From IMG/VR virus record IMGVR_UViG_3300045988_109965, positions 1 through 43,163 of that record: a stretch of DNA of 43,163 bases. One strand, written 5' to 3'. The position numbers and the translations under genes are program-made. Positions 1 through 43,163 of this stretch are shown one piece after another (positions within the stretch are counted from its first letter, which is position 1; each line of letters starts with the position of its first letter). Below the pieces are notes generated by a model. That model was not told where the DNA came from and made no database searches. It saw only the letters and a list, made by a program, of their open reading frames with translations. This DNA is from a virus.

Positions 1-55
1 ATAACCCCCTATCTATTACCCCCTATAATCCCCCAGAAAAGAAAGAAAAAGAGAG
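1..55. repeat. Terminal direct repeat, copy 1 (identical to 43109-43163)
   Basis: The 55-nt string ataaccccctatctatt...gaaaaagagag is read at both ends of the window. Confidence 0.95.
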
Positions 56-120
56 GGCGCGTTGGGGGAGACGGAGGAGGATCGGAAGACTCTACTTAGG
101 CGAGAGGTGGTGAGCCCGTT

Positions 121-591
121 GTGGCAAAAGGCAAATATCAGCGGTGGCTGGAGCCGGACGGGCTCCTGCTGCTGGAGGGCTGGGCTCGGGATGGGCTGAC
201 AGACGAGCAGCTTGCCGAAAAAATGGGAATAAACCCCGCAACCTTGTACGATTGGAAGAATAAGCATCCCGAGATTTCCGAGGCCCTAAAAAAGGGCAAG
301 GAAATCGTGGATATCCAGGTGGAAAACGCCCTCTTAAAACGGGCCTTGGGCTATGAGTACATGGAGGAGCGGGCGGAGATCAGCGAAAAGGACGGCCGGA
401 AGGTCATCCAGACCGTGAAGCAGGTCATACCAGACACGGCGGCGCAGATTTTCTGGCTGAAAAACAGGCGGCCGGACAGGTGGAGGGACAAGCCCCAGGA
501 GAAGGCGGAGACTGTGGCCCAGGCTGATGAAATGACCCTGTCCGACAAGCTGGCGGCCATCAGAGAGGCGGCGAGGACGATTGACAACTAA
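121..591 (+). CDS. terS: Terminase small subunit
   Basis: GTG start 7 nt after AGGTGGTGA. Has an HTH-like segment (LTDEQLAEKMGINPATLYDWKNKH). Its end overlaps the start of the large terminase gene. Confidence 0.7.
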   Translation: MAKGKYQRWLEPDGLLLLEGWARDGLTDEQLAEKMGINPATLYDWKNKHPEISEALKKGKEIVDIQVENALLKRALGYEYMEERAEISEKDGRKVIQTVKQVIPDTAAQIFWLKNRRPDRWRDKPQEKAETVAQADEMTLSDKLAAIREAARTIDN

Positions 592-2080
592 CGAGCTGGC
601 CCGGTTGGCCGTCTGGTACAACCATCTCAGGGACACCAGCAACGACACTTTTATGCCGCTGTTTTCCTGCGAAAGCCGCTATCTGGTGCTCAAGGGCGGA
701 GGCGGCTCTGGCAAGTCCATCTTCGCCGGGCGCAAGGTGCTGGAGCGCTGCGTTTCCGAGCCGGGCCACCGGTTCTTGGTGTGCCGCAAGGTGGCGCGGA
801 CGCTGCGGGAGAGCTGCTTTGCACAGCTCCGTGGGCAGATTTCCGAGCACTATCCCGACAGCGGGGCCGTGGTCAACCGGGGAGAGCTGCGCATCGTATT
901 TCCCAACGGCTCCGAGATACTCTTTGCCGGATTGGATGACGTCGAAAAGCTCAAATCCATCTATGACATCACCGGGATCTGGATTGAGGAGGCGTCGGAG
1001 CTGCTGGAGGCCGACTTTAACCAGTTGGACATCCGCCTGCGGACACAGTGCCCCTACTACCTCCAGATGATTCTCACATTCAACCCGATCAGCATTACAC
1101 ACTGGCTCAAGGGGCGGTTCTTCGATCGGAGCGACTCCCGGGCCACGGTGCACGAGTCCACCTACAGGGACAACCGCTTTCTCACCCAGGAGGCGGTGCG
1201 GACGCTAGAGGCGTTCCGCGACACAGACGAGTATTATTACATGGTCTACTGCCTGGGCCAGTGGGGCGTCACCGGAAAGACCGTATTTGATGCCAAGGCC
1301 GTGACCGCCCGGCTGCTGGAGCACATCCAGCCGGTGCGGGTGGGGTATTTCGCCTATGACTACGACGGGCGGGCGGTATCCGGTATCCGGTGGGTGGACG
1401 ACCCGGGGGGCTTTATCAAGGTCTACCGGGCGCCGGAGGCGGGCGTGCCCTATGTGGTCGGCGGAGACACCGCCGGGGACGGCTCGGACAGCTTTGTGGC
1501 CCAGGTGCTGGACAACTGCACCGGGGAACAGGTGGCCGTCCTCCGACACCAGACCGACGAGGATCTGTACTCCATGCAGGTGTATTGCCTGGGCATGTGG
1601 TACAACACCGCGCTGGTGGGTGTGGAGGCCAACTGGAGTACCTACCCTATCCTGACGCTGGAGCGGCTGGGCTATCCCAACCAGTACGTCCGGGAGGTGC
1701 TGGACGACTACACCCACGGCATCAAGCGGTCGTTCGGTTTCTGGACATCGACAAAAACACGCCCGGTCATCCTCTCCGAGCTGATCCGGGCCGTGCGGGA
1801 GGACATTACCATCGTGTCCGACGAGACCACGTTGCAGGAGATGCTCACCTTTGTGCGGGGCGAGGACTACAAGCCAAGGGCCGAGGAGGGCGCGCACGAC
1901 GACTGCGTTATGGCCCTGGCAATTGCCCACCACATCCGCCCGCAGCAGAGATACACCGTGGAGGCCGGCCGGAAGGCTGGCGGCGCGGTGTGGGACGACT
2001 CCATGTGGGAGGACTATAACAACGCAGGCCCGGAGGAGCGGGAATACCTGATCAAGAAATGGGGGGAGCCCAAACGATGA
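581..2080 (+). CDS. terL: Terminase large subunit (ATPase plus nuclease)
   Basis: Walker A VLKGGGGSGKS and Walker B-like IWIEEASE. C-terminal acidic nuclease-type motifs (GGDTAGDGSD, AHDDCVMA). 499 aa. The TTG start is uncertain. Confidence 0.9.
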   Translation: MTTNELARLAVWYNHLRDTSNDTFMPLFSCESRYLVLKGGGGSGKSIFAGRKVLERCVSEPGHRFLVCRKVARTLRESCFAQLRGQISEHYPDSGAVVNRGELRIVFPNGSEILFAGLDDVEKLKSIYDITGIWIEEASELLEADFNQLDIRLRTQCPYYLQMILTFNPISITHWLKGRFFDRSDSRATVHESTYRDNRFLTQEAVRTLEAFRDTDEYYYMVYCLGQWGVTGKTVFDAKAVTARLLEHIQPVRVGYFAYDYDGRAVSGIRWVDDPGGFIKVYRAPEAGVPYVVGGDTAGDGSDSFVAQVLDNCTGEQVAVLRHQTDEDLYSMQVYCLGMWYNTALVGVEANWSTYPILTLERLGYPNQYVREVLDDYTHGIKRSFGFWTSTKTRPVILSELIRAVREDITIVSDETTLQEMLTFVRGEDYKPRAEEGAHDDCVMALAIAHHIRPQQRYTVEAGRKAGGAVWDDSMWEDYNNAGPEEREYLIKKWGEPKR

Positions 2081-4131
2081 AAAAGAGAGACAAAGACCGG
2101 CTGCGGCTGTGGCAGGACAGGCTCGGGCGGGCCAACGCGGCATATGAGCCGGAGCTGTCCAAAATGGACGGGCGGGAGGAGCTGTACCAGGGCTGCAGCC
2201 GCATCCGGCCCATCGTTTGTACCGCCCGGAAGAAGGAGACCCCCCACGTGCGCAACCTGTGCGCCGAGATGATCGAGAGCCAGGTGGACAGCAACATCCC
2301 CCAGCCCAAGGTCACGCCCCGGCGCAGAGAGGACGAGTGGCGGGCCAAGCTCATCGAGGACATGCTCCGCAACGAGTTGGACCGGCTGCCCTTTGAGCAG
2401 ATGAACGACATCATGGAGCGCACCATCCCCATCCAGGGCGGCGGGGCCTTTTTGGTGGAGTGGGATAACAGCAAGGCGGGAAGCGCCACCGTGGGAGAGC
2501 TGGCCGTCTCCACCCTCCACCCAAAGCAGATCATCCCCCAGGCCGGGGTTTACACCGGCGTAGAGGATATGGACTACATCATTCTCAAAATTCCGCAGAC
2601 CAAGGGGTACATCAAGCGCACCTACGGCGTGGACGTGTCTGAGGAGGCAGAGGAGGAGCCGGACGTCAAGGGCGGCAGCGGCGAGGGCACGGCGGACGAC
2701 ATGGTGACCCAGTATGTGGCCTACTACCGCAACCCGGACGGGGGGATTGGCCTGTTTTCCTGGGTGAACGACACGGCGCTGGAGGACTTGGAGGACTATC
2801 AGGCCCGGCGGCTGCGCCGGTGCGCCCGGTGCGGCGCGGTGGAACCCCTGGAGGCTGAGCCGGTGGATGCCCCGGCGGACAAGGGGCTGCTGCCCGGCAT
2901 GACCCCCGACGGGGCGGGCGCGGGGCCGGACGGCACGCCCACCGGGCGGCGGGGCAAGCGGAAGGTCTGCCCCTACTGCGGCGGCGACAAGTGGGAGGAG
3001 GCCAAGGAGGAGTACGAGGAGGTCTATGTCCCCATACCCCGCAGCGACGGCACCGAGATTCCGGGGGCGCGGCCGGTGGAGGTTGTCACCGATACAGTGG
3101 ACGAGCTGGGCTTGCCCGTGGTGGCGGTGGTGCAGGAGCCGACCCGGATTCCCTTCTACAAGCCGGACATCTACCCGGTTATCCTCCAAAAAAATGTGAG
3201 CGTGTACGGCAGGTTCCTGGGGGACAGCGATCTGGACAAGATTGCCGACCAGCAGAACACCACCAACCGCATCGAGGCCAAGATTATAGACAAGCTCACT
3301 AAATCGGGCAGTTACATCAGCCTCCCCAACGACGCCAAGATCCGCTACGACGAGGAGGACATGAAGAAGATCTATCTCTCCAGCCCGGCGGACAAGTCCT
3401 ATCTGGACGTGTACGACCTCCAGGGGGATATTGAGCAGGACATGGCCTATCTGGCGCAGGTATACGAGGAGGCGCGGCAGGTCATCGGAATCACCGATTC
3501 CTTCCAGGGCCGCAAGGATTCCACCGCCACCAGCGGGACGGCCAAGGAGTTCTCCGCTGCCCAGGCCGCCGGACGGCTGGAGTCAAAACGGGTCATGAAG
3601 AATGCGGCCTACGCGGCGCTCTTTGAGGCCATGTTCAAGTTTAAGCTGGCCTACGCCGACGAGCCGCGGCCTGTGGTCTCCCACGACATCGAAGGCCGGG
3701 CCGAGTACCGGCAGTTCAACCGCTACGACTTCCTGGAGCAGGACGAGACGGGGGAGTGGCGGTGGATTGACGATTTCCTCTTTTCCTGCGACACATCCGC
3801 CCCCCTTGCCAACAACCGGGAGGCCATGTGGCAGGAGACGCGGATGAACCTCCAGACCGGGGCGTTCGGCGACCCGACCAACCTCAAGACCCTGATCCTT
3901 TTTTGGACGAAGATGGAGCTGCTGCACTATCCGGGCGCGGGCGACACCAAGACCTATCTGGAGCAGGAGTATCAACAGCAGCAGGCCATGATGCAGCAGC
4001 AGATGGCAATGCAGCAACAGCAAATGCAGATGCAGGCGGTACAGGAGACGGTCTCCCGAGCCAAGCAGGATGCGGCCGAGGCCGCGCAGGACGGGGGGAT
4101 CCCGGCAGCAAGGGCCACCTATATGGCATAA
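2077..4131 (+). CDS. Portal protein with an internal CxxC...CxxC insert and a Q/M-rich C-terminus
   Basis: Its ATG overlaps the terL stop (ATGA at 2077-2080). Called from size and position directly after terL. An alternative in-frame ATG lies at 2059. Confidence 0.75.
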   Translation: MKKRDKDRLRLWQDRLGRANAAYEPELSKMDGREELYQGCSRIRPIVCTARKKETPHVRNLCAEMIESQVDSNIPQPKVTPRRREDEWRAKLIEDMLRNELDRLPFEQMNDIMERTIPIQGGGAFLVEWDNSKAGSATVGELAVSTLHPKQIIPQAGVYTGVEDMDYIILKIPQTKGYIKRTYGVDVSEEAEEEPDVKGGSGEGTADDMVTQYVAYYRNPDGGIGLFSWVNDTALEDLEDYQARRLRRCARCGAVEPLEAEPVDAPADKGLLPGMTPDGAGAGPDGTPTGRRGKRKVCPYCGGDKWEEAKEEYEEVYVPIPRSDGTEIPGARPVEVVTDTVDELGLPVVAVVQEPTRIPFYKPDIYPVILQKNVSVYGRFLGDSDLDKIADQQNTTNRIEAKIIDKLTKSGSYISLPNDAKIRYDEEDMKKIYLSSPADKSYLDVYDLQGDIEQDMAYLAQVYEEARQVIGITDSFQGRKDSTATSGTAKEFSAAQAAGRLESKRVMKNAAYAALFEAMFKFKLAYADEPRPVVSHDIEGRAEYRQFNRYDFLEQDETGEWRWIDDFLFSCDTSAPLANNREAMWQETRMNLQTGAFGDPTNLKTLILFWTKMELLHYPGAGDTKTYLEQEYQQQQAMMQQQMAMQQQQMQMQAVQETVSRAKQDAAEAAQDGGIPAARATYMA

Positions 4132-4190
4132 AATCAAGCGCACGCCAACAGCGAAGAAATGGCAAATCCAGGAGAAAGGAGGTGCGCAGT

Positions 4191-4319
4191 ATGGCGAACG
4201 GATACATCGGCAAGGTCAGCCACAGCGGTGTGCAGAAGGTCACCGCCCCCAACCCCGCCACGGGAAAGAAGGGGAACGGCACAGCCAAGAAGGGCAACGA
4301 CCTGAGAACGGGCAAGTAA
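4191..4319 (+). CDS. Small basic hypothetical protein (42 aa)
   Basis: ATG preceded by AGGAGAAAGGAGG. Fills the portal-scaffold gap. Not listed separately in the ORF track because it sits inside a longer shadow ORF. Confidence 0.45.
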   Translation: MANGYIGKVSHSGVQKVTAPNPATGKKGNGTAKKGNDLRTGK

Positions 4320-4342
4320 TAGGGTGAAAGGAGAACACACAC

Positions 4343-5275
4343 ATGGAAATCAACTACGGCGCGGTGTTTGATGTAGAGGTGCCGGAGACTACCACAGGCG
4401 CAGAAGAGACGGAGGCCGCCGAACCGTCGGAAAATGACACCACTACAGCCGCCGCACAAGGCGCAGAAGAGCAGGAGGCCGCCGCCCCTGCCGTAGAGGA
4501 AACGGAAGAGTCCGAACAGCCTCAGACGGAGGCGCCGGAGCAGGAACCCAAAACCGACCGCGACGCACAGTTTGCCGCAGCCCGCCGCAAGGCGGAGGCG
4601 GAGCGGGACGCCGCCATTGCCCAGGCCAAAGAGGACGCGCAGAAGCAGGTGGATGAGTTTTTCAAGAACTCGGGGCTGATGAACCCGTACACCGGGCAGC
4701 CCATCACCACCAGAGCGGAGTATGAGGCATACCGGGAGCGATTCGAGGCCGACCAGAAGGCCAAGCTCATGGAGAAGGCGGGCATTACCCAGGAGGAGTT
4801 CCAGGCGTTTGTCCAGGGCCTCCCGGAGGTGCGGGCGGCCCGGCAGGCCAAAGCCGAGGCGGAGGCCGCCGCAAGGCAGGCCAGAGAGCAGGAGGCAAAG
4901 GCAAGGGTGGACGAGCAGCTCCGGCAGATTCAGGCCATCGACCCCACGGTCAAGGAGCTGGGTGATCTGGCGAAGCTGGACACTTATCCCAAGCTGTACG
5001 ACATGGTCAAGCGGGGCTACTCCATCCTGGACGCCTACCGTCTGGCGAACTATGACACGCTGACCCAGCGGGCCGCGGAGGCCAGCCGGAAGGCGGCCAT
5101 CAACTCCGTGCAGAGTAAGCAGCACCTGAAAGCCACCGAGAGCCGCGGCGGCGGGGCGATCCCCGTGCCCGACAGCGTCCTTGAGGAGTACCGGGCCCTG
5201 AACCCCGGCGCGACCAAAGAGGAGATCCAGAAGCACTATCAAAGCTACATGAAGAACAGCCGAAAGGAGCAATAA
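4343..5275 (+). CDS. Head scaffolding protein
   Basis: Acidic N-terminus and long charged coiled-coil stretches (AKAEAEAAARQAREQEAKARVDEQL). Lies between portal and capsid genes. Confidence 0.7.
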   Translation: MEINYGAVFDVEVPETTTGAEETEAAEPSENDTTTAAAQGAEEQEAAAPAVEETEESEQPQTEAPEQEPKTDRDAQFAAARRKAEAERDAAIAQAKEDAQKQVDEFFKNSGLMNPYTGQPITTRAEYEAYRERFEADQKAKLMEKAGITQEEFQAFVQGLPEVRAARQAKAEAEAAARQAREQEAKARVDEQLRQIQAIDPTVKELGDLAKLDTYPKLYDMVKRGYSILDAYRLANYDTLTQRAAEASRKAAINSVQSKQHLKATESRGGGAIPVPDSVLEEYRALNPGATKEEIQKHYQSYMKNSRKEQ

Positions 5276-5276
5276 A

Positions 5277-5702
5277 ATGGCATTTCTCATTCAGCAGGTA
5301 GACGGGGGCAGAATCCCCGGCATCGAGTACCTGCCCGCAGGAGCCATCACCCCTAAAGTGGGTATGGCCCTGACACAGACAGGGGGCAATCTGGCGGTGG
5401 CCAGCGGCACCACTACCCCCACCTACATCAGCATGGTAGAGAAGGAAACGGCCTGCACCGCGGGAGACATCATCCCCGTGCTGCGGGTGCTGCCCGATAT
5501 GATGTTTGAGACCACCTTCCAGGCCGACGCATCGGCCATCAAGCTGGGCGACAAGGTGACGCTGCACACCGACGGCCTACAGGTCACCGCCACCAAGACG
5601 AACGGCGTGGCCGAGGTGGTTGGAATGGACGGCACCGCCGCATCCGACCGGGTGCGCGTCCGGTTCCCCGCCGTGGTGAACATCACGCAGAGCGGCGGTT
5701 AA
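5277..5702 (+). CDS. Capsid-associated protein, possibly head decoration (by position)
   Basis: 141 aa, immediately upstream of the major capsid gene. Phage lambda has the same scaffold-decoration-capsid order (Nu3-D-E). No motif recognised. Confidence 0.4.
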   Translation: MAFLIQQVDGGRIPGIEYLPAGAITPKVGMALTQTGGNLAVASGTTTPTYISMVEKETACTAGDIIPVLRVLPDMMFETTFQADASAIKLGDKVTLHTDGLQVTATKTNGVAEVVGMDGTAASDRVRVRFPAVVNITQSGG

Positions 5703-5721
5703 CAGAAGGGAGAGAAGATAT

Positions 5722-6738
5722 ATGGCTGGTATTACGTTTACCGAAGGCTCCGGCCTCCAGGACAGCATTTTTGGTAAGTCCCAGGCCCCGATCCGCATGT
5801 TCCTGGAGAAGCGGGGCGAGGCGTTCGAGCAGCAGAGCATGCTCAAGGAGCTGTTCAATATGGAGAACTCCAACAAATGGGCCGAGAAGATGGGCACCAT
5901 GACCGCCATGGAGGGCTTCCAGCCCGTGGGAGAGAACGGAACCTATCCCCTGGACAGCATGCAGGAGGGCTTCGACAAAACCCTGGAGCACATGACCTGG
6001 AAGGACTCCTTCTCCATGTCCCAGGAGATTGTGGAGGACGCAAAGCTGATGGATCTGCGCAAGCGGCCCGCCCAGTTTATCGCCGGGTATTACCGCACCC
6101 GGGAGAAGTTCGGCGCGGCCCTGTACGGCGCGGCCATCACGGGCAAGACTTCTGTAAGCTTCCACGGCCGCACCTTTGACGCCAAGGGCGCGGACGGCAA
6201 GGCCCTGTTCGACAAGGCCCACCCCTCCGCCCTGGAGCGCAACAAGGGTACCCAGTCCAACCAGTTTGCGGACGCCTTCTCCAACGACGCCCTCGGCGCT
6301 ATGGAGACGGCCATGCAGGACTTCCGGGGGGACAACGGCGAGATTCTGGACGTGGCCCCCGACACTATTCTGATCCCAAACAACTACAAGCTCAAGAAGG
6401 ACGTGTTCGCCGCCATCGGCGCGGACAAGGACCCCACCACCTCCAACAACGGCTTTAACTATCAGTATGGCCGGTGGTCGGTGATCATCTGGCCCTACCT
6501 CAACCAGTTCATTACCGCCGATACGTCTCCCTGGGTGCTGCTGGACAGCCGGTACAACGAGCAGTACGGTGGTGCCATGTGGTTTGACCGCGTGCAGCTC
6601 AACGTGCGCAGTGAGATTGACCCCGGCAACGACGCCAACGTGTGGAAGGGCCGCGCCCGGTTCACTGCTGGTTTTAACGACTGGCGCTTCGCCGCGGTGG
6701 GCGGCGTGACGGGCGGCACTCAACTTATCGGCGGCTGA
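5722..6738 (+). CDS. Major capsid protein
   Basis: 338 aa with a strong SD (AAGGGAGAG). Follows the scaffold gene and is followed by a perfect 12-bp hairpin terminator. Called from position and size. Confidence 0.75.
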   Translation: MAGITFTEGSGLQDSIFGKSQAPIRMFLEKRGEAFEQQSMLKELFNMENSNKWAEKMGTMTAMEGFQPVGENGTYPLDSMQEGFDKTLEHMTWKDSFSMSQEIVEDAKLMDLRKRPAQFIAGYYRTREKFGAALYGAAITGKTSVSFHGRTFDAKGADGKALFDKAHPSALERNKGTQSNQFADAFSNDALGAMETAMQDFRGDNGEILDVAPDTILIPNNYKLKKDVFAAIGADKDPTTSNNGFNYQYGRWSVIIWPYLNQFITADTSPWVLLDSRYNEQYGGAMWFDRVQLNVRSEIDPGNDANVWKGRARFTAGFNDWRFAAVGGVTGGTQLIGG

Positions 6739-6748
6739 CAGTACAAAG

Positions 6749-6780
6749 GCCGGGCGGCGGCAAATCCGCCGCCCGGCTTT
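6749..6780 (+). terminator. Hairpin after the capsid gene
   Basis: gccgggcggcgg / caaat / ccgccgcccggc gives a perfect 12-bp stem, followed by TTT. Confidence 0.6.
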
Positions 6781-6797
6781 CAGATAGGAGGGATAAC

Positions 6798-7166
6798 ATG
6801 ACCGTATCACAGGTGATACAGGCGGTGGACGAGGTCAAGCCGAACGCCTTTTCCAACGAGGAAAAGACCCGGTGGCTCAATGAGGTGGAGGGAATGGTGC
6901 AGACGGAGGTGCTTCTGTTTGCCAGCGAGGAGGTCATCACCTATTCCTACGAGCAGGACAAGGACGCGGAGCTCCTGGTACAGCCGCCCCACGACAAGCT
7001 CTATCCGGCCTATCTGGAGGCCCGTGTGGACTACGCCAACGGGGAGTATGAAAAGTACCAGAACACGATGCAGATGTTTAACGCCTTTTTCGGCGAGTTT
7101 ATCCGGTGGTTCGCCCTGACCTACAGCCCGGCGGACACCCACGGGGAGGTCTACTATGGAGTGTAA
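6798..7166 (+). CDS. Hypothetical virion protein (head-tail adaptor by position)
   Basis: 122 aa with SD AGGAGGG. Lies directly after the capsid gene and overlaps the next gene by 11 nt. Confidence 0.4.
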
Positions 7167-9276
7167 CGAACAGGGAAAGCGCTGGCGCGGCTACTATATC
7201 ACCGCCTACGGAATCGCCGTTAAGCACGGATTCAAGGGCACGGAGGCGGAGTGGCTGGAGACGTTGAAGGGCGACAAGGTGCAGCTCCGCTACAACGAGG
7301 ACACCAAGACTCTGGAATGGAAATATGAGGACGCGGACGAATGGCTCGAACTCATGGATATCAATGCGCTCCAGGGAGAGGTCGTCACAGAGGTGCTCGA
7401 ACAGGCTACCGCCGCAAAGGAGGCGGCGGAAACAGCACAGGCGGGTGCGGAAGCGGCGCAGGAAGCCGCCGAGTCGGCCCGGACGGGTGCGGAAACCGCC
7501 GCGGCCTCTGCGGCTGAGCAGGCGGCAGCCGCAGGAAAGAGCGCCGCGGCTGCGGCGCAGGATGCGCAGAATGCCGCAGCCGCGAAGACGGGAGCGGAGA
7601 GCGCGAGAGACGCCGCAGAGGCAGCAAAGAGCGAAGCGCAGGAATCGGCGGCTTCTGCCCAGGAGAGCGCCGCCACGGCGCGGCAGGAAGCAGGGAAGGC
7701 CGTGGACAGCGCCGCGGCGGCGGCGGGCAGCGCAGAAGATGCGGCGAAAAGCGCGGAGGCAGCGGAAGCTGCTCAAAAGGCGGTATCGGATTCGGCCACA
7801 GCGGCAGAAGCCGCGCGCAAGGCGGCAGAGGCGGCCGCGGCCCAGGCGGCCGGAGATGCGGATGCCGCAGAGGAAAGCGCATTGGCAGCAGCGGGCAGCG
7901 CCTCCACGGCGTCGCAAAAAGCGGAAGATGCAGGCGCGAGCGCGGTAGCGGCGGCGGGAAGTGCATCCCAGGCTTCCGAAAGCGCGGCCCAGGCAGGCAA
8001 GAGCGCAGAGGGGGCGGCGGCCTCCAGAGACGCTGCGGTTATGGCCCAGGGCAAGGCGGAGACTGCACGGACGGCGGCGGAATCTGCAAAGACAGCCGCA
8101 GAGGCGGCGAGAGATTCCGCGGTCACGGCTTCGGAGACAGCGGTGAGTGCGAAGGAAACCGCAGTCAGCGCCAAGAACGGCGCAGAGGCGGCGGCTGGAA
8201 ATGCAAGTGATTCCGCCGGAGAGGCTGCGGCCAGCGCGGAGCTGGCCGGGCAAAAGGCTGCCGCGGCGGAGAAGAGCGCGGAAGCGGCTGCCGCCAGCGC
8301 CGCATCCATCGGTCAGGCGGAGGAAAATGCCGCGGCATCCGCCACGGAGGCGGAGAGCTGGGCGGTGGGCGGAACCGGAACGCGGGAAGGGGAGGACACC
8401 AACAACGCCAAATACTGGTCTGCACGGGCCCAGGACGCGGCGGGCGGCGGTGTGACCTCCTTCAACAACCGGACAGGAGCGGTGAAACCGGCCAAGGGAG
8501 ATTACACCGCCAGTCTTGTGACCTTCACCGACGGACAGACCTTCCAGGAGAAGTATGAATCCGGAGAGCTGACAGGCCCCGCCGGAGCAGACGGCGCGCC
8601 AGGTTCCCCCGGCCCAGCCGGGGCACCGGGCGAACAGGGGCCTTCTGGCCCGGCTGGCCCCACGGGCCCCCAGGGGCCCAAAGGTGATCCCGGAGAGGCC
8701 GGGGCGGATGGAGCACAAGGCCCACAGGGCCCGGAAGGGCCTGCTGGGCCGACCGGCCCGAAGGGGGATCCGGGACAAGATGGGCCCGCTGGCCCGGACG
8801 GAGCAGATGGGGCACCCGGTAAGGATGCAACAATAAACGGTGTAAACGCTCTGACCATTCAGGGCGGCACACGGGTGAAAGCGACTCAACAGGGAAACAC
8901 TCTGACATTGGATACACCGGACGCCGTCACTGTTTCCGGCGGCGGCACGATGCAGATGGGGGAGAGCCTGGGCGACGGCCCCTACACCATCGAAGTAACC
9001 GAAGACGGAGAGGGCGGCGACCTCTCCGCCGAATATGTGGGCTACAGCAACACGGGCAGCGGCCTGGAGGCTACCAACGTACAAGAGGCCATAGACGAGC
9101 TGGCGGGGAAGGGCGGAGGCGAATACCTCCCTTTGACTGGCGGGACTATGACGGGGCCTCTCACTTTAAGCGGGCTGCCGACCAGCGAAAACCACGCCGC
9201 CAACAAGCAGTATGTGGATGGCTTGGTTGGTGACATCAATGCCATGCTGGATGCCATCAACGGGGAGGTGGTGTGA
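7156..9276 (+). CDS. Collagen-like tail fibre protein
   Basis: N-terminal [23 protein letters not shown] motif, ~300 aa Ala/Ser/Glu-rich coiled coil, and 28 G-X-Y triplets. C-terminal [12 protein letters not shown]...ANKQYVD fibre motif. Confidence 0.85.
8575..8826 (+). repeat. Collagen G-X-Y triplet tract (coding)
   Basis: [43 protein letters not shown]...GAPGKD read in frame. Confidence 0.9.
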
Positions 9277-9277
9277 T

Positions 9278-9748
9278 GTGGGCACTGCTGCGGATAAGCT
9301 AACCTATTTACAGGAGACGAAAGAGGCAATTCGGAAAGCAATTGAGGCGCAGGGGGGGACTGTGGCCGCGGGGCTCCCATTTCGTCAATATGCGGGATAT
9401 ATCACGCGCCTCACCCCGCCGAATGCTTTGGCGGTATCGGACGGTGACGTACAGGTTACCTGTAAGCTGGGCCACCCAGTACGGGTAGATGGGCCATTAG
9501 CCTACCCAACGGGTAAGACCTACTATCTGTCGCTAGAAGGGGACGGACTCCCTGAGATTGGGAATATGCGCTGCCCTAAAGGGGCGATTCTCTTAATTAC
9601 CCCTCTATCGGCAGGAGGGAAAATCGCTGTAGAGGGTGGAGCGGAGGCACTTGGCACATCCTCTGATGGCGGCCAGACATACCGAATAACAGGAGATTTT
9701 CTGATTTTTAGCTCAGGTGGTATGCACAGCGGCGGGAGCATCAACTAA
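9278..9748 (+). CDS. Fibre-associated hypothetical protein
   Basis: GTG start 6 nt after GGGGAGGTGG. The N-terminal AADKLTYLQETKEAIRKAIEAQG motif recurs in phage fibre-module proteins. Confidence 0.5.
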   Translation: MGTAADKLTYLQETKEAIRKAIEAQGGTVAAGLPFRQYAGYITRLTPPNALAVSDGDVQVTCKLGHPVRVDGPLAYPTGKTYYLSLEGDGLPEIGNMRCPKGAILLITPLSAGGKIAVEGGAEALGTSSDGGQTYRITGDFLIFSSGGMHSGGSIN

Positions 9749-9784
9749 AGTAGATAACTACACGCACCACCTTCTTGGAGACAT

Positions 9785-9813
9785 AAAAAGCCACCCCCGT
9801 CGGAGGGGGTGGC
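9785..9813 (-). terminator. Reverse-oriented hairpin plus T-run inside the late region
   Basis: gccaccccc / gtcgga / gggggtggc gives a 9-bp GC stem. The run of five T follows it only on the minus strand. Confidence 0.4.
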
Positions 9814-9842
9814 ATGGACCAATGAAAGGTGAGGGGGTAAAA

Positions 9843-9941
9843 ATGTTGGTCCGCGAAGTCATTATAGCATCCTGGAAGAGAATAGGCAAGCCTTCTAAGA
9901 AAGAGGAAGTGACGAATCAGTATGAAAAGAATCGACTTTGA
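9843..9941 (+). CDS. Small hypothetical ORF (32 aa) in an AT-richer islet
   Basis: ATG lies 5 nt after GAGGGGG. Basic peptide MLVREVIIASWKRIGKPSKKEE. No other support. Confidence 0.3.
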   Translation: MLVREVIIASWKRIGKPSKKEEVTNQYEKNRL

Positions 9942-9997
9942 CAAGTACACCACCGCGGTCGCCAGCATCGGCATGTGGCAATGGGTGGAGGTGTAAC

Positions 9998-10795
9998 ATG
10001 GCCATCATTGTAAACGGCAAAAAAGTTGCCGGGGTGGGGCTGCCCGGCAAGGACGGAGCTCCAGGGGCAGACGGCAAGGATGGTGCACCTGGAAAGTCCG
10101 CCTATCAGGCGGCAAAAGAGAAAGGATATACCGGAACCGAAGAGGAGTTTAACACCGCTCTGGCTGGTATGCAAAGTGCTCCATTCTTGCCGCTGAGCGG
10201 AGGAACAGTTGAGGGCGTCCTCGAAATTAGATCAGGGATTGAATTTGGCTATGGCAGCAATTCGATAGAACTATCTCCCTCATCTGCAAGTCGGCTTGAA
10301 TTGGTGGCTAATGCTTCCGGCGGGTTCAGTGGCGGCTCGATTGGCGGAACAGTTGAGCTGATAGGGTTGTCCGCACCAACGGCATCCAATAGTGCCGCAA
10401 ATAAGCAGTACGTGGACGAGCACGCGGGGGCAAGGGTTGCCACGGGGAGCTATGTAGGGACGGGGGATTATAACAGTGGAACCGGATGGGGGAGCAGTAA
10501 CCCGACATCACTGACGTTTGACTTTGCCCCCAAGTTGCTTATTATTGGTTGGCAAGAAACACTGGATAGTGGTTTTTTCACCAGTAATTTAGGGGACACA
10601 TCCAATAATTACTATTCTATATACACAGGAGCTTTAACGACACAGTTTAAGCAGTATAGAGGCTTTGGTGATCCGGACAGCAGTTATGCGAAGAAGTCTT
10701 CAGACGGTAAGACTATAACGTGGTATAGCACTCATCATGCTAACTCCCAAAGAAACGACAAAAGACACAAGTATTATTATCTTGCCATTGGCTGA
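9998..10795 (+). CDS. Second, shorter collagen-motif tail fibre / receptor-binding protein
   Basis: ATG after GGGTGGAGGTG. Contains GLPGKDGAPGADGKDGAPGKS, then SAYQAAKEKGYTGTEEEF, LPLSGGTVEG and SAANKQYVD. The C-terminal half is AT-richer. Confidence 0.75.
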   Translation: MAIIVNGKKVAGVGLPGKDGAPGADGKDGAPGKSAYQAAKEKGYTGTEEEFNTALAGMQSAPFLPLSGGTVEGVLEIRSGIEFGYGSNSIELSPSSASRLELVANASGGFSGGSIGGTVELIGLSAPTASNSAANKQYVDEHAGARVATGSYVGTGDYNSGTGWGSSNPTSLTFDFAPKLLIIGWQETLDSGFFTSNLGDTSNNYYSIYTGALTTQFKQYRGFGDPDSSYAKKSSDGKTITWYSTHHANSQRNDKRHKYYYLAIG

Positions 10796-10809
10796 AAGGA
10801 GGCCCATCT

Positions 10810-11121
10810 ATGACCATCATCCAAATTGACCCGCTGGAAACCGGCCAGCACCCGATCCAGAGCCAGAGCGGGCGGAGCGCCTGCTGGCTGGATGACTACA
10901 TAGAGGTGCCCGCCCACCTCCATGACGCGGTGTGGGCGACCTATGGCTGGTGTGACCTCCAGATTGAGGGGGACAAGCTGGTGGGCATCACGCCTACTGA
11001 GCGGCCTCCAGAGCCGGAGCCGGAACCCCAGCCGCCCCTCGCAGAGGACATCACTCTGGACATGCTGTCCGAGCACGAGGAACGACTTTGTATGTTGGAA
11101 ATCACCACCAATGCTGTTTGA
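10810..11121 (+). CDS. Hypothetical protein (occupies the XkdW position)
   Basis: 103 aa between the fibre gene and the XkdX-like gene. Contains a PEPEPEPQP linker. Confidence 0.4.
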   Translation: MTIIQIDPLETGQHPIQSQSGRSACWLDDYIEVPAHLHDAVWATYGWCDLQIEGDKLVGITPTERPPEPEPEPQPPLAEDITLDMLSEHEERLCMLEITTNAV

Positions 11122-11135
11122 GGAAGGGGAAGGAC

Positions 11136-11285
11136 ATGAACACGGTATTTAATCTCTGCAAGCTGCTTATTGACCGGGGCCGCACCGACGGCCTCCAGGA
11201 CAAGATGGATGTCTATCTCGCCGCCGACCGGCTCACCCCGGAGGAGTACCAGGAGCTGGCCGGGCTACTGGCCCCGGAACAGTAA
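11136..11285 (+). CDS. XkdX-like small protein
   Basis: 49 aa ending in LTPEEYQELAGLL, like XkdX-family proteins found between fibre and lysis genes in PBSX-like elements. Confidence 0.5.
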   Translation: MNTVFNLCKLLIDRGRTDGLQDKMDVYLAADRLTPEEYQELAGLLAPEQ

Positions 11286-11323
11286 TCAACAGCGGGATCG
11301 CTGGATAAAAGGATGTGAATCAA

Positions 11324-12775
11324 ATGAGTAAGCTCATTACATACATCCCGCTCTCGTCCGTGGAGCGGATTGAGCTGAGAGTCACCAACTGCCGCAAGAC
11401 GCTCTCTCAGGTCAAGGCTGAAACAAAGGCTCATTACGTGCTCAATGGCGGCATGTGGAACCCAGACGGCACCCCCTGCCCGCTGCTTAAGGTGGGCGGG
11501 GCGATGCTCTCCGGCACGCCCTGGCGTCCGATGGGCTACGCCTGGGACAAGGGCCCGGACATCCACATGACCTCCGAGTACGAGGGAGCGGCCAACTTTA
11601 TCGCGGTGACTGCCCTTATTTCCTCCGGCGAGCCAGTGGATAAACCCTCCTATGGCTCGGCCCAGGGAGGCAAGAGGGGCCGCAGCGCCATCGGCCTGCG
11701 GGGTGGCAGTCTGGCCCTCTACTGCTCCTCGGATGGCGCCGATGCAGCCACGCCGGAAACTCTGCGGGACGAGCTGGCCGGGCTGGGCTGGGCCTCCGCC
11801 GTCATGCTGGATGGGGGCGGCTCCAGCCAGTGCGACTTTGGCGGAGAGCGCATCACCGCCAGCCGCAAGGTGCACAACTGGATTTGCGTGTATCTCAAGC
11901 AGGCGGGGCAGGCACCGCCGGACAAGGAGGAGAGTATGGGCAAGTACAAAGTGACGCCCAGCATCGGCGTCAACATCCGAAGCGGCCCCGGCACCAGTTA
12001 CGGCAAGGTGGGGGCGTACCCCATGGGCACGGTGGTGGACGTGCTGGAGGTCCGGGACGGCTGGGGCAGGACGACCAAGGGCTGGGTGTCCCTGGCCTAT
12101 CTGGAGGCCGTGGAGGGCCCTCAGAGGGCCACTGACACGGGCCTCGCCATCCAGGAGCATATCATCTCCGATGGGCGTGAAAACCGGCCGGGCAGGGACA
12201 CCAACCCGGACACCTACATCACCATCCATGAGACCGGCAACACGGCTAAGGGCGCTGACGCCGCGGCCCACGGGGCCTATCTGGACAGCGCCGCCGGGGA
12301 GGATGCTCTGGTGAGCTGGCACTACACCGTGGACGACCACGCCATTGTCCAGCACCTGCCCGACTACGAGACGGCCTACCATGCCGGGGACGGCAAGGAC
12401 GGGCCGGGCAACGCCACCAGCATCGGCATCGAGATCTGCGTCAACGCCGGGGGCGATTTTGCCCAGGCTCAGGCCAATGCCGCCAGCCTGGTGCGCCAGC
12501 TCATGGAGGAGCACGGTATCCCCATCGACCGAGTGGTGCAGCATGCCCACTGGAACGGCAAGGACTGCCCCAAGACCATCCGGGCCACCACCGGGGCCTG
12601 GGAGGGCTTCTTGGCTCTGTGCCGGGGAAAGACGGCCGGTGTGTCCGAACTGGGTGCCGCTGTGGACAAGCTGGCTGCCGCTGGGCTTATTAACAGCCCG
12701 GATTACTGGAAGGGCGGGGTATACTCCGCCGCAAACGTGCAGGCACTCATCATCAAGTGGGCGGCCTCGCTTTGA
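11324..12775 (+). CDS. Multi-domain endolysin (phosphodiester-glycosidase-like, SH3b-like, and Amidase_2/PGRP-type N-acetylmuramoyl-L-alanine amidase)
   Basis: HYVLNGGMWN...MLDGGGSSQ is DUF2233/NAGPA-like. KYKVTPSIGVNIRSGPGTSYGKVG...GWVSLAYLE is SH3b-like. ITIHETGN...SWHYTVDD...AYHAG...GIEIC...HWNGKDCP is the amidase. An alternative GTG start lies at 11315. Confidence 0.85.
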   Translation: MSKLITYIPLSSVERIELRVTNCRKTLSQVKAETKAHYVLNGGMWNPDGTPCPLLKVGGAMLSGTPWRPMGYAWDKGPDIHMTSEYEGAANFIAVTALISSGEPVDKPSYGSAQGGKRGRSAIGLRGGSLALYCSSDGADAATPETLRDELAGLGWASAVMLDGGGSSQCDFGGERITASRKVHNWICVYLKQAGQAPPDKEESMGKYKVTPSIGVNIRSGPGTSYGKVGAYPMGTVVDVLEVRDGWGRTTKGWVSLAYLEAVEGPQRATDTGLAIQEHIISDGRENRPGRDTNPDTYITIHETGNTAKGADAAAHGAYLDSAAGEDALVSWHYTVDDHAIVQHLPDYETAYHAGDGKDGPGNATSIGIEICVNAGGDFAQAQANAASLVRQLMEEHGIPIDRVVQHAHWNGKDCPKTIRATTGAWEGFLALCRGKTAGVSELGAAVDKLAAAGLINSPDYWKGGVYSAANVQALIIKWAASL

Positions 12776-12793
12776 GAAAGGAAGGTACATGAC

Positions 12794-13066
12794 ATGATCA
12801 ACTGGAAAGTCAGACTGAAGAGCCCCGCGTTCTGGACGGGGCTCATCGGCGTGCTCGGCGCGTTTGCGGTGGGTATGGCACAGCTCTTTGGGGTGGACAT
12901 CACCGCCGAGGCCGGGAGCTGGCAGCAGGCGCTCACTGCCCTGGTCACGGCCGTATTTGGCGTGCTGGCCCTGGTGGGTGTTACCACCGACCCAACCACT
13001 AAAGGGCTGGGGGATAGCGCACAGGCCCTCACCTACCACAAGCCAAAGGACGACAGGGAGGGCTGA
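12794..13066 (+). CDS. Holin (phage_holin_1 / phi-LC3-like)
   Basis: 90 aa with two hydrophobic helices and the TTDPTTKGLGDS motif. Confidence 0.8.
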   Translation: MINWKVRLKSPAFWTGLIGVLGAFAVGMAQLFGVDITAEAGSWQQALTALVTAVFGVLALVGVTTDPTTKGLGDSAQALTYHKPKDDREG

Positions 13067-13068
13067 GT

Positions 13069-13383
13069 ATGCCCGAAAACGATTGCCCTATCAATGGGGT
13101 AAATTGTGTGTCCATCGCCCGCGTGGAGGCACTGGAGCGGGCGTTAGAGGCACAGAAGCAGCATAGCTCACTTGCGCGCGAAAAAATCTATGATCGGCTG
13201 GGTGAGCTGGAACGTGGTATGGCCACGGTTACCACACAGTATGGCAATATCATCGACCGGCTGTCCTCAATGTCGGCCGACCTGAACGCCTTGAAAGAGA
13301 AGCCGTCCAAGCGGTGGGAGGCAGTTGTGGCGGCTATCATTACGGGTGTGGTGGGCTATCTGTTGGCCCAGATCGTGGGGTGA
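13069..13383 (+). CDS. XhlA-like lysis-associated membrane protein
   Basis: 104 aa with a coiled-coil N-terminal part and one C-terminal TM helix (AVVAAIITGVVGYLLAQIV). Lies directly after the holin. Confidence 0.5.
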   Translation: MPENDCPINGVNCVSIARVEALERALEAQKQHSSLAREKIYDRLGELERGMATVTTQYGNIIDRLSSMSADLNALKEKPSKRWEAVVAAIITGVVGYLLAQIVG

Positions 13384-13387
13384 TTAC

Positions 13388-14395
13388 ATGCCGAGTAATC
13401 TGCTGAGCGCGGACACCGGGTTTCCGGATTTAATGGGGAACCAGAGCACGGATGAGAAGTTCCGCATGGTGAGCGATTACCTATACATGCTGCTGGAGCA
13501 GCTTCGCTACTCAATGGCGAATCTTGGGCGGGAAAACTTCAACGACACCGCCTTTCAGGAGATTGCGGGCCTGATTACGGAGCCGGTTTATATCCAGCTC
13601 AAGGACGTGGAGGGAAACCTGTCCTCTCTGACGGTGACCGCGGAGCAGTTGATTTCCCGCATGACGGATGCGGAGGGAAACATTTCGGTTCTACAGCAAA
13701 CCTCCACCAGTTTGACCAGCCAGGTGAGCGACCTGGAGGGGAACGTCTCCACATTGCAGCAGTCGTCCAAGGCGCTGGAGGTGCGGTTGACAAACGCGGA
13801 GGGGGACCTGTCCCGCATCACGGTAACCGTGAACGGCATCACGCAGTCGGTCAGCGACCTTGAGACCGGTCTAAGCCAAACCCTGCGCATCGCTCCCAAT
13901 GGGGTGACCATCACCAACGCGGCAGGGGACACCCTCACCATCGACGGTGGGCAGATTGACGCCACAAACCTAAACCTGTCCGGGCATATTACATTCAACG
14001 ATTTCAGCTCCCGGTTGCAGGACGACTTCGATCATGTGGAGCAGACCGCGCAGGATGCCTATGATATCGCCGACAAAAACCGGCTGCCCAATTACATCAA
14101 ATCGACTTATATTGATTCCACGGAGATCCGAAGCCCCACCATCAAGGCCAACGAGTTCAGCGTATACCCGCAGGCGGTGGGCGGCGGCAGCTTCAATATG
14201 TATGGTCAGTATAACGGTAGTCTATACCACATGCTGGAGATTTCCTATTTCGCAGGCAGCGCCCCATCCGTCGATTTCTCCTCCCCTGCGGGCGCTTTGG
14301 CGACGTGGGATTTTCTGTCCACCACTGTACGCGGCAGCGTCGATTTCAGCAACGCAAATGTGTACGGGCTGGACGTGGAAGCCGTGTTCGCATAG
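13388..14395 (+). CDS. Virion structural protein with repeated coiled-coil modules
   Basis: The unit (D/A)xEGN(L/I/V)S...(L)(T/Q)..., as in DVEGNLSSLTV, DAEGNISVLQQ, DLEGNVSTLQQ and NAEGDLSRITV, recurs four times. Confidence 0.5.
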   Translation: MPSNLLSADTGFPDLMGNQSTDEKFRMVSDYLYMLLEQLRYSMANLGRENFNDTAFQEIAGLITEPVYIQLKDVEGNLSSLTVTAEQLISRMTDAEGNISVLQQTSTSLTSQVSDLEGNVSTLQQSSKALEVRLTNAEGDLSRITVTVNGITQSVSDLETGLSQTLRIAPNGVTITNAAGDTLTIDGGQIDATNLNLSGHITFNDFSSRLQDDFDHVEQTAQDAYDIADKNRLPNYIKSTYIDSTEIRSPTIKANEFSVYPQAVGGGSFNMYGQYNGSLYHMLEISYFAGSAPSVDFSSPAGALATWDFLSTTVRGSVDFSNANVYGLDVEAVFA

Positions 14396-14406
14396 GAGGC
14401 GGAAGT

Positions 14407-15030
14407 ATGGCAAGTTTGAGCCTGAGCGACGGTGAGGAAGAGTTTGGCTGGAGGATTACGGGGCTGGGCTCTGCCTTTAACCAGGCCAACGGCTATGTGG
14501 AGGCTGGCATCACAAAGTATCAGTTTACGCACTCATCCAGCAGTATTTCAGGTGTAGTGGACAGTGTGCGGGCCCCCGCCTCCGGGGGCTCCACCTCCAC
14601 AGCCCGGCGGTGGGTGGGCTACGACCCCGGCACCTACGATTTTTGGGGCTACACGCGGGTCAAGGATGGAACGTACTGGCCGGCCGGTTCTGATACGGTT
14701 ACGGTGGACAGTCCGGCGGCGCAGAGGCCGGACGACTGGGGCTGGTCTTCTGTAATCCGGGCCGGGCGTCCGGTGCGGATCTCCGCCTATGAGTGGAACC
14801 AGTTCTGCAACCGAATCAACGATTTCCGACTTTATGTGGGACTACCGGAGTACGGGGCCTTTGAACGGGCCTATTCCGGAGACCCGATTACCGCTGAAAT
14901 CGTGGAGCACGCGGTCTACGCGATCCGGGCGATGGACCCGCCCGTCTCTACCCCCCGCGCCCCGGCCAGGGGCGACCTGATGCGGGCGAGCATTTTCCTG
15001 GATCTGATGGACTCTCTCAATTCAATTTGA
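14407..15030 (+). CDS. Hypothetical virion protein
   Basis: ATG after GGAGGCGGAAGT. 207 aa. No motif recognised. Confidence 0.45.
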   Translation: MASLSLSDGEEEFGWRITGLGSAFNQANGYVEAGITKYQFTHSSSSISGVVDSVRAPASGGSTSTARRWVGYDPGTYDFWGYTRVKDGTYWPAGSDTVTVDSPAAQRPDDWGWSSVIRAGRPVRISAYEWNQFCNRINDFRLYVGLPEYGAFERAYSGDPITAEIVEHAVYAIRAMDPPVSTPRAPARGDLMRASIFLDLMDSLNSI

Positions 15031-15046
15031 CTAAGGAGGCACAAGT

Positions 15047-15226
15047 ATGAACGACGCGCGGAACGAAATCAATAACGCCTACAATTTGCTGGCGGCCCTT
15101 CCGGTGCGGGGCGACGCGGTGGACGTGGTCGCGGCCTGCCGGATGGCGCTGCGCCGGGCCCTGGAGCTGATGGCTTCCCAGCAGTCCGGCGATACGGAGC
15201 CCGGCGGGGACGTGAAGGAGGAGTGA
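15047..15226 (+). CDS. Small hypothetical protein (59 aa)
   Basis: ATG lies 7 nt after TAAGGAGG. It is below the length cut-off of the ORF track. Its stop sits 2 nt before the next ATG. Confidence 0.5.
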   Translation: MNDARNEINNAYNLLAALPVRGDAVDVVAACRMALRRALELMASQQSGDTEPGGDVKEE

Positions 15227-15228
15227 GC

Positions 15229-16827
15229 ATGCTCCCGGATATGGTACACGCCGACGGCATCCGTAAGTATGGGCAGACTCGCTTCGGAGGCTATGACCAC
15301 CGGCTGGCCGCCGGAGACGGGACGCTTTGGGACATGAAGAACCTGACCAGCGACCTCGCCCCGCTGCTCTCCGCACGGCGGCCCCGGTATCTGGTGGAGA
15401 CCCTGGCAAAACCCAACGGCCTGTATGCAAAGGACGGGCTGTACTGGGTGGACGGCACGGGCTTCTATTCCGAAGGAGAGAAAAAGGGCGACGTTGCGGA
15501 CGGGCGCAAGCAGTTTGCCGCCCTGGGGGCCTACATCATCATCCTGCCCGACAAGGCGTATTACAACCGCCTGACGGGGGAGTTCGGCAGCCTGGAGGCA
15601 GGCTGGAGCGGGAGCGCGAAGATTCAGGACGGCACCTACGCGGAAGAGGAGGCCGAGGCCAACACCATCTACGCCTCCGGGGCCGACTGGGATTCCATCT
15701 TCAAGGTGGGGGACGCGGTGACCATATCCGGGGCAAAGACCCACGAGAGCAACAACCAGACCATTGTCATCCGGGAGATTGATGGGGACAATCTGCGGTT
15801 CTATGAAAACTCCTTCACCATCAACAAGGGCGGCGACACGGAGGAGCTGACGGTCAGGCGGGAGGTGCCCGAGCTGGACCTCCTGTGCGAGAACGAGAAC
15901 CGCCTGTGGGGCTGCAAGGGCGACACCATCTACGCCTCCAAGCTGGGCGACCCTTTCAACTGGAATGTGTTCGACGGGGTGAGCACCGATTCCTATGCGG
16001 TGGACGTGGGCAGCGCCGGGGACTTTACTGGATGCTTTGCCTACCGGGGCTACCCGGTGTTCTTCAAGGAGGAACAGATCTACAAGGTCTACGGGGACAA
16101 GCCCAGCAACTTCCAAGTGATGAGCAGCGCGTCCCTGGGGGTGGAGGCGGGCAGCCACGCCAGTCTCGCCATTGCAGGGGAGACGCTGTACTATCTGAGC
16201 CGGGTGGGGGTGGTGGCCTATTCCGGCGGCATCCCGCAGAGCGTCGCCGCCCCCTTCGGGACAGACCGCTACCGCAACGGCGTGGCGGGCAGCGACGGGG
16301 TGAAGTATTACGTCTCCCTGGAGGACAGCACAGGCGGGCACACCCTCTTTGTCTACGACACCCCAAAAGGCGTGTGGCACAAGGAGGACAGTCTGGAGGC
16401 CGTTGGCTTCGGGTGGGACGCGGAGCTGTACTTCCTGGGGGCGGACGGCAGGCTGTGGCTCAACGGAAATACCCGCACCGTGCCGGAGGACGCCGCACCA
16501 GAGGGCGCGGTGGAGAGCATGGCGGAGTTTGCCGACTTCACCGAGGGCGACGCCAACAAGAAGGGCACCGCCAAGCTCCAGGTACGCATGGAGCTGGACG
16601 CCGGGGCGTCGGTCAAAATCGAAATGCAGTTTGACAGCGACGGGGAGTGGCGGGAGGTGACCACCCTCTCCGCCACGGTGAAGCGGAGCTTCTACCTGCC
16701 CATCATCCCCCGCAGAAGCGACCACTTCCGCATCCGCTTTTCCGGCACCGGCGGGTGGCGGCTCTATTCCCTGGTGCGGGAGAGCTATTCCGGCAGCGAG
16801 CTCAAGAGCAGGCCGGGGCGGCAATAA
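15229..16827 (+). CDS. Large virion protein (tail hub or beta-propeller-like; function not assignable)
   Basis: 532 aa with SD GAAGGAGGAG. Repeated beta-rich segments (LYWVDG, LWGCKGDTIYAS, LYYLSRVG, YYVSLED, LFVYDT, LYFLGADG). Confidence 0.5.
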   Translation: MLPDMVHADGIRKYGQTRFGGYDHRLAAGDGTLWDMKNLTSDLAPLLSARRPRYLVETLAKPNGLYAKDGLYWVDGTGFYSEGEKKGDVADGRKQFAALGAYIIILPDKAYYNRLTGEFGSLEAGWSGSAKIQDGTYAEEEAEANTIYASGADWDSIFKVGDAVTISGAKTHESNNQTIVIREIDGDNLRFYENSFTINKGGDTEELTVRREVPELDLLCENENRLWGCKGDTIYASKLGDPFNWNVFDGVSTDSYAVDVGSAGDFTGCFAYRGYPVFFKEEQIYKVYGDKPSNFQVMSSASLGVEAGSHASLAIAGETLYYLSRVGVVAYSGGIPQSVAAPFGTDRYRNGVAGSDGVKYYVSLEDSTGGHTLFVYDTPKGVWHKEDSLEAVGFGWDAELYFLGADGRLWLNGNTRTVPEDAAPEGAVESMAEFADFTEGDANKKGTAKLQVRMELDAGASVKIEMQFDSDGEWREVTTLSATVKRSFYLPIIPRRSDHFRIRFSGTGGWRLYSLVRESYSGSELKSRPGRQ

Positions 16828-16841
16828 GAAAGGAGAGCCCT

Positions 16842-18251
16842 ATGGCGAAAAGCAGATATACCTATGACCAGTTCCGGAAGTCGGCGCAGGACAGCGGGCT
16901 TTGGGGCCAGTTCTCCCAGGCCGACCTTTCGATGGCCCAGCAGAACCCGGATTTCGGCATGTCCATCCTGAAAACCAAGCAGGACTACCGGAACGCCACC
17001 ACCGACGAAGCGAGGGCCGCGGCCCACCGGCAGGCGGACGCCCTGCGCAGCTCCTGGGGCGGATACACCGGGGGCGGGAATGGCGGCAGCTTTGTCCTTG
17101 ACCCCATGTCGCCCCGGAACTTCGAGTATGAGGCGGCCCCCACCTATGAAAGCCGCTATGACGACACCATACAGGATTTGATCGCGGGGCTTCTGGATCG
17201 GCCGGACTTCTCCTACGACCCGGCCACCGACCCCCTCTACCAGAACTACCGCAAGCAGTACACCAGGGAGGGCCAGCGGGCCACGGCGGATGCCCTGGGC
17301 GCCGCGGCCGCCGCCTCCGGCGGAATCCCCTCCTCCTATGCCAACGCCGCCGCCAACCAGGCGTCCAACTACTACGCGGCCCAGTTGACCGACAAGATTC
17401 CAGACCTCTACCAACTGGCCTACAACCAGTATCTGAACGACTACAACATGGATTTGAGCAACCTGGGGGTTGTCCAGGGGGCGGAACAGAGCGACTACGA
17501 CAAATACCTTAACCAGCTCAACCAGTACAACACCGACCGCAATTTCAGCTACGGGCAGTTCCTGGACGAGCTGTCGTCTCAGAACCAGCGGCGTACCGAT
17601 GCGCTGAACGAGGCGGTTCTGCGGGCGGAAATGGGCGACTACGGCGGCCTGGCAGACCGTGGATGGGACACCAGCAACATTCCCTATGAGTGGGAGAAGC
17701 AGCAGAGCATCGAACAGCAGAACTACGAGCGGGAGCAGGCGCTCAGAGAGCTGGCACAGGCGCAGGTGGACAATATGCTCCAGACCGGCACCATGCCCCC
17801 GGCTGAACTTCTCCAGCAATCGGGGTATTCCCAAGATTATGCCAACGCACTGGGCAGCTATTATAAGAATCAGCTTGCCCAGCAGGCGAACCGGGGCAGA
17901 AGCATAGGTGGGGGAAAGGATAGGAGCGGCAATCAGCTTTCGTTCTCTGAGGCGAAGAAGCTGGCGGAGAACGGTTACTTCGGTGACGAGGTGCTGTCGG
18001 TTCTTCGCTCCAACGGGTACTTCGACGCCGCGATCACAGCTATGTATGGATGGGAACCCACCAAGAGCGGCGGCCCCACCGCTGGGAGTGAGCAGGTGAC
18101 GAACCGTACGGACGAAGCCGCCTCGGACTGGATTCATGTTCCCGGCTTTGGCCGCCTGACCTATCCTGAACTGGAGCACTATGTGGATACGGGCGCAATT
18201 ATTGAGAGTTACGACGAGAGAACCGGGAAATATACTTATCGGAAAGCGTAG
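16842..18251 (+). CDS. Hypothetical internal virion protein (Q/N/Y-rich)
   Basis: ATG after AAAGGAGAG. 469 aa. Lies directly upstream of the giant gene. Confidence 0.45.
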   Translation: MAKSRYTYDQFRKSAQDSGLWGQFSQADLSMAQQNPDFGMSILKTKQDYRNATTDEARAAAHRQADALRSSWGGYTGGGNGGSFVLDPMSPRNFEYEAAPTYESRYDDTIQDLIAGLLDRPDFSYDPATDPLYQNYRKQYTREGQRATADALGAAAAASGGIPSSYANAAANQASNYYAAQLTDKIPDLYQLAYNQYLNDYNMDLSNLGVVQGAEQSDYDKYLNQLNQYNTDRNFSYGQFLDELSSQNQRRTDALNEAVLRAEMGDYGGLADRGWDTSNIPYEWEKQQSIEQQNYEREQALRELAQAQVDNMLQTGTMPPAELLQQSGYSQDYANALGSYYKNQLAQQANRGRSIGGGKDRSGNQLSFSEAKKLAENGYFGDEVLSVLRSNGYFDAAITAMYGWEPTKSGGPTAGSEQVTNRTDEAASDWIHVPGFGRLTYPELEHYVDTGAIIESYDERTGKYTYRKA

Positions 18252-18260
18252 GGTGTCACG

Positions 18261-21200
18261 ATGGCAAGTGAATTTCTTCGGAGAAAGGCAGAGGCGTCTC
18301 GGCGGGAAATCGATCAGGAATATGGGCCTTCGTATTATGGCGGGAGTGAATACGTGTCCCAGCTTCCTGCGGCTGAAAACCGAGGCGGGTTTTCTCAAGG
18401 GAGCGGCGCGGGGCGCGCTCCGGCGCAGCGGACGGTAAAATCCGCGCCGCCCGCCGCGCTGCCTGAGAGCAAGGGGAAAGCCCTGACCCTGCCCAAAGCG
18501 GGAGAGAGGGGCTTCCTGGCGGGTGGGGTGAGCGTGGAGGGCTCCCCGTTCCTGTATGGTAGCGAGCGGGCGGCCGCCGCCCTGCTCGGTGCAGGTGAGG
18601 GCGTTACGGACTTCATCGGCAGCGGCTTCTATAAGGGAGTGCAAGGGATTAGTTCTCTTGGTGGCCTGGCTCCCAATCCGGTATCGGAGTGGGCCGGGCG
18701 GAACGCCGACGCCTTCCTGGAGAACAGCGTCACGCGGGACTATGAGGAGAGCATCCGTGAGCGATACCGCCCCAGTCAGGGGGCGGAGAATGTAACTGGC
18801 ATCGGACAGGCCATCGTGCAGATGCTCCCCGGTATCGGCGCGTCCAAGGCCGTGTCCGCAGCAGGGAAGGGGCTCAACGCCGCCCAGGCGATTTCCCGCG
18901 GGGAGAACGTGGGCCGGGCGCTGTTCGGCCTCCAGGCGGCGGGCAACGCGGCCAGCCAGGCCAAAGCGGAGGGGGCGACATCCGGGCAGGCCCTGGCCTT
19001 CGGCGCGGCCTCCGGGGCCCTGGAGACCGCCATTGAGGGCATCGCGGGCGGCATCCCCGGCCTGGGCGGCGGCAAGGTGGAGCAGATTGCCGAGGCAGTC
19101 AAGGCCAGCCCCCTGGTCAGCCGGGCCCTGGGTATTGCGGGCGAGGGCGGCGAGGAGGCCCTTTCCACCGCCCTCACACCCTATTTGCAACGGGCCATTT
19201 ATGACCCGGACGCCCCCAACGCCACGCTGGGAGAGATCGGGCAGAGTGCGCTCATGGGCGCGGTGGCCGCCGGAGTGCTCCAGGGCGGCCTGGAGCTGCC
19301 GGGGGCGATTTCCAATGCGGCATCCGACATCAGAACCACCCGGAGGGCTATCGGGAGCAACGAGGACATTGCCCGGAGAGCCACCGCCAATATCCAGGCA
19401 GGCCAGAACATGGCCCGGTACGCCAGCGGCAATCCGCTGGCCGTTACCTTACCGACGGCCGAAGAAGCCAAAAGCGGCCTCTTTCTGCCCGGCTCCCCCG
19501 CCTACCAGCGCAGCGCCGTTGACAATCCAGCCGGGGCGGGCTATGATGGAGGCACACAAAATATTCGGACAGGAGGCGTGAATGATGGCGGAGGAGAAGC
19601 GACAGCTCGCGAACTTCAAGGAGTTTATGCAACAGATGTACGGGGCGGAGGTCAGAGAACTTACACTGGAGGAGAAAGAGCATCTTCACAAACTGATGGA
19701 AGAGAGAACCGAGAAACGGCTGAATGGGCAGACGGAGGCGTAACGCATGAGCGAAGACAAGCATCTGACCTGGGAACAGGTCGTGGAGGGACTATACGGC
19801 TTCAAGCCGAAGAAGCGGGTATACACGGCGGAAGAGATGGACAGATACCGGAAACGGCTGGAGCAGTATACCGTGGAGAAAGCGGCGCAGCGGGGCAAGC
19901 AAGAATCGGAGAATGGGCCAGGGGGCACATAGTCGAAAACCCTTCTTCACCTGCTGTAAATCGTGCGCTTGGACAGGCAAAAGCCTATACACCTGATGCG
20001 GTTGTTGTAGAGGATAGTGTCATAAAAGCACACAGGCCGAATACGCTCGGACTTACATCGGATGGAGTAATTTATCTTTCGGATGCCATCCCGGAGGAGT
20101 TGTCCGCCGTTGTCCCTAACCACGAGATTATCCATGCACTAAAACAGCGCGGCAATGAAGCTTACCGCAGCTTTGTGGATACGGTAGGTGAACGTATAGC
20201 ATATACAGGAGATCCGACTGGGGTTCTGGACGTTGTAATTGAAAGCAGATATCCAGGAAAGACATTGTTTGATCTGTCCATGGAAGAGCTGGACACCGTT
20301 TATGACGAACTCAATGCCCTGGTCTGGGGCTACTACAAAGCAGATCCGGAGAACGCGCGGGCACAGTTCGCCGGAGTGTTCCAGGATTACGATGCGTACA
20401 TCCAAGAGCTGGATACTATCATGGAGGGTGCGAGGCAGCCGGTGGAGAACCAGACCGGCGCCGGGCCGACCCAGGCGCAGGGCCCGGAGAGCTCGGTGGG
20501 CGCGCCTGCTTACCGGGATGTGGCGGACAACCCGCTCACCACAATGCTCCCCACCGGGGAAGAGGCGCTGGCCGGGAAGCGGGCCTATCTGCCCGGCTCT
20601 CGGGAGTACCGAGGGACAGCATCGGAAGGGACAAAAAAGACCGCCCCCACGGAGGAGGCGGTGAATGAAAACGGACTGACCTCTCTGACTGAACGGGAAC
20701 GGATCAATCTGTCCAGCGGGAAAAAGAATAAAATTGTTTCCACATTTAAGGATGCAGTTTCGTTTGTGAAAAATGCGCTTATAAACAAGCAAAATACAGA
20801 CCGCGCCTATCTTGGTAGAGTCCCAGATCCTGTCGCACAGAAAATCCATGAAGATACTGGCTTGGATTTGAAAGGGTTTGGCGTCATGATGAATGGCGAT
20901 GATGTCCGTCACATTATGAAAAACCACGGAGATGCAGCGACAGAACGAAGTAGAGGACAAATCGCAATTACTCCGAACGACATTGCGAGAATCCCAGAAA
21001 TTTTAGCGTCCCCTGACCGCATATATACTTCCGAGGAAATGGATGGCAAAGGAAGGACTGCGATCATATTTGAAAAACAGATGGGCGATTACTACATTAC
21101 AATTCAGGGAATATCGGACGGAAAACAGCTCCTGCAAACTGACACATTATACAAAAGAAGAACTCGCACGACACGGGACACAATGCTCGAGACCCAAGAG

Positions 21201-24005
21201 GGTCTCGCCCCTGTGATTAACGCCCAAGGCGAACCGCCGCAAAGTTCTTCTAATATTAGTATACTCCCTGGCGGGCAGGATGTCAACCTACAGCAGGGCG
21301 ATCGCGGTGAAACACAGGATACGCCCAGGGAGGGGCCTGGGCCTGCCTTTGAGACAGGCCCGGAGAGCTCGGTGGGCGCGGCGCGGAAGGGCTTCGACCC
21401 ATGGTCGGAGTTCCAGGGCACCAGGAGCGAGTTCTTCCCCGAAGGGGCCAACGCGGCCCGTCCGGTGGACGTGCCGACCACAGATCCTCAGGGCCGCCGC
21501 ATCCGCAAGACCGCCTCCACCGCCATGGGTGCAAAAGCCATCCCTGACGAGGTGGTGGGGGACATCCAGAACATGGTGCTGCGCGGGGAGTTGTCCTATG
21601 ACCGCCGGAGCGACCTGGCTTCCACTGACCGGGCGGTGCGGACGATTGAGGAGAAGGGCTATCAAAGGGCGCTGGAGGAGTTTTCTGCCCAGGTACGCAA
21701 GGGCGTCGTGTCCAAAGACATCGCTACCCTGGGCCAGCAGCTCCTTATCAACGCCGCCAACGCGGGAGACGGGAAGGCCACGGCGGAGTTGCTTTCCCTC
21801 TACGCGCAGATGGAGACCACCGCCGGGCAGGCGGTACAGGCGGCCTCCATCCTGCGCAAGCTGGCTCCCAGTGACCAGCTCTACGCCGCCAAGCGCGTGG
21901 TGAGCGAGCTCGAAAAGACCATCCAGAAAAACTACAAGGATTTGGATATCACCATTGACCCGTCGTTGATTGAGGAGTTCAACCAGCAGACCGCCCAGGC
22001 GGGCCGGGACGAGGTGCTGGACAAAATCTATCAGAACGTGGCTGACCAGGTGCCCGCCAAATGGAAGGATAAGTGGAACGCCTGGCGGTATATGGCGATG
22101 CTCTTTAACCCAAGGACGCACATCCGAAACATCGTGGGCAACGTCGGATTCCAGCCGCTGCGCTGGACAAAGGACCGGGTGGCGGCAACCATCGAGGCGG
22201 GGGTCTCCAAGGTCAGTGGCGGAAGGCTGGGACGCACCAAGTCGTTCGCGGCCAATCCCGCGCTCTATAAGGCTGCGTGGGCCGATTGGGCAAACGCGCA
22301 GGACGTGCTTTCCGGGAACAAGTATGACGACATTCGAACGGAAATCAACAGCCGCCGCCGTATTTTCCGAACCGCCCCTCTGGAGGCGGGCCGCAAGATA
22401 AACTCCTGGGCCCTGGAGGCGGAGGACGCCATTTTCAAGCGTATCACCTACGCCGACGCTTTGGCCGGCTATCTCCAATCCAACGGCGTGACAGCGGAGC
22501 AGATGCGGAACAACACGGTGGACGCACAGATTCTCAGCCGGGCGCGGGACTACGCGGGACGGGAGGCGCTGAAAGCCACCTATCAGGATCGGAATATGGT
22601 ATCGGATAAGGTGGTGCAGATCGCCCGCGCCCTAGGGCCCGCCGGTGAGGCCGTACTGCCCTTCAAGCGCACCCCGGCCAATATCCTGGTGCGGGGCATG
22701 GAGTACAGCCCGGCCGGGCTGGCAAAGGCCCTGACCTACGATCTGATACAGGTAAAGCGCGGCGGGATGACGGGAGCGGAGGCCATCGACCACATCGCCT
22801 CCGGACTCACCGGCTCGGGGCTCATGGCGCTGGGCGCGTACCTGTTCGCCCAGGGGATTGTCACCAGCGGCGGCGGGGACGACGAGGGGCAGGACGCCAT
22901 CAACGACCTGACGGGCGTACAGAATTACGCGCTGAACCTGCCCGGCGGCGGGAATGTCACGCTGGACTGGCTGGCCCCGGAGGCCCTGCCCTTCTTCATG
23001 GGCGTGGAGCTGATGGACTCCATGGGACAGGGGGGAAACACGGCGGAGAGCATTTCCACCGCCCTGAAGTCCATCTCCGACCCCATGCTGGAGCTGTCCA
23101 TGCTCCAGTCCCTCAACGATGTAATTGACAGTGTTTCTTTCTCGGAGAACAAGCTGGGGGCGTTGGTCTCCTCCGCGCTGGTCAGCTACTTCACGCAGCC
23201 AATCCCCACCTTTGGCGGACAGATTGAGCGCTCCGCCGAGGACGTGCGCATGACCACCTACACCGACAAGAACCTGCGGCTGCCAACCGATCTCCAGTAT
23301 GCCATTGGCCGGGCCAGCGCCAGGATACCCGGATGGGACTACCAGCAGATGCCCTACATCGACGCATGGGGCAGGGAGGACAGCAGCGGGCCCCTCTGGC
23401 TGCGCATGGCAAACAATTTCCTCAATCCGGCCTATACCTCCAACAAGCAGGTGACGTCGGTGGACGAGGAGATACAGATGATTTATGACCAGACGGGAGA
23501 CAAGACCGTTGTACCAAGCCGCCCGGAACGCTACATCACCGTGGACGGGGAGCGGATTGACCTAAGCAAGGAGAAATACGAGCAGTACGCCACCAAGCGG
23601 GGGCAGATGCAGTTTGAAATGCTGGGGAACATCATAGACAACCCGACGTACCGGAGCATGAGCGATACCGATAAGGCGTTTGTAATTGACAGCGTTTATG
23701 AGTATGCGGACAAGACCACAAAGTCTGAGATCAGCAGCTACAGGCTGGACGGATGGGTAAAAACGGCTGCGCAGAGCGACCTATCCCCGGAAGATTACAT
23801 TTTGTTCCGTGCGGCCACTGTGGACATTGAGGGCGACAAGGACGAGAATGGAAAAACCATACCGGGCTCTAAAAAGAAAAAAGTTCTCAATGTGATCGAC
23901 CAGATGAATGTAAGCGACGAGGTGAAGGATAAATACTATTACGCGGCGGGATACGATGAGGACACCATCAGCGATGCCCCATGGCACGGCTGGGGCTGGT
24001 GGTAA
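18261..24005 (+). CDS. Giant polyvalent-like virion protein (1914 aa). Has a Gly/Ala-rich hydrophobic N-terminal region, an HExxH metallopeptidase-like module, a PBECR-like nuclease module and a large C-terminal region.
   Basis: A single open frame. VVPNHEIIHALKQRG at ~20113-20157. GDDVRHIMKNHGDAATERSRGQIAITPNDIARIPEIL at ~20896-21006. The linker GPESSVGA is repeated. Gene model caveats are given in the findings. Confidence 0.65.
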   Translation: MASEFLRRKAEASRREIDQEYGPSYYGGSEYVSQLPAAENRGGFSQGSGAGRAPAQRTVKSAPPAALPESKGKALTLPKAGERGFLAGGVSVEGSPFLYGSERAAAALLGAGEGVTDFIGSGFYKGVQGISSLGGLAPNPVSEWAGRNADAFLENSVTRDYEESIRERYRPSQGAENVTGIGQAIVQMLPGIGASKAVSAAGKGLNAAQAISRGENVGRALFGLQAAGNAASQAKAEGATSGQALAFGAASGALETAIEGIAGGIPGLGGGKVEQIAEAVKASPLVSRALGIAGEGGEEALSTALTPYLQRAIYDPDAPNATLGEIGQSALMGAVAAGVLQGGLELPGAISNAASDIRTTRRAIGSNEDIARRATANIQAGQNMARYASGNPLAVTLPTAEEAKSGLFLPGSPAYQRSAVDNPAGAGYDGGTQNIRTGGVNDGGGEATARELQGVYATDVRGGGQRTYTGGERASSQTDGRENRETAEWADGGVTHERRQASDLGTGRGGTIRLQAEEAGIHGGRDGQIPETAGAVYRGESGAAGQARIGEWARGHIVENPSSPAVNRALGQAKAYTPDAVVVEDSVIKAHRPNTLGLTSDGVIYLSDAIPEELSAVVPNHEIIHALKQRGNEAYRSFVDTVGERIAYTGDPTGVLDVVIESRYPGKTLFDLSMEELDTVYDELNALVWGYYKADPENARAQFAGVFQDYDAYIQELDTIMEGARQPVENQTGAGPTQAQGPESSVGAPAYRDVADNPLTTMLPTGEEALAGKRAYLPGSREYRGTASEGTKKTAPTEEAVNENGLTSLTERERINLSSGKKNKIVSTFKDAVSFVKNALINKQNTDRAYLGRVPDPVAQKIHEDTGLDLKGFGVMMNGDDVRHIMKNHGDAATERSRGQIAITPNDIARIPEILASPDRIYTSEEMDGKGRTAIIFEKQMGDYYITIQGISDGKQLLQTDTLYKRRTRTTRDTMLETQEGLAPVINAQGEPPQSSSNISILPGGQDVNLQQGDRGETQDTPREGPGPAFETGPESSVGAARKGFDPWSEFQGTRSEFFPEGANAARPVDVPTTDPQGRRIRKTASTAMGAKAIPDEVVGDIQNMVLRGELSYDRRSDLASTDRAVRTIEEKGYQRALEEFSAQVRKGVVSKDIATLGQQLLINAANAGDGKATAELLSLYAQMETTAGQAVQAASILRKLAPSDQLYAAKRVVSELEKTIQKNYKDLDITIDPSLIEEFNQQTAQAGRDEVLDKIYQNVADQVPAKWKDKWNAWRYMAMLFNPRTHIRNIVGNVGFQPLRWTKDRVAATIEAGVSKVSGGRLGRTKSFAANPALYKAAWADWANAQDVLSGNKYDDIRTEINSRRRIFRTAPLEAGRKINSWALEAEDAIFKRITYADALAGYLQSNGVTAEQMRNNTVDAQILSRARDYAGREALKATYQDRNMVSDKVVQIARALGPAGEAVLPFKRTPANILVRGMEYSPAGLAKALTYDLIQVKRGGMTGAEAIDHIASGLTGSGLMALGAYLFAQGIVTSGGGDDEGQDAINDLTGVQNYALNLPGGGNVTLDWLAPEALPFFMGVELMDSMGQGGNTAESISTALKSISDPMLELSMLQSLNDVIDSVSFSENKLGALVSSALVSYFTQPIPTFGGQIERSAEDVRMTTYTDKNLRLPTDLQYAIGRASARIPGWDYQQMPYIDAWGREDSSGPLWLRMANNFLNPAYTSNKQVTSVDEEIQMIYDQTGDKTVVPSRPERYITVDGERIDLSKEKYEQYATKRGQMQFEMLGNIIDNPTYRSMSDTDKAFVIDSVYEYADKTTKSEISSYRLDGWVKTAAQSDLSPEDYILFRAATVDIEGDKDENGKTIPGSKKKKVLNVIDQMNVSDEVKDKYYYAAGYDEDTISDAPWHGWGWW
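19582..19743 (+). CDS. Nested +1-frame ORF A (53 aa) inside the giant gene
   Basis: AGGAGG lies 5 nt upstream of the ATG. Helical-looking peptide MMAEEKRQLANFKEFMQQMYGAEVRELTLEEKEHLHKLMEERTEK. Third-position GC is high in this frame and low in the giant frame. Confidence 0.35.
   Translation: MMAEEKRQLANFKEFMQQMYGAEVRELTLEEKEHLHKLMEERTEKRLNGQTEA
19747..19932 (+). CDS. Nested +1-frame ORF B (61 aa) inside the giant gene
   Basis: GGAGG lies 8 nt upstream of the ATG. Peptide MSEDKHLTWEQVVEGLYGFKPKKRVYTAEEMDRYRKRLEQYTVEKAAQRGK. Ends just after a G5 run (19921-19925). Confidence 0.35.
   Translation: MSEDKHLTWEQVVEGLYGFKPKKRVYTAEEMDRYRKRLEQYTVEKAAQRGKQESENGPGGT
20481..20504 (+). repeat. 24-bp perfect direct repeat, copy 1 (encodes GPESSVGA)
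   Basis: ggcccggagagctcggtgggcgcg, identical to 21357-21380. Confidence 0.9.
21357..21380 (+). repeat. 24-bp perfect direct repeat, copy 2
   Basis: Identical to 20481-20504. The pair brackets the PBECR-like module. Confidence 0.9.
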
Positions 24006-24052
24006 AGATCCACATCTGATGTTCTGTGAGATTGTAAAACATATGCGTGCTT

Positions 24053-24105
24053 GGGTGGGCAAACTTGTTGCGGGATACAGCAGGAGAGCCCACCTTTTTA
24101 TTTTT
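24053..24105 (+). terminator. Putative terminator after the giant gene
   Basis: ggtgggc...gcccacc forms a 7-bp stem with a large loop, followed by TTTTTATTTTT. Confidence 0.45.
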
Positions 24106-24193
24106 GTGTTAAAAGGCAATAGACAAACTGGAATGTTTTGTTGTAAGATAATAAACAACAAGCAGAAAAGAGCCAGTTTAGAAAAAGTGCCGG

Positions 24194-24730
24194 GTGTTTG
24201 TAGTGGACAGACTTTTGATTAAAAGAGTTCAGGCGGAGCCTGACCTGGAGGGCTTCAACTGCGGAAATGGGAGCATCAACAAAAAGATTAGAGACGGATA
24301 TTATTTGTCGTTATTAAAACAGGCGTATGCTTATGAGATCTGTATAGAGGATGCCGTAATCGGGCATTATAGGGTCAGTATTGCGACTTTCGATTATGAA
24401 GATGAAGATTATAATGTAGATTCTGTTGAGAACAAGTATTCTGCGGTTAAAGTTGACTATCTGGCGATTGATTTAAAATATCAAAATCGCGGTAATGGAA
24501 CGGCTGTATTAGAATATATTACCAAATGGGCGAATAAATATAGCACGTCGATACCTATTCGATTTTTGGCATTGGACGCATTGAGAGAAAAGGTCTCTTG
24601 GTATCAGAATCGGGGCTTTAAAGTGTACGAAGATGCAGAGTTGAACAGGAATACGGAAACAGTTGCTATGTACATGGATTTTTGCGACGCAGAAACGCTT
24701 AAAGCGTACTGTGACAGCTTGCTCGATTGA
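24194..24730 (+). CDS. GNAT-family acetyltransferase, TacT/AtaT/KacT toxin-like
   Basis: LEGFNCGN near the N-terminus, VDYLAIDLKYQNRGNGTAVLEYI as the acetyl-CoA loop, and WYQNRGFKV. No ATG is available; the GTG start has a weak SD, so the start is uncertain. Confidence 0.7.
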   Translation: MFVVDRLLIKRVQAEPDLEGFNCGNGSINKKIRDGYYLSLLKQAYAYEICIEDAVIGHYRVSIATFDYEDEDYNVDSVENKYSAVKVDYLAIDLKYQNRGNGTAVLEYITKWANKYSTSIPIRFLALDALREKVSWYQNRGFKVYEDAELNRNTETVAMYMDFCDAETLKAYCDSLLD

Positions 24731-24750
24731 AGTGAAAAGGAGGGAATGGT

Positions 24751-25131
24751 ATGCCGTTCTATGAAAGCGGAAAGATTGTGCTAAACCGGAATGAGAGCGA
24801 GTGTTTCCGTAAGCAGCTTAAAGCTCCAGACCCGGTTGCAGCCACCCGCAGAGATGCCTTTTTACAGGAAATCGACAGAATGCTTTCTATAGAAGAAACA
24901 GAAGAAGGCGTAATTCTCAGTCCTGTGGTGCCTGAGAAATCGGTATTTACTGACATATATTCTCCTTGTTCCAGGGAGTGTTCTCTCCCTTACAGGGGCA
25001 TAGCTAGGCTCAAACCGATTGAGTACTTTCCGCTGCACAGTGAGAGATGGAGCGGGAAACGGGACTTCTATTCGGAACAATGCCCTGCAAACCTCTCGTA
25101 TCATGAGGCGGAGTTTCAAGATTGTGCATAA
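24751..25131 (+). CDS. Hypothetical 126-aa protein; candidate antitoxin with a C-terminal extension
   Basis: Strong SD AAGGAGGG. The N-terminal IVLNRNESECFRKQLKAPDPVAATRRDAF resembles the toxin-binding tail of DUF1778 antitoxins (from memory). No RHH or HTH is visible. Confidence 0.4.
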   Translation: MPFYESGKIVLNRNESECFRKQLKAPDPVAATRRDAFLQEIDRMLSIEETEEGVILSPVVPEKSVFTDIYSPCSRECSLPYRGIARLKPIEYFPLHSERWSGKRDFYSEQCPANLSYHEAEFQDCA

Positions 25132-25149
25132 AACTGAGGTGAAAGACAT

Positions 25150-25560
25150 ATGCAGTCGAGCGCATTTCAATTTAAGACTCCAGTGATGAGAAAGGCAGTC
25201 TTTCAAGTAAACGAAGGATTTCAAAATGAGGACGGAGGAATCGAGATGCCCGCCAGCATCAGTACACGAAGGTGTGTAGACGATGATGCCTCGACTGCCT
25301 ATGTAGAAATAGAAGTGTTAGTGGGAGAAAAGACAAAAAAGTATCCCTTTTATGCAGCAGTCTCATATGGAGCTGATTTCAGATGGAAACCTGGGACTTT
25401 TGATGGGGAAAGGCTAGAACGCCTGTTATCACAGAACGCCCCGGCATTGTTGCTAGGATATGTACGGGTGGCAATTGCTACGCTCACCAATTTTTCTCCT
25501 TATCCTTCCTACAATTTACCATTTGTTGATCTCACAAAAGAAATGCAGCAGAACTCTTGA
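25150..25560 (+). CDS. SecB-like chaperone
   Basis: 136 aa with SD GAGGTGA. FQFKTPVMRKAVFQV plus NAPALLLGYVRVAIATLTNFSPYPSYNLPFVDL parallels E. coli SecB FQIQRIYTKDISFE and [32 protein letters not shown]. Confidence 0.55.
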   Translation: MQSSAFQFKTPVMRKAVFQVNEGFQNEDGGIEMPASISTRRCVDDDASTAYVEIEVLVGEKTKKYPFYAAVSYGADFRWKPGTFDGERLERLLSQNAPALLLGYVRVAIATLTNFSPYPSYNLPFVDLTKEMQQNS

Positions 25561-25690
25561 GCACAAAAGGGCCGTTGTTGTATATTTAGGCAATATCCTG
25601 CTTTAAGTCATTATATTTCGTAGTTCTAATAGTAAGAGTACGGCTTGAAAATATACCCGGGCTAGAACGGGATTGATAAAGCCGACAAGA

Positions 25691-25728
25691 AGAGCACCGC
25701 CCTATTAAGGGGCGGTGTTCTCTTATCT
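25691..25728 (+). terminator. Terminator after the three-gene cassette
   Basis: agagcaccgccc / tattaag / gggcggtgttct gives a 12-bp stem with one G-T pair, followed by a T-rich tail. Confidence 0.6.
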
Positions 25729-25746
25729 ATGTCATTTGAAAATCCG

Positions 25747-25771
25747 TTAGCATTTTTGTTAGCATTTTCTT
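25747..25771. repeat. 25-bp direct repeat, copy 1 (two TTAGCATTTT units); candidate integrase arm-type site
   Basis: ttagcatttttgttagcattttctt, identical to 25977-26001. Confidence 0.8.
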
Positions 25772-25844
25772 TTTCAAAAGGGTATTTTTAAGTATCTGAC
25801 TTGTTATCGTAGCTCTCATTTATGAAACTTCAAAAACACCTGCA

Positions 25845-25899
25845 AACCATTGAAAAATAAAGAAAAACTCCGAAACCCTTATCACTAAAGGCTTCGGAG
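25845..25899 (-). terminator. Minus-strand terminator directly after the tRNA 3-prime fragment
   Basis: On the minus strand, ctccgaa...ttcggag forms a 7-bp stem followed by TTTTTCTTTATTTTTC. Confidence 0.6.
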
Positions 25900-25902
25900 C
25901 TT

Positions 25903-25930
25903 TGGCAGCGGGTGAAGGATTCGAACCCCC
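25903..25930 (-). other. tRNA 3-prime-end fragment (T-loop, T-stem, acceptor arm, CCA); putative attP core
   Basis: The minus strand reads gggggTTCGAATccttcACCCGCTgCCA. No matching 5-prime acceptor, D arm or anticodon arm lies upstream. It is adjacent to the integrase gene. Confidence 0.65.
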
Positions 25931-25966
25931 GTATAAATCGTTAAAACCATTGTGCCACAATGATGC

Positions 25967-27040
25967 TTATTCTTCATTAGCATTTTTGTTAGCATTTTCT
26001 TCGCTGCGATAGAATGCACTCAGGGCCGTCTCATAGCGAGCTATGTCCGACTTGGCAATGTGGGTATAGATTTTATGCATGGTTGTGGCGTCAGCCCAAC
26101 CTCCGATTTCCATTGCGATTTTATCCGGAATCTGGAGGTGGTAGGCCAGGGAGGCGAAGCTGTGCCGGAGGCCATGGACTCCGACATTCGGAAGCCCATT
26201 CGCGCTGCAAATCTTTTTGATGGCGCACCGAAGGCTGTTTTGATGTATCTCCAGCACCGGGCCGGATGGTTTCCGGTCACGCTCCAGCGCCGTTGCCAGT
26301 TCTGGAATCATGATGGGGACCTTGCGGGTTGAGGTAACATTTTTGTTCTGGCGCTTTTCAATATACTTGTTGTCCTCGTTCAAGACTACCGCGCCGGATA
26401 CGCGGATGAATTTCGGATTCTGCGGTATGTTCTGCCACTTTAAGGCTTGAATTTCTGATACACGGAGAGAGCATAAAGCCAACAGGCAGGGAACCGCATA
26501 TTTCGTATCCTTGACAGCGGAGACAAATTTTTTTATTTCATCAGGTGAAAGAAATGGCTTTTCGGCTGGGATCTGAACCGGAAGGGTAATCGCCGGCAGC
26601 TTTTTCCCGGTGGCGTCCTCTACGACGCTTCGAATAAATCCCCAGGCGTTTTTCAGTGTTTTAGGAGAGCATAGGGCGGCCTCCTGATTTACAATGACCT
26701 GCCACTCGGACTCCGGTATTTCGTCCAGCCTGCGGGACAGTGTGCTCCTGAACCGGTGCTTTTGAATGGTTCGGTATCCCCGCACAGTCAGAGGGGACAG
26801 GGTATTGTCCCGAGCCGATATGTAGCGGTCTATGGCCTCGTTCAATGTCGGGGAGTCTGTTTCCTCCGGGTTCTTCGGGGCTCTCTTACCAACCAGATAC
26901 TCTGCTTTTACCGCTTGAGCCTGCCGGGTACACTCCTTTTCTGTGCTGGCCGTTACCGGAATACTCTCTCCGCCGAGGCGGAGCTGTATAAACCATTTCC
27001 CGGACGAGAGTTTCCTGGCCTTTGGAACTTTCATTGACAA
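25967..27040 (-). CDS. int: Tyrosine integrase
   Basis: 357 aa. LRVSEIQALKW (Arg I), HGLRHSFASLAY (HxxR) and GGWADATTMHKIYTH (catalytic Tyr region). Lies next to the tRNA-fragment att site. Confidence 0.9.
   Translation of the reverse strand: MSMKVPKARKLSSGKWFIQLRLGGESIPVTASTEKECTRQAQAVKAEYLVGKRAPKNPEETDSPTLNEAIDRYISARDNTLSPLTVRGYRTIQKHRFRSTLSRRLDEIPESEWQVIVNQEAALCSPKTLKNAWGFIRSVVEDATGKKLPAITLPVQIPAEKPFLSPDEIKKFVSAVKDTKYAVPCLLALCSLRVSEIQALKWQNIPQNPKFIRVSGAVVLNEDNKYIEKRQNKNVTSTRKVPIMIPELATALERDRKPSGPVLEIHQNSLRCAIKKICSANGLPNVGVHGLRHSFASLAYHLQIPDKIAMEIGGWADATTMHKIYTHIAKSDIARYETALSAFYRSEENANKNANEE
25977..26001. repeat. 25-bp direct repeat, copy 2 (inside the integrase 3-prime end)
   Basis: Identical to 25747-25771. 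Encodes the ...ENANKNANEE C-terminus of the integrase. Confidence 0.8.
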
Positions 27041-27133
27041 ATTCCCTCCATTCCGATAAAATGAAGGAGCGGAGCGCCTACAAGCATCTGCCCTTGAGCC
27101 GCCTCCGGTATTGCGAGTACCGGGGGCGGTATT

Positions 27134-27436
27134 TTATTGCGCTTTTTTCAGCTCCTCAATTTCACGGGAGTGCTTTCTGGCGATGGCCTCTAACGTATCC
27201 AGCCGTCCGTCAATGATGTCCATATCGTCTTCGCTGGGCATCCGGCGCAGGATTTCCTCTTGACCTTCGGCCAGCAGATTGAATTTCGTTTGAACTTCTG
27301 TATCAAGCAGAGTTTTTACGTCCTGCATGATATCTCGTCTTTGCTGTGCCATAAGCTGCGCCATTCTTTTTTCGGATGCTCCGATTTTAGAATCCATGAT
27401 TTCTGCGATTGCCTGCAAATCTTTTTCATCCAACAT
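27134..27436 (-). CDS. Hypothetical coiled-coil protein (100 aa)
   Basis: ATG lies 8 nt after GAGGAGG. The longer ORF-track start at 27547 lacks an SD. Confidence 0.5.
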   Translation of the reverse strand: MLDEKDLQAIAEIMDSKIGASEKRMAQLMAQQRRDIMQDVKTLLDTEVQTKFNLLAEGQEEILRRMPSEDDMDIIDGRLDTLEAIARKHSREIEELKKAQ

Positions 27437-27485
27437 ATGTAAAACCTCCTCGATTGTCAAGCCACCTCTCCTGGGGCGGCTCTTT

Positions 27486-28223
27486 TTATGGCCTCGGCGG
27501 GTTGCAGACGGAGCAGGGTTCATATCCCCTGCCGATTGCAGCCGCAATATTGTAAATCCAAAAATCGCGTCCTTCTATGTACTGGCATCCGTAAGTGTGG
27601 TATTTTTCTCCATATTCGGTTGTGATAACAGCGTAGTCCTGCCAGAAATTCAATTCTGACTGCATTTCATTTTTTTGAGACCTTATATCGTTATACTGTT
27701 CTTTGAGCCGTTCATAATTTTCTTCAATTACATCTAATTCCGTTTGCATAGAATCAATTTTATTTAATAGATTTCCCCTGCTATAAATAAACACCCCAGT
27801 TATAATCAATATAACAACAACAGAGCACGCAAAAAGTATTCTCGCCCTTTTAAGGCGCTTTAGCAGACCTTTTTCATCCAAAGGAATATCCCCACCCTTT
27901 CGATCAGACCCTATGATCGCTTCAAATGCCCCATTTATGAGCAAAAACGCTAGTGTGGAAAATACAATAAACGTAAAAGGATTATAAAACGAATATAATG
28001 GCCAGAGTAAGAAACCAAAGAAAAAGAAAAGACCTAGCCCAGCAAGAAAATTAGCAAACGTACAATCAAGTTCCTGCATAAAGGGAAAATAGAAAGCTCC
28101 AATAAAAGCGGAAATTAGATAGGCAATAGAGAACAGAAATATATAATTTGGCAGATAACCTTCTTTATCTTTTTCGATTTTATTCTCCATAAACTGTATT
28201 TTAACCCTCTTTGTTCCCGGCAA
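27486..28223 (-). CDS. Multi-pass membrane protein with a coiled coil and a C-terminal H/C zinc-type motif
   Basis: Several hydrophobic helices, then KYHTYGCQYIEG...AAAIGRGYEPCSVCNP, a small Ada-like metal-binding pattern. The start is uncertain (TTG at 28223 or ATG at 28190). Confidence 0.55.
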   Translation of the reverse strand: MPGTKRVKIQFMENKIEKDKEGYLPNYIFLFSIAYLISAFIGAFYFPFMQELDCTFANFLAGLGLFFFFGFLLWPLYSFYNPFTFIVFSTLAFLLINGAFEAIIGSDRKGGDIPLDEKGLLKRLKRARILFACSVVVILIITGVFIYSRGNLLNKIDSMQTELDVIEENYERLKEQYNDIRSQKNEMQSELNFWQDYAVITTEYGEKYHTYGCQYIEGRDFWIYNIAAAIGRGYEPCSVCNPPRP

Positions 28224-28661
28224 TTAGAACAAACTGATCGTGCCCATACGATATTTAGCGAGACGTTGCGGAACTCCCATATAGGCCGCGGCATCTGAAA
28301 TTGTGCGCTCTAAAAATGGAAGAAGTTCATTGTCATCATACAGAAAATCAAGCGCGAAACGATCAGCTTCATTCTCGAATTTCTCAACCGAAAATCTTGT
28401 ATGTGCCCTCAAAAACGGCGTACTTAGATTCGGATGCAGAATAGCATGAGCCACCTCATGGGCACAGGTGAATGTAGCGAGATACCCATCCAGCTCCTCA
28501 TTGATATGTATGAACTTCTGCTTGTAACAGCGGTTATAATACCCCAAAATTTCGCCCAAAGGCTCATGGAGCACAATAATACCTAGTGATGCCGCCAAAT
28601 CGAACGGGTTGCGCGTTTCGTATTTACGGCACATCGCTTCGGCAATCACTTTGGTATCCAC
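28224..28661 (-). CDS. ImmA/IrrE-family metallopeptidase
   Basis: FTCAHEVAHAILH (HExxH). 145 aa. Lies directly downstream of the XRE repressor. Confidence 0.8.
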   Translation of the reverse strand: MDTKVIAEAMCRKYETRNPFDLAASLGIIVLHEPLGEILGYYNRCYKQKFIHINEELDGYLATFTCAHEVAHAILHPNLSTPFLRAHTRFSVEKFENEADRFALDFLYDDNELLPFLERTISDAAAYMGVPQRLAKYRMGTISLF

Positions 28662-28663
28662 CG

Positions 28664-29074
28664 CTAATCCTCCTTACGGTATTTTTTCGGCGTATACTTT
28701 TGCTTGGCAAGTTTCTTACCCATTTCCATACTGTTACGGAGAGAATCTGCTAGGAGCTCGCGGGTTGTCGGATCAATGGATTCGCCTGAAAACATAAGCC
28801 CGTCCTGCCCGCTCTCCAGATCTGCTAAAATGTCCGCTAACTTTTTTTCAATATCGCGCTCATCCTTCTTGGTAAGGGTGGGCGCTTTTGTTTTTGCGTC
28901 AAGGAGTTCGTCCACAGTAACTTCTAATACGAGCGCAATCCTTTTGATGGTTTCAAGGTCTGGCTCTCTATTACCTGTTTCGTACTGGCTCAATGTATTA
29001 GCCGCAATCCCAAGCTTGGCGGCCAATTCCTTCTGCTTTATTCCTTTACTTTTTCGTATCTCTTGGATTCTCAC
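28664..29074 (-). CDS. XRE-family repressor (ImmR / CI-like)
   Basis: IRKSKGIKQKELAAKLGIAANTLSQYETGNREPDLETIKRIALVLEVTVDELL. GTG start 5 nt after GAGGTGG. The ORF track extends to 29131. Confidence 0.85.
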   Translation of the reverse strand: MRIQEIRKSKGIKQKELAAKLGIAANTLSQYETGNREPDLETIKRIALVLEVTVDELLDAKTKAPTLTKKDERDIEKKLADILADLESGQDGLMFSGESIDPTTRELLADSLRNSMEMGKKLAKQKYTPKKYRKED

Positions 29075-29092
29075 TTTGACCACCTCGCTTAC

Positions 29093-29121
29093 ACTATATA
29101 TCACAAAATGTGAATAATCAA
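29093..29121 (-). promoter_or_regulatory. Candidate promoter for the repressor operon
   Basis: The minus strand reads TTGATT, 17 nt, TATAGT. The TCACAAAATGTGA palindrome lies in the spacer. Confidence 0.55.
29101..29113. promoter_or_regulatory. Candidate operator palindrome TCACA-AAA-TGTGA
   Basis: Perfect 5-3-5 inverted repeat. Further TCAC(A/G) half-sites lie at 29128, 29170 and 29193. Confidence 0.5.
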
Positions 29122-29160
29122 GCACAATCACAAAAAGAGATTTTTAGCAAATTTGCCAGC

Positions 29161-29189
29161 TTGATAAAATCACGATATGAGAATATAAT
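29161..29189 (+). promoter_or_regulatory. Candidate early (Cro-side) promoter
   Basis: TTGATA, 17 nt, TATAAT. The spacer contains a TCACG half-site. Confidence 0.65.
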
Positions 29190-29221
29190 AGTTCACACAA
29201 CGAGAATTTGGAGGTGAGAAT

Positions 29222-29437
29222 TTGGGTACCTGTTTCCGAATCAAAGAGCTACGGCAGTCCGCCGGATTAACCCAGGCCCAGCTTGCGTTTCGGCTGGATT
29301 TGAAAAGCCCGAGCACCGTAACTATGTGGGAGACCGGAGATCGAAAACCTCCGAGCACAGTTCTTCCGCGCCTTGCTCATGTACTTGGTGTTTCTGTTGA
29401 TGCTCTCTACGAGAATACCACAAGCGAAGTCCGATAA
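29222..29437 (+). CDS. Cro-like XRE HTH protein
   Basis: IKELRQSAGLTQAQLAFRLDLKSPSTVTMWETGDRKP. TTG start 4 nt after GGAGGTGA. Divergent from the repressor. Confidence 0.75.
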   Translation: MGTCFRIKELRQSAGLTQAQLAFRLDLKSPSTVTMWETGDRKPPSTVLPRLAHVLGVSVDALYENTTSEVR

Positions 29438-29570
29438 AACGGACTGATAGGAAGGGGGTGATTGATTGACCGCCCTTGATGCTATCGAGGCAATCAGTAG
29501 GCTCGGCTGTTTTCTCGGCGCTATGGGACATCTGTTTTTCTTTTTCAGAAGCTGGAGCAAACTGGACAGC

Positions 29571-29918
29571 TCAAAAGCTGGAGCGGATACGATCCATGAG
29601 CCAAAGAAACCCGTCCCGCGCTCCAGGGAGAAGGCTGAAAAAGGTGAGAATGCCAATGACTGCGCTGAATATCCCTACGATAGGTTTCCAGCGGCGTTTC
29701 AGTTTTTCTATCATGGCCTTCTTTTTCTCGTCTTTTATTCTATTTTCAAGCTCTAACGGTTCATCGAACAGCCGCTTGACTTCTGATTCATGGGCCTTAT
29801 CGTATCCGGCCGCAAGCAGGATCCGGCGGCGCTCCTCATCGCTCCGGGAGTTCCGGTAATCTTCCGCGATGTCCTGAGTCCACTCATCATCAACGTGGGG
29901 CTTTGGGTAGTCAGACAC
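29571..29918 (-). CDS. Hypothetical C-terminally membrane-anchored protein
   Basis: GTG start 8 nt after AGGAG. TM segment IVGIFSAVIGILTFFSLL. Confidence 0.5.
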   Translation of the reverse strand: MSDYPKPHVDDEWTQDIAEDYRNSRSDEERRRILLAAGYDKAHESEVKRLFDEPLELENRIKDEKKKAMIEKLKRRWKPIVGIFSAVIGILTFFSLLPGARDGFLWLMDRIRSSF

Positions 29919-30104
29919 AGTAATCACTCCTAAAACGGTATGAAAATCAGGCCAACCTGGTTGGCGACAGTGTTGGCCGTCATAGATTTTTACGCTTTTC
30001 AATGCGGGTGGCAGGTGGAAGCTGCCGCGTTTGCGCCCCTATCATACCAAATCATTATGTGTCTGGCTACCCCAAGCTCCACGCAAAAGAGGGGGTGAAA
30101 CAGA

Positions 30105-30479
30105 TTGGAGAGCAAAAATACCGCCCCTGGTGGGCAAGACCAGGAGCGGATCGTTTCAGAATTTGGAAACACAAAAGAGATGGAGCGGGAACATCCGTTC
30201 TGCGGGGCCTATCTGCTGGAGCATATTTCGGCGGTAATCAACATGGCCTGCCGCCACGGCGGCGGGGCGGTGGTGGAGCTGAAGGACATGGCAGAGCCAG
30301 ATCTCTCGTGGACGATGGGCTTGTGCAGAGCCATGGCGGATGCGGCGGCGCAGTACATAGGATGCGCCGACGGCGAAAAGCCGGGTGTATGCGCGGTTAT
30401 GTGTCAGAGGTGTCAGAAAGAGAACGCGGGACATCTTGAACCAATTTGCACCGGGAAGAAAACTTGCACCCGTTTTTAG
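30105..30479 (+). CDS. Cys-rich hypothetical protein
   Basis: TTG start 6 nt after GAGGGGGTGA. G/C-rich third codon positions. Its 3-prime end overlaps the convergent ORF at 30397-30591. Confidence 0.45.
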   Translation: MESKNTAPGGQDQERIVSEFGNTKEMEREHPFCGAYLLEHISAVINMACRHGGGAVVELKDMAEPDLSWTMGLCRAMADAAAQYIGCADGEKPGVCAVMCQRCQKENAGHLEPICTGKKTCTRF

Positions 30480-30591
30480 GGCACTCGACGGATATGAGGA
30501 TGCCGTTGGAATAGGTGCAGACAACCGGGACAACCCTTCCGGCATATTCACATCGCCCTGTTATGGCGACTGACTTCACAGGATTCTCCAT
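30397..30591 (-). CDS. Small Cys-containing hypothetical protein (64 aa)
   Basis: ATG lies 4 nt after GAGGGGGTGA. Candidate promoter TTGTCC-17-TATCAT upstream. Confidence 0.4.
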   Translation of the reverse strand: MENPVKSVAITGRCEYAGRVVPVVCTYSNGILISVECPKNGCKFSSRCKLVQDVPRSLSDTSDT

Positions 30592-30772
30592 AAAATCACC
30601 CCCTCTCCGCCCTTATGATACCACGGGGCAAAAAGGGGGACAACAAAAAACGCCCCCGCCGGTGGGGGAACACCGACGAGGGCTGCAAACCTAATCGACC
30701 ACACCGACTAGGCTTGATGGAACAAGTGTACTACTTTCCTTCGAGCCTGTCAACTGGCAAGGAGGAAAAATT

Positions 30773-31069
30773 ATGCCGAACAAGAAAGATGAAATTGAGA
30801 ACCGCTTTACCGCCGCGCGGCACGTCATGGACGACCTGTGCCGCGCCTATTACGGGATGACCTGGGACGAGCACGAACGCCTTCATGGAGGACGGGGCGG
30901 CTCAGGCGGCTATCTCCCGCTCTTTACCGCCTGCCTCCAGATGGCGGCGGAGCTGGCCGGGAAGGAATTTGACCCGGCCAACTACACGGAACTGGAGCTG
31001 TGGCAGCTCTGTGAGCTGTACGCCGCCTCCGGGCTGTCCGTACAGGATTTTGCGGAGCGGCATCTGTAA
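30773..31069 (+). CDS. Hypothetical protein
   Basis: ATG after CAAGGAGG. 98 aa. Confidence 0.55.
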   Translation: MPNKKDEIENRFTAARHVMDDLCRAYYGMTWDEHERLHGGRGGSGGYLPLFTACLQMAAELAGKEFDPANYTELELWQLCELYAASGLSVQDFAERHL

Positions 31070-31084
31070 AAAGGAGGAATCAGA

Positions 31085-31357
31085 ATGCCAAAATTGAGAA
31101 TGACAGACCAGCAGCGCAGAGAAAAGGCGCTGATGCGGGCACTCGAAAAAGCCAAATTTGAGAACGACCTGAAATATGACATAGATGTTGCCAACCGTTT
31201 GGGCATCGTTCCTGTTACATATCTGCGCAGAAAGAAAAAGTCGTTTCAGACGACGCCCCTACAGGATTTCGCCTTGATGGCACGGGTGCTTCATTTTACA
31301 GGCCGGGAGGTCTGCGAGATCGTCGGCGTCCCATACAAGGAGGTGACGACAGAATGA
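31085..31357 (+). CDS. Hypothetical, possibly DNA-binding protein
   Basis: ATG after AGGAGGAATCAGA. 90 aa. HTH-like segment LHFTGREVCEIVGVPY. Confidence 0.5.
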   Translation: MPKLRMTDQQRREKALMRALEKAKFENDLKYDIDVANRLGIVPVTYLRRKKKSFQTTPLQDFALMARVLHFTGREVCEIVGVPYKEVTTE

Positions 31358-31515
31358 ATCATCAGGCCGAGCGCGACAGGCGCGCAAAGGCGTACAGCTA
31401 CCGGGCCTACCGCCGCCTGGTACAGCAGGCGCAGGCGGTGGCCCAGCGGGTACAACTGGCGGTGGTTGCCGGAGCGGCGCTGGTGCTGGCTATTCTGGTG
31501 GCGGTCAGCCTATGA
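31354..31515 (+). CDS. Small membrane protein (53 aa)
   Basis: ATGA overlaps with both neighbouring genes. C-terminal TM segment LAVVAGAALVLAILVAV. Below the ORF-track cut-off. Confidence 0.45.
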   Translation: MNHQAERDRRAKAYSYRAYRRLVQQAQAVAQRVQLAVVAGAALVLAILVAVSL

Positions 31516-31742
31516 AGAAACAACTGATCGTGACCATTGCATATCTCTTTCTGCTGCTGGCGCTGGTTGCACTAGTTGAAATCATCTGGAACCATGAGCC
31601 GGAGCAGCCAGCCATTGAGACCCCGGCGGCAACCACCACCCCGTCCCCCACGCCCACCGGCCCGCTCACCATCCAGATCACCGGACTGGAGGGCGCGGAG
31701 AGCATCGACGATGTGTGGGCGGTCATAGAAATCCCACATTGA
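31512..31742 (+). CDS. Small signal-anchored protein
   Basis: N-terminal hydrophobic helix IVTIAYLFLLLALVALV followed by a Pro/Thr linker. Confidence 0.5.
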   Translation: MKKQLIVTIAYLFLLLALVALVEIIWNHEPEQPAIETPAATTTPSPTPTGPLTIQITGLEGAESIDDVWAVIEIPH

Positions 31743-31754
31743 GGAGGGAGCAAA

Positions 31755-32501
31755 ATGGACTTAAAAAAGATTTTGGACGAGCATCTCCTTTGGCTGAATG
31801 GAGAGGGCGGCAGCCGTGCCAACCTGAGCAATGCCGACCTGCGCGATGCCAACCTGAGCAATGCCGACCTGCGCTGTGCCAACCTGCGCAATGCCAACCT
31901 GTTCGGTGCCAACCTGCGCGGTGCCAACCTGAGCAATGCCGACCTGTTCGGTGCCAACCTGCGCGGTGCCAACCTGTTCGGTGCCAACCTGCGCAATGCC
32001 GACCTGCGCGATGCCAACCTGCGCGGTGCCAACCTGAGCAATGCCGACCTGCGCGGTGCCAACCTGAGCAATGCCGACCTGTTCGGTGCCAACCTGCGCG
32101 GTGCCAACCTGAGCAATGCCGACCTGTGCGGGGCATCTATAGATCAAATGATGTGGAATATTTATACGGTGTTCTATCCGTTGCAATGTCCGGAATCCGG
32201 CTCTTATATCGGCTATAAAAAGGCAAGTGGCCTTGTTGTGGAGTTGGAAATCCCCGCAGATGCACGCCGGTCCTCCGCTACTAGCCGAAAATGCCGCGCC
32301 AGTAAGGCCAAGGTATTGAGTATCACAGATATCAACGGAAATCCTGCTGGCGGCCAGGTAAAGAGCAATTATGATCCGAACTTTGTTTATGCCATAGGCG
32401 AAACCGTTGAGGTGACTGATTTCGACGATAACCGATGGAACGAGTGCTCCACTGGCATTCATCACTTTATTACACGGGCGGAGGCCGTTATTTACGAATA
32501 A
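31755..32501 (+). CDS. Pentapeptide-repeat protein with a conserved phage C-terminal domain
   Basis: About 20 consecutive A(N/D)L(S/R/F)x pentapeptides, then a C-terminal ...[14 protein letters not shown] module. Confidence 0.9.
31818..32130 (+). repeat. Near-perfect 15/30-nt tandem DNA repeats (coding)
   Basis: Units such as gccaacctgagcaatgccgacctgcgcg are reiterated. All six frames stay open across the tract. Confidence 0.9.
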
Positions 32502-32591
32502 AAAGCGCCGCTCCCCGGTGTGCGAGACCGGAGGGCGGCAAGGGAAACATTTGTTTATTTACATTTTATAACGATTAGAAAGGAAAGTCAA

Positions 32592-32768
32592 ATGAAATTG
32601 TATCAAAAGCGCAATGGAAATATGTCCAATCAGGACTGGCTTGACCTTGGTACGCTTCTTCTTAAGCTGGGCTATGTAGTTTCCATAGGAAAGGAGAAGC
32701 AAAGCGGATCTATGTACCGTTCTTATATCGAAATCCAGGGAAACGGACTGGAGAAGGAGGAGCTGTAA
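32592..32768 (+). CDS. Small hypothetical protein (58 aa), AT-richer
   Basis: ATG after AAAGGAAAG. Its stop overlaps the next ATG. Confidence 0.4.
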   Translation: MKLYQKRNGNMSNQDWLDLGTLLLKLGYVVSIGKEKQSGSMYRSYIEIQGNGLEKEEL

Positions 32769-32980
32769 TGCACATCCCATTGTATGACAGCCAGACGACT
32801 CCGGCATCTGCTTATTGCGAGAAGTGCCGCCAGGAGGTCTACCACGGCGAGGCACGGTTTCAGTGGGAGGGACGGTGGCTCTGCCCGGACTGCTTCCGGG
32901 CCGCGGTCAACAAGGCCCTACGAGACTGCCCGGAGCAGGTGGCGTTGGAGATGGGGCTGGAAGTGGAGCGGTACGTATGA
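32768..32980 (+). CDS. Small zinc-ribbon protein
   Basis: CEKC...(17 aa)...CPDC. Confidence 0.5.
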   Translation: MHIPLYDSQTTPASAYCEKCRQEVYHGEARFQWEGRWLCPDCFRAAVNKALRDCPEQVALEMGLEVERYV

Positions 32981-33213
32981 GCCGCGAGACCTGCGTGCGC
33001 TACTACACCACCGGCACAGCCACCGTGGCCGTCCATTTCCCCAATGGGCTGACGGTTTGCCAGTGGTGCCCCTACATCCAATACCGGGAGGGCCTCAAGC
33101 GCCACCAATGCGCCCTCACCGGCGAATTTCTGCCGTACCCGTTTGACGGGATGGGGAACGAGTGCCCGATTACATTTGATAAGGAGGACAAGCAACATGA
33201 GTTTGACAGTTAA
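32977..33213 (+). CDS. Small Cys-rich hypothetical protein (78 aa)
   Basis: ATGA overlap with the previous gene. Contains CQWCP and scattered Cys residues. Confidence 0.45.
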   Translation: MSRETCVRYYTTGTATVAVHFPNGLTVCQWCPYIQYREGLKRHQCALTGEFLPYPFDGMGNECPITFDKEDKQHEFDS

Positions 33214-33796
33214 GGAGACCAAGGGCGGCGGCAGTGCCCCCATTGAGCCCGGAGCGTACCCGGCCCGCTGCGTGGGCGTAGTCGACCTGGGCATCCAGCA
33301 CAACGACTTCAACAACAAGGATCAAGAAAAGGTGCGGCTTATTTTTGAGCTGCCCACGGAGCGCGTGCAGGTAGACGGTGAGGACAAGCCCCGCTGGCTT
33401 AGCAAGCCCTACACCGCCTCCCTCCATGAGAAGTCCACCCTGCGCCATGATCTGGACGCCTGGCGCGGTAAGCCCTTTACCCAAGAAGAGCTGGCCGGGT
33501 TCAATCTGGCGAATGTAATCAACGCCCCCTGTTTACTTACCGTGGTCAACCAGGAGGGCAAGAATGGCGGCACCTACGCCAAGATTGCCGGTATCTCCAA
33601 ACCGATGAAGGGTATGGAAGTGCCACCCCTTGAAAACGAGCCGATCCAGTTTGATATGGACGCCGAGGACGCCGAAGAGACCCTGAAGTTGCTGCCCACC
33701 TGGATGCAAGATGAGGTGCAGAAGTCAGTCACATGGAAGGCGAGGATGTCCGGCCCTTTTGAGGATGCCGACGAGGACGGCGAGCTCCCGTTTTAA
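33197..33796 (+). CDS. ssDNA-binding-like protein (DUF669-like) with an acidic SSB-type tail
   Basis: ATG after AAGGAGGACAAGCAAC. The C-terminus ...EDADEDGELPF mimics the SSB tip. Sits upstream of the replisome organiser. Confidence 0.5.
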   Translation: MSLTVKETKGGGSAPIEPGAYPARCVGVVDLGIQHNDFNNKDQEKVRLIFELPTERVQVDGEDKPRWLSKPYTASLHEKSTLRHDLDAWRGKPFTQEELAGFNLANVINAPCLLTVVNQEGKNGGTYAKIAGISKPMKGMEVPPLENEPIQFDMDAEDAEETLKLLPTWMQDEVQKSVTWKARMSGPFEDADEDGELPF

Positions 33797-33811
33797 GGGG
33801 GCCGCCGCCCT

Positions 33812-34435
33812 ATGGAATACATTAAAATCCCTATAATCTGCGCCGACGCCATTTTGGCCCTCGGAGAAGCGGAGTGTGGCCGGTTGCTTATGTCCCTTCT
33901 GGAATACAGTAGGGGCGGAGGTACGGTTGAACCCCGTGGTGCTGAGAAGTCAATCTATCTAATTTTGAAAGCGCAGATGGACAAGGATACAGAGACAGGG
34001 CGGAAACGTGCGGAGAACGGGCGGAAAGGCGGCATAGCAAAGTCTAGCAAATTAAAGCAAAATCTAGCAAGAGATAGCATGCCCCCTTCCCCGCTTCCTT
34101 CTCCCCCCACACCCCCCATATCTATTCCCCCATCCCCCAAAGAAAAACCCCCTAAAGGGGGTAAAAAGAAAGTCCCCCCAACGGTGGAAGAAGTCCGCGC
34201 CTATTGCCAGGAACGGGGGAACGGCATAGACCCGGAGGCCTTTGTGGACTTCTACGCAGCGCGGGGGTGGAAATACGGAGCAGGGCGGCCCATTGTAGAC
34301 TGGAAAGCCGCCGTGCGAACCTGGGAAGCCCGCCGAAGGGCGGAGCAGCCAGCCACTACGGAGACATACCGCCCCAGGGCCTATCACCTGGAGCGGGACG
34401 AGGATGGACAGGAGGTTGTAGTCTATGACGATTGA
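33812..34435 (+). CDS. Replisome organiser / DnaD-like replication initiation protein
   Basis: Pro-rich linker, then EEVRAYCQERGNGIDPEAFVDFYAARGWKYG...DWKAAVRTWE, a conserved phage C-terminus. Overlaps the DnaB gene. Confidence 0.7.
   Translation: MEYIKIPIICADAILALGEAECGRLLMSLLEYSRGGGTVEPRGAEKSIYLILKAQMDKDTETGRKRAENGRKGGIAKSSKLKQNLARDSMPPSPLPSPPTPPISIPPSPKEKPPKGGKKKVPPTVEEVRAYCQERGNGIDPEAFVDFYAARGWKYGAGRPIVDWKAAVRTWEARRRAEQPATTETYRPRAYHLERDEDGQEVVVYDD
34035..34081 (+). repeat. Five TAGCAAR iterons with exact 10-bp phasing (candidate origin inside the organiser gene)
   Basis: tagcaaa, tagcaaa, aagcaaa, tagcaag and tagcatg start at 34035, 34045, 34055, 34065 and 34075. Confidence 0.6.
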
Positions 34436-35702
34436 CGCACTGGAGGCGGAGAGCGCGGTATGCGGCTCTATCCTGCTGGACGATGCATGTCTACCAGAAG
34501 TGCTGGAGCACCTGACAGAGGCGGATTTCGTGCTGGAGGCGAACCGGTCGATTTTCCGGGCGGCGGTTGAGCTTTACCGGCGTGAGGAGCCGGTAGACCC
34601 TGTGAGCATCCGGGCGGAGGCCAGGGGTGCAGTCAGCGACGCCTACATGATGGAGCTGATGCAGGCCACCAACACGGCGGCCAACGCCGGGATTTACGCG
34701 GAAGAGACCCGGCGGGCGTCCATGCGGCGGAGCCTGGTAGCCCTCGGCCAGGAGCTGGAGCAGCGTGCGTCTACCCTGGAGGACACCCCCAGGGAGCTGA
34801 TTTCCGCCGCACAGCGAGAGCTGGAGGCCATTGAGGCTCAGGACACCGCAAGGGAGCTGGCTACCTCCGGGGATACTTTGCTGGCCTATTACCGGCACCG
34901 GGAGCGGGTGGATGCCGGTGCCGGCGGCTACGTCCCTACGGGCTACCGGAGCTTAGACCGATTGCTGGGCGGCGGCCTGCTGAACAGCGGATTTTACATT
35001 CTGGCCGCCCGGCCCGGCATGGGCAAGACCACTTTTGGGCTGGCTGTGGCGGATCAGGTAGCCCAACAGAATGGGCCAGTGCTCTTCGTGTCCCTGGAAA
35101 TGGATGAGGAGCAGTTGGCCGCCAAGCGGCTGGCGCGGGCCGCCGGGATTTCCTATGACGCCCTCATGATGGGCAATCTTGGGGACGAAGAGCGGGCCCG
35201 TGCGGCGGAGTGGAGTTCGAAGGTGTCCCAGATACCTGTCTACACAAACCGCAAGCCCCGCGCCACCGTGGACGATATCGCCAACATGGCCCGGAAGGTT
35301 AAAGGGCTCAAGCTGCTGGTGGTGGACTATTTCGGGCTGATCCGGACAGAGGAGCGGGCTAAAAACCGCTATGAGGCTATGACCGAGGTGTCCGGGCAGC
35401 TCAAGGCGCTGGCGAGAAAGCTCAAAGTACCGCTGCTCTGCCTGGCGCAGATCAACCGGGAGAACGCACAGCGGCAGGATAAGCGGCCCCAGCTCTCTGA
35501 CCTGCGGGATACCGGGGCACTGGAGCAGGATGCGGATGGCGTAATCTTTTTACACTGCAACAGCTATTACAACCAGGAGCGGCCCGACCCGTGGGAGCCC
35601 GACTATATGCAAATTATTTTGGCGAAAAACCGGCACGCCAGCACCGGTACGTGCGACGCGGCATTCTACCGGGCGGTGGGGCGGATTATACCAGCGAGGT
35701 GA
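34425..35702 (+). CDS. dnaB: Replicative DNA helicase (DnaB family)
   Basis: ARPGMGKTTF (Walker A), LLVVDYFGLI (Walker B), LSDLRDTGALEQDADGVIFLH, and a DnaB-type N-terminal domain. Confidence 0.9.
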   Translation: MTIDALEAESAVCGSILLDDACLPEVLEHLTEADFVLEANRSIFRAAVELYRREEPVDPVSIRAEARGAVSDAYMMELMQATNTAANAGIYAEETRRASMRRSLVALGQELEQRASTLEDTPRELISAAQRELEAIEAQDTARELATSGDTLLAYYRHRERVDAGAGGYVPTGYRSLDRLLGGGLLNSGFYILAARPGMGKTTFGLAVADQVAQQNGPVLFVSLEMDEEQLAAKRLARAAGISYDALMMGNLGDEERARAAEWSSKVSQIPVYTNRKPRATVDDIANMARKVKGLKLLVVDYFGLIRTEERAKNRYEAMTEVSGQLKALARKLKVPLLCLAQINRENAQRQDKRPQLSDLRDTGALEQDADGVIFLHCNSYYNQERPDPWEPDYMQIILAKNRHASTGTCDAAFYRAVGRIIPAR

Positions 35703-35707
35703 TATCA

Positions 35708-35866
35708 GTGACAGACGAAAAGGCGGCGGATGTTTTGTCCGCCCTGAGAGACAAACATCGCGCCATTATGGAGACCGGATCCGAGCTGGCTCAGGTGCAT
35801 GGCCAGATTGTGGAAGCCCTGAACTGGGCGCTGGAGATACTTAGACATGGGAACGATTCGGTTTGA
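35708..35866 (+). CDS. Small hypothetical protein (52 aa)
   Basis: GTG start 5 nt after GAGGTGA. Confidence 0.4.
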   Translation: MTDEKAADVLSALRDKHRAIMETGSELAQVHGQIVEALNWALEILRHGNDSV

Positions 35867-36227
35867 TATACCATACCCGCCCACGAAGAAGGGCAAGTCG
35901 GCCTTCTGCCGCCGGTTTGGGCTGAACGCCTACTACTCCGGCAAGCACTGGGCGCAGCGGAAGAAGGACGCTGACGAGCTCCACGCGCTGACTCTGGCCG
36001 CGCTGAAACAGGCCCGAGTGCGGCGCGGGATGGTACGGGGGCCGGTCTCCATCACTTTTGCATGGGACGACGGGCTGGACATTGACAACCACGCAGCCAT
36101 CGCCAAAGCCGTGGTGGACGCGCTCAAGGGATACCTGCTGCCGGACGACGATCACCGCTGGTACAGGCAGGTCATACATAGGCTTTGGGACGGGGGATGT
36201 ATCCGGGTGGAGGTGGAGGAGCTTTGA
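35847..36227 (+). CDS. rusA: RusA-like Holliday junction resolvase
   Basis: GLDIDNHAAIAKAVVDALKGYLLPDDD. 126 aa. Confidence 0.7.
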   Translation: MGTIRFDIPYPPTKKGKSAFCRRFGLNAYYSGKHWAQRKKDADELHALTLAALKQARVRRGMVRGPVSITFAWDDGLDIDNHAAIAKAVVDALKGYLLPDDDHRWYRQVIHRLWDGGCIRVEVEEL

Positions 36228-36652
36228 TCACCAGAGACCCCTACGGCATCAGCGGAGCGGTGGCACCCTGGCGCAGTCTGGACGCGATGGAGCCGGTCGC
36301 GGAGCGCAGGATTACGGAGCGGGATGCAGAAGAGGCGGCAATCTGCCAAAACTGCCCGTTACCGGATTGCAACCCGAAAAGAGTTGGCTGCCTGCTCCAC
36401 ACAAAGAAGCTGCGGCAATCAAAATCCCACGATCTAGTAGAACGGATGGCCCTGGATGGCTATAGCCTGATACAAATTATGGCAGCTACCGGATACAAGA
36501 AGGGCACGGTCGCAGAGTATATACGGCAGTTCAGGCGGAACGGGCCGTGTGAACGCTGTGCGTCCAAGAGCATTTGTGATGCGGTCGGCGGGACGTGTAG
36601 CCGTAAAGAGCGATGGAAAGCAATCAAGGAGGTGCCGAACGATGGACGATAA
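36224..36652 (+). CDS. Hypothetical Cys-rich protein with an HTH-like segment
   Basis: TTG start overlaps the rusA stop. SLIQIMAATGYKKGTVAEYIRQF. CQNCPLPDC and CERC. Confidence 0.45.
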   Translation: MITRDPYGISGAVAPWRSLDAMEPVAERRITERDAEEAAICQNCPLPDCNPKRVGCLLHTKKLRQSKSHDLVERMALDGYSLIQIMAATGYKKGTVAEYIRQFRRNGPCERCASKSICDAVGGTCSRKERWKAIKEVPNDGR

Positions 36653-37466
36653 GACGCGCGCCCTGCTGGGCGACCACGAGGCGACGAAACTGGCGCATCT
36701 CTCCCTCTTCTCCGGCATCGGGGGACTTGACCTTGCCGCCCAGTGGGCCGGATTTACCACCGTCGGACAGTGCGAGTGGGCGGACTACCCGACAAAGGTT
36801 CTGGAAAAACACTGGCCGGACGTGCCGCGCTGGCGGGATATTCGTACATTGACGGGAGAAAGTTTTTATGAAAAGACAGGACTACGAACAGTTGACATTA
36901 TTTCGGGCGGATTCCCCTGCCAGCCACACAGCGTTATCGGGAAACGGCTTGCAGAAAATGATGAACGGCACTTATGGCCAGAGTTCCTGCGAGTTATTGA
37001 CGAATTGCGGCCGAGGTATGTTGTTGGCGAAAATGTTAATGGCATCTTATCTACAATACATGAGTCCATTTGCACCGATTTGGAAAAAGAAGGATACGAA
37101 GTCTGGACGTTCAGTATTCCGGCTTGTGCTGTCGGAGCGCACCATGAAAGATACAGGGTTTGTATTCTTGGCATCTCCAAGGGCAAGTCAGGACTTCAAG
37201 CCGATCCGCAGGCAGACACCACAGGAGCACAGCGGAAAACACGGACAAACGCTGAGCGCCAGCCTTGGAATTATCTTCCCGGAACGTATTGGGCAGTACA
37301 TCAACCCCCAGTTTGCGGAATGGATGATGGGATTCCCGATTGGATGGGGGGATATCCGCAGTACAAACAGTGGATGCAGTGTTACGGAAACGCCGTAGTC
37401 CCCCAACAGTTTTACCCGATCTTCCAGGCCATAGCGGACATAGAGAGGGGAATTATACATGGATGA
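36642..37466 (+). CDS. dcm: DNA (cytosine-5)-methyltransferase
   Basis: Motif I LFSGIGG, motif IV GGFPCQPHS, motif VI VGENV, motif VIII HHERYRVCILG, motif X YGNAVVPQQ. Confidence 0.85.
   Translation: MDDKTRALLGDHEATKLAHLSLFSGIGGLDLAAQWAGFTTVGQCEWADYPTKVLEKHWPDVPRWRDIRTLTGESFYEKTGLRTVDIISGGFPCQPHSVIGKRLAENDERHLWPEFLRVIDELRPRYVVGENVNGILSTIHESICTDLEKEGYEVWTFSIPACAVGAHHERYRVCILGISKGKSGLQADPQADTTGAQRKTRTNAERQPWNYLPGTYWAVHQPPVCGMDDGIPDWMGGYPQYKQWMQCYGNAVVPQQFYPIFQAIADIERGIIHG
36868..37398 (+). CDS. 176-codon +1-frame ORF nested in the methyltransferase gene (status unresolved)
   Basis: Has no stop over 531 nt in a moderate-GC stretch. ATG lies 9 nt after GGGAG. Ends with NPQFAEWMMGFPIGWG, a motif IX-like pattern. 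A G6 run at 37346-37351 marks the frame boundary. Confidence 0.3.
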   Translation: MKRQDYEQLTLFRADSPASHTALSGNGLQKMMNGTYGQSSCELLTNCGRGMLLAKMLMASYLQYMSPFAPIWKKKDTKSGRSVFRLVLSERTMKDTGFVFLASPRASQDFKPIRRQTPQEHSGKHGQTLSASLGIIFPERIGQYINPQFAEWMMGFPIGWGDIRSTNSGCSVTETP

Positions 37467-37755
37467 TATCAAATTAGCCCTGCTTGGGAATAAAGAGGCG
37501 GCCAAGCGGCTGACGGATGCGGGGGTGCTGCTGGAATGTAAAAGGTGTGGCAGCGAGAATGTCGATTATGGGGAGTATGATGGTATTCTTGTTGGGCTGG
37601 ATTACGTCAGATGCCGAAACTGCGGCCTAATAGAACAAGGGGTTGTGTCCCCAGAAGAATTTTCGGCCCGCCTAGAATGGAACACCAGAGCGCCGATTCT
37701 GAGCGCGGAGGAGATGGAGATGCTGGAGGCGCTGAAAGATGGCAAGGGCGATTGA
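37459..37755 (+). CDS. Lar-like restriction-alleviation protein
   Basis: CKRCG...CRNCG zinc ribbon followed by ARLEWNTRAP. Confidence 0.6.
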   Translation: MDDIKLALLGNKEAAKRLTDAGVLLECKRCGSENVDYGEYDGILVGLDYVRCRNCGLIEQGVVSPEEFSARLEWNTRAPILSAEEMEMLEALKDGKGD

Positions 37756-38221
37756 TGCAGACCGACTGAAACAGGCCATAGACCATGATTATTATGAGCA
37801 TTACACCAAATATCACGATAGCGACCAAACAGCCCTGATTGATATGGTGATGGACGATATTGACGAGATGCCCACCCTCACCCCGCCGAACGAGGCGCTG
37901 ACGCTTGGACTGGTCGATAAGTATGGCGCACCTCTGTATGCAGGTGACACCGTGGCTGCTGACAAATTTTTTATGTACGCTATCCGGTACGGAAGCCACA
38001 ATGTAAACCCGAAGCAATGTGAACCCGCCTATCAGGTCGGGTGGTATCTGGAAATTGTTTGGGCACTCTACAACGAAGACAAAACGTATATCGGGCACAC
38101 TGAGGCGCTGTATGACATTGGTGGAGTGGCTGCCAGATACCCGGCCCATTGTGCGGATACTACGGAGGGAGTACAAAACCTGCTGTTGTATAAGCACCGC
38201 CCGCCGGAGGTATCGCCATGA
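37739..38221 (+). CDS. Hypothetical protein
   Basis: 160 aa. Overlaps both neighbouring genes. Confidence 0.5.
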   Translation: MARAIDADRLKQAIDHDYYEHYTKYHDSDQTALIDMVMDDIDEMPTLTPPNEALTLGLVDKYGAPLYAGDTVAADKFFMYAIRYGSHNVNPKQCEPAYQVGWYLEIVWALYNEDKTYIGHTEALYDIGGVAARYPAHCADTTEGVQNLLLYKHRPPEVSP

Positions 38222-38445
38222 GACAGCAATACACCCGCGCAGAGCTGGAATCCATCACCCAGGAGACCGCAATATACATTGAGGGAGCAGGGATAGCCCA
38301 GCTCCAATGGGGCGGCCTGGAGATTGCAGAGGAGGTAAAGGACGGGTACCTGTACTGCAAGCACATCAAGCCGTTTGCGATGGATCTGTACGACAAATAC
38401 TGGACGGCCTGGGATGGGCCGCCGGAAGAGGTGGAGAACGCATGA
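38218..38445 (+). CDS. Hypothetical protein
   Basis: 75 aa with ATGA-type overlaps. Confidence 0.5.
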   Translation: MRQQYTRAELESITQETAIYIEGAGIAQLQWGGLEIAEEVKDGYLYCKHIKPFAMDLYDKYWTAWDGPPEEVENA

Positions 38446-38684
38446 AAACGATTTGCATTACTTGCAAAAATGACTGCAATAACGCCGGTACAACGGCCAG
38501 AATTTCTTGGTGCCCTCAGTACAAACCAGGACGAATTTTGTCCAACGCCGACCGCATCCGGGCCATGAGCGACGCAGATTTGGCGAGATGGCTTGAATAC
38601 GAGGGTGGAGGAGCCTGTGCAGAGGTTTATGGGTGGCTGGCGTGGCTCCAGCAGCCAGCGGAGGAGGGCAACAATGGACATTGA
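38442..38684 (+). CDS. Hypothetical Cys-containing protein (80 aa)
   Basis: Its ATG overlaps the previous stop. N-terminal CITCKNDC. Confidence 0.45.
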   Translation: MKTICITCKNDCNNAGTTARISWCPQYKPGRILSNADRIRAMSDADLARWLEYEGGGACAEVYGWLAWLQQPAEEGNNGH

Positions 38685-38785
38685 GAAGCTGGATATAAAC
38701 GCAGTATGCTTTGGTATCCTTTGCAATTTTACCCCTGTATGCGGAGAAGAACGAGCAAAAGAGGCGGTTGAGAGGAGGACAACAA

Positions 38786-39205
38786 GTGGATAAACCAAGA
38801 ATTGCGCAGGTGCTGGGAGTAGAGGTCGGAGAGGATGTCAAATACCGACATACAGATGGAACAGCAGAAAATATTTGTGTTTGTGAGGATGGGCGGGTTA
38901 TTATTTCTTCTCTTTCATGCAAAATGTCAACCGTTGCTGTACTTATAAATGCCATCAACCACCCAGACCGCATCATCCGAAAGCCCCGCTGGACGGAGCA
39001 GGAGGTGGAGAGGGCGAAGGCTATCAAAGTGCTATATCCAGTTGTTAAAACATTGGCATACGTTGATATAGTGGGACAGACATTTTACATGTATGATGAC
39101 GAAGACAACTATAAGGGCAGTCTTGATAACCTTGATGAAACGTTCCCTACGCTGAGGAGCATAAGGCGGGCCACATTGGACGAGATCATCGGAGGTGCCA
39201 AATGA
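38786..39205 (+). CDS. Hypothetical protein
   Basis: GTG start 7 nt after GAGGAGG. 139 aa. Confidence 0.45.
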   Translation: MDKPRIAQVLGVEVGEDVKYRHTDGTAENICVCEDGRVIISSLSCKMSTVAVLINAINHPDRIIRKPRWTEQEVERAKAIKVLYPVVKTLAYVDIVGQTFYMYDDEDNYKGSLDNLDETFPTLRSIRRATLDEIIGGAK

Positions 39206-39702
39206 CCAGAGAAATACTTTTCAAGGCCCAACGGCTGGATAACGACGAGTGGGTGGAGGGAAACATTGTGGATGTCCCGGAAGATGCCGACTTTATGCCC
39301 GGAGCGTACATTCTACCGCGGTTGGTATCGGCCAGGGCAGACCCGCCCACAAAAGGGAGAATCATGCTAGGCGGATTCTTTGAAGTTGACCCCGCCACGG
39401 TCTGCCAGTACACCAACATCGACATACAGCGAGAAGCGTGGCCGTCCTCCGAAGTACACAAGATTTTTACTGGCGATATGCTGGGCGAATGGGGCGAGGA
39501 CGAGGAAGGCAACGAGTGTGTTTGCATCCTCGGCGTCGTGACCTATTGGGAAGATGAAGGACGCTATGTATTGGCAGACGAGGACGGGTTGTGCAACGAC
39601 TGGACGCTGGAGGACGAAGCGAAGCCAGAGAATTGGCCCAACCTCATACACTGCGGCTCCATCCACGACGGGGAGGGCGGGCAACATGAGCGAGTGGATT
39701 AG
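39202..39702 (+). CDS. YopX-like protein
   Basis: N-terminal ILFKAQRLDNDEWVEGNIV pattern. 166 aa. Confidence 0.55.
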   Translation: MTREILFKAQRLDNDEWVEGNIVDVPEDADFMPGAYILPRLVSARADPPTKGRIMLGGFFEVDPATVCQYTNIDIQREAWPSSEVHKIFTGDMLGEWGEDEEGNECVCILGVVTYWEDEGRYVLADEDGLCNDWTLEDEAKPENWPNLIHCGSIHDGEGGQHERVD

Positions 39703-39895
39703 CGTCAAGGACAGGCTGCCGGAAAGTCAAGCGGATGTCCTTGTGGTGGCGTTTTGGCATGAACGCTGGCAGACCATGATGGGCTGGCATAGTGACATGG
39801 GAAAGAAGTGGCGTGTCATTACACCACACGGAGAAAGAGAGCCGGGCGGTGTCACCCACTGGATGCCCCTCCCAGACCCGCCGAAGGAGGGATAG
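39686..39895 (+). CDS. DUF551-like protein
   Basis: WISVKDRLPE...VLVV...VTHWMPLPDPP. Confidence 0.6.
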   Translation: MSEWISVKDRLPESQADVLVVAFWHERWQTMMGWHSDMGKKWRVITPHGEREPGGVTHWMPLPDPPKEG

Positions 39896-39898
39896 CCC

Positions 39899-40114
39899 TT
39901 GAACGAGTTCCCGGAGAGGCTGCGACGGTTAAGAGAAGAGAAAAGACCAGTCAAAAGCATGGTGACGGTTTCGGAGTTATGCGGGCTACCGAGTGGTGCG
40001 GTAAGAAAGTATGAGCGTGGGGAGGCGCGTCCTAATATGACAGCCTTGATTGCATTGGCCGACTACTATGAGGTAAGTTTGGACTACTTAACAGGGCGAA
40101 CAAATTTCAGGTAA
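39899..40114 (+). CDS. Small XRE-family HTH protein
   Basis: RLRRLREEKRPVKSMVTVSELCGLPSGAVRKYERGEARPNMTALIALADYYEVSLDYLTG. Confidence 0.7.
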   Translation: MNEFPERLRRLREEKRPVKSMVTVSELCGLPSGAVRKYERGEARPNMTALIALADYYEVSLDYLTGRTNFR

Positions 40115-40169
40115 AATTTTTTAAATTGTCCTTTTTTGGACAGCAAAGAAAGAATCTTACTTTAAAATG

Positions 40170-41230
40170 GGAGTGTGGGAGCGTATACCCCTGCGCTCCC
40201 ATTCTCTTTCATTCCCCTTCCTCCTTCACACGGATGGGGTGGCGTCGGTGCATCTGCCGCCACCCCCTCTGTGTGCAATATGCCGCCGGTCGAACACCAC
40301 CCCACTATTCGGGGCATGAGGGGTCGCACCCTTCGGGCGGCGAATGACGGTGGAAAGACACTACACCAGACTGCCGGAGCGTCTAGGCGCTGGGAAGAGT
40401 AAGACGCGAGCCGCCTGTCATGGAGGCGGAAGCGGTGGCAGCTATGACCTGCCCCGGTGTGCCGACACATAGAAAGCGGCTGCGCCCGGCGGAGCGTGTA
40501 GAGACGGAATCCGCCTATATTGGGTCGCTCCCATCCGTGGAAGCCGGACGCTTGTGTAGGGCGATAGCTACCAGCGCTATCCCGCTGAAAACTGCCGTGT
40601 TTGCCTGTGCACGGGCATCCAAATACGGTGTGACAATTAAACGAGAAGCGCACATATGCCGAGTGCAGTAGCAGAAGCGGAAGCGGCGGCCCGTTACGTC
40701 GCGGACGTGTGGCGGCTCAATGCCGCCTCTCGGCTCCAAACGCAGAGGGAAAGCAAAAGAGGCACTGCGCGATTAAATTAAATGCCAATGGGCGGCTGGA
40801 CAACCTACTGTCCGCCATATGCCGCTCCTCGCCGCTTGAGGCGGGCGGTGGCACCAGATGTATGGCACCACAGGCTAAAAGCAGACGGGCCTTCCTTGTG
40901 CGCTGTGCGAAAGCGGCAAGGTGAAAAAATTATTTTTGGCTGACCCCGGCCCTATAAAGATGAACGGTTCCGACTGACGACACCAGCGGAGGGGTTGAGA
41001 TGTACCGTGATTATCAAGGCTGTTCCTATGGATGGAGTATGTGAGGTGAGGATGGAAAGGTGTGGAAACGTAGACCGACCAGCGGTGTCTAAGCGTCAGT
41101 AGCAGAAACGGAAATAGGTTGCTGATTGTAATACAGCCTTGATGATTGTGATGTGATACCGCACAGCGGATTACATACAGGCCCGCGGCAAGCCTGACCA
41201 ACCCCGCAACATACCCCGCAAGGGGTATCT
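40170..41230 (+). ncRNA. Candidate large structured non-coding RNA(s); class unknown
   Basis: About 1.1 kb with no SD-led or protein-like ORF. Contains many GC-rich stems, including 40236-40266 (9 bp) and a GCAA-tetraloop hairpin at 41211-41228. Also has an 11-nt long-range complement and internal repeats. GNRA loops read on the + strand. Confidence 0.4.
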
Positions 41231-41262
41231 ATGCCCCCAAAAGCGCGCGAGCTGGAGAGGGC

Positions 41263-41288
41263 AAAAAAGCCGCCCCCGGAGGGGCGGC
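41263..41288 (-). terminator. Terminator of the reverse-oriented cassette
   Basis: On the minus strand, gccgcccc / tccg / ggggcggc gives an 8-bp stem followed by TTTTTT. Confidence 0.75.
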
Positions 41289-41292
41289 AGGA

Positions 41293-41772
41293 TTAGCTCA
41301 GAATTTCTTTCAGTTTGTCCAAATTCCAGGCATTGGGGCTGACCTTGCCGCTCTCCCAGCGGGATATCACGGCCTGGTTAACGTCCATCGCATCCGCAAG
41401 CTGGGCTTGAGTCAAGCCTTTGGCCTTTCTGGCGGCGGCAATATCAAACTCGACAGACGCAAGGGGGCGCTTGCCTTTACCGGCAAAATAGCCTAACTGC
41501 CAAGCCCCCTGCATTTCAAGGGGCTGGAACTTTTCAGACCCTCCCTCCACGGGCGGGTCAATGCTGGTGATCTCGCAAAGCGCCTCAGCAACCTGCCGGT
41601 CGAGATCCCTCTTTAGGAGGCCAAGCCTGTGAGCATCAGAAATGACTCTGGCGAGTGCTGTATACGGGCGCTGAGCGGCAAGGGTGAGATCCCCTCCGAT
41701 CTCCTGCGGATATGCCGCCGCGTTGAGCCGACCGAACACCCAGCCAAACACGTATGCTTCTCTGTTTGTCAT
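41293..41772 (-). CDS. Two-domain regulator: unknown N-terminal domain plus a C-terminal XRE HTH
   Basis: AAARKAKGLTQAQLADAMDVNQAVISRWESGKVSPN. Its ATG overlaps the upstream stop (TGATG). Confidence 0.7.
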   Translation of the reverse strand: MTNREAYVFGWVFGRLNAAAYPQEIGGDLTLAAQRPYTALARVISDAHRLGLLKRDLDRQVAEALCEITSIDPPVEGGSEKFQPLEMQGAWQLGYFAGKGKRPLASVEFDIAAARKAKGLTQAQLADAMDVNQAVISRWESGKVSPNAWNLDKLKEILS

Positions 41773-41957
41773 CAGCAACCGACCTCCTTGAAATAACGGT
41801 ATTCCATTTCGTCATAAACATTGACCTTGATCTTAACCTTGCTGTCAGGATACTGGGAGGCATAACGAGCGGCACAATCCTCGGCTCCCTTCTTGTCGTC
41901 CATATAAGCACCCATCATCCAGCCGTCTTTGCAAACGCAATATTCATAGTGTTTCAT
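41772..41957 (-). CDS. Small hypothetical protein (61 aa), first gene of the reverse cassette
   Basis: ATG lies 7 nt after AGGAGG. A consensus promoter sits upstream. Confidence 0.6.
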   Translation of the reverse strand: MKHYEYCVCKDGWMMGAYMDDKKGAEDCAARYASQYPDSKVKIKVNVYDEMEYRYFKEVGC

Positions 41958-41999
41958 GACTTTACCTCCTATATTGTTCCTTTTACTTTTTATGACTTA

Positions 42000-42027
42000 A
42001 TTATATCATAAAATATGATATTGTCAA
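42000..42027 (-). promoter_or_regulatory. Consensus sigma-70-type promoter for the reverse cassette
   Basis: The minus strand reads TTGACA, 16 nt, TATAAT. Confidence 0.75.
42003..42021. promoter_or_regulatory. Perfect 8-3-8 palindrome ATATCATA-AAA-TATGATAT (candidate operator)
   Basis: Occupies the spacer of the promoter above and lies between the divergent cassette and the antirepressor gene. Confidence 0.6.
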
Positions 42028-42236
42028 TACATATTTTGAAAAATATTTGCCGCCCCGCAGTTGCAGGAGACGGGGGTGGCCCCAACGAGAGGAAACGCAT
42101 GGCGGGATATTCCCCCGCCGCCTCTCAAACAAAAGATCAGGGCTAGGCCGACGGGCCGAAAAGGGAGGTGCCACCTTACTCCCCTGCCCTGAGTCAACAT
42201 AAAGGTGGGAAGCAAAACAGAAAGGGTGGTATCTAC

Positions 42237-42944
42237 ATGAACGAACTAATCAAAGTTGACTTTAGCGGCGAAAAGCCAGCAGTATCAGCGCGGGAACTCC
42301 ACGAGTTTCTAGAGGTAGAAACACCGTACCACAAGTGGTTTCCCCGTATGTGCGAATATGGATTCGCTGAAAATGAGGATTACGCAGTCACGGACATTTT
42401 TGTCCATAACCCCGCTGGCGGCCCTCAGAGCATGAAAGATGCCGCCGTCTCTATCGATATGGCCAAGGAGATCTGCATGCTACAGCGGAACGAGAAGGGG
42501 AAGATTGCCCGGAAGTATTTCCTCCAATTGGAAAAGGATTGGAATAGCCCGGAAAAGGTAATGGCCCGTGCGCTCCAGATAGCAGATCGAAAGATTAAGA
42601 TGCTGGAGGCGGAGAAGGAGACCAACCGGCCGAAGGTGCTATTTGCGGACTCCGTGGCTGCCTCCAATACATCCATACTGGTTGGAGAGCTGGCAAAGCT
42701 CCTCAAGCAGAATGGGGTGGACACTGGGCAGAACCGTCTCTTTGACTGGATGCGGAACAACGGATATCTGATCCGCAGAGAGGGCACGGATTACAACATG
42801 CCCACACAGCGCTCGATGGAATTGGGCCTGTTTGAAATCAAGGAAACCAGCATTACACATGCAGATGGGCACGTTACAGTAAACAAGACTCCGAAGGTGA
42901 CGGGGAAAGGACAGCAGTTTTTTATCAACATGTTTCTTGGTTGA
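42237..42944 (+). CDS. ant: Phage antirepressor (AntA-like N-terminal domain plus KilAC/ANT C-terminal domain)
   Basis: SARELHEFLEVETPYHKWFPRMCEYGFAENEDY and LVGELAKLLKQNGVDTGQNRLFDWMRNNGYL...PTQRSMELGLFE. Confidence 0.85.
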   Translation: MNELIKVDFSGEKPAVSARELHEFLEVETPYHKWFPRMCEYGFAENEDYAVTDIFVHNPAGGPQSMKDAAVSIDMAKEICMLQRNEKGKIARKYFLQLEKDWNSPEKVMARALQIADRKIKMLEAEKETNRPKVLFADSVAASNTSILVGELAKLLKQNGVDTGQNRLFDWMRNNGYLIRREGTDYNMPTQRSMELGLFEIKETSITHADGHVTVNKTPKVTGKGQQFFINMFLG

Positions 42945-43023
42945 CAACCCACACGGGTGTATCGCTTAACAGGCTGTGACGGCTGGCCGTATCCGAGCCA
43001 GAGCTCGACAGTAGGCGGCGATG

Positions 43024-43050
43024 TAGCAAAGTCTAGCAAATGCTAGCAAA
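43024..43050 (+). repeat. Three TAGCAAA iterons with 10-bp phasing in the non-coding junction upstream of terS
   Basis: tagcaaa starts at 43024, 43034 and 43044. The flanking ~150 bp is a degenerate, stop-interrupted copy of 34028-34160. Confidence 0.6.
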
Positions 43051-43108
43051 CCGGGAGAGAGAAAAAGAAAGAAAACCGCCCCCTTTTTCCCCCTCTTCCT
43101 TCCCCCCT

Positions 43109-43163
43109 ATAACCCCCTATCTATTACCCCCTATAATCCCCCAGAAAAGAAAGAAAAAGAGAG
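43109..43163. repeat. Terminal direct repeat, copy 2
   Basis: Identical to 1-55. Confidence 0.95.

Follow-up and report, generated by a model that had tools for sequence, protein, structure and literature searches.

A cassette of three genes in a 43,163-nucleotide stretch of viral DNA (hereafter the window) is, as judged from sequence comparison and with a probability that we put at roughly 70%, a toxin-antitoxin-chaperone (TAC) module of three parts, which a temperate phage of gut Clostridia carries as a moron. An earlier note on this DNA had proposed a GNAT-type TAC system on a phage. Its core reading stood up to in silico attempts at refutation; the likeness of the antitoxin to DUF1778 is weak, and phage-borne TACs had been described before.

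Organization of the Cassette and Its Surroundings

The cassette consists of three co-directional, closely spaced ORFs (24194-25560, plus strand) in AT-rich DNA, with terminators on both sides, and separates the virion operon from attP/int in a temperate phage that is Flavonifractor-like. The carrier is a temperate phage of gut Clostridia. The features of the region are the following.

24053-24105 (approximate), plus: upstream terminator-like hairpin and U-run; folding energy -24.7 kcal/mol, z = -2.4
24120-24149, plus: candidate sigma-70-type promoter, TAGACA-18-TAAGAT; consensus scan, 9/12 positions, a consensus match alone
24194-24730, plus: ORF1, 178 aa, GTG start; GNAT acetyltransferase, candidate toxin
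24737-24743, plus: Shine-Dalgarno sequence of ORF2, AAGGAGG, 7 nt ahead of the ATG
24751-25131, plus: ORF2, 126 aa; candidate antitoxin
24751-24930, plus: ORF2 N-domain, residues 1-60; candidate toxin-neutralising module
24931-25128, plus: C-terminal part of ORF2, residues 61-126 (the tail); candidate region for chaperone addiction (ChAD)
25120-25128, plus: Asp-Cys-Ala end of ORF2; candidate ClpX-type degron
25136-25141, plus: Shine-Dalgarno sequence of ORF3, GAGGTG, 8 nt ahead of the ATG
25150-25560, plus: ORF3, 136 aa; SecB-like chaperone
25691-25721, plus: downstream terminator-like hairpin; 13 pairs, GC-rich stem
25903-25928, minus: attP core; same sequence as the 3' end of a host tRNA-Gln(CTG) gene
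25967-27040, minus: tyrosine integrase (Pfam Phage_integrase, 4.4e-16); context, outside the cassette

The layout was found as the earlier note had described it: the three ORFs lie in an AT-richer island, with a computed GC content of 0.39-0.46 over 24000-25750 vs. 0.60-0.67 over 21250-23250, they are spaced 20 nt (ORF1-ORF2) and 18 nt (ORF2-ORF3) apart, and the Shine-Dalgarno sequences of ORF2 and ORF3 can be read directly in the DNA. For ORF1 a second possible start is the GTG at 24203, since a number of homologs start at the corresponding position; several do so. The bracketing terminators were recovered as well. The upstream hairpin, with the stem GGGUGGGC/GCCCACC followed by UUUUUAUUUUU (U5AU5), is absent from the automatic terminator scan because its inner loop is long; terminator-like by its fold, it appears to close the virion operon and to insulate the cassette. 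The sole Rfam match, a Thr_leader element at 25686-25797 on the minus strand (26 bits at E 0.07, with the gathering score at 55), overlaps the downstream terminator hairpin and was taken as spurious.

The noted position beside attP and the integrase gene was verified by a related locus, L051. Its match to the window breaks off at 25928, inside a tRNA-Gln gene, which confirms the attP; past this point L051 carries tRNA-Gln sequence and then an nrdR-like gene of the host. No tRNA genes were found in the window. The cassette is a moron at the attP-proximal genome end; in the lysogen, some 370 bp separate it from the junction of prophage and host.

Recurrence of the Three Genes

Co-occurrence of the three genes, suggested earlier as a check, was found: the same order is kept in at least eight loci without detectable nucleotide similarity to the window, so that the cassette cannot be put down to chance. 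Across these diverged trios the chaperones share 39-71% identity, and ORF3 lies directly downstream of ORF2 in all of them, with gaps of 3-40 nt. The neighbours vary by phage and may be genes for lysis or replication, HTH regulators or an integrase. The cassette itself was also found on another backbone at 99% identity (locus L053), and a census from the GNAT side added near-identical copies only. A nucleotide search of the cassette against deposited phages gave no match, and none of the deposited phage genomes carries a GNAT/ORF2/SecB-like trio. The survey of related SecB-like genes also uncovered a further candidate TAC-like family, apparently undescribed, in which a protein of about 145 aa goes together with a DUF6575 and a SecB-like protein.

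ORF3 Is a SecB Homologue

ORF3 is a homologue of SecB with a predicted SecB fold, in agreement with the likeness noticed by eye. It matches Pfam SecB (PF02556) at 2.5e-5 with 24.6 bits, just under the gathering threshold of 26, and NCBIfam SecB at 3.7e-5, while homologs at 39-73% identity carry PF02556 matches, with a sister-clade member reaching 44.5 bits. A search of the PDB with the ORF3 family profile matched SecB alone (2.7e-5), and NAPALLLGYVRVAIATLTNFSPYPSYNLPFVDL of ORF3 lines up with a SecB segment. The AF2 model (pLDDT 87) was placed by Foldseek on E. coli SecB (1qyn) with a TM of 0.81 and on M. tuberculosis Rv1957 with ChAD peptide (5mtw) with a TM of 0.71. The PADLOC model PD-T4-9_C (CmdC) was matched weakly by ORF3 (1e-4) and at 8.6e-10 by sister Clostridial chaperones.

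ORF2 Resembles a TAC Antitoxin in Its Layout

According to structure prediction, ORF2 has the layout of a TAC antitoxin, namely a folded N-domain, a disordered aromatic tail and an end formed by a small residue and Ala. Residues 1-60 are predicted to be folded (AF2 pLDDT 81-89), the model revealing a beta-hairpin, a helix (13-24), a P-D-P turn, a second helix (28-44) and another beta-hairpin, and within the family conservation falls on this N-domain, where 11 columns are invariant and identity per column averages 59%. Searches with ORF2 against Pfam, NCBIfam, PADLOC, PHROGs and PDB sequences (single and profile) and with Foldseek on the PDB returned nothing meaningful; the best library matches, WH2 repeats of N-WASP and segments of ClpB homologs, were dismissed as short helical coincidences. 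The lack of an RHH part reported earlier was borne out, no recognisable DNA-binding domain being found.

The likeness of the ORF2 N-terminus to the neutralising tail of DUF1778 antitoxins, proposed in the earlier note, is weak. The expected register was recovered by hhalign, which weakly aligned ORF2 residues 7-35 with DUF1778 columns 60-88 (P 0.002, probability 13%); all five DUF1778 tails aligned to ORF2 in one register (shuffle p 0.002-0.046), these targets being mutually homologous, and the predicted secondary structure is compatible with the DUF1778 segment (strand, helix, P-x-P turn, helix). On the other side, ORF2 had no DUF1778 match in Pfam or NCBIfam at E values up to 10, the profile of its N-domain matched no DUF1778 chain in the PDB, and Foldseek returned nothing. 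As further candidate relatives of the N-domain, mini-ORFs upstream of the nearest annotated GNATs of Firmicutes were rejected as not significant against shuffles, 338/2000 of which scored as well for a 58 aa mini-ORF of Paenibacillus and 711/2000 for one of 49 aa from S. salivarius. The N-domain alignment contained no stretch conserved enough for a pattern-based census. The partner of the N-domain is either a GNAT or none, the gene being solitary, and never another toxin type. Since tail-less homologs were also found without any GNAT neighbour, the domain is not strictly tied to GNATs.

The tail (residues 61-126) is predicted to be disordered, with no secondary structure and an AF2 pLDDT of 40-57. 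Its description as Cys/aromatic-rich was right for the aromatic residues, which make up 15% and recur at the same positions among relatives in an otherwise variable sequence, with semi-conserved patches F-x-D-x-Y-S, W-x5-F-Y-S and F-x-D-C-A. It failed for the cysteines: the penultimate one alone recurs, and a Zn-binding Cys cluster was therefore discarded. At every locus examined, relatives of ORF2 possess the tail exactly when a SecB-like gene follows. All long-tailed loci (the window, L001, L004, L007, L009, L018, L045 and L046) have such a gene, and three tail-less homologs of 59-72 aa have no SecB-like neighbour. All 23 distinct proteins whose genes immediately precede a related SecB-like gene have one of two endings, -AA in 18 and -CA in 5, against a background of 3.6% of ORFs with either ending. 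CmdA ends with Ala-Ala and M. tuberculosis HigA1 with Val-Ala, both of them ClpXP degrons. By analogy, the -DCA end of ORF2 is a candidate ClpX-type degron, -CA itself not being among the demonstrated ClpX degrons.

ORF1 Groups with GNAT Toxins

By profile comparison, ORF1 groups with structurally characterised GNAT toxins of toxin-antitoxin (TA) systems, not with housekeeping acetyltransferases. ORF1 matched Acetyltransf_7 of Pfam at 1.5e-5, under the cut-off, and phrog_1758 of the PHROGs at 4.5e-16. The proposed check of toxin against housekeeping families came out in favour of the former: the top 16 PDB matches of the ORF1 family profile are all GNAT TA toxins (E 3e-9 to about 1e-2), including 9ilr, AtaT (6gts/6ajn/6ajm), 7f37, 7byy, KacT (5zgn/5xun), TacT (7ak8/5fvj), 6g96 and 7ak7, with a narrow margin between the weakest toxin (E 0.013) and the first generic GNAT (E 0.018). 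The best-characterised toxins of GNAT/DUF1778 systems obtained E values of 3e-9 to 1e-6.

Of the motifs pointed out earlier, LEGFNCGN lines up with LQRFDCGE of AtaT and DYLAIDLKYQNRGNGTAV with its LGRLAIDRSLQGQGWGATLV. The acetyl-CoA motif reads Q97-x-x-G100-x-G102, and Y137 in WYQNRGF is the putative catalytic residue. These four residues and the FxCG motif are invariant across the family alignment, and the invariant Tyr lines up with that of the AtaT motif FYKSLGF, which we take to be catalytic. Acidity is common to ORF1 and most of its family, with pI values of 4.7-5.7 and a net charge of -8; ORF1 itself has a pI of 4.78 and its core (residues 1-142) one of 5.45, vs. 8.7 for the basic aligned part of AtaT. 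As this is unexpected for a tRNA-binding toxin, tRNA is uncertain as the target. When ORF1 was examined for the cognate DUF1778/RHH antitoxin that GNAT toxins have upstream, its partner was found to be encoded downstream, to have no RHH domain and to give no Pfam match to DUF1778.

Comparison with Known Systems

By profile, the closest relatives of ORF1 are the toxins of TacAT (Salmonella), AtaRT (E. coli), KacAT (Klebsiella) and ItaRT. With ORF1 they have in common the FxCG motif, an acetyl-CoA loop of the form Q/RxxGxG and the Tyr aligned above. In contrast to these systems, the cassette is toxin-first, its antitoxin has a disordered tail instead of an RHH domain, and a chaperone gene is added. 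The order toxin-antitoxin-chaperone, remarked on before, agrees with CmdTAC and HigBAC and is the reverse of that of the antitoxin-first GNAT pairs.

HigBA1-SecB(TA) of M. tuberculosis (Rv1955-Rv1957), HigBAC, MqsRAC and HicBAC have the chaperone gene last in the operon, as does the cassette, and their antitoxins carry a variable C-terminal ChAD extension, to which the candidate ChAD tail of ORF2 may be likened; they differ in their RNase toxins (RelE/HigB, MqsR, HicA), where the cassette has a GNAT, and in the HTH/RHH domains of their antitoxins, none of which is recognisable in ORF2 (PMC5105189; PMC3581621). The families listed in the earlier note (HigBA, MqsRA, HicAB) were an incomplete set, since an ART-type system exists, CmdTAC (formerly PD-T4-9), also in the order toxin-antitoxin-chaperone (PMC11618068). 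A phage-borne TAC is not new either, E. coli HigBAC and CmdTAC both being prophage-encoded (bioRxiv 10.1101/2024.02.24.581848). With prophage-borne TACs already known, what seems new is confined to the GNAT warhead and the domain of the antitoxin.

CmdTAC shares with the cassette the gene order with a SecB-like chaperone and the carriage by a prophage (PMC11618068; bioRxiv 10.1101/2024.02.24.581848). In CmdA two helices make up the N-terminal part, and the C-terminal domain after them is long and without structure (PMC11618068); both antitoxins show a short helical N-part without DNA-binding domain, a disordered tail, predicted in the case of ORF2, and a small-residue-Ala end. CmdT, however, is an mRNA ADP-ribosyltransferase and ORF1 a GNAT acetyltransferase, ORF2 ends with -CA and CmdA with -AA, and the host of the cassette is a Gram-positive Clostridial bacterium. 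Neither ORF1 nor ORF2 matched the PADLOC models PD-T4-9_A/_B (CmdT/CmdA).

The only deposited phage genome with a relative of ORF3 (34% identity) is Lactobacillus phage LJ (NC_048680), whose orf57-orf58-orf59, annotated as hypothetical, hypothetical and "protein-export chaperone SecB", occupy the same slot between lysis genes and integrase. Its orf57 is a phrog_14664 protein, weakly CmdT-like and not a GNAT, and its orf58 ends with -AAA and is unrelated to ORF2. A Latilactobacillus phage has a two-gene pair of a small ORF and a GNAT in this slot, without a chaperone. In the largely open-access literature searched, we found no system of the GNAT or DUF1778 type that includes a SecB-like chaperone, consistent with the earlier statement that a GNAT-type TAC was not known.

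Proposed Mechanism and Alternative Explanations

For toxicity, neutralisation, binding, ClpXP dependence, trigger, substrate and defence role of the cassette, we infer the following scheme. ORF1 would be an acetyltransferase toxin of the AtaT/KacT/TacT lineage, and ORF2 a two-part antitoxin, the folded 60-residue N-domain of which would bind and block ORF1, while its 66-residue disordered tail would act as a chaperone-addiction element closing with the putative degron. ORF3, presumably a tetramer, would hold this tail, hide the degron and keep ORF2 soluble and stable, and the toxin would thus stay neutralised in the lysogen. If the chaperone were titrated away, by analogy with CmdTAC and HigBAC by nascent structural proteins of a superinfecting phage, ORF2 would be degraded and ORF1 freed, which could then acetylate an essential target, arrest growth and abort the infection. 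Aminoacyl-tRNA would be the default substrate in this family; being acidic, ORF1 may act on another one.

A TAC module may also serve addiction, that is, stabilisation of the prophage or element by post-segregational killing, instead of abortive infection. This role is classical for TA modules on mobile elements, and a cassette at the prophage edge beside attP could be lost by excision or deletion; we consider it unlikely, as both E. coli prophage TACs examined experimentally are anti-phage defences with the chaperone as sensor, and plasmid-style addiction would be of little gain to an integrated prophage. A non-toxic ORF1, acting in lysogenic conversion or counter-defence on a small molecule or on a protein of phage or host, with ORF2 as its substrate, adaptor or regulator and ORF3 as a folding helper, would fit the acidity that sets ORF1 apart from tRNA-binding GNAT toxins, the generic Pfam scores below threshold and the missing antitoxin family signature of ORF2. 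CmdT, too, needs CmdA to fold (PMC11618068), which makes a helper role of the partner plausible. Such an enzyme is decidedly unlikely, given the ranking of 16 TA toxins above other GNATs, the invariance of the toxin-specific FxCG motif, the TAC hallmark of a degron-ended, labile-looking partner next to a SecB-like chaperone, and a moron position and horizontal shuffling that fit defence or addiction cargo.

Very unlikely is a chaperone-independent pair of ORF1 and ORF2, with ORF3 as a separate gene, e.g., for a general chaperone of phage or host proteins, that travels along. GNAT toxins normally belong to two-gene systems, the Latilactobacillus pair does without a chaperone, and "solitary" SecB genes have been described on a Clostridial phage (Sala 2013); against this, ORF3 always follows ORF2 directly in the diverged trios, the long tail with its degron-like end is seen strictly together with the SecB-like gene, and a plain type II antitoxin has no use for 66 disordered, aromatic residues. 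That the ORFs are unrelated morons brought together fortuitously is effectively refuted by the conserved synteny in loci with differing flanks, and speaks poorly for itself in view of the tight spacing, the ribosome-binding sites of the genes and the two terminators around them.

Implications of a Probable GNAT-Type TAC Module

Returning to the TAC module, its parts can be joined, tentatively and at less than even odds, into a wider picture. It may be the founding member of an undescribed TAC family with a GNAT warhead, belonging to gut Clostridia and to the phages of these bacteria, in which the SecB-like chaperone would detect superinfecting phages by their structural proteins and free a toxin whose substrate, given its acidity, is maybe not aminoacyl-tRNA. 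The antitoxin would then be a new minimal domain, possibly derived from a DUF1778 segment, joined to a ChAD-degron tail, and solitary tail-less copies on other mobile elements would be anti-TAC decoys.

The TAC toxins currently known to us are RNases (HigB, MqsR, HicA) and one ADP-ribosyltransferase (CmdT), and a GNAT version, if true, would be the third toxin chemistry among TACs; a target of the acidic GNAT other than tRNA would be new toxin biology. The -AA/-CA ending of the partners of these related SecB-like genes offers a simple search rule for chaperone-addicted antitoxins. If the reading is right, it would extend the idea of the ChAD/SecB "sensor" as a portable module that can be attached to unrelated toxin-antitoxin warheads, and tractable TAC biology would reach Gram-positive gut anaerobes and their temperate phages, in which defence is poorly charted.

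Layout and Phage Context of the Cassette

Three co-directional genes following the virion genes of this phage encode a candidate GNAT toxin (ORF1), a candidate antitoxin (ORF2) and a SecB-like chaperone (ORF3), and probably form a toxin-antitoxin-chaperone (TAC) system (probability about 0.7). Coordinates, gaps (20 nt for ORF1-ORF2, 18 nt for ORF2-ORF3) and Shine-Dalgarno sites (AAGGAGG ahead of ORF2 and GAGGTG ahead of ORF3, both at proper spacing) all agree with those described in the earlier note. The AT-rich island and the bracketing terminators that it reported were also found, the region having a GC content of 0.39-0.46 versus 0.60-0.67 in the structural gene upstream:

about 24053-24105, + strand, strong hairpin with U-run (-24.7 kcal/mol, z = -2.4)
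24120-24149, + strand, promoter-like site
24194-24730, + strand, ORF1, 178 aa, GTG start
24751-25131, + strand, ORF2, 126 aa
25150-25560, + strand, ORF3, 136 aa
25691-25721, + strand, terminator-like hairpin

A second GTG in ORF1, at 24203, corresponds to the position where several homologs start.

The window represents a temperate phage, with lysis and virion genes about 90% identical to those of Flavonifractor phages and, after the cassette on the opposite strand, a tyrosine integrase, an ImmA/IrrE protease and a CI-like repressor. In the metagenomic contig L051, a prophage-host junction, the match to the window stops at 25928 within a tRNA-Gln(CTG) gene, beyond which lies a host nrdR-like gene; tRNA-Gln is therefore the integration site. 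The attP core of the phage (25903-25928) equals the 3' 26 nt of the host tRNA-Gln(CTG) gene (L051:4210-4283), and about 370 bp separate the cassette from the edge of the prophage in the lysogen, a typical moron position.

The last gene of the virion operon (18261-24005, + strand) encodes a 1914 aa protein, perhaps a giant one that is associated with the virion or resembles polymorphic toxins. It contains an HExxH motif (NHEIIH) and, at residues 859-970, an internal PBECR3 domain (phage-Barnase-EndoU-ColicinE5/D-RelE-like nuclease; Pfam 1.8e-23).

Recurrence of the Trio

Homologs of ORF1 and ORF3 were found together on the same contigs. Reading the gene order in all fetched loci by HMM scans revealed the arrangement GNAT/ORF2-like/SecB-like in the window and in L001-L008, L018, L034-35, L038-40, L045, L046 and L049-53, and the same order with a more divergent middle gene in L009-10. 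While L034-35 and L049-53 are near-identical copies of the window phage, the remaining trio loci showed no detectable nucleotide similarity to the window. The neighbourhoods of the trio vary, including an integrase with a RelE/MqsA-like pair, holin and amidase genes, replication genes (RecT, SSB and DUF1064) and HTH regulators. The trio was absent from every deposited phage genome searched.

L053 has the cassette at 99% identity, and its backbone departs from that of the window phage upstream of position 23796, which falls in the 3' end of the gene for the large structural protein; the two are unrelated there at the DNA level (L053:1-2102). Since the same cassette sits on another backbone, it appears to move as a unit, and the break points to a recombination boundary. 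L053 encodes a divergent homolog (731+ aa) of the 1914 aa protein, with only the last ~70 residues in common. In L054, window 23719-24616 is joined straight to window 19641-21767 and ORF1 is cut short, probably through misassembly or because this copy is rearranged and defective. Just past the integrase of the trio-bearing phage contig L001 lies a RelE-like and MqsA/HTH-like pair (L001:5807-6610, - strand), so that two TA-type modules flank its attachment region.

A two-gene version, with an ORF of 49-67 aa directly upstream of an ORF1-related GNAT, occurs in Latilactobacillus phage TMW 1.1397 P1 (L048: 12422-13239), where it occupies the same amidase-integrase slot, and on Paenibacillus and S. 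salivarius plasmids (L015, L016). Similarity of these three small proteins to the ORF2 N-domain (residues 1-60) was not significant.

Candidate Toxin and SecB-like Chaperone

Against Pfam, ORF1 gave generic GNAT matches only, all of them sub-threshold. Against the PDB, however, all 12 best matches of the single sequence were GNAT toxins of TA systems, and a profile built from ten family members retrieved 16 toxin structures at E-values of 3e-9 to 1e-2, including AtaT, KacT, TacT and others crystallised with DUF1778 partners. Unrelated GNATs start at E 0.018, just beyond the weakest toxin match (E 0.013), and the separation thus rests on many strong toxin matches rather than on a wide gap. With toxins leading this ranking, the likeness to AtaT/KacT/TacT-type toxins suspected from the sequence is borne out. 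Invariant across the family are an N-terminal FxCG motif, the acetyl-CoA loop Q97-x-x-G100-x-G102 and Y137, which aligns with the Tyr of the AtaT motif FYKSLGF, a catalytic residue in AtaT.

The ORF1 family is acidic (pI 4.7-5.7 in eight of ten members), whereas the aligned part of AtaT, a tRNA-acetylating toxin, is basic; the substrate may therefore not be tRNA, in which case the acidic surface would suggest a basic protein as target. The C-terminal ~35 residues are also conserved and strongly acidic (MYMDFCD...YCDS; alignment A4). This acidity may point to another substrate, or to a tail that is autoinhibitory or binds a partner, and we would put an aminoacyl-tRNA target at slightly under even odds.

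ORF3 matched Pfam SecB (2.5e-5; at 24.6 bits slightly short of the cut-off, 26) and NCBIfam SecB (3.7e-5), and its family profile retrieved nothing but SecB from the PDB. The confident AF2 model (pLDDT 87, pTM 0.79) superposes on E. coli SecB (TM 0.81) and, with regard to the HigBA1 TAC of M. tuberculosis, on Rv1957 with bound chaperone-addiction (ChAD) peptide of HigA1 (TM 0.71). Both family and fold thus agree with the SecB assignment made by eye. As for CmdTAC, ORF3 also matches the PADLOC model of its chaperone CmdC (PD-T4-9_C, 1e-4).

The Candidate Antitoxin

ORF2 showed no match in any protein-family library, among PDB sequences or in a fold search, and its family is tiny, with 13 representatives among 1.8 billion proteins. 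In their alignment, ~58 residues at the N-terminus are conserved (MPxYxNGRIxLNxxESxxFxxQLxxPDxxAAxRRDAFLxEI...GV), while the C-terminal half varies. AF2 predicts a small folded unit for residues 1-60 (pLDDT 81-89; hairpin, helix 13-24, P-D-P turn, helix 28-44, hairpin), while residues 61-126 are unstructured (pLDDT 40-57). Aromatic residues, among them Y71, W100, F106/Y107 and F122, make up 15% of this tail and recur at certain positions in the family; nearly all full-length members end in -DCA, -ACA, -DAA or -LSA.

The earlier note had likened the start of ORF2 to the neutralising tail of DUF1778 antitoxins. Profile-against-sequence searches gave no such link, but hhalign, given five aligned DUF1778 antitoxins as target, placed residues 7-35 on their C-terminal segment in exactly the predicted register (P 0.002, probability 13%), and each of the five tails beat 95.4-99.8% of its own shuffles against ORF2 with the register unchanged. 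This weak likeness is a lead, not membership: ORF2 lacks the RHH domain, as had been recognised, and is not a DUF1778 protein.

In the loci scanned, the ORF2 N-domain occurs only with GNATs or alone, and thus tracks the toxin type. The tail goes with the chaperone: a SecB-like gene follows each of the eight distinct homologs that carry a tail, whereas the three tail-less ones (59-72 aa; L042:1472-1651, L043:3001-3189, L044:355-573) have neither SecB-like nor GNAT neighbours. These solitary genes adjoin HTH regulators or a DNA methylase, on contigs devoid of GNAT and SecB-like genes, and could be orphan antitoxins or anti-TAC decoys on other mobile elements.

Putative Chaperone Addiction and Related Modules

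SecB-like relatives of ORF3 (30-43% identity), surveyed in species-representative genomes and viral contigs, are spread across gut Clostridia, most of them preceded by other two-gene modules. Whatever the first gene, the protein encoded directly upstream of the chaperone ends in -AA (18 distinct) or -CA (five, all belonging to the GNAT-linked core clade), compared with 3.6% of ORFs of at least 60 aa in the same loci. The ChADs of CmdA and M. tuberculosis HigA1 end in Ala-Ala and Val-Ala, respectively; both serve as ClpXP degrons, and degradation is abolished when they are replaced by Asp-Asp (bioRxiv 10.1101/2024.02.24.581848). Though differing from both, the -CA of the terminal -DCA of ORF2 is by analogy a candidate degron. 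In an unbootstrapped NJ tree, GNAT-linked chaperones fall in three or more places amid chaperones that have other partners, which is compatible with module exchange, albeit as weak evidence.

For most Clostridial relatives of ORF3 (L013, L019-L032, L037 and L041), another conserved pair lies ~1.2 kb upstream of the SecB-like gene. Its first gene encodes a protein of ~145 aa with 30 invariant columns (KYPECFPxNFE...THVDWWIY) and without match in Pfam, PADLOC, PHROGs or PDB, and its second a DUF6575 protein of ~200-250 aa ending in -AA. With the chaperone, the pair looks like a TAC-like family, apparently not yet described, that is widespread in Lachnospiraceae, Oscillospiraceae and Blautia. In L036 and Lactobacillus phage LJ (L047, NC_048680: 37697-39311), a phrog_14664 protein weakly similar to CmdT and then a small protein stand ahead of the SecB-like gene. 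The LJ genes lie between endolysin and integrase: orf57 (phrog_14664), orf58 (138 aa, ending in -GAAA) and orf59, whose annotation reads "protein-export chaperone SecB". They probably make up a CmdTAC-like system that has gone unrecognised in a cultured phage.

Novelty and Proposed Mechanism

TAC systems have been described with HigBA, MqsRA and HicAB modules (PMC5105189, PMC3581621) and with the ART-type CmdTA (PMC11618068). Two of those described are carried by prophages of E. coli, and a TAC of MqsRA type has been mentioned for Lactiplantibacillus; phage location, of which the earlier note knew no example, Firmicute host and T-A-C order are therefore not new. A GNAT-type TAC, of which the earlier note likewise knew none, or a DUF1778-type one was not found in the full-text literature searched, which leaves out most subscription journals. 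Architecture and logic of the cassette are known, while its class of toxin and its antitoxin domain look new in such an architecture.

The folds and family affinities, the domain layout, the synteny, the co-variations and the rule on C-termini were computed here; the dynamic steps of the mechanism are all drawn by analogy. The acidic toxin and the solitary ORF2 N-domain genes are left unexplained by a simple TAC model. In the lysogen, the N-domain of ORF2 would block ORF1, while an ORF3 oligomer would hold the ORF2 tail and shield its C-terminal degron. A competing client would displace the tail, the likeliest being structural proteins that an infecting phage is just producing, as has been shown for CmdC with T4 Gp23 and HigC with lambda gpV. 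Displaced ORF2 would then be degraded, and ORF1 would acetylate its target and stop growth, a role in anti-phage defence rather than addiction having an even chance.

Follow-up and report, generated by a model that had tools for sequence, protein, structure and literature searches.

What occupies the roughly 1.15 kb of non-coding DNA (40115-41265) between the stop codon of a small XRE gene and the terminator of a convergent HTH gene in this 43,163-nt viral record (IMGVR_UViG_3300045988_109965, the whole of which we call the window)? A preliminary description had read the block as a candidate large structured RNA, either a member of a class such as ROOL or GOLLD or a new one. ROOL/GOLLD-type large RNAs are typical of Firmicutes phages, where they lie near tRNA genes. 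Part of that proposal stands, in that the block is non-coding and its RNA structure is conserved; the block is neither of the ROOL/GOLLD class nor a single new large RNA.

Coding content and folding

On its right side, the block ends at the intrinsic terminator (41269-41288, minus strand; eight G-C pairs followed by UUUUUU) of a gene assigned to HTH_3 (41293-41778, minus strand). Open reading frames of 41-163 aa occur in the block on both strands, and GenBank relatives carry small hypothetical CDS annotations over it; small protein genes with unusual starts would account for both, a reading to which we give almost no weight. The three longest frames have no match in PHROGs or Pfam, no Shine-Dalgarno sequence lies ahead of the ATG-led ones, and every frame is interrupted among relatives by module breakpoints (the presence or absence of modules) and by 1-nt and 8-nt indels, in agreement with the earlier view that the block holds no genuine ORF. 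Calls of this kind in deposited Flavonifractor phage genomes are flagged here as false "hypothetical protein" annotations.

The block as a whole folds to a minimum free energy (MFE) of -464.7 kcal/mol, compared with -428.2 +/- 11.3 for 40 dinucleotide shuffles (z = -3.2), with the plus strand folding better than the minus strand and many G.U pairs in its helices. Shuffle z-scores calculated for each piece confine this excess to the modules we label H2, H3, UA, UC, UM, M10 and M11; M2, M3, M45, M5b, M7 and M9 are no more stable than shuffles. The individual sequence features of the preliminary description are all present, some as parts of larger elements: the 9-bp stem 40236-40244/40258-40266 belongs to a stem with 18-nt arms (40227-40244/40258-40275, 89% complementary), the stem at 40177-40200 lies within 40171-40183/40194-40206, and the long-range complement, given as 11 nt, extends to 14 nt (93%; 41010-41023 with 41133-41146). 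GGCGGA...TCCGCC (40489-40516), the nested hairpin at 40894-40921 and ATACCCC-GCAA-GGGGTAT (41211-41228) were likewise recovered, as were the internal repeats CAGTAGCAGAARCGGAA (40666 and 41097) and GCGGAAGCGG (40426 and 40677, with a third copy at 40907). The helix said to cross the long-range one (40970-40983/41083-41098) did not hold up as a feature: it spans modules M9 and M10, and since M10 is optional, being missing from at least nine related arrays that have M9, this helix is not conserved.

Membership in a known RNA family did not materialize either. Rfam 15, whose models cover ROOL, GOLLD, raiA, HEARO and group I/II introns, left the block without a match even at E <= 10, with only chance-level matches to unrelated families over 39900-41500. 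At gathering score, cmscan returned int-alpA (42136-42205) as its sole match in the window, and none of the ROOL, GOLLD, raiA, HEARO, OLE or group I/II intron models matched in the window. An ARAGORN tmRNA search together with Rfam found no tmRNA, Y RNA-like (YrlA) or viral tRNA-like structure there.

Module organization in related phages

Comparison of about 170 loci from related phages and prophages showed the block to be a colinear mosaic of 25-150 nt modules, each lost or gained independently, with lengths of 393-1944 nt and different subsets of short modules in the relatives. The slot lies where early genes give way to late ones, 3' of the small XRE gene, and in relatives plus-strand Ant or HNH-terS genes lie directly 3' of it. 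In many relatives the same slot holds canonical plus-strand tRNA genes (Thr-UGU, Ile-GAU, Met-CAU, Gln, Arg and Pro), which alternate with block-type modules inside the homologous block. The order across 171 loci is H2-H3-(UA, tRNA-Ile, tRNA-Arg or tRNA-Gln)-UB-..-(tRNA-Thr)-UC-M7-UM-M9-M10-M11a-(M11b or tRNA-Met), where parentheses enclose alternative or optional occupants. The locus is modular and colinear with arrays holding real tRNA genes.

In the window itself, ARAGORN at default settings finds no canonical tRNA and Rfam gives no tRNA match at E <= 10 (ARAGORN calls at thresholds of 60% or below, or with introns allowed, were scattered and implausible and were left out). The motif ATATGCC occurs four times in the 43-kb window, three of them inside the block and each of these opening a module, and an AUAU leader is common to the cassettes UA, UC and UM and to the tRNA-Ile and tRNA-Thr of relatives. 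In the array comparison, the cassettes recur more widely than any of the real tRNAs. Searching 50,697 phage records with the block by blastn returned matches only in Flavonifractor-type phages and one fecal phage.

Recombination among these phages is heavy, and mosaic exchange is evident from the neighbouring DUF551 gene, which shows 100% identity between loci with XRE genes only ~71% identical. The high identity of modules therefore cannot be counted as a sign of selection, and conservation relative to the XRE gene was dropped as an argument for it. We also rejected an origin as an attP site or tRNA fragment: the integrase (25967-27040) lies ~13 kb away, and the cassettes include 5' acceptor strands.

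This modularity also bears on whether 40115-41265 could be spanned by one ornate RNA, of the ROOL/GOLLD kind or of a new class of that size. A hairpin density exceeding that of shuffles would suit such an RNA, as would the position in a Firmicutes phage and in a tRNA-array context. Against it, no single unit several hundred nt in length and held by long-range helices is conserved among relatives; because modules come and go independently, no common long-range architecture is possible, and the sole long-range helix belongs to M10, one insertion-like module that it closes. Together with the lack of an Rfam match, these observations mean that the large-RNA reading is already contradicted, and we consider it close to impossible.

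tRNA-like cassettes and the modules between them

At the head of the array, a promoter-like site (TTAACA-18-TAAAAT, 40088-40117) lies just upstream of H1 (UGUCC-UUUUUU-GGACA; 40127-40142, plus strand), a hairpin just past the XRE stop whose variant in relatives (of the CCUCC.../...GGAGG type) still forms a hairpin; no promoter-like site was found inside the block on the plus strand. H2 (40169-40208, plus strand; -25.2 kcal/mol, z = -5.95), a strong hairpin with a pyrimidine/U-rich tail, heads the array in most relatives and is flagged as terminator-like by a consensus scan, with a tail, UCUCUUUCAU, that is a weak U tract. H3 (40227-40275, plus strand; -36 kcal/mol, z = -5.36) has 18-bp arms, is full-length in 87 loci and ends in ..GUGUGCAAUAU, directly abutting the G of the first cassette.

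That cassette, UA (40278-40344, plus strand), consists of an AUAU leader (40278-40281), a 60-nt mini-cloverleaf (40282-40341) and a GAA tail. Its helices are an acceptor-like GCCGCC/GGCGGC, a D-like helix of 2-3 bp, CCCC-7 nt-GGGG and a T-like GAGGGGU-CGC-ACCCUUC; six acceptor pairs and the absence of CCA are also found in the real tRNA-Ile of these arrays, and in loci L020, L022 and L048 the UA slot is taken by tRNA-Ile(GAU) with the same leader, TGCAATAT. When folded unaided, 31 of 33 distinct variants adopt one four-helix topology, and the UA model (R1) recovers 62 copies at 55-81 bits (one truncated match at 29 bits) in 100 loci. Overall, 86.5% of cells are paired; the values for the D-like and anticodon-like stems (62% and 69%) are underestimates, as register shifts persisted after model-based realignment. 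The covariation score is 0.116, compared with 0.076 in shuffles (reached in 0 of 500) and at most 0.065 in slid controls, and GC-to-AU swaps in either direction are seen at two T-like pairs; with three pairs showing double changes, a number not above shuffles, this covariation may rest on few events. The loops (ACUAUUC, AAGAAUC, GAUAAACU and others) are freely variable, and that of the T-like stem has only 3 nt.

UB (40373-40458, plus strand; 34 variants in 80 loci) contains the plus-strand arms GCGUCU..AGACGC (arm 1, 40379-40407), CCGCCU-GUCAUGG-AGGCGG (arm 2, 40411-40429) and GGCAG-CUAUGAC-CUGCC (arm 3, 40437-40453). Arms 2 and 3 are invariant, and the apex of arm 1 has been swapped for unrelated sequences that still pair. 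UB may possibly fold as a cloverleaf over a putative closing stem, GCCGG/CCGGU; because the register of this stem differs from variant to variant and z reaches no more than -1.2, we set the full cloverleaf aside and term UB a three-hairpin module. The plus-strand spacers that follow, M3 (40459-40520, ending in ..CCGCCUAUAU), M45 (40521-40600) and M5b (40601-40657, ending in ..GCGCACAUAU), carry predicted local hairpins and vary in presence among relatives, with breakpoints at 40457, 40515/20, 40571/74, 40596-99, 40627 and 40651/54; their sequence diversity is low.

UC (40654-40738, plus strand) comprises an AUAU leader and an 81-nt tRNA-like RNA (40658-40738) with a six-pair acceptor (GCCGAG/CUCGGC), a 3-bp D-like hairpin, a long variable central arm, a T arm (GGCGG-CUCAAUG-CCGCC), a discriminator U and a CCA (40736-40738). 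At default, ARAGORN makes no call; only at an 80% threshold does it read UC, as a tRNA-Asn(GUU) that has C33 and whose D arm is broken, and a search of 96 nt alone with the Rfam tRNA model gives no match either. The loop CCGUUAC, with its C33, departs from the canonical anticodon loop (7 nt, U33, purine 37, conserved anticodon), and the T loop is CUCAAUG, CUCAUUA or CUCACUG, not UUCRANY. The 34 variants leave the acceptor and T stems nearly unchanged (1-2 single changes), the commonest of them carries A1.C72, and the central arm shows three compensatory pairs with loops of 7, 10 and 12 nt. Its z-score is -2.0 on the plus strand vs. -0.9 on the minus strand.

Between UC and the AUAU leader of UM lies the spacer M7 (40739-40816, plus strand; z = -0.9), whose hairpin is GGC.UGGAC..GUCC.GCC and which is almost invariant in 56 loci. 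UM (40817-40856, plus strand) adds to its leader a 36-nt minihelix (40821-40856), in which an acceptor-like helix (GCCGCUC/CGGUGGC; six of seven positions paired, two as G.U) is stacked on the hairpin CUCGCC-GCUUGA-GGCGGG and followed by a discriminator A and CCA (40854-40856). At -22.8 kcal/mol (z = -3.07 on the plus strand vs. +0.14 on the minus strand), its MFE fold has an ensemble frequency of 0.87 and fits the acceptor-T-arm minihelix type (helix, hairpin and N73-CCA), with a loop, GCUUGA, that lacks the T-loop consensus. A 73-nt tRNA-like unit formed by M7 and UM together (acceptor GCCAAUG/CGGUGGC) was rejected, as folding favours the minihelix and many arrays have UM but no M7.

UM is widespread, with an exact-pattern scan placing it in at least 118 IMG/VR stretches. 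Among 149 UM-bearing loci, ATAT precedes 108 copies and ATAC 38, and a canonical tRNA lies 1.5 kb away or less in only 59. Conservation is at least 0.9 per position from -4 to the CCA and 0.3-0.6 on either flank; the CCA is unchanged in 60 distinct windows around UM and invariant across all UC and UM variants. UM shares its 3' strand, CGGUGGC, with the phage tRNA-Thr(UGU). Three loci show G4.U to A4-U and U6.G to U6-A changes, 32 carry a G4-to-U change that breaks the pair (a U4.U69 mismatch), and no true compensatory pair was found in the 149 loci.

In the right part of the block, M9 (40858-41007, plus strand) places hairpins at 40894-40921, 40938-40951 and 40968-40990 around an A/T-rich stretch. 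The distant phage MT835520 has a copy with 76% identity, flanked by tRNA-Thr(CGU) and tRNA-Gly, and four double changes preserve pairing in two of the M9 hairpins. M10 (41008-41150, plus strand; z = -3.0), a 143-nt element with the 14-nt inverted repeat 41010-41023/41133-41146 as its closing helix, repeats 17 nt from the 5' part of UC at 41097-41113 and is full-length and almost invariant in 17 loci. M11a and M11b (41151-41262, plus strand; z = -2.1 and -3.0) contribute four plus-strand hairpins, at 41151-41176, at 41178-41200 (CAGGC..GCCUG, then ACCA), at 41211-41228 (AUACCCC-GCAA-GGGGUAU) and at 41233-41262; in relatives, a tRNA-Met(CAU) lies 3' of the GCAA hairpin, with ..GTATATCT as its upstream context. 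Across these modules, UA, UC and UM have the AUAU leader and the strand of tRNAs, UC and UM also have the N-CCA end, and the helices of the cassettes are maintained despite sequence change.

Interpretation and comparison with known systems

With a probability of roughly 60%, we read the block as a tRNA-array locus that encodes one polycistronic set of tRNA-derived, non-decoding small RNAs, excised by tRNA-processing enzymes. It would form a rightward plus-strand non-coding unit between the last early gene (XRE) and the late/antirepressor genes, each array position here being filled by a putative non-decoding tRNA-derived RNA (UA, UB, UC or UM) with spacer hairpins between. A single precursor transcript would arise by read-through of H2 or start at the promoter-like site 40088-40117, RNase P would cleave between AUAU and the following G, and 3' tRNA-processing enzymes would trim to the discriminator or CCA, with stable RNAs of ~36, 60 and 81 nt as predicted products. 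An L-shaped fold is doubtful, given the absence of D-loop and T-loop consensus elements, and the terminator-like H2 upstream of the array speaks against this reading.

Decaying tRNA pseudogenes and recombination scars, shuffled without function at a recombination hot spot, could leave much of the same record, and we regard such neutral debris as unlikely though deserving of real weight. It would explain why the window has no canonical tRNA left, why anticodon-like loops vary in length and sequence, why D and T loop consensus elements are gone, and why common variants carry the UM 4:69 and UC 1:72 mismatches; spacers such as M7 are conserved as well as the cassettes, and mosaicism accounts for high identity without selection. 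Debris sits less easily with double changes that preserve helices in UA, UC, UB arm 1 and M9 while loops drift, with the single topology of all but two UA variants folded alone, with an invariant leader and CCA bounded by sharp conservation edges, and with cassettes outnumbering any real tRNA across arrays. Quite improbable, in our estimate, is a cis-regulatory leader in which the block, or H1-H3, acts as a terminator/antiterminator or processing region, with tRNA-like parts incidental, setting how far transcription of the early operon continues into the genes beyond (Ant, HNH/terminase in relatives). The terminator-like H2 and very stable H3 at the head of most arrays point that way, as do the plus-strand genes adjoining the 3' end in relatives, but the block in the window ends against a convergent gene and the terminator of that gene, block length varies (393-1944 nt), and acceptor stems, CCA ends and interleaved tRNA genes are left unexplained.

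If the array of non-decoding RNAs is expressed and processed, it would supply natural minihelices, so far mainly laboratory substrates, and a testable model in gut phages of RNA decoys against tRNA-targeting immunity. Phage tRNA arrays are now viewed as counter-defence loci besides aids to codon usage, and the long-lived members of this array are non-decoding tRNA-like RNAs rather than tRNAs; tRNA finders overlook most of the content of such arrays. Acceptor helix, CCA and leader, just those features that are recognised by RNase P, by the CCA enzyme and by toxins reading the acceptor stem, are retained in the cassettes. Speculatively, the released RNAs might act as tRNA mimics, i.e., as competitive substrates or decoys for host readers of acceptor stems and CCA ends (tRNA-targeting defence toxins, for example), with no translational role. 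The toxSAS toxin FaRel2 acts efficiently on a synthetic acceptor minihelix-CCA (PMC11559606), and phage tRNAs are reported to act against tRNA-targeting defences (PMC11555353, PMC13096335). The fuller proposal, that gut Oscillospiraceae phages encode non-decoding tRNA mimics (most clearly a 36-nt minihelix ending in CCA, beside a 60-nt mini-cloverleaf), excised from a tRNA-type precursor, that sponge tRNA-targeting defences, among them toxins of the toxSAS, nucleotidyltransferase or acetyltransferase kind, or other host factors that read the acceptor stem or CCA end, strikes us as rather improbable; if true, it would represent RNA-based anti-defence distinct from the supply of replacement tRNAs. 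The UM pairs 4:69 (G.U) and 5:68 (C-G) are unlike the FaRel2 determinants.

We found no earlier description of phage minihelices or tRNA-like cassettes in the literature. The IMG/VR tRNA-like structured-RNA candidates of PMC10690425 share our data source and type of call and sometimes overlap ARAGORN hits; that survey gives no array context, and the cassettes were compared with its candidates by description. ROOL (RF03087) and GOLLD (RF01998) are likewise phage-borne, non-coding and near tRNA genes, but the block matches neither covariance model and is not one conserved unit. Non-decoding tRNA-like RNAs are known elsewhere, such as the B. cereus tRNA-Other, the TMERs of herpesvirus MHV68 and mascRNA, whose folds serve processing by tRNA enzymes or non-translational roles; their sequences and hosts are unrelated to those of the cassettes, and none is known to build a modular array of several reduced types. 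Acceptor-T-arm minihelices are laboratory substrates of RNase P, the CCA-adding enzyme and some synthetases. UM resembles them in its seven-position acceptor-like helix on a hairpin, its discriminator base and its CCA, and differs in being genome-encoded and widespread, with a 6-bp hairpin, a 6-nt loop and no T-loop consensus. The T4 RNAC/RNAD-type RNAs are likewise non-tRNA small RNAs within a phage tRNA cluster; the blastn search of phage records shows no sequence similarity to them, and the cassettes are shorter, two of them with an encoded CCA. The phage tRNA clusters of the T4/T5 type are the same kind of locus, with small RNA genes arranged in tandem on one strand where modules meet; the block differs from them in having no canonical unit in the window and in that its persistent members are miniaturised or truncated tRNA-like RNAs.

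Genomic setting and the large-RNA question

The ~43 kb window is the genome of a temperate siphophage. It has its relatives among phages of Flavonifractor plautii and prophages of Intestinimonas and Muriventricola, hosts that all belong to the Oscillospiraceae. Terminase small and large subunit genes (121-591 and 581-2080) lie at the genome start, and a DnaB-like helicase gene (34425-35702) lies in the replication module. A minus-strand integrase (25967-27040) is followed by an ImmA-like protease and an XRE repressor; together with an acetyltransferase these genes occupy a low-GC island (24000-30000; 42-48% GC vs. about 60% elsewhere), a lysogeny module of different compositional origin. The ORF-free, hairpin-dense block (~40115-41265) is preceded by a DUF551 gene (39686-39895) and, directly, by a 71-aa XRE/HTH gene (39899-40114), and is followed by a convergent minus-strand HTH gene (41293-41778), a plus-strand int-alpA RNA motif (42136-42205; Rfam RF02996, 51.8 bits vs. 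a gathering score of 35.8) and, directly downstream of the motif, an Ant antirepressor gene (42234-42944). This gene order therefore places the block at the early/late boundary, with packaging genes downstream. Perfect and near-perfect sigma-70-like promoters occur on both strands at 41982-42027.

The preliminary description had taken the block for a ROOL/GOLLD-class or single new large RNA, and its observations proved accurate: all listed stems and repeats were found in place, block ORFs of up to 163 aa have no PHROG or Pfam match and are interrupted among relatives by 1-nt and 8-nt indels and module boundaries, and hairpin density exceeds that expected from composition (block MFE -464.7 kcal/mol vs. 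-428.2 +/- 11.3 in 40 dinucleotide shuffles, z -3.2). The fold excess is local, residing in two hairpins heading the block, H2 (40169-40208, z -5.95) and H3 (40227-40275, z -5.36), in the regions of the cassettes UA (40282-40343, z -2.2), UC (40658-40738, z -2.0) and UM (40821-40857, z -3.1), and in the hairpin modules M10 (41008-41150, z -3.0) and M11 (41146-41265, z -2.1 and -3.0), with the stretches in between folding no better than their own shuffles.

The large-RNA assignment itself did not hold. With Rfam 15 covariance models the block had no match at gathering score, and relaxing the cut-off to E<=10 added only chance-level matches to unrelated families; ARAGORN called no tRNA and no tmRNA in the window. 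Blastn comparison with relatives revealed piecemeal rather than unitary inheritance of the block, with recurrent homology breakpoints in its left half (~40284, 40341/45, 40457, 40515/20, 40571, 40599, 40627, 40651/54) and right half (40738-46, 40816/17, 40856-58, 41012, 41145/46, 41171-78, 41207, 41235-38). A multiple alignment of the relatives' blocks is a colinear presence/absence mosaic, which excludes a single large RNA with fixed long-range architecture.

A modular array across relatives

Related loci were collected via the XRE protein (56 IMG/VR and 16 genome loci), via blastn (three phage records) and via the cassette pattern (116 further IMG/VR loci). Among relatives, the next anchor lies 393 to 1944 nt beyond the XRE stop codon, and the homologous blocks of many of them contain canonical plus-strand tRNA genes called by ARAGORN (Thr-UGU, Ile-GAU, Met-CAU, Gln-UUG, Arg-CCG, Pro-UGG, Thr-CGU, Gly-UCC). 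Across 171 loci, we found one colinear order: H2, H3, a slot held by UA, tRNA-Ile, tRNA-Arg or tRNA-Gln, the cassette UB, the spacer modules M3, M45 and M5b, an optional tRNA-Thr, then UC, the spacer M7, UM, the hairpin modules M9, M10 and M11a, and finally M11b or tRNA-Met. This colinearity with tRNA-bearing relatives identifies the block as the phage's modular tRNA-array slot; the window is the most complete in non-tRNA modules and has no real tRNA.

The module junctions are themselves tRNA-like. Of the four ATATGCC heptamers across the 43 kb window, three fall within the block (40278, 40654, 40817), each at the start of a module, and a spacer hairpin followed by AUAU stands 5' of each of UA, UC, UM and the spacer M45. 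In relatives, the same junction, reading ..GTGTGCAATAT then GCC.., continues into unmistakable tRNA 5' halves, and three loci (L020, L022, L048) have tRNA-Ile(GAU) in the UA slot behind an identical leader, TGCAATAT. Some of the "canonical" array tRNAs are odd in their own right, such as a 76-79-nt tRNA-Arg(CCG) whose D region is unusual (e.g., L051 4525-4603), and three ARAGORN calls in related loci have 2-nt "anticodons" (tRNA-???); these odd tRNAs suggest that tRNAs grade into tRNA-like cassettes. All canonical tRNAs of the relatives lie on the plus strand, on which the block and its cassettes also fold better than on the minus strand, their helices being rich in G.U pairs that become A.C mismatches on the opposite strand.

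Reduced tRNA-like cassettes

UA (40282-40341, plus strand) is a 60-nt mini-cloverleaf after AUAU, with an acceptor-like helix (GCCGCC/GGCGGC), a 2-3 bp D-like stem, CCCC and GGGG enclosing 7 nt, a 7-bp T-like stem with a 3-nt loop, and a GAA tail without CCA. Folded individually, 31 of 33 distinct variants adopt the same four-helix topology, and their changes retain pairing in the acceptor (C6-G to A6-U), the D-like stem (GG/CC to GA/UC), the anticodon-like stem (C-G to G-C or G.U) and the T-like stem (neighbouring G-C/A-U swaps), with the 7-nt loop varying freely. A covariance model recovered 62 copies in 100 loci; once these copies were aligned, 86.5% of cells were paired, and covariation scored 0.116, above both shuffles (0.076; 0/500) and slid controls (0.065 at most). 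Only three UA pairs have double changes, a number not above shuffles, and two helices are under-counted because realignment retained a register shift.

UM (40821-40856, plus strand) is 36 nt long (GCCGCUC / CUCGCC-GCUUGA-GGCGGG / CGGUGGC / A / CCA) and consists of an acceptor-like helix (6/7 pairs, two G.U) stacked on a hairpin, followed by a discriminator and CCA; its 3' strand CGGUGGC is identical to that of the phage tRNA-Thr(UGU). The fold has a frequency of 0.87 in the ensemble and z -3.07 on the plus strand, vs. z +0.14 and loss of the fold on the minus strand. An exact-pattern scan found UM in at least 118 IMG/VR stretches, and among 149 fetched loci the 5' flank is ATAT in 108 and ATAC in 38, with a canonical tRNA within 1.5 kb in only 59. 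Per-position conservation stays at 0.9 or above between -4 and the final A of CCA and is 0.3-0.6 just outside, the cassette edges coinciding with a tRNA-type leader and 3' end. UM varies little (3 loci have the stronger pairs A4-U69 and U6-A67, and in 32 a pair is broken by U4), so support for UM comes from architecture and thermodynamics, not covariation.

UC (40658-40738, 81 nt) has an acceptor (GCCGAG/CUCGGC), a T arm (GGCGG-CUCAAUG-CCGCC), a discriminator U and CCA. ARAGORN called it only when the threshold was lowered to 80%, as a tRNA-Asn(GUU) that has C33 and a broken D arm, and the Rfam tRNA model gave no hit even with the search confined to 96 nt. Its acceptor and T stems are near-invariant in 34 variants (one or two single changes), and the central arm shows three compensatory pairs and loops of 7, 10 or 12 nt; with this arm and its loop length variable, we rejected UC as a conserved decoder. 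UB (40373-40458) forms three hairpins, the second and third invariant with 7-nt loops (GUCAUGG, CUAUGAC) and the first having unrelated replacement sequences at its apex with pairing retained; a UB cloverleaf was not established because the possible closing stem shifts register between variants.

M9 (40858-41007) is 76% identical in the distant fecal phage MT835520 (about 3000-3125 of that locus), where tRNA-Thr(CGU) and tRNA-Gly flank it, and two of its hairpins keep their pairing through four double changes. The 7-nt loop of its first hairpin, GUGCGAA in the window and GUACGAA in that phage, is one we take to resemble the tRNA-Arg(ACG) anticodon loop. M10 (41008-41150), 143 nt, purine-rich and closed by a 14-nt inverted repeat that includes the complement noticed earlier, carries a 17-nt copy of the UC 5' part; near-invariant in 17 loci and missing from at least nine arrays with M9, it looks like a recent insertion or a long or mobile hairpin. 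H3, at the other end of the array, is a very stable hairpin standing before the first cassette.

Interpretation and relation to known systems

Helices are kept through sequence change in UA, in the central arm of UC, in the first arm of UB and in M9. UA, UC and UM at least are tRNA-derived, and the locus is a tRNA array filled with reduced, non-decoding tRNA-like cassettes, not a large RNA. The array would be transcribed rightward as a single precursor, RNase P may cleave at putative sites between AUAU and G (bacterial RNase P usually prefers U at -1), and 3' maturation would proceed as in tRNAs. Speculatively, the predicted products could be tRNA mimics, since the parts kept (acceptor helix, CCA, leader) are those read by processing enzymes and by acceptor-stem-reading toxins. 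The toxSAS FaRel2 acts efficiently on a synthetic minihelix-CCA, its determinants being pairs 1-72, 2-71, 4-69 and 5-68 (PMC11559606); UM differs at 4:69 and 5:68, and by analogy this result could serve UM mimicry as an existence proof only. Phage tRNAs counter tRNA-targeting defences (PMC11555353, PMC13096335).

The main rival, unlikely at about a quarter, is that the cassettes are neutral tRNA debris. It owes this standing to several features: the RNAs are predicted, few events may underlie the covariation, mismatches occur in common variants of UM and UC, and mosaicism is strong, with the DUF551 gene 100% identical in 9 loci and the adjacent XRE gene only ~71% identical, so that high module identity cannot be read as purifying selection. 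Additionally, the terminator-like H2 may end transcription upstream of the array, and no promoter-like site was found on the plus strand inside the block.

In the Flavonifractor phages Castelnaud (ON453903, 2926-3426) and Chenonceau (ON453904, 3007-3490), PHANOTATE placed small "hypothetical protein" CDS in the homologous stretch, three in the former and two in the latter, which are probably false genes. A large survey predicted tRNA-like candidates in IMG/VR (PMC10690425), and our literature searches gave no description of encoded minihelix-CCA cassettes. The block cassettes have no sequence relation by blastn to T4 RNAC/RNAD-type RNAs, and the locus is of the same kind as phage tRNA arrays.
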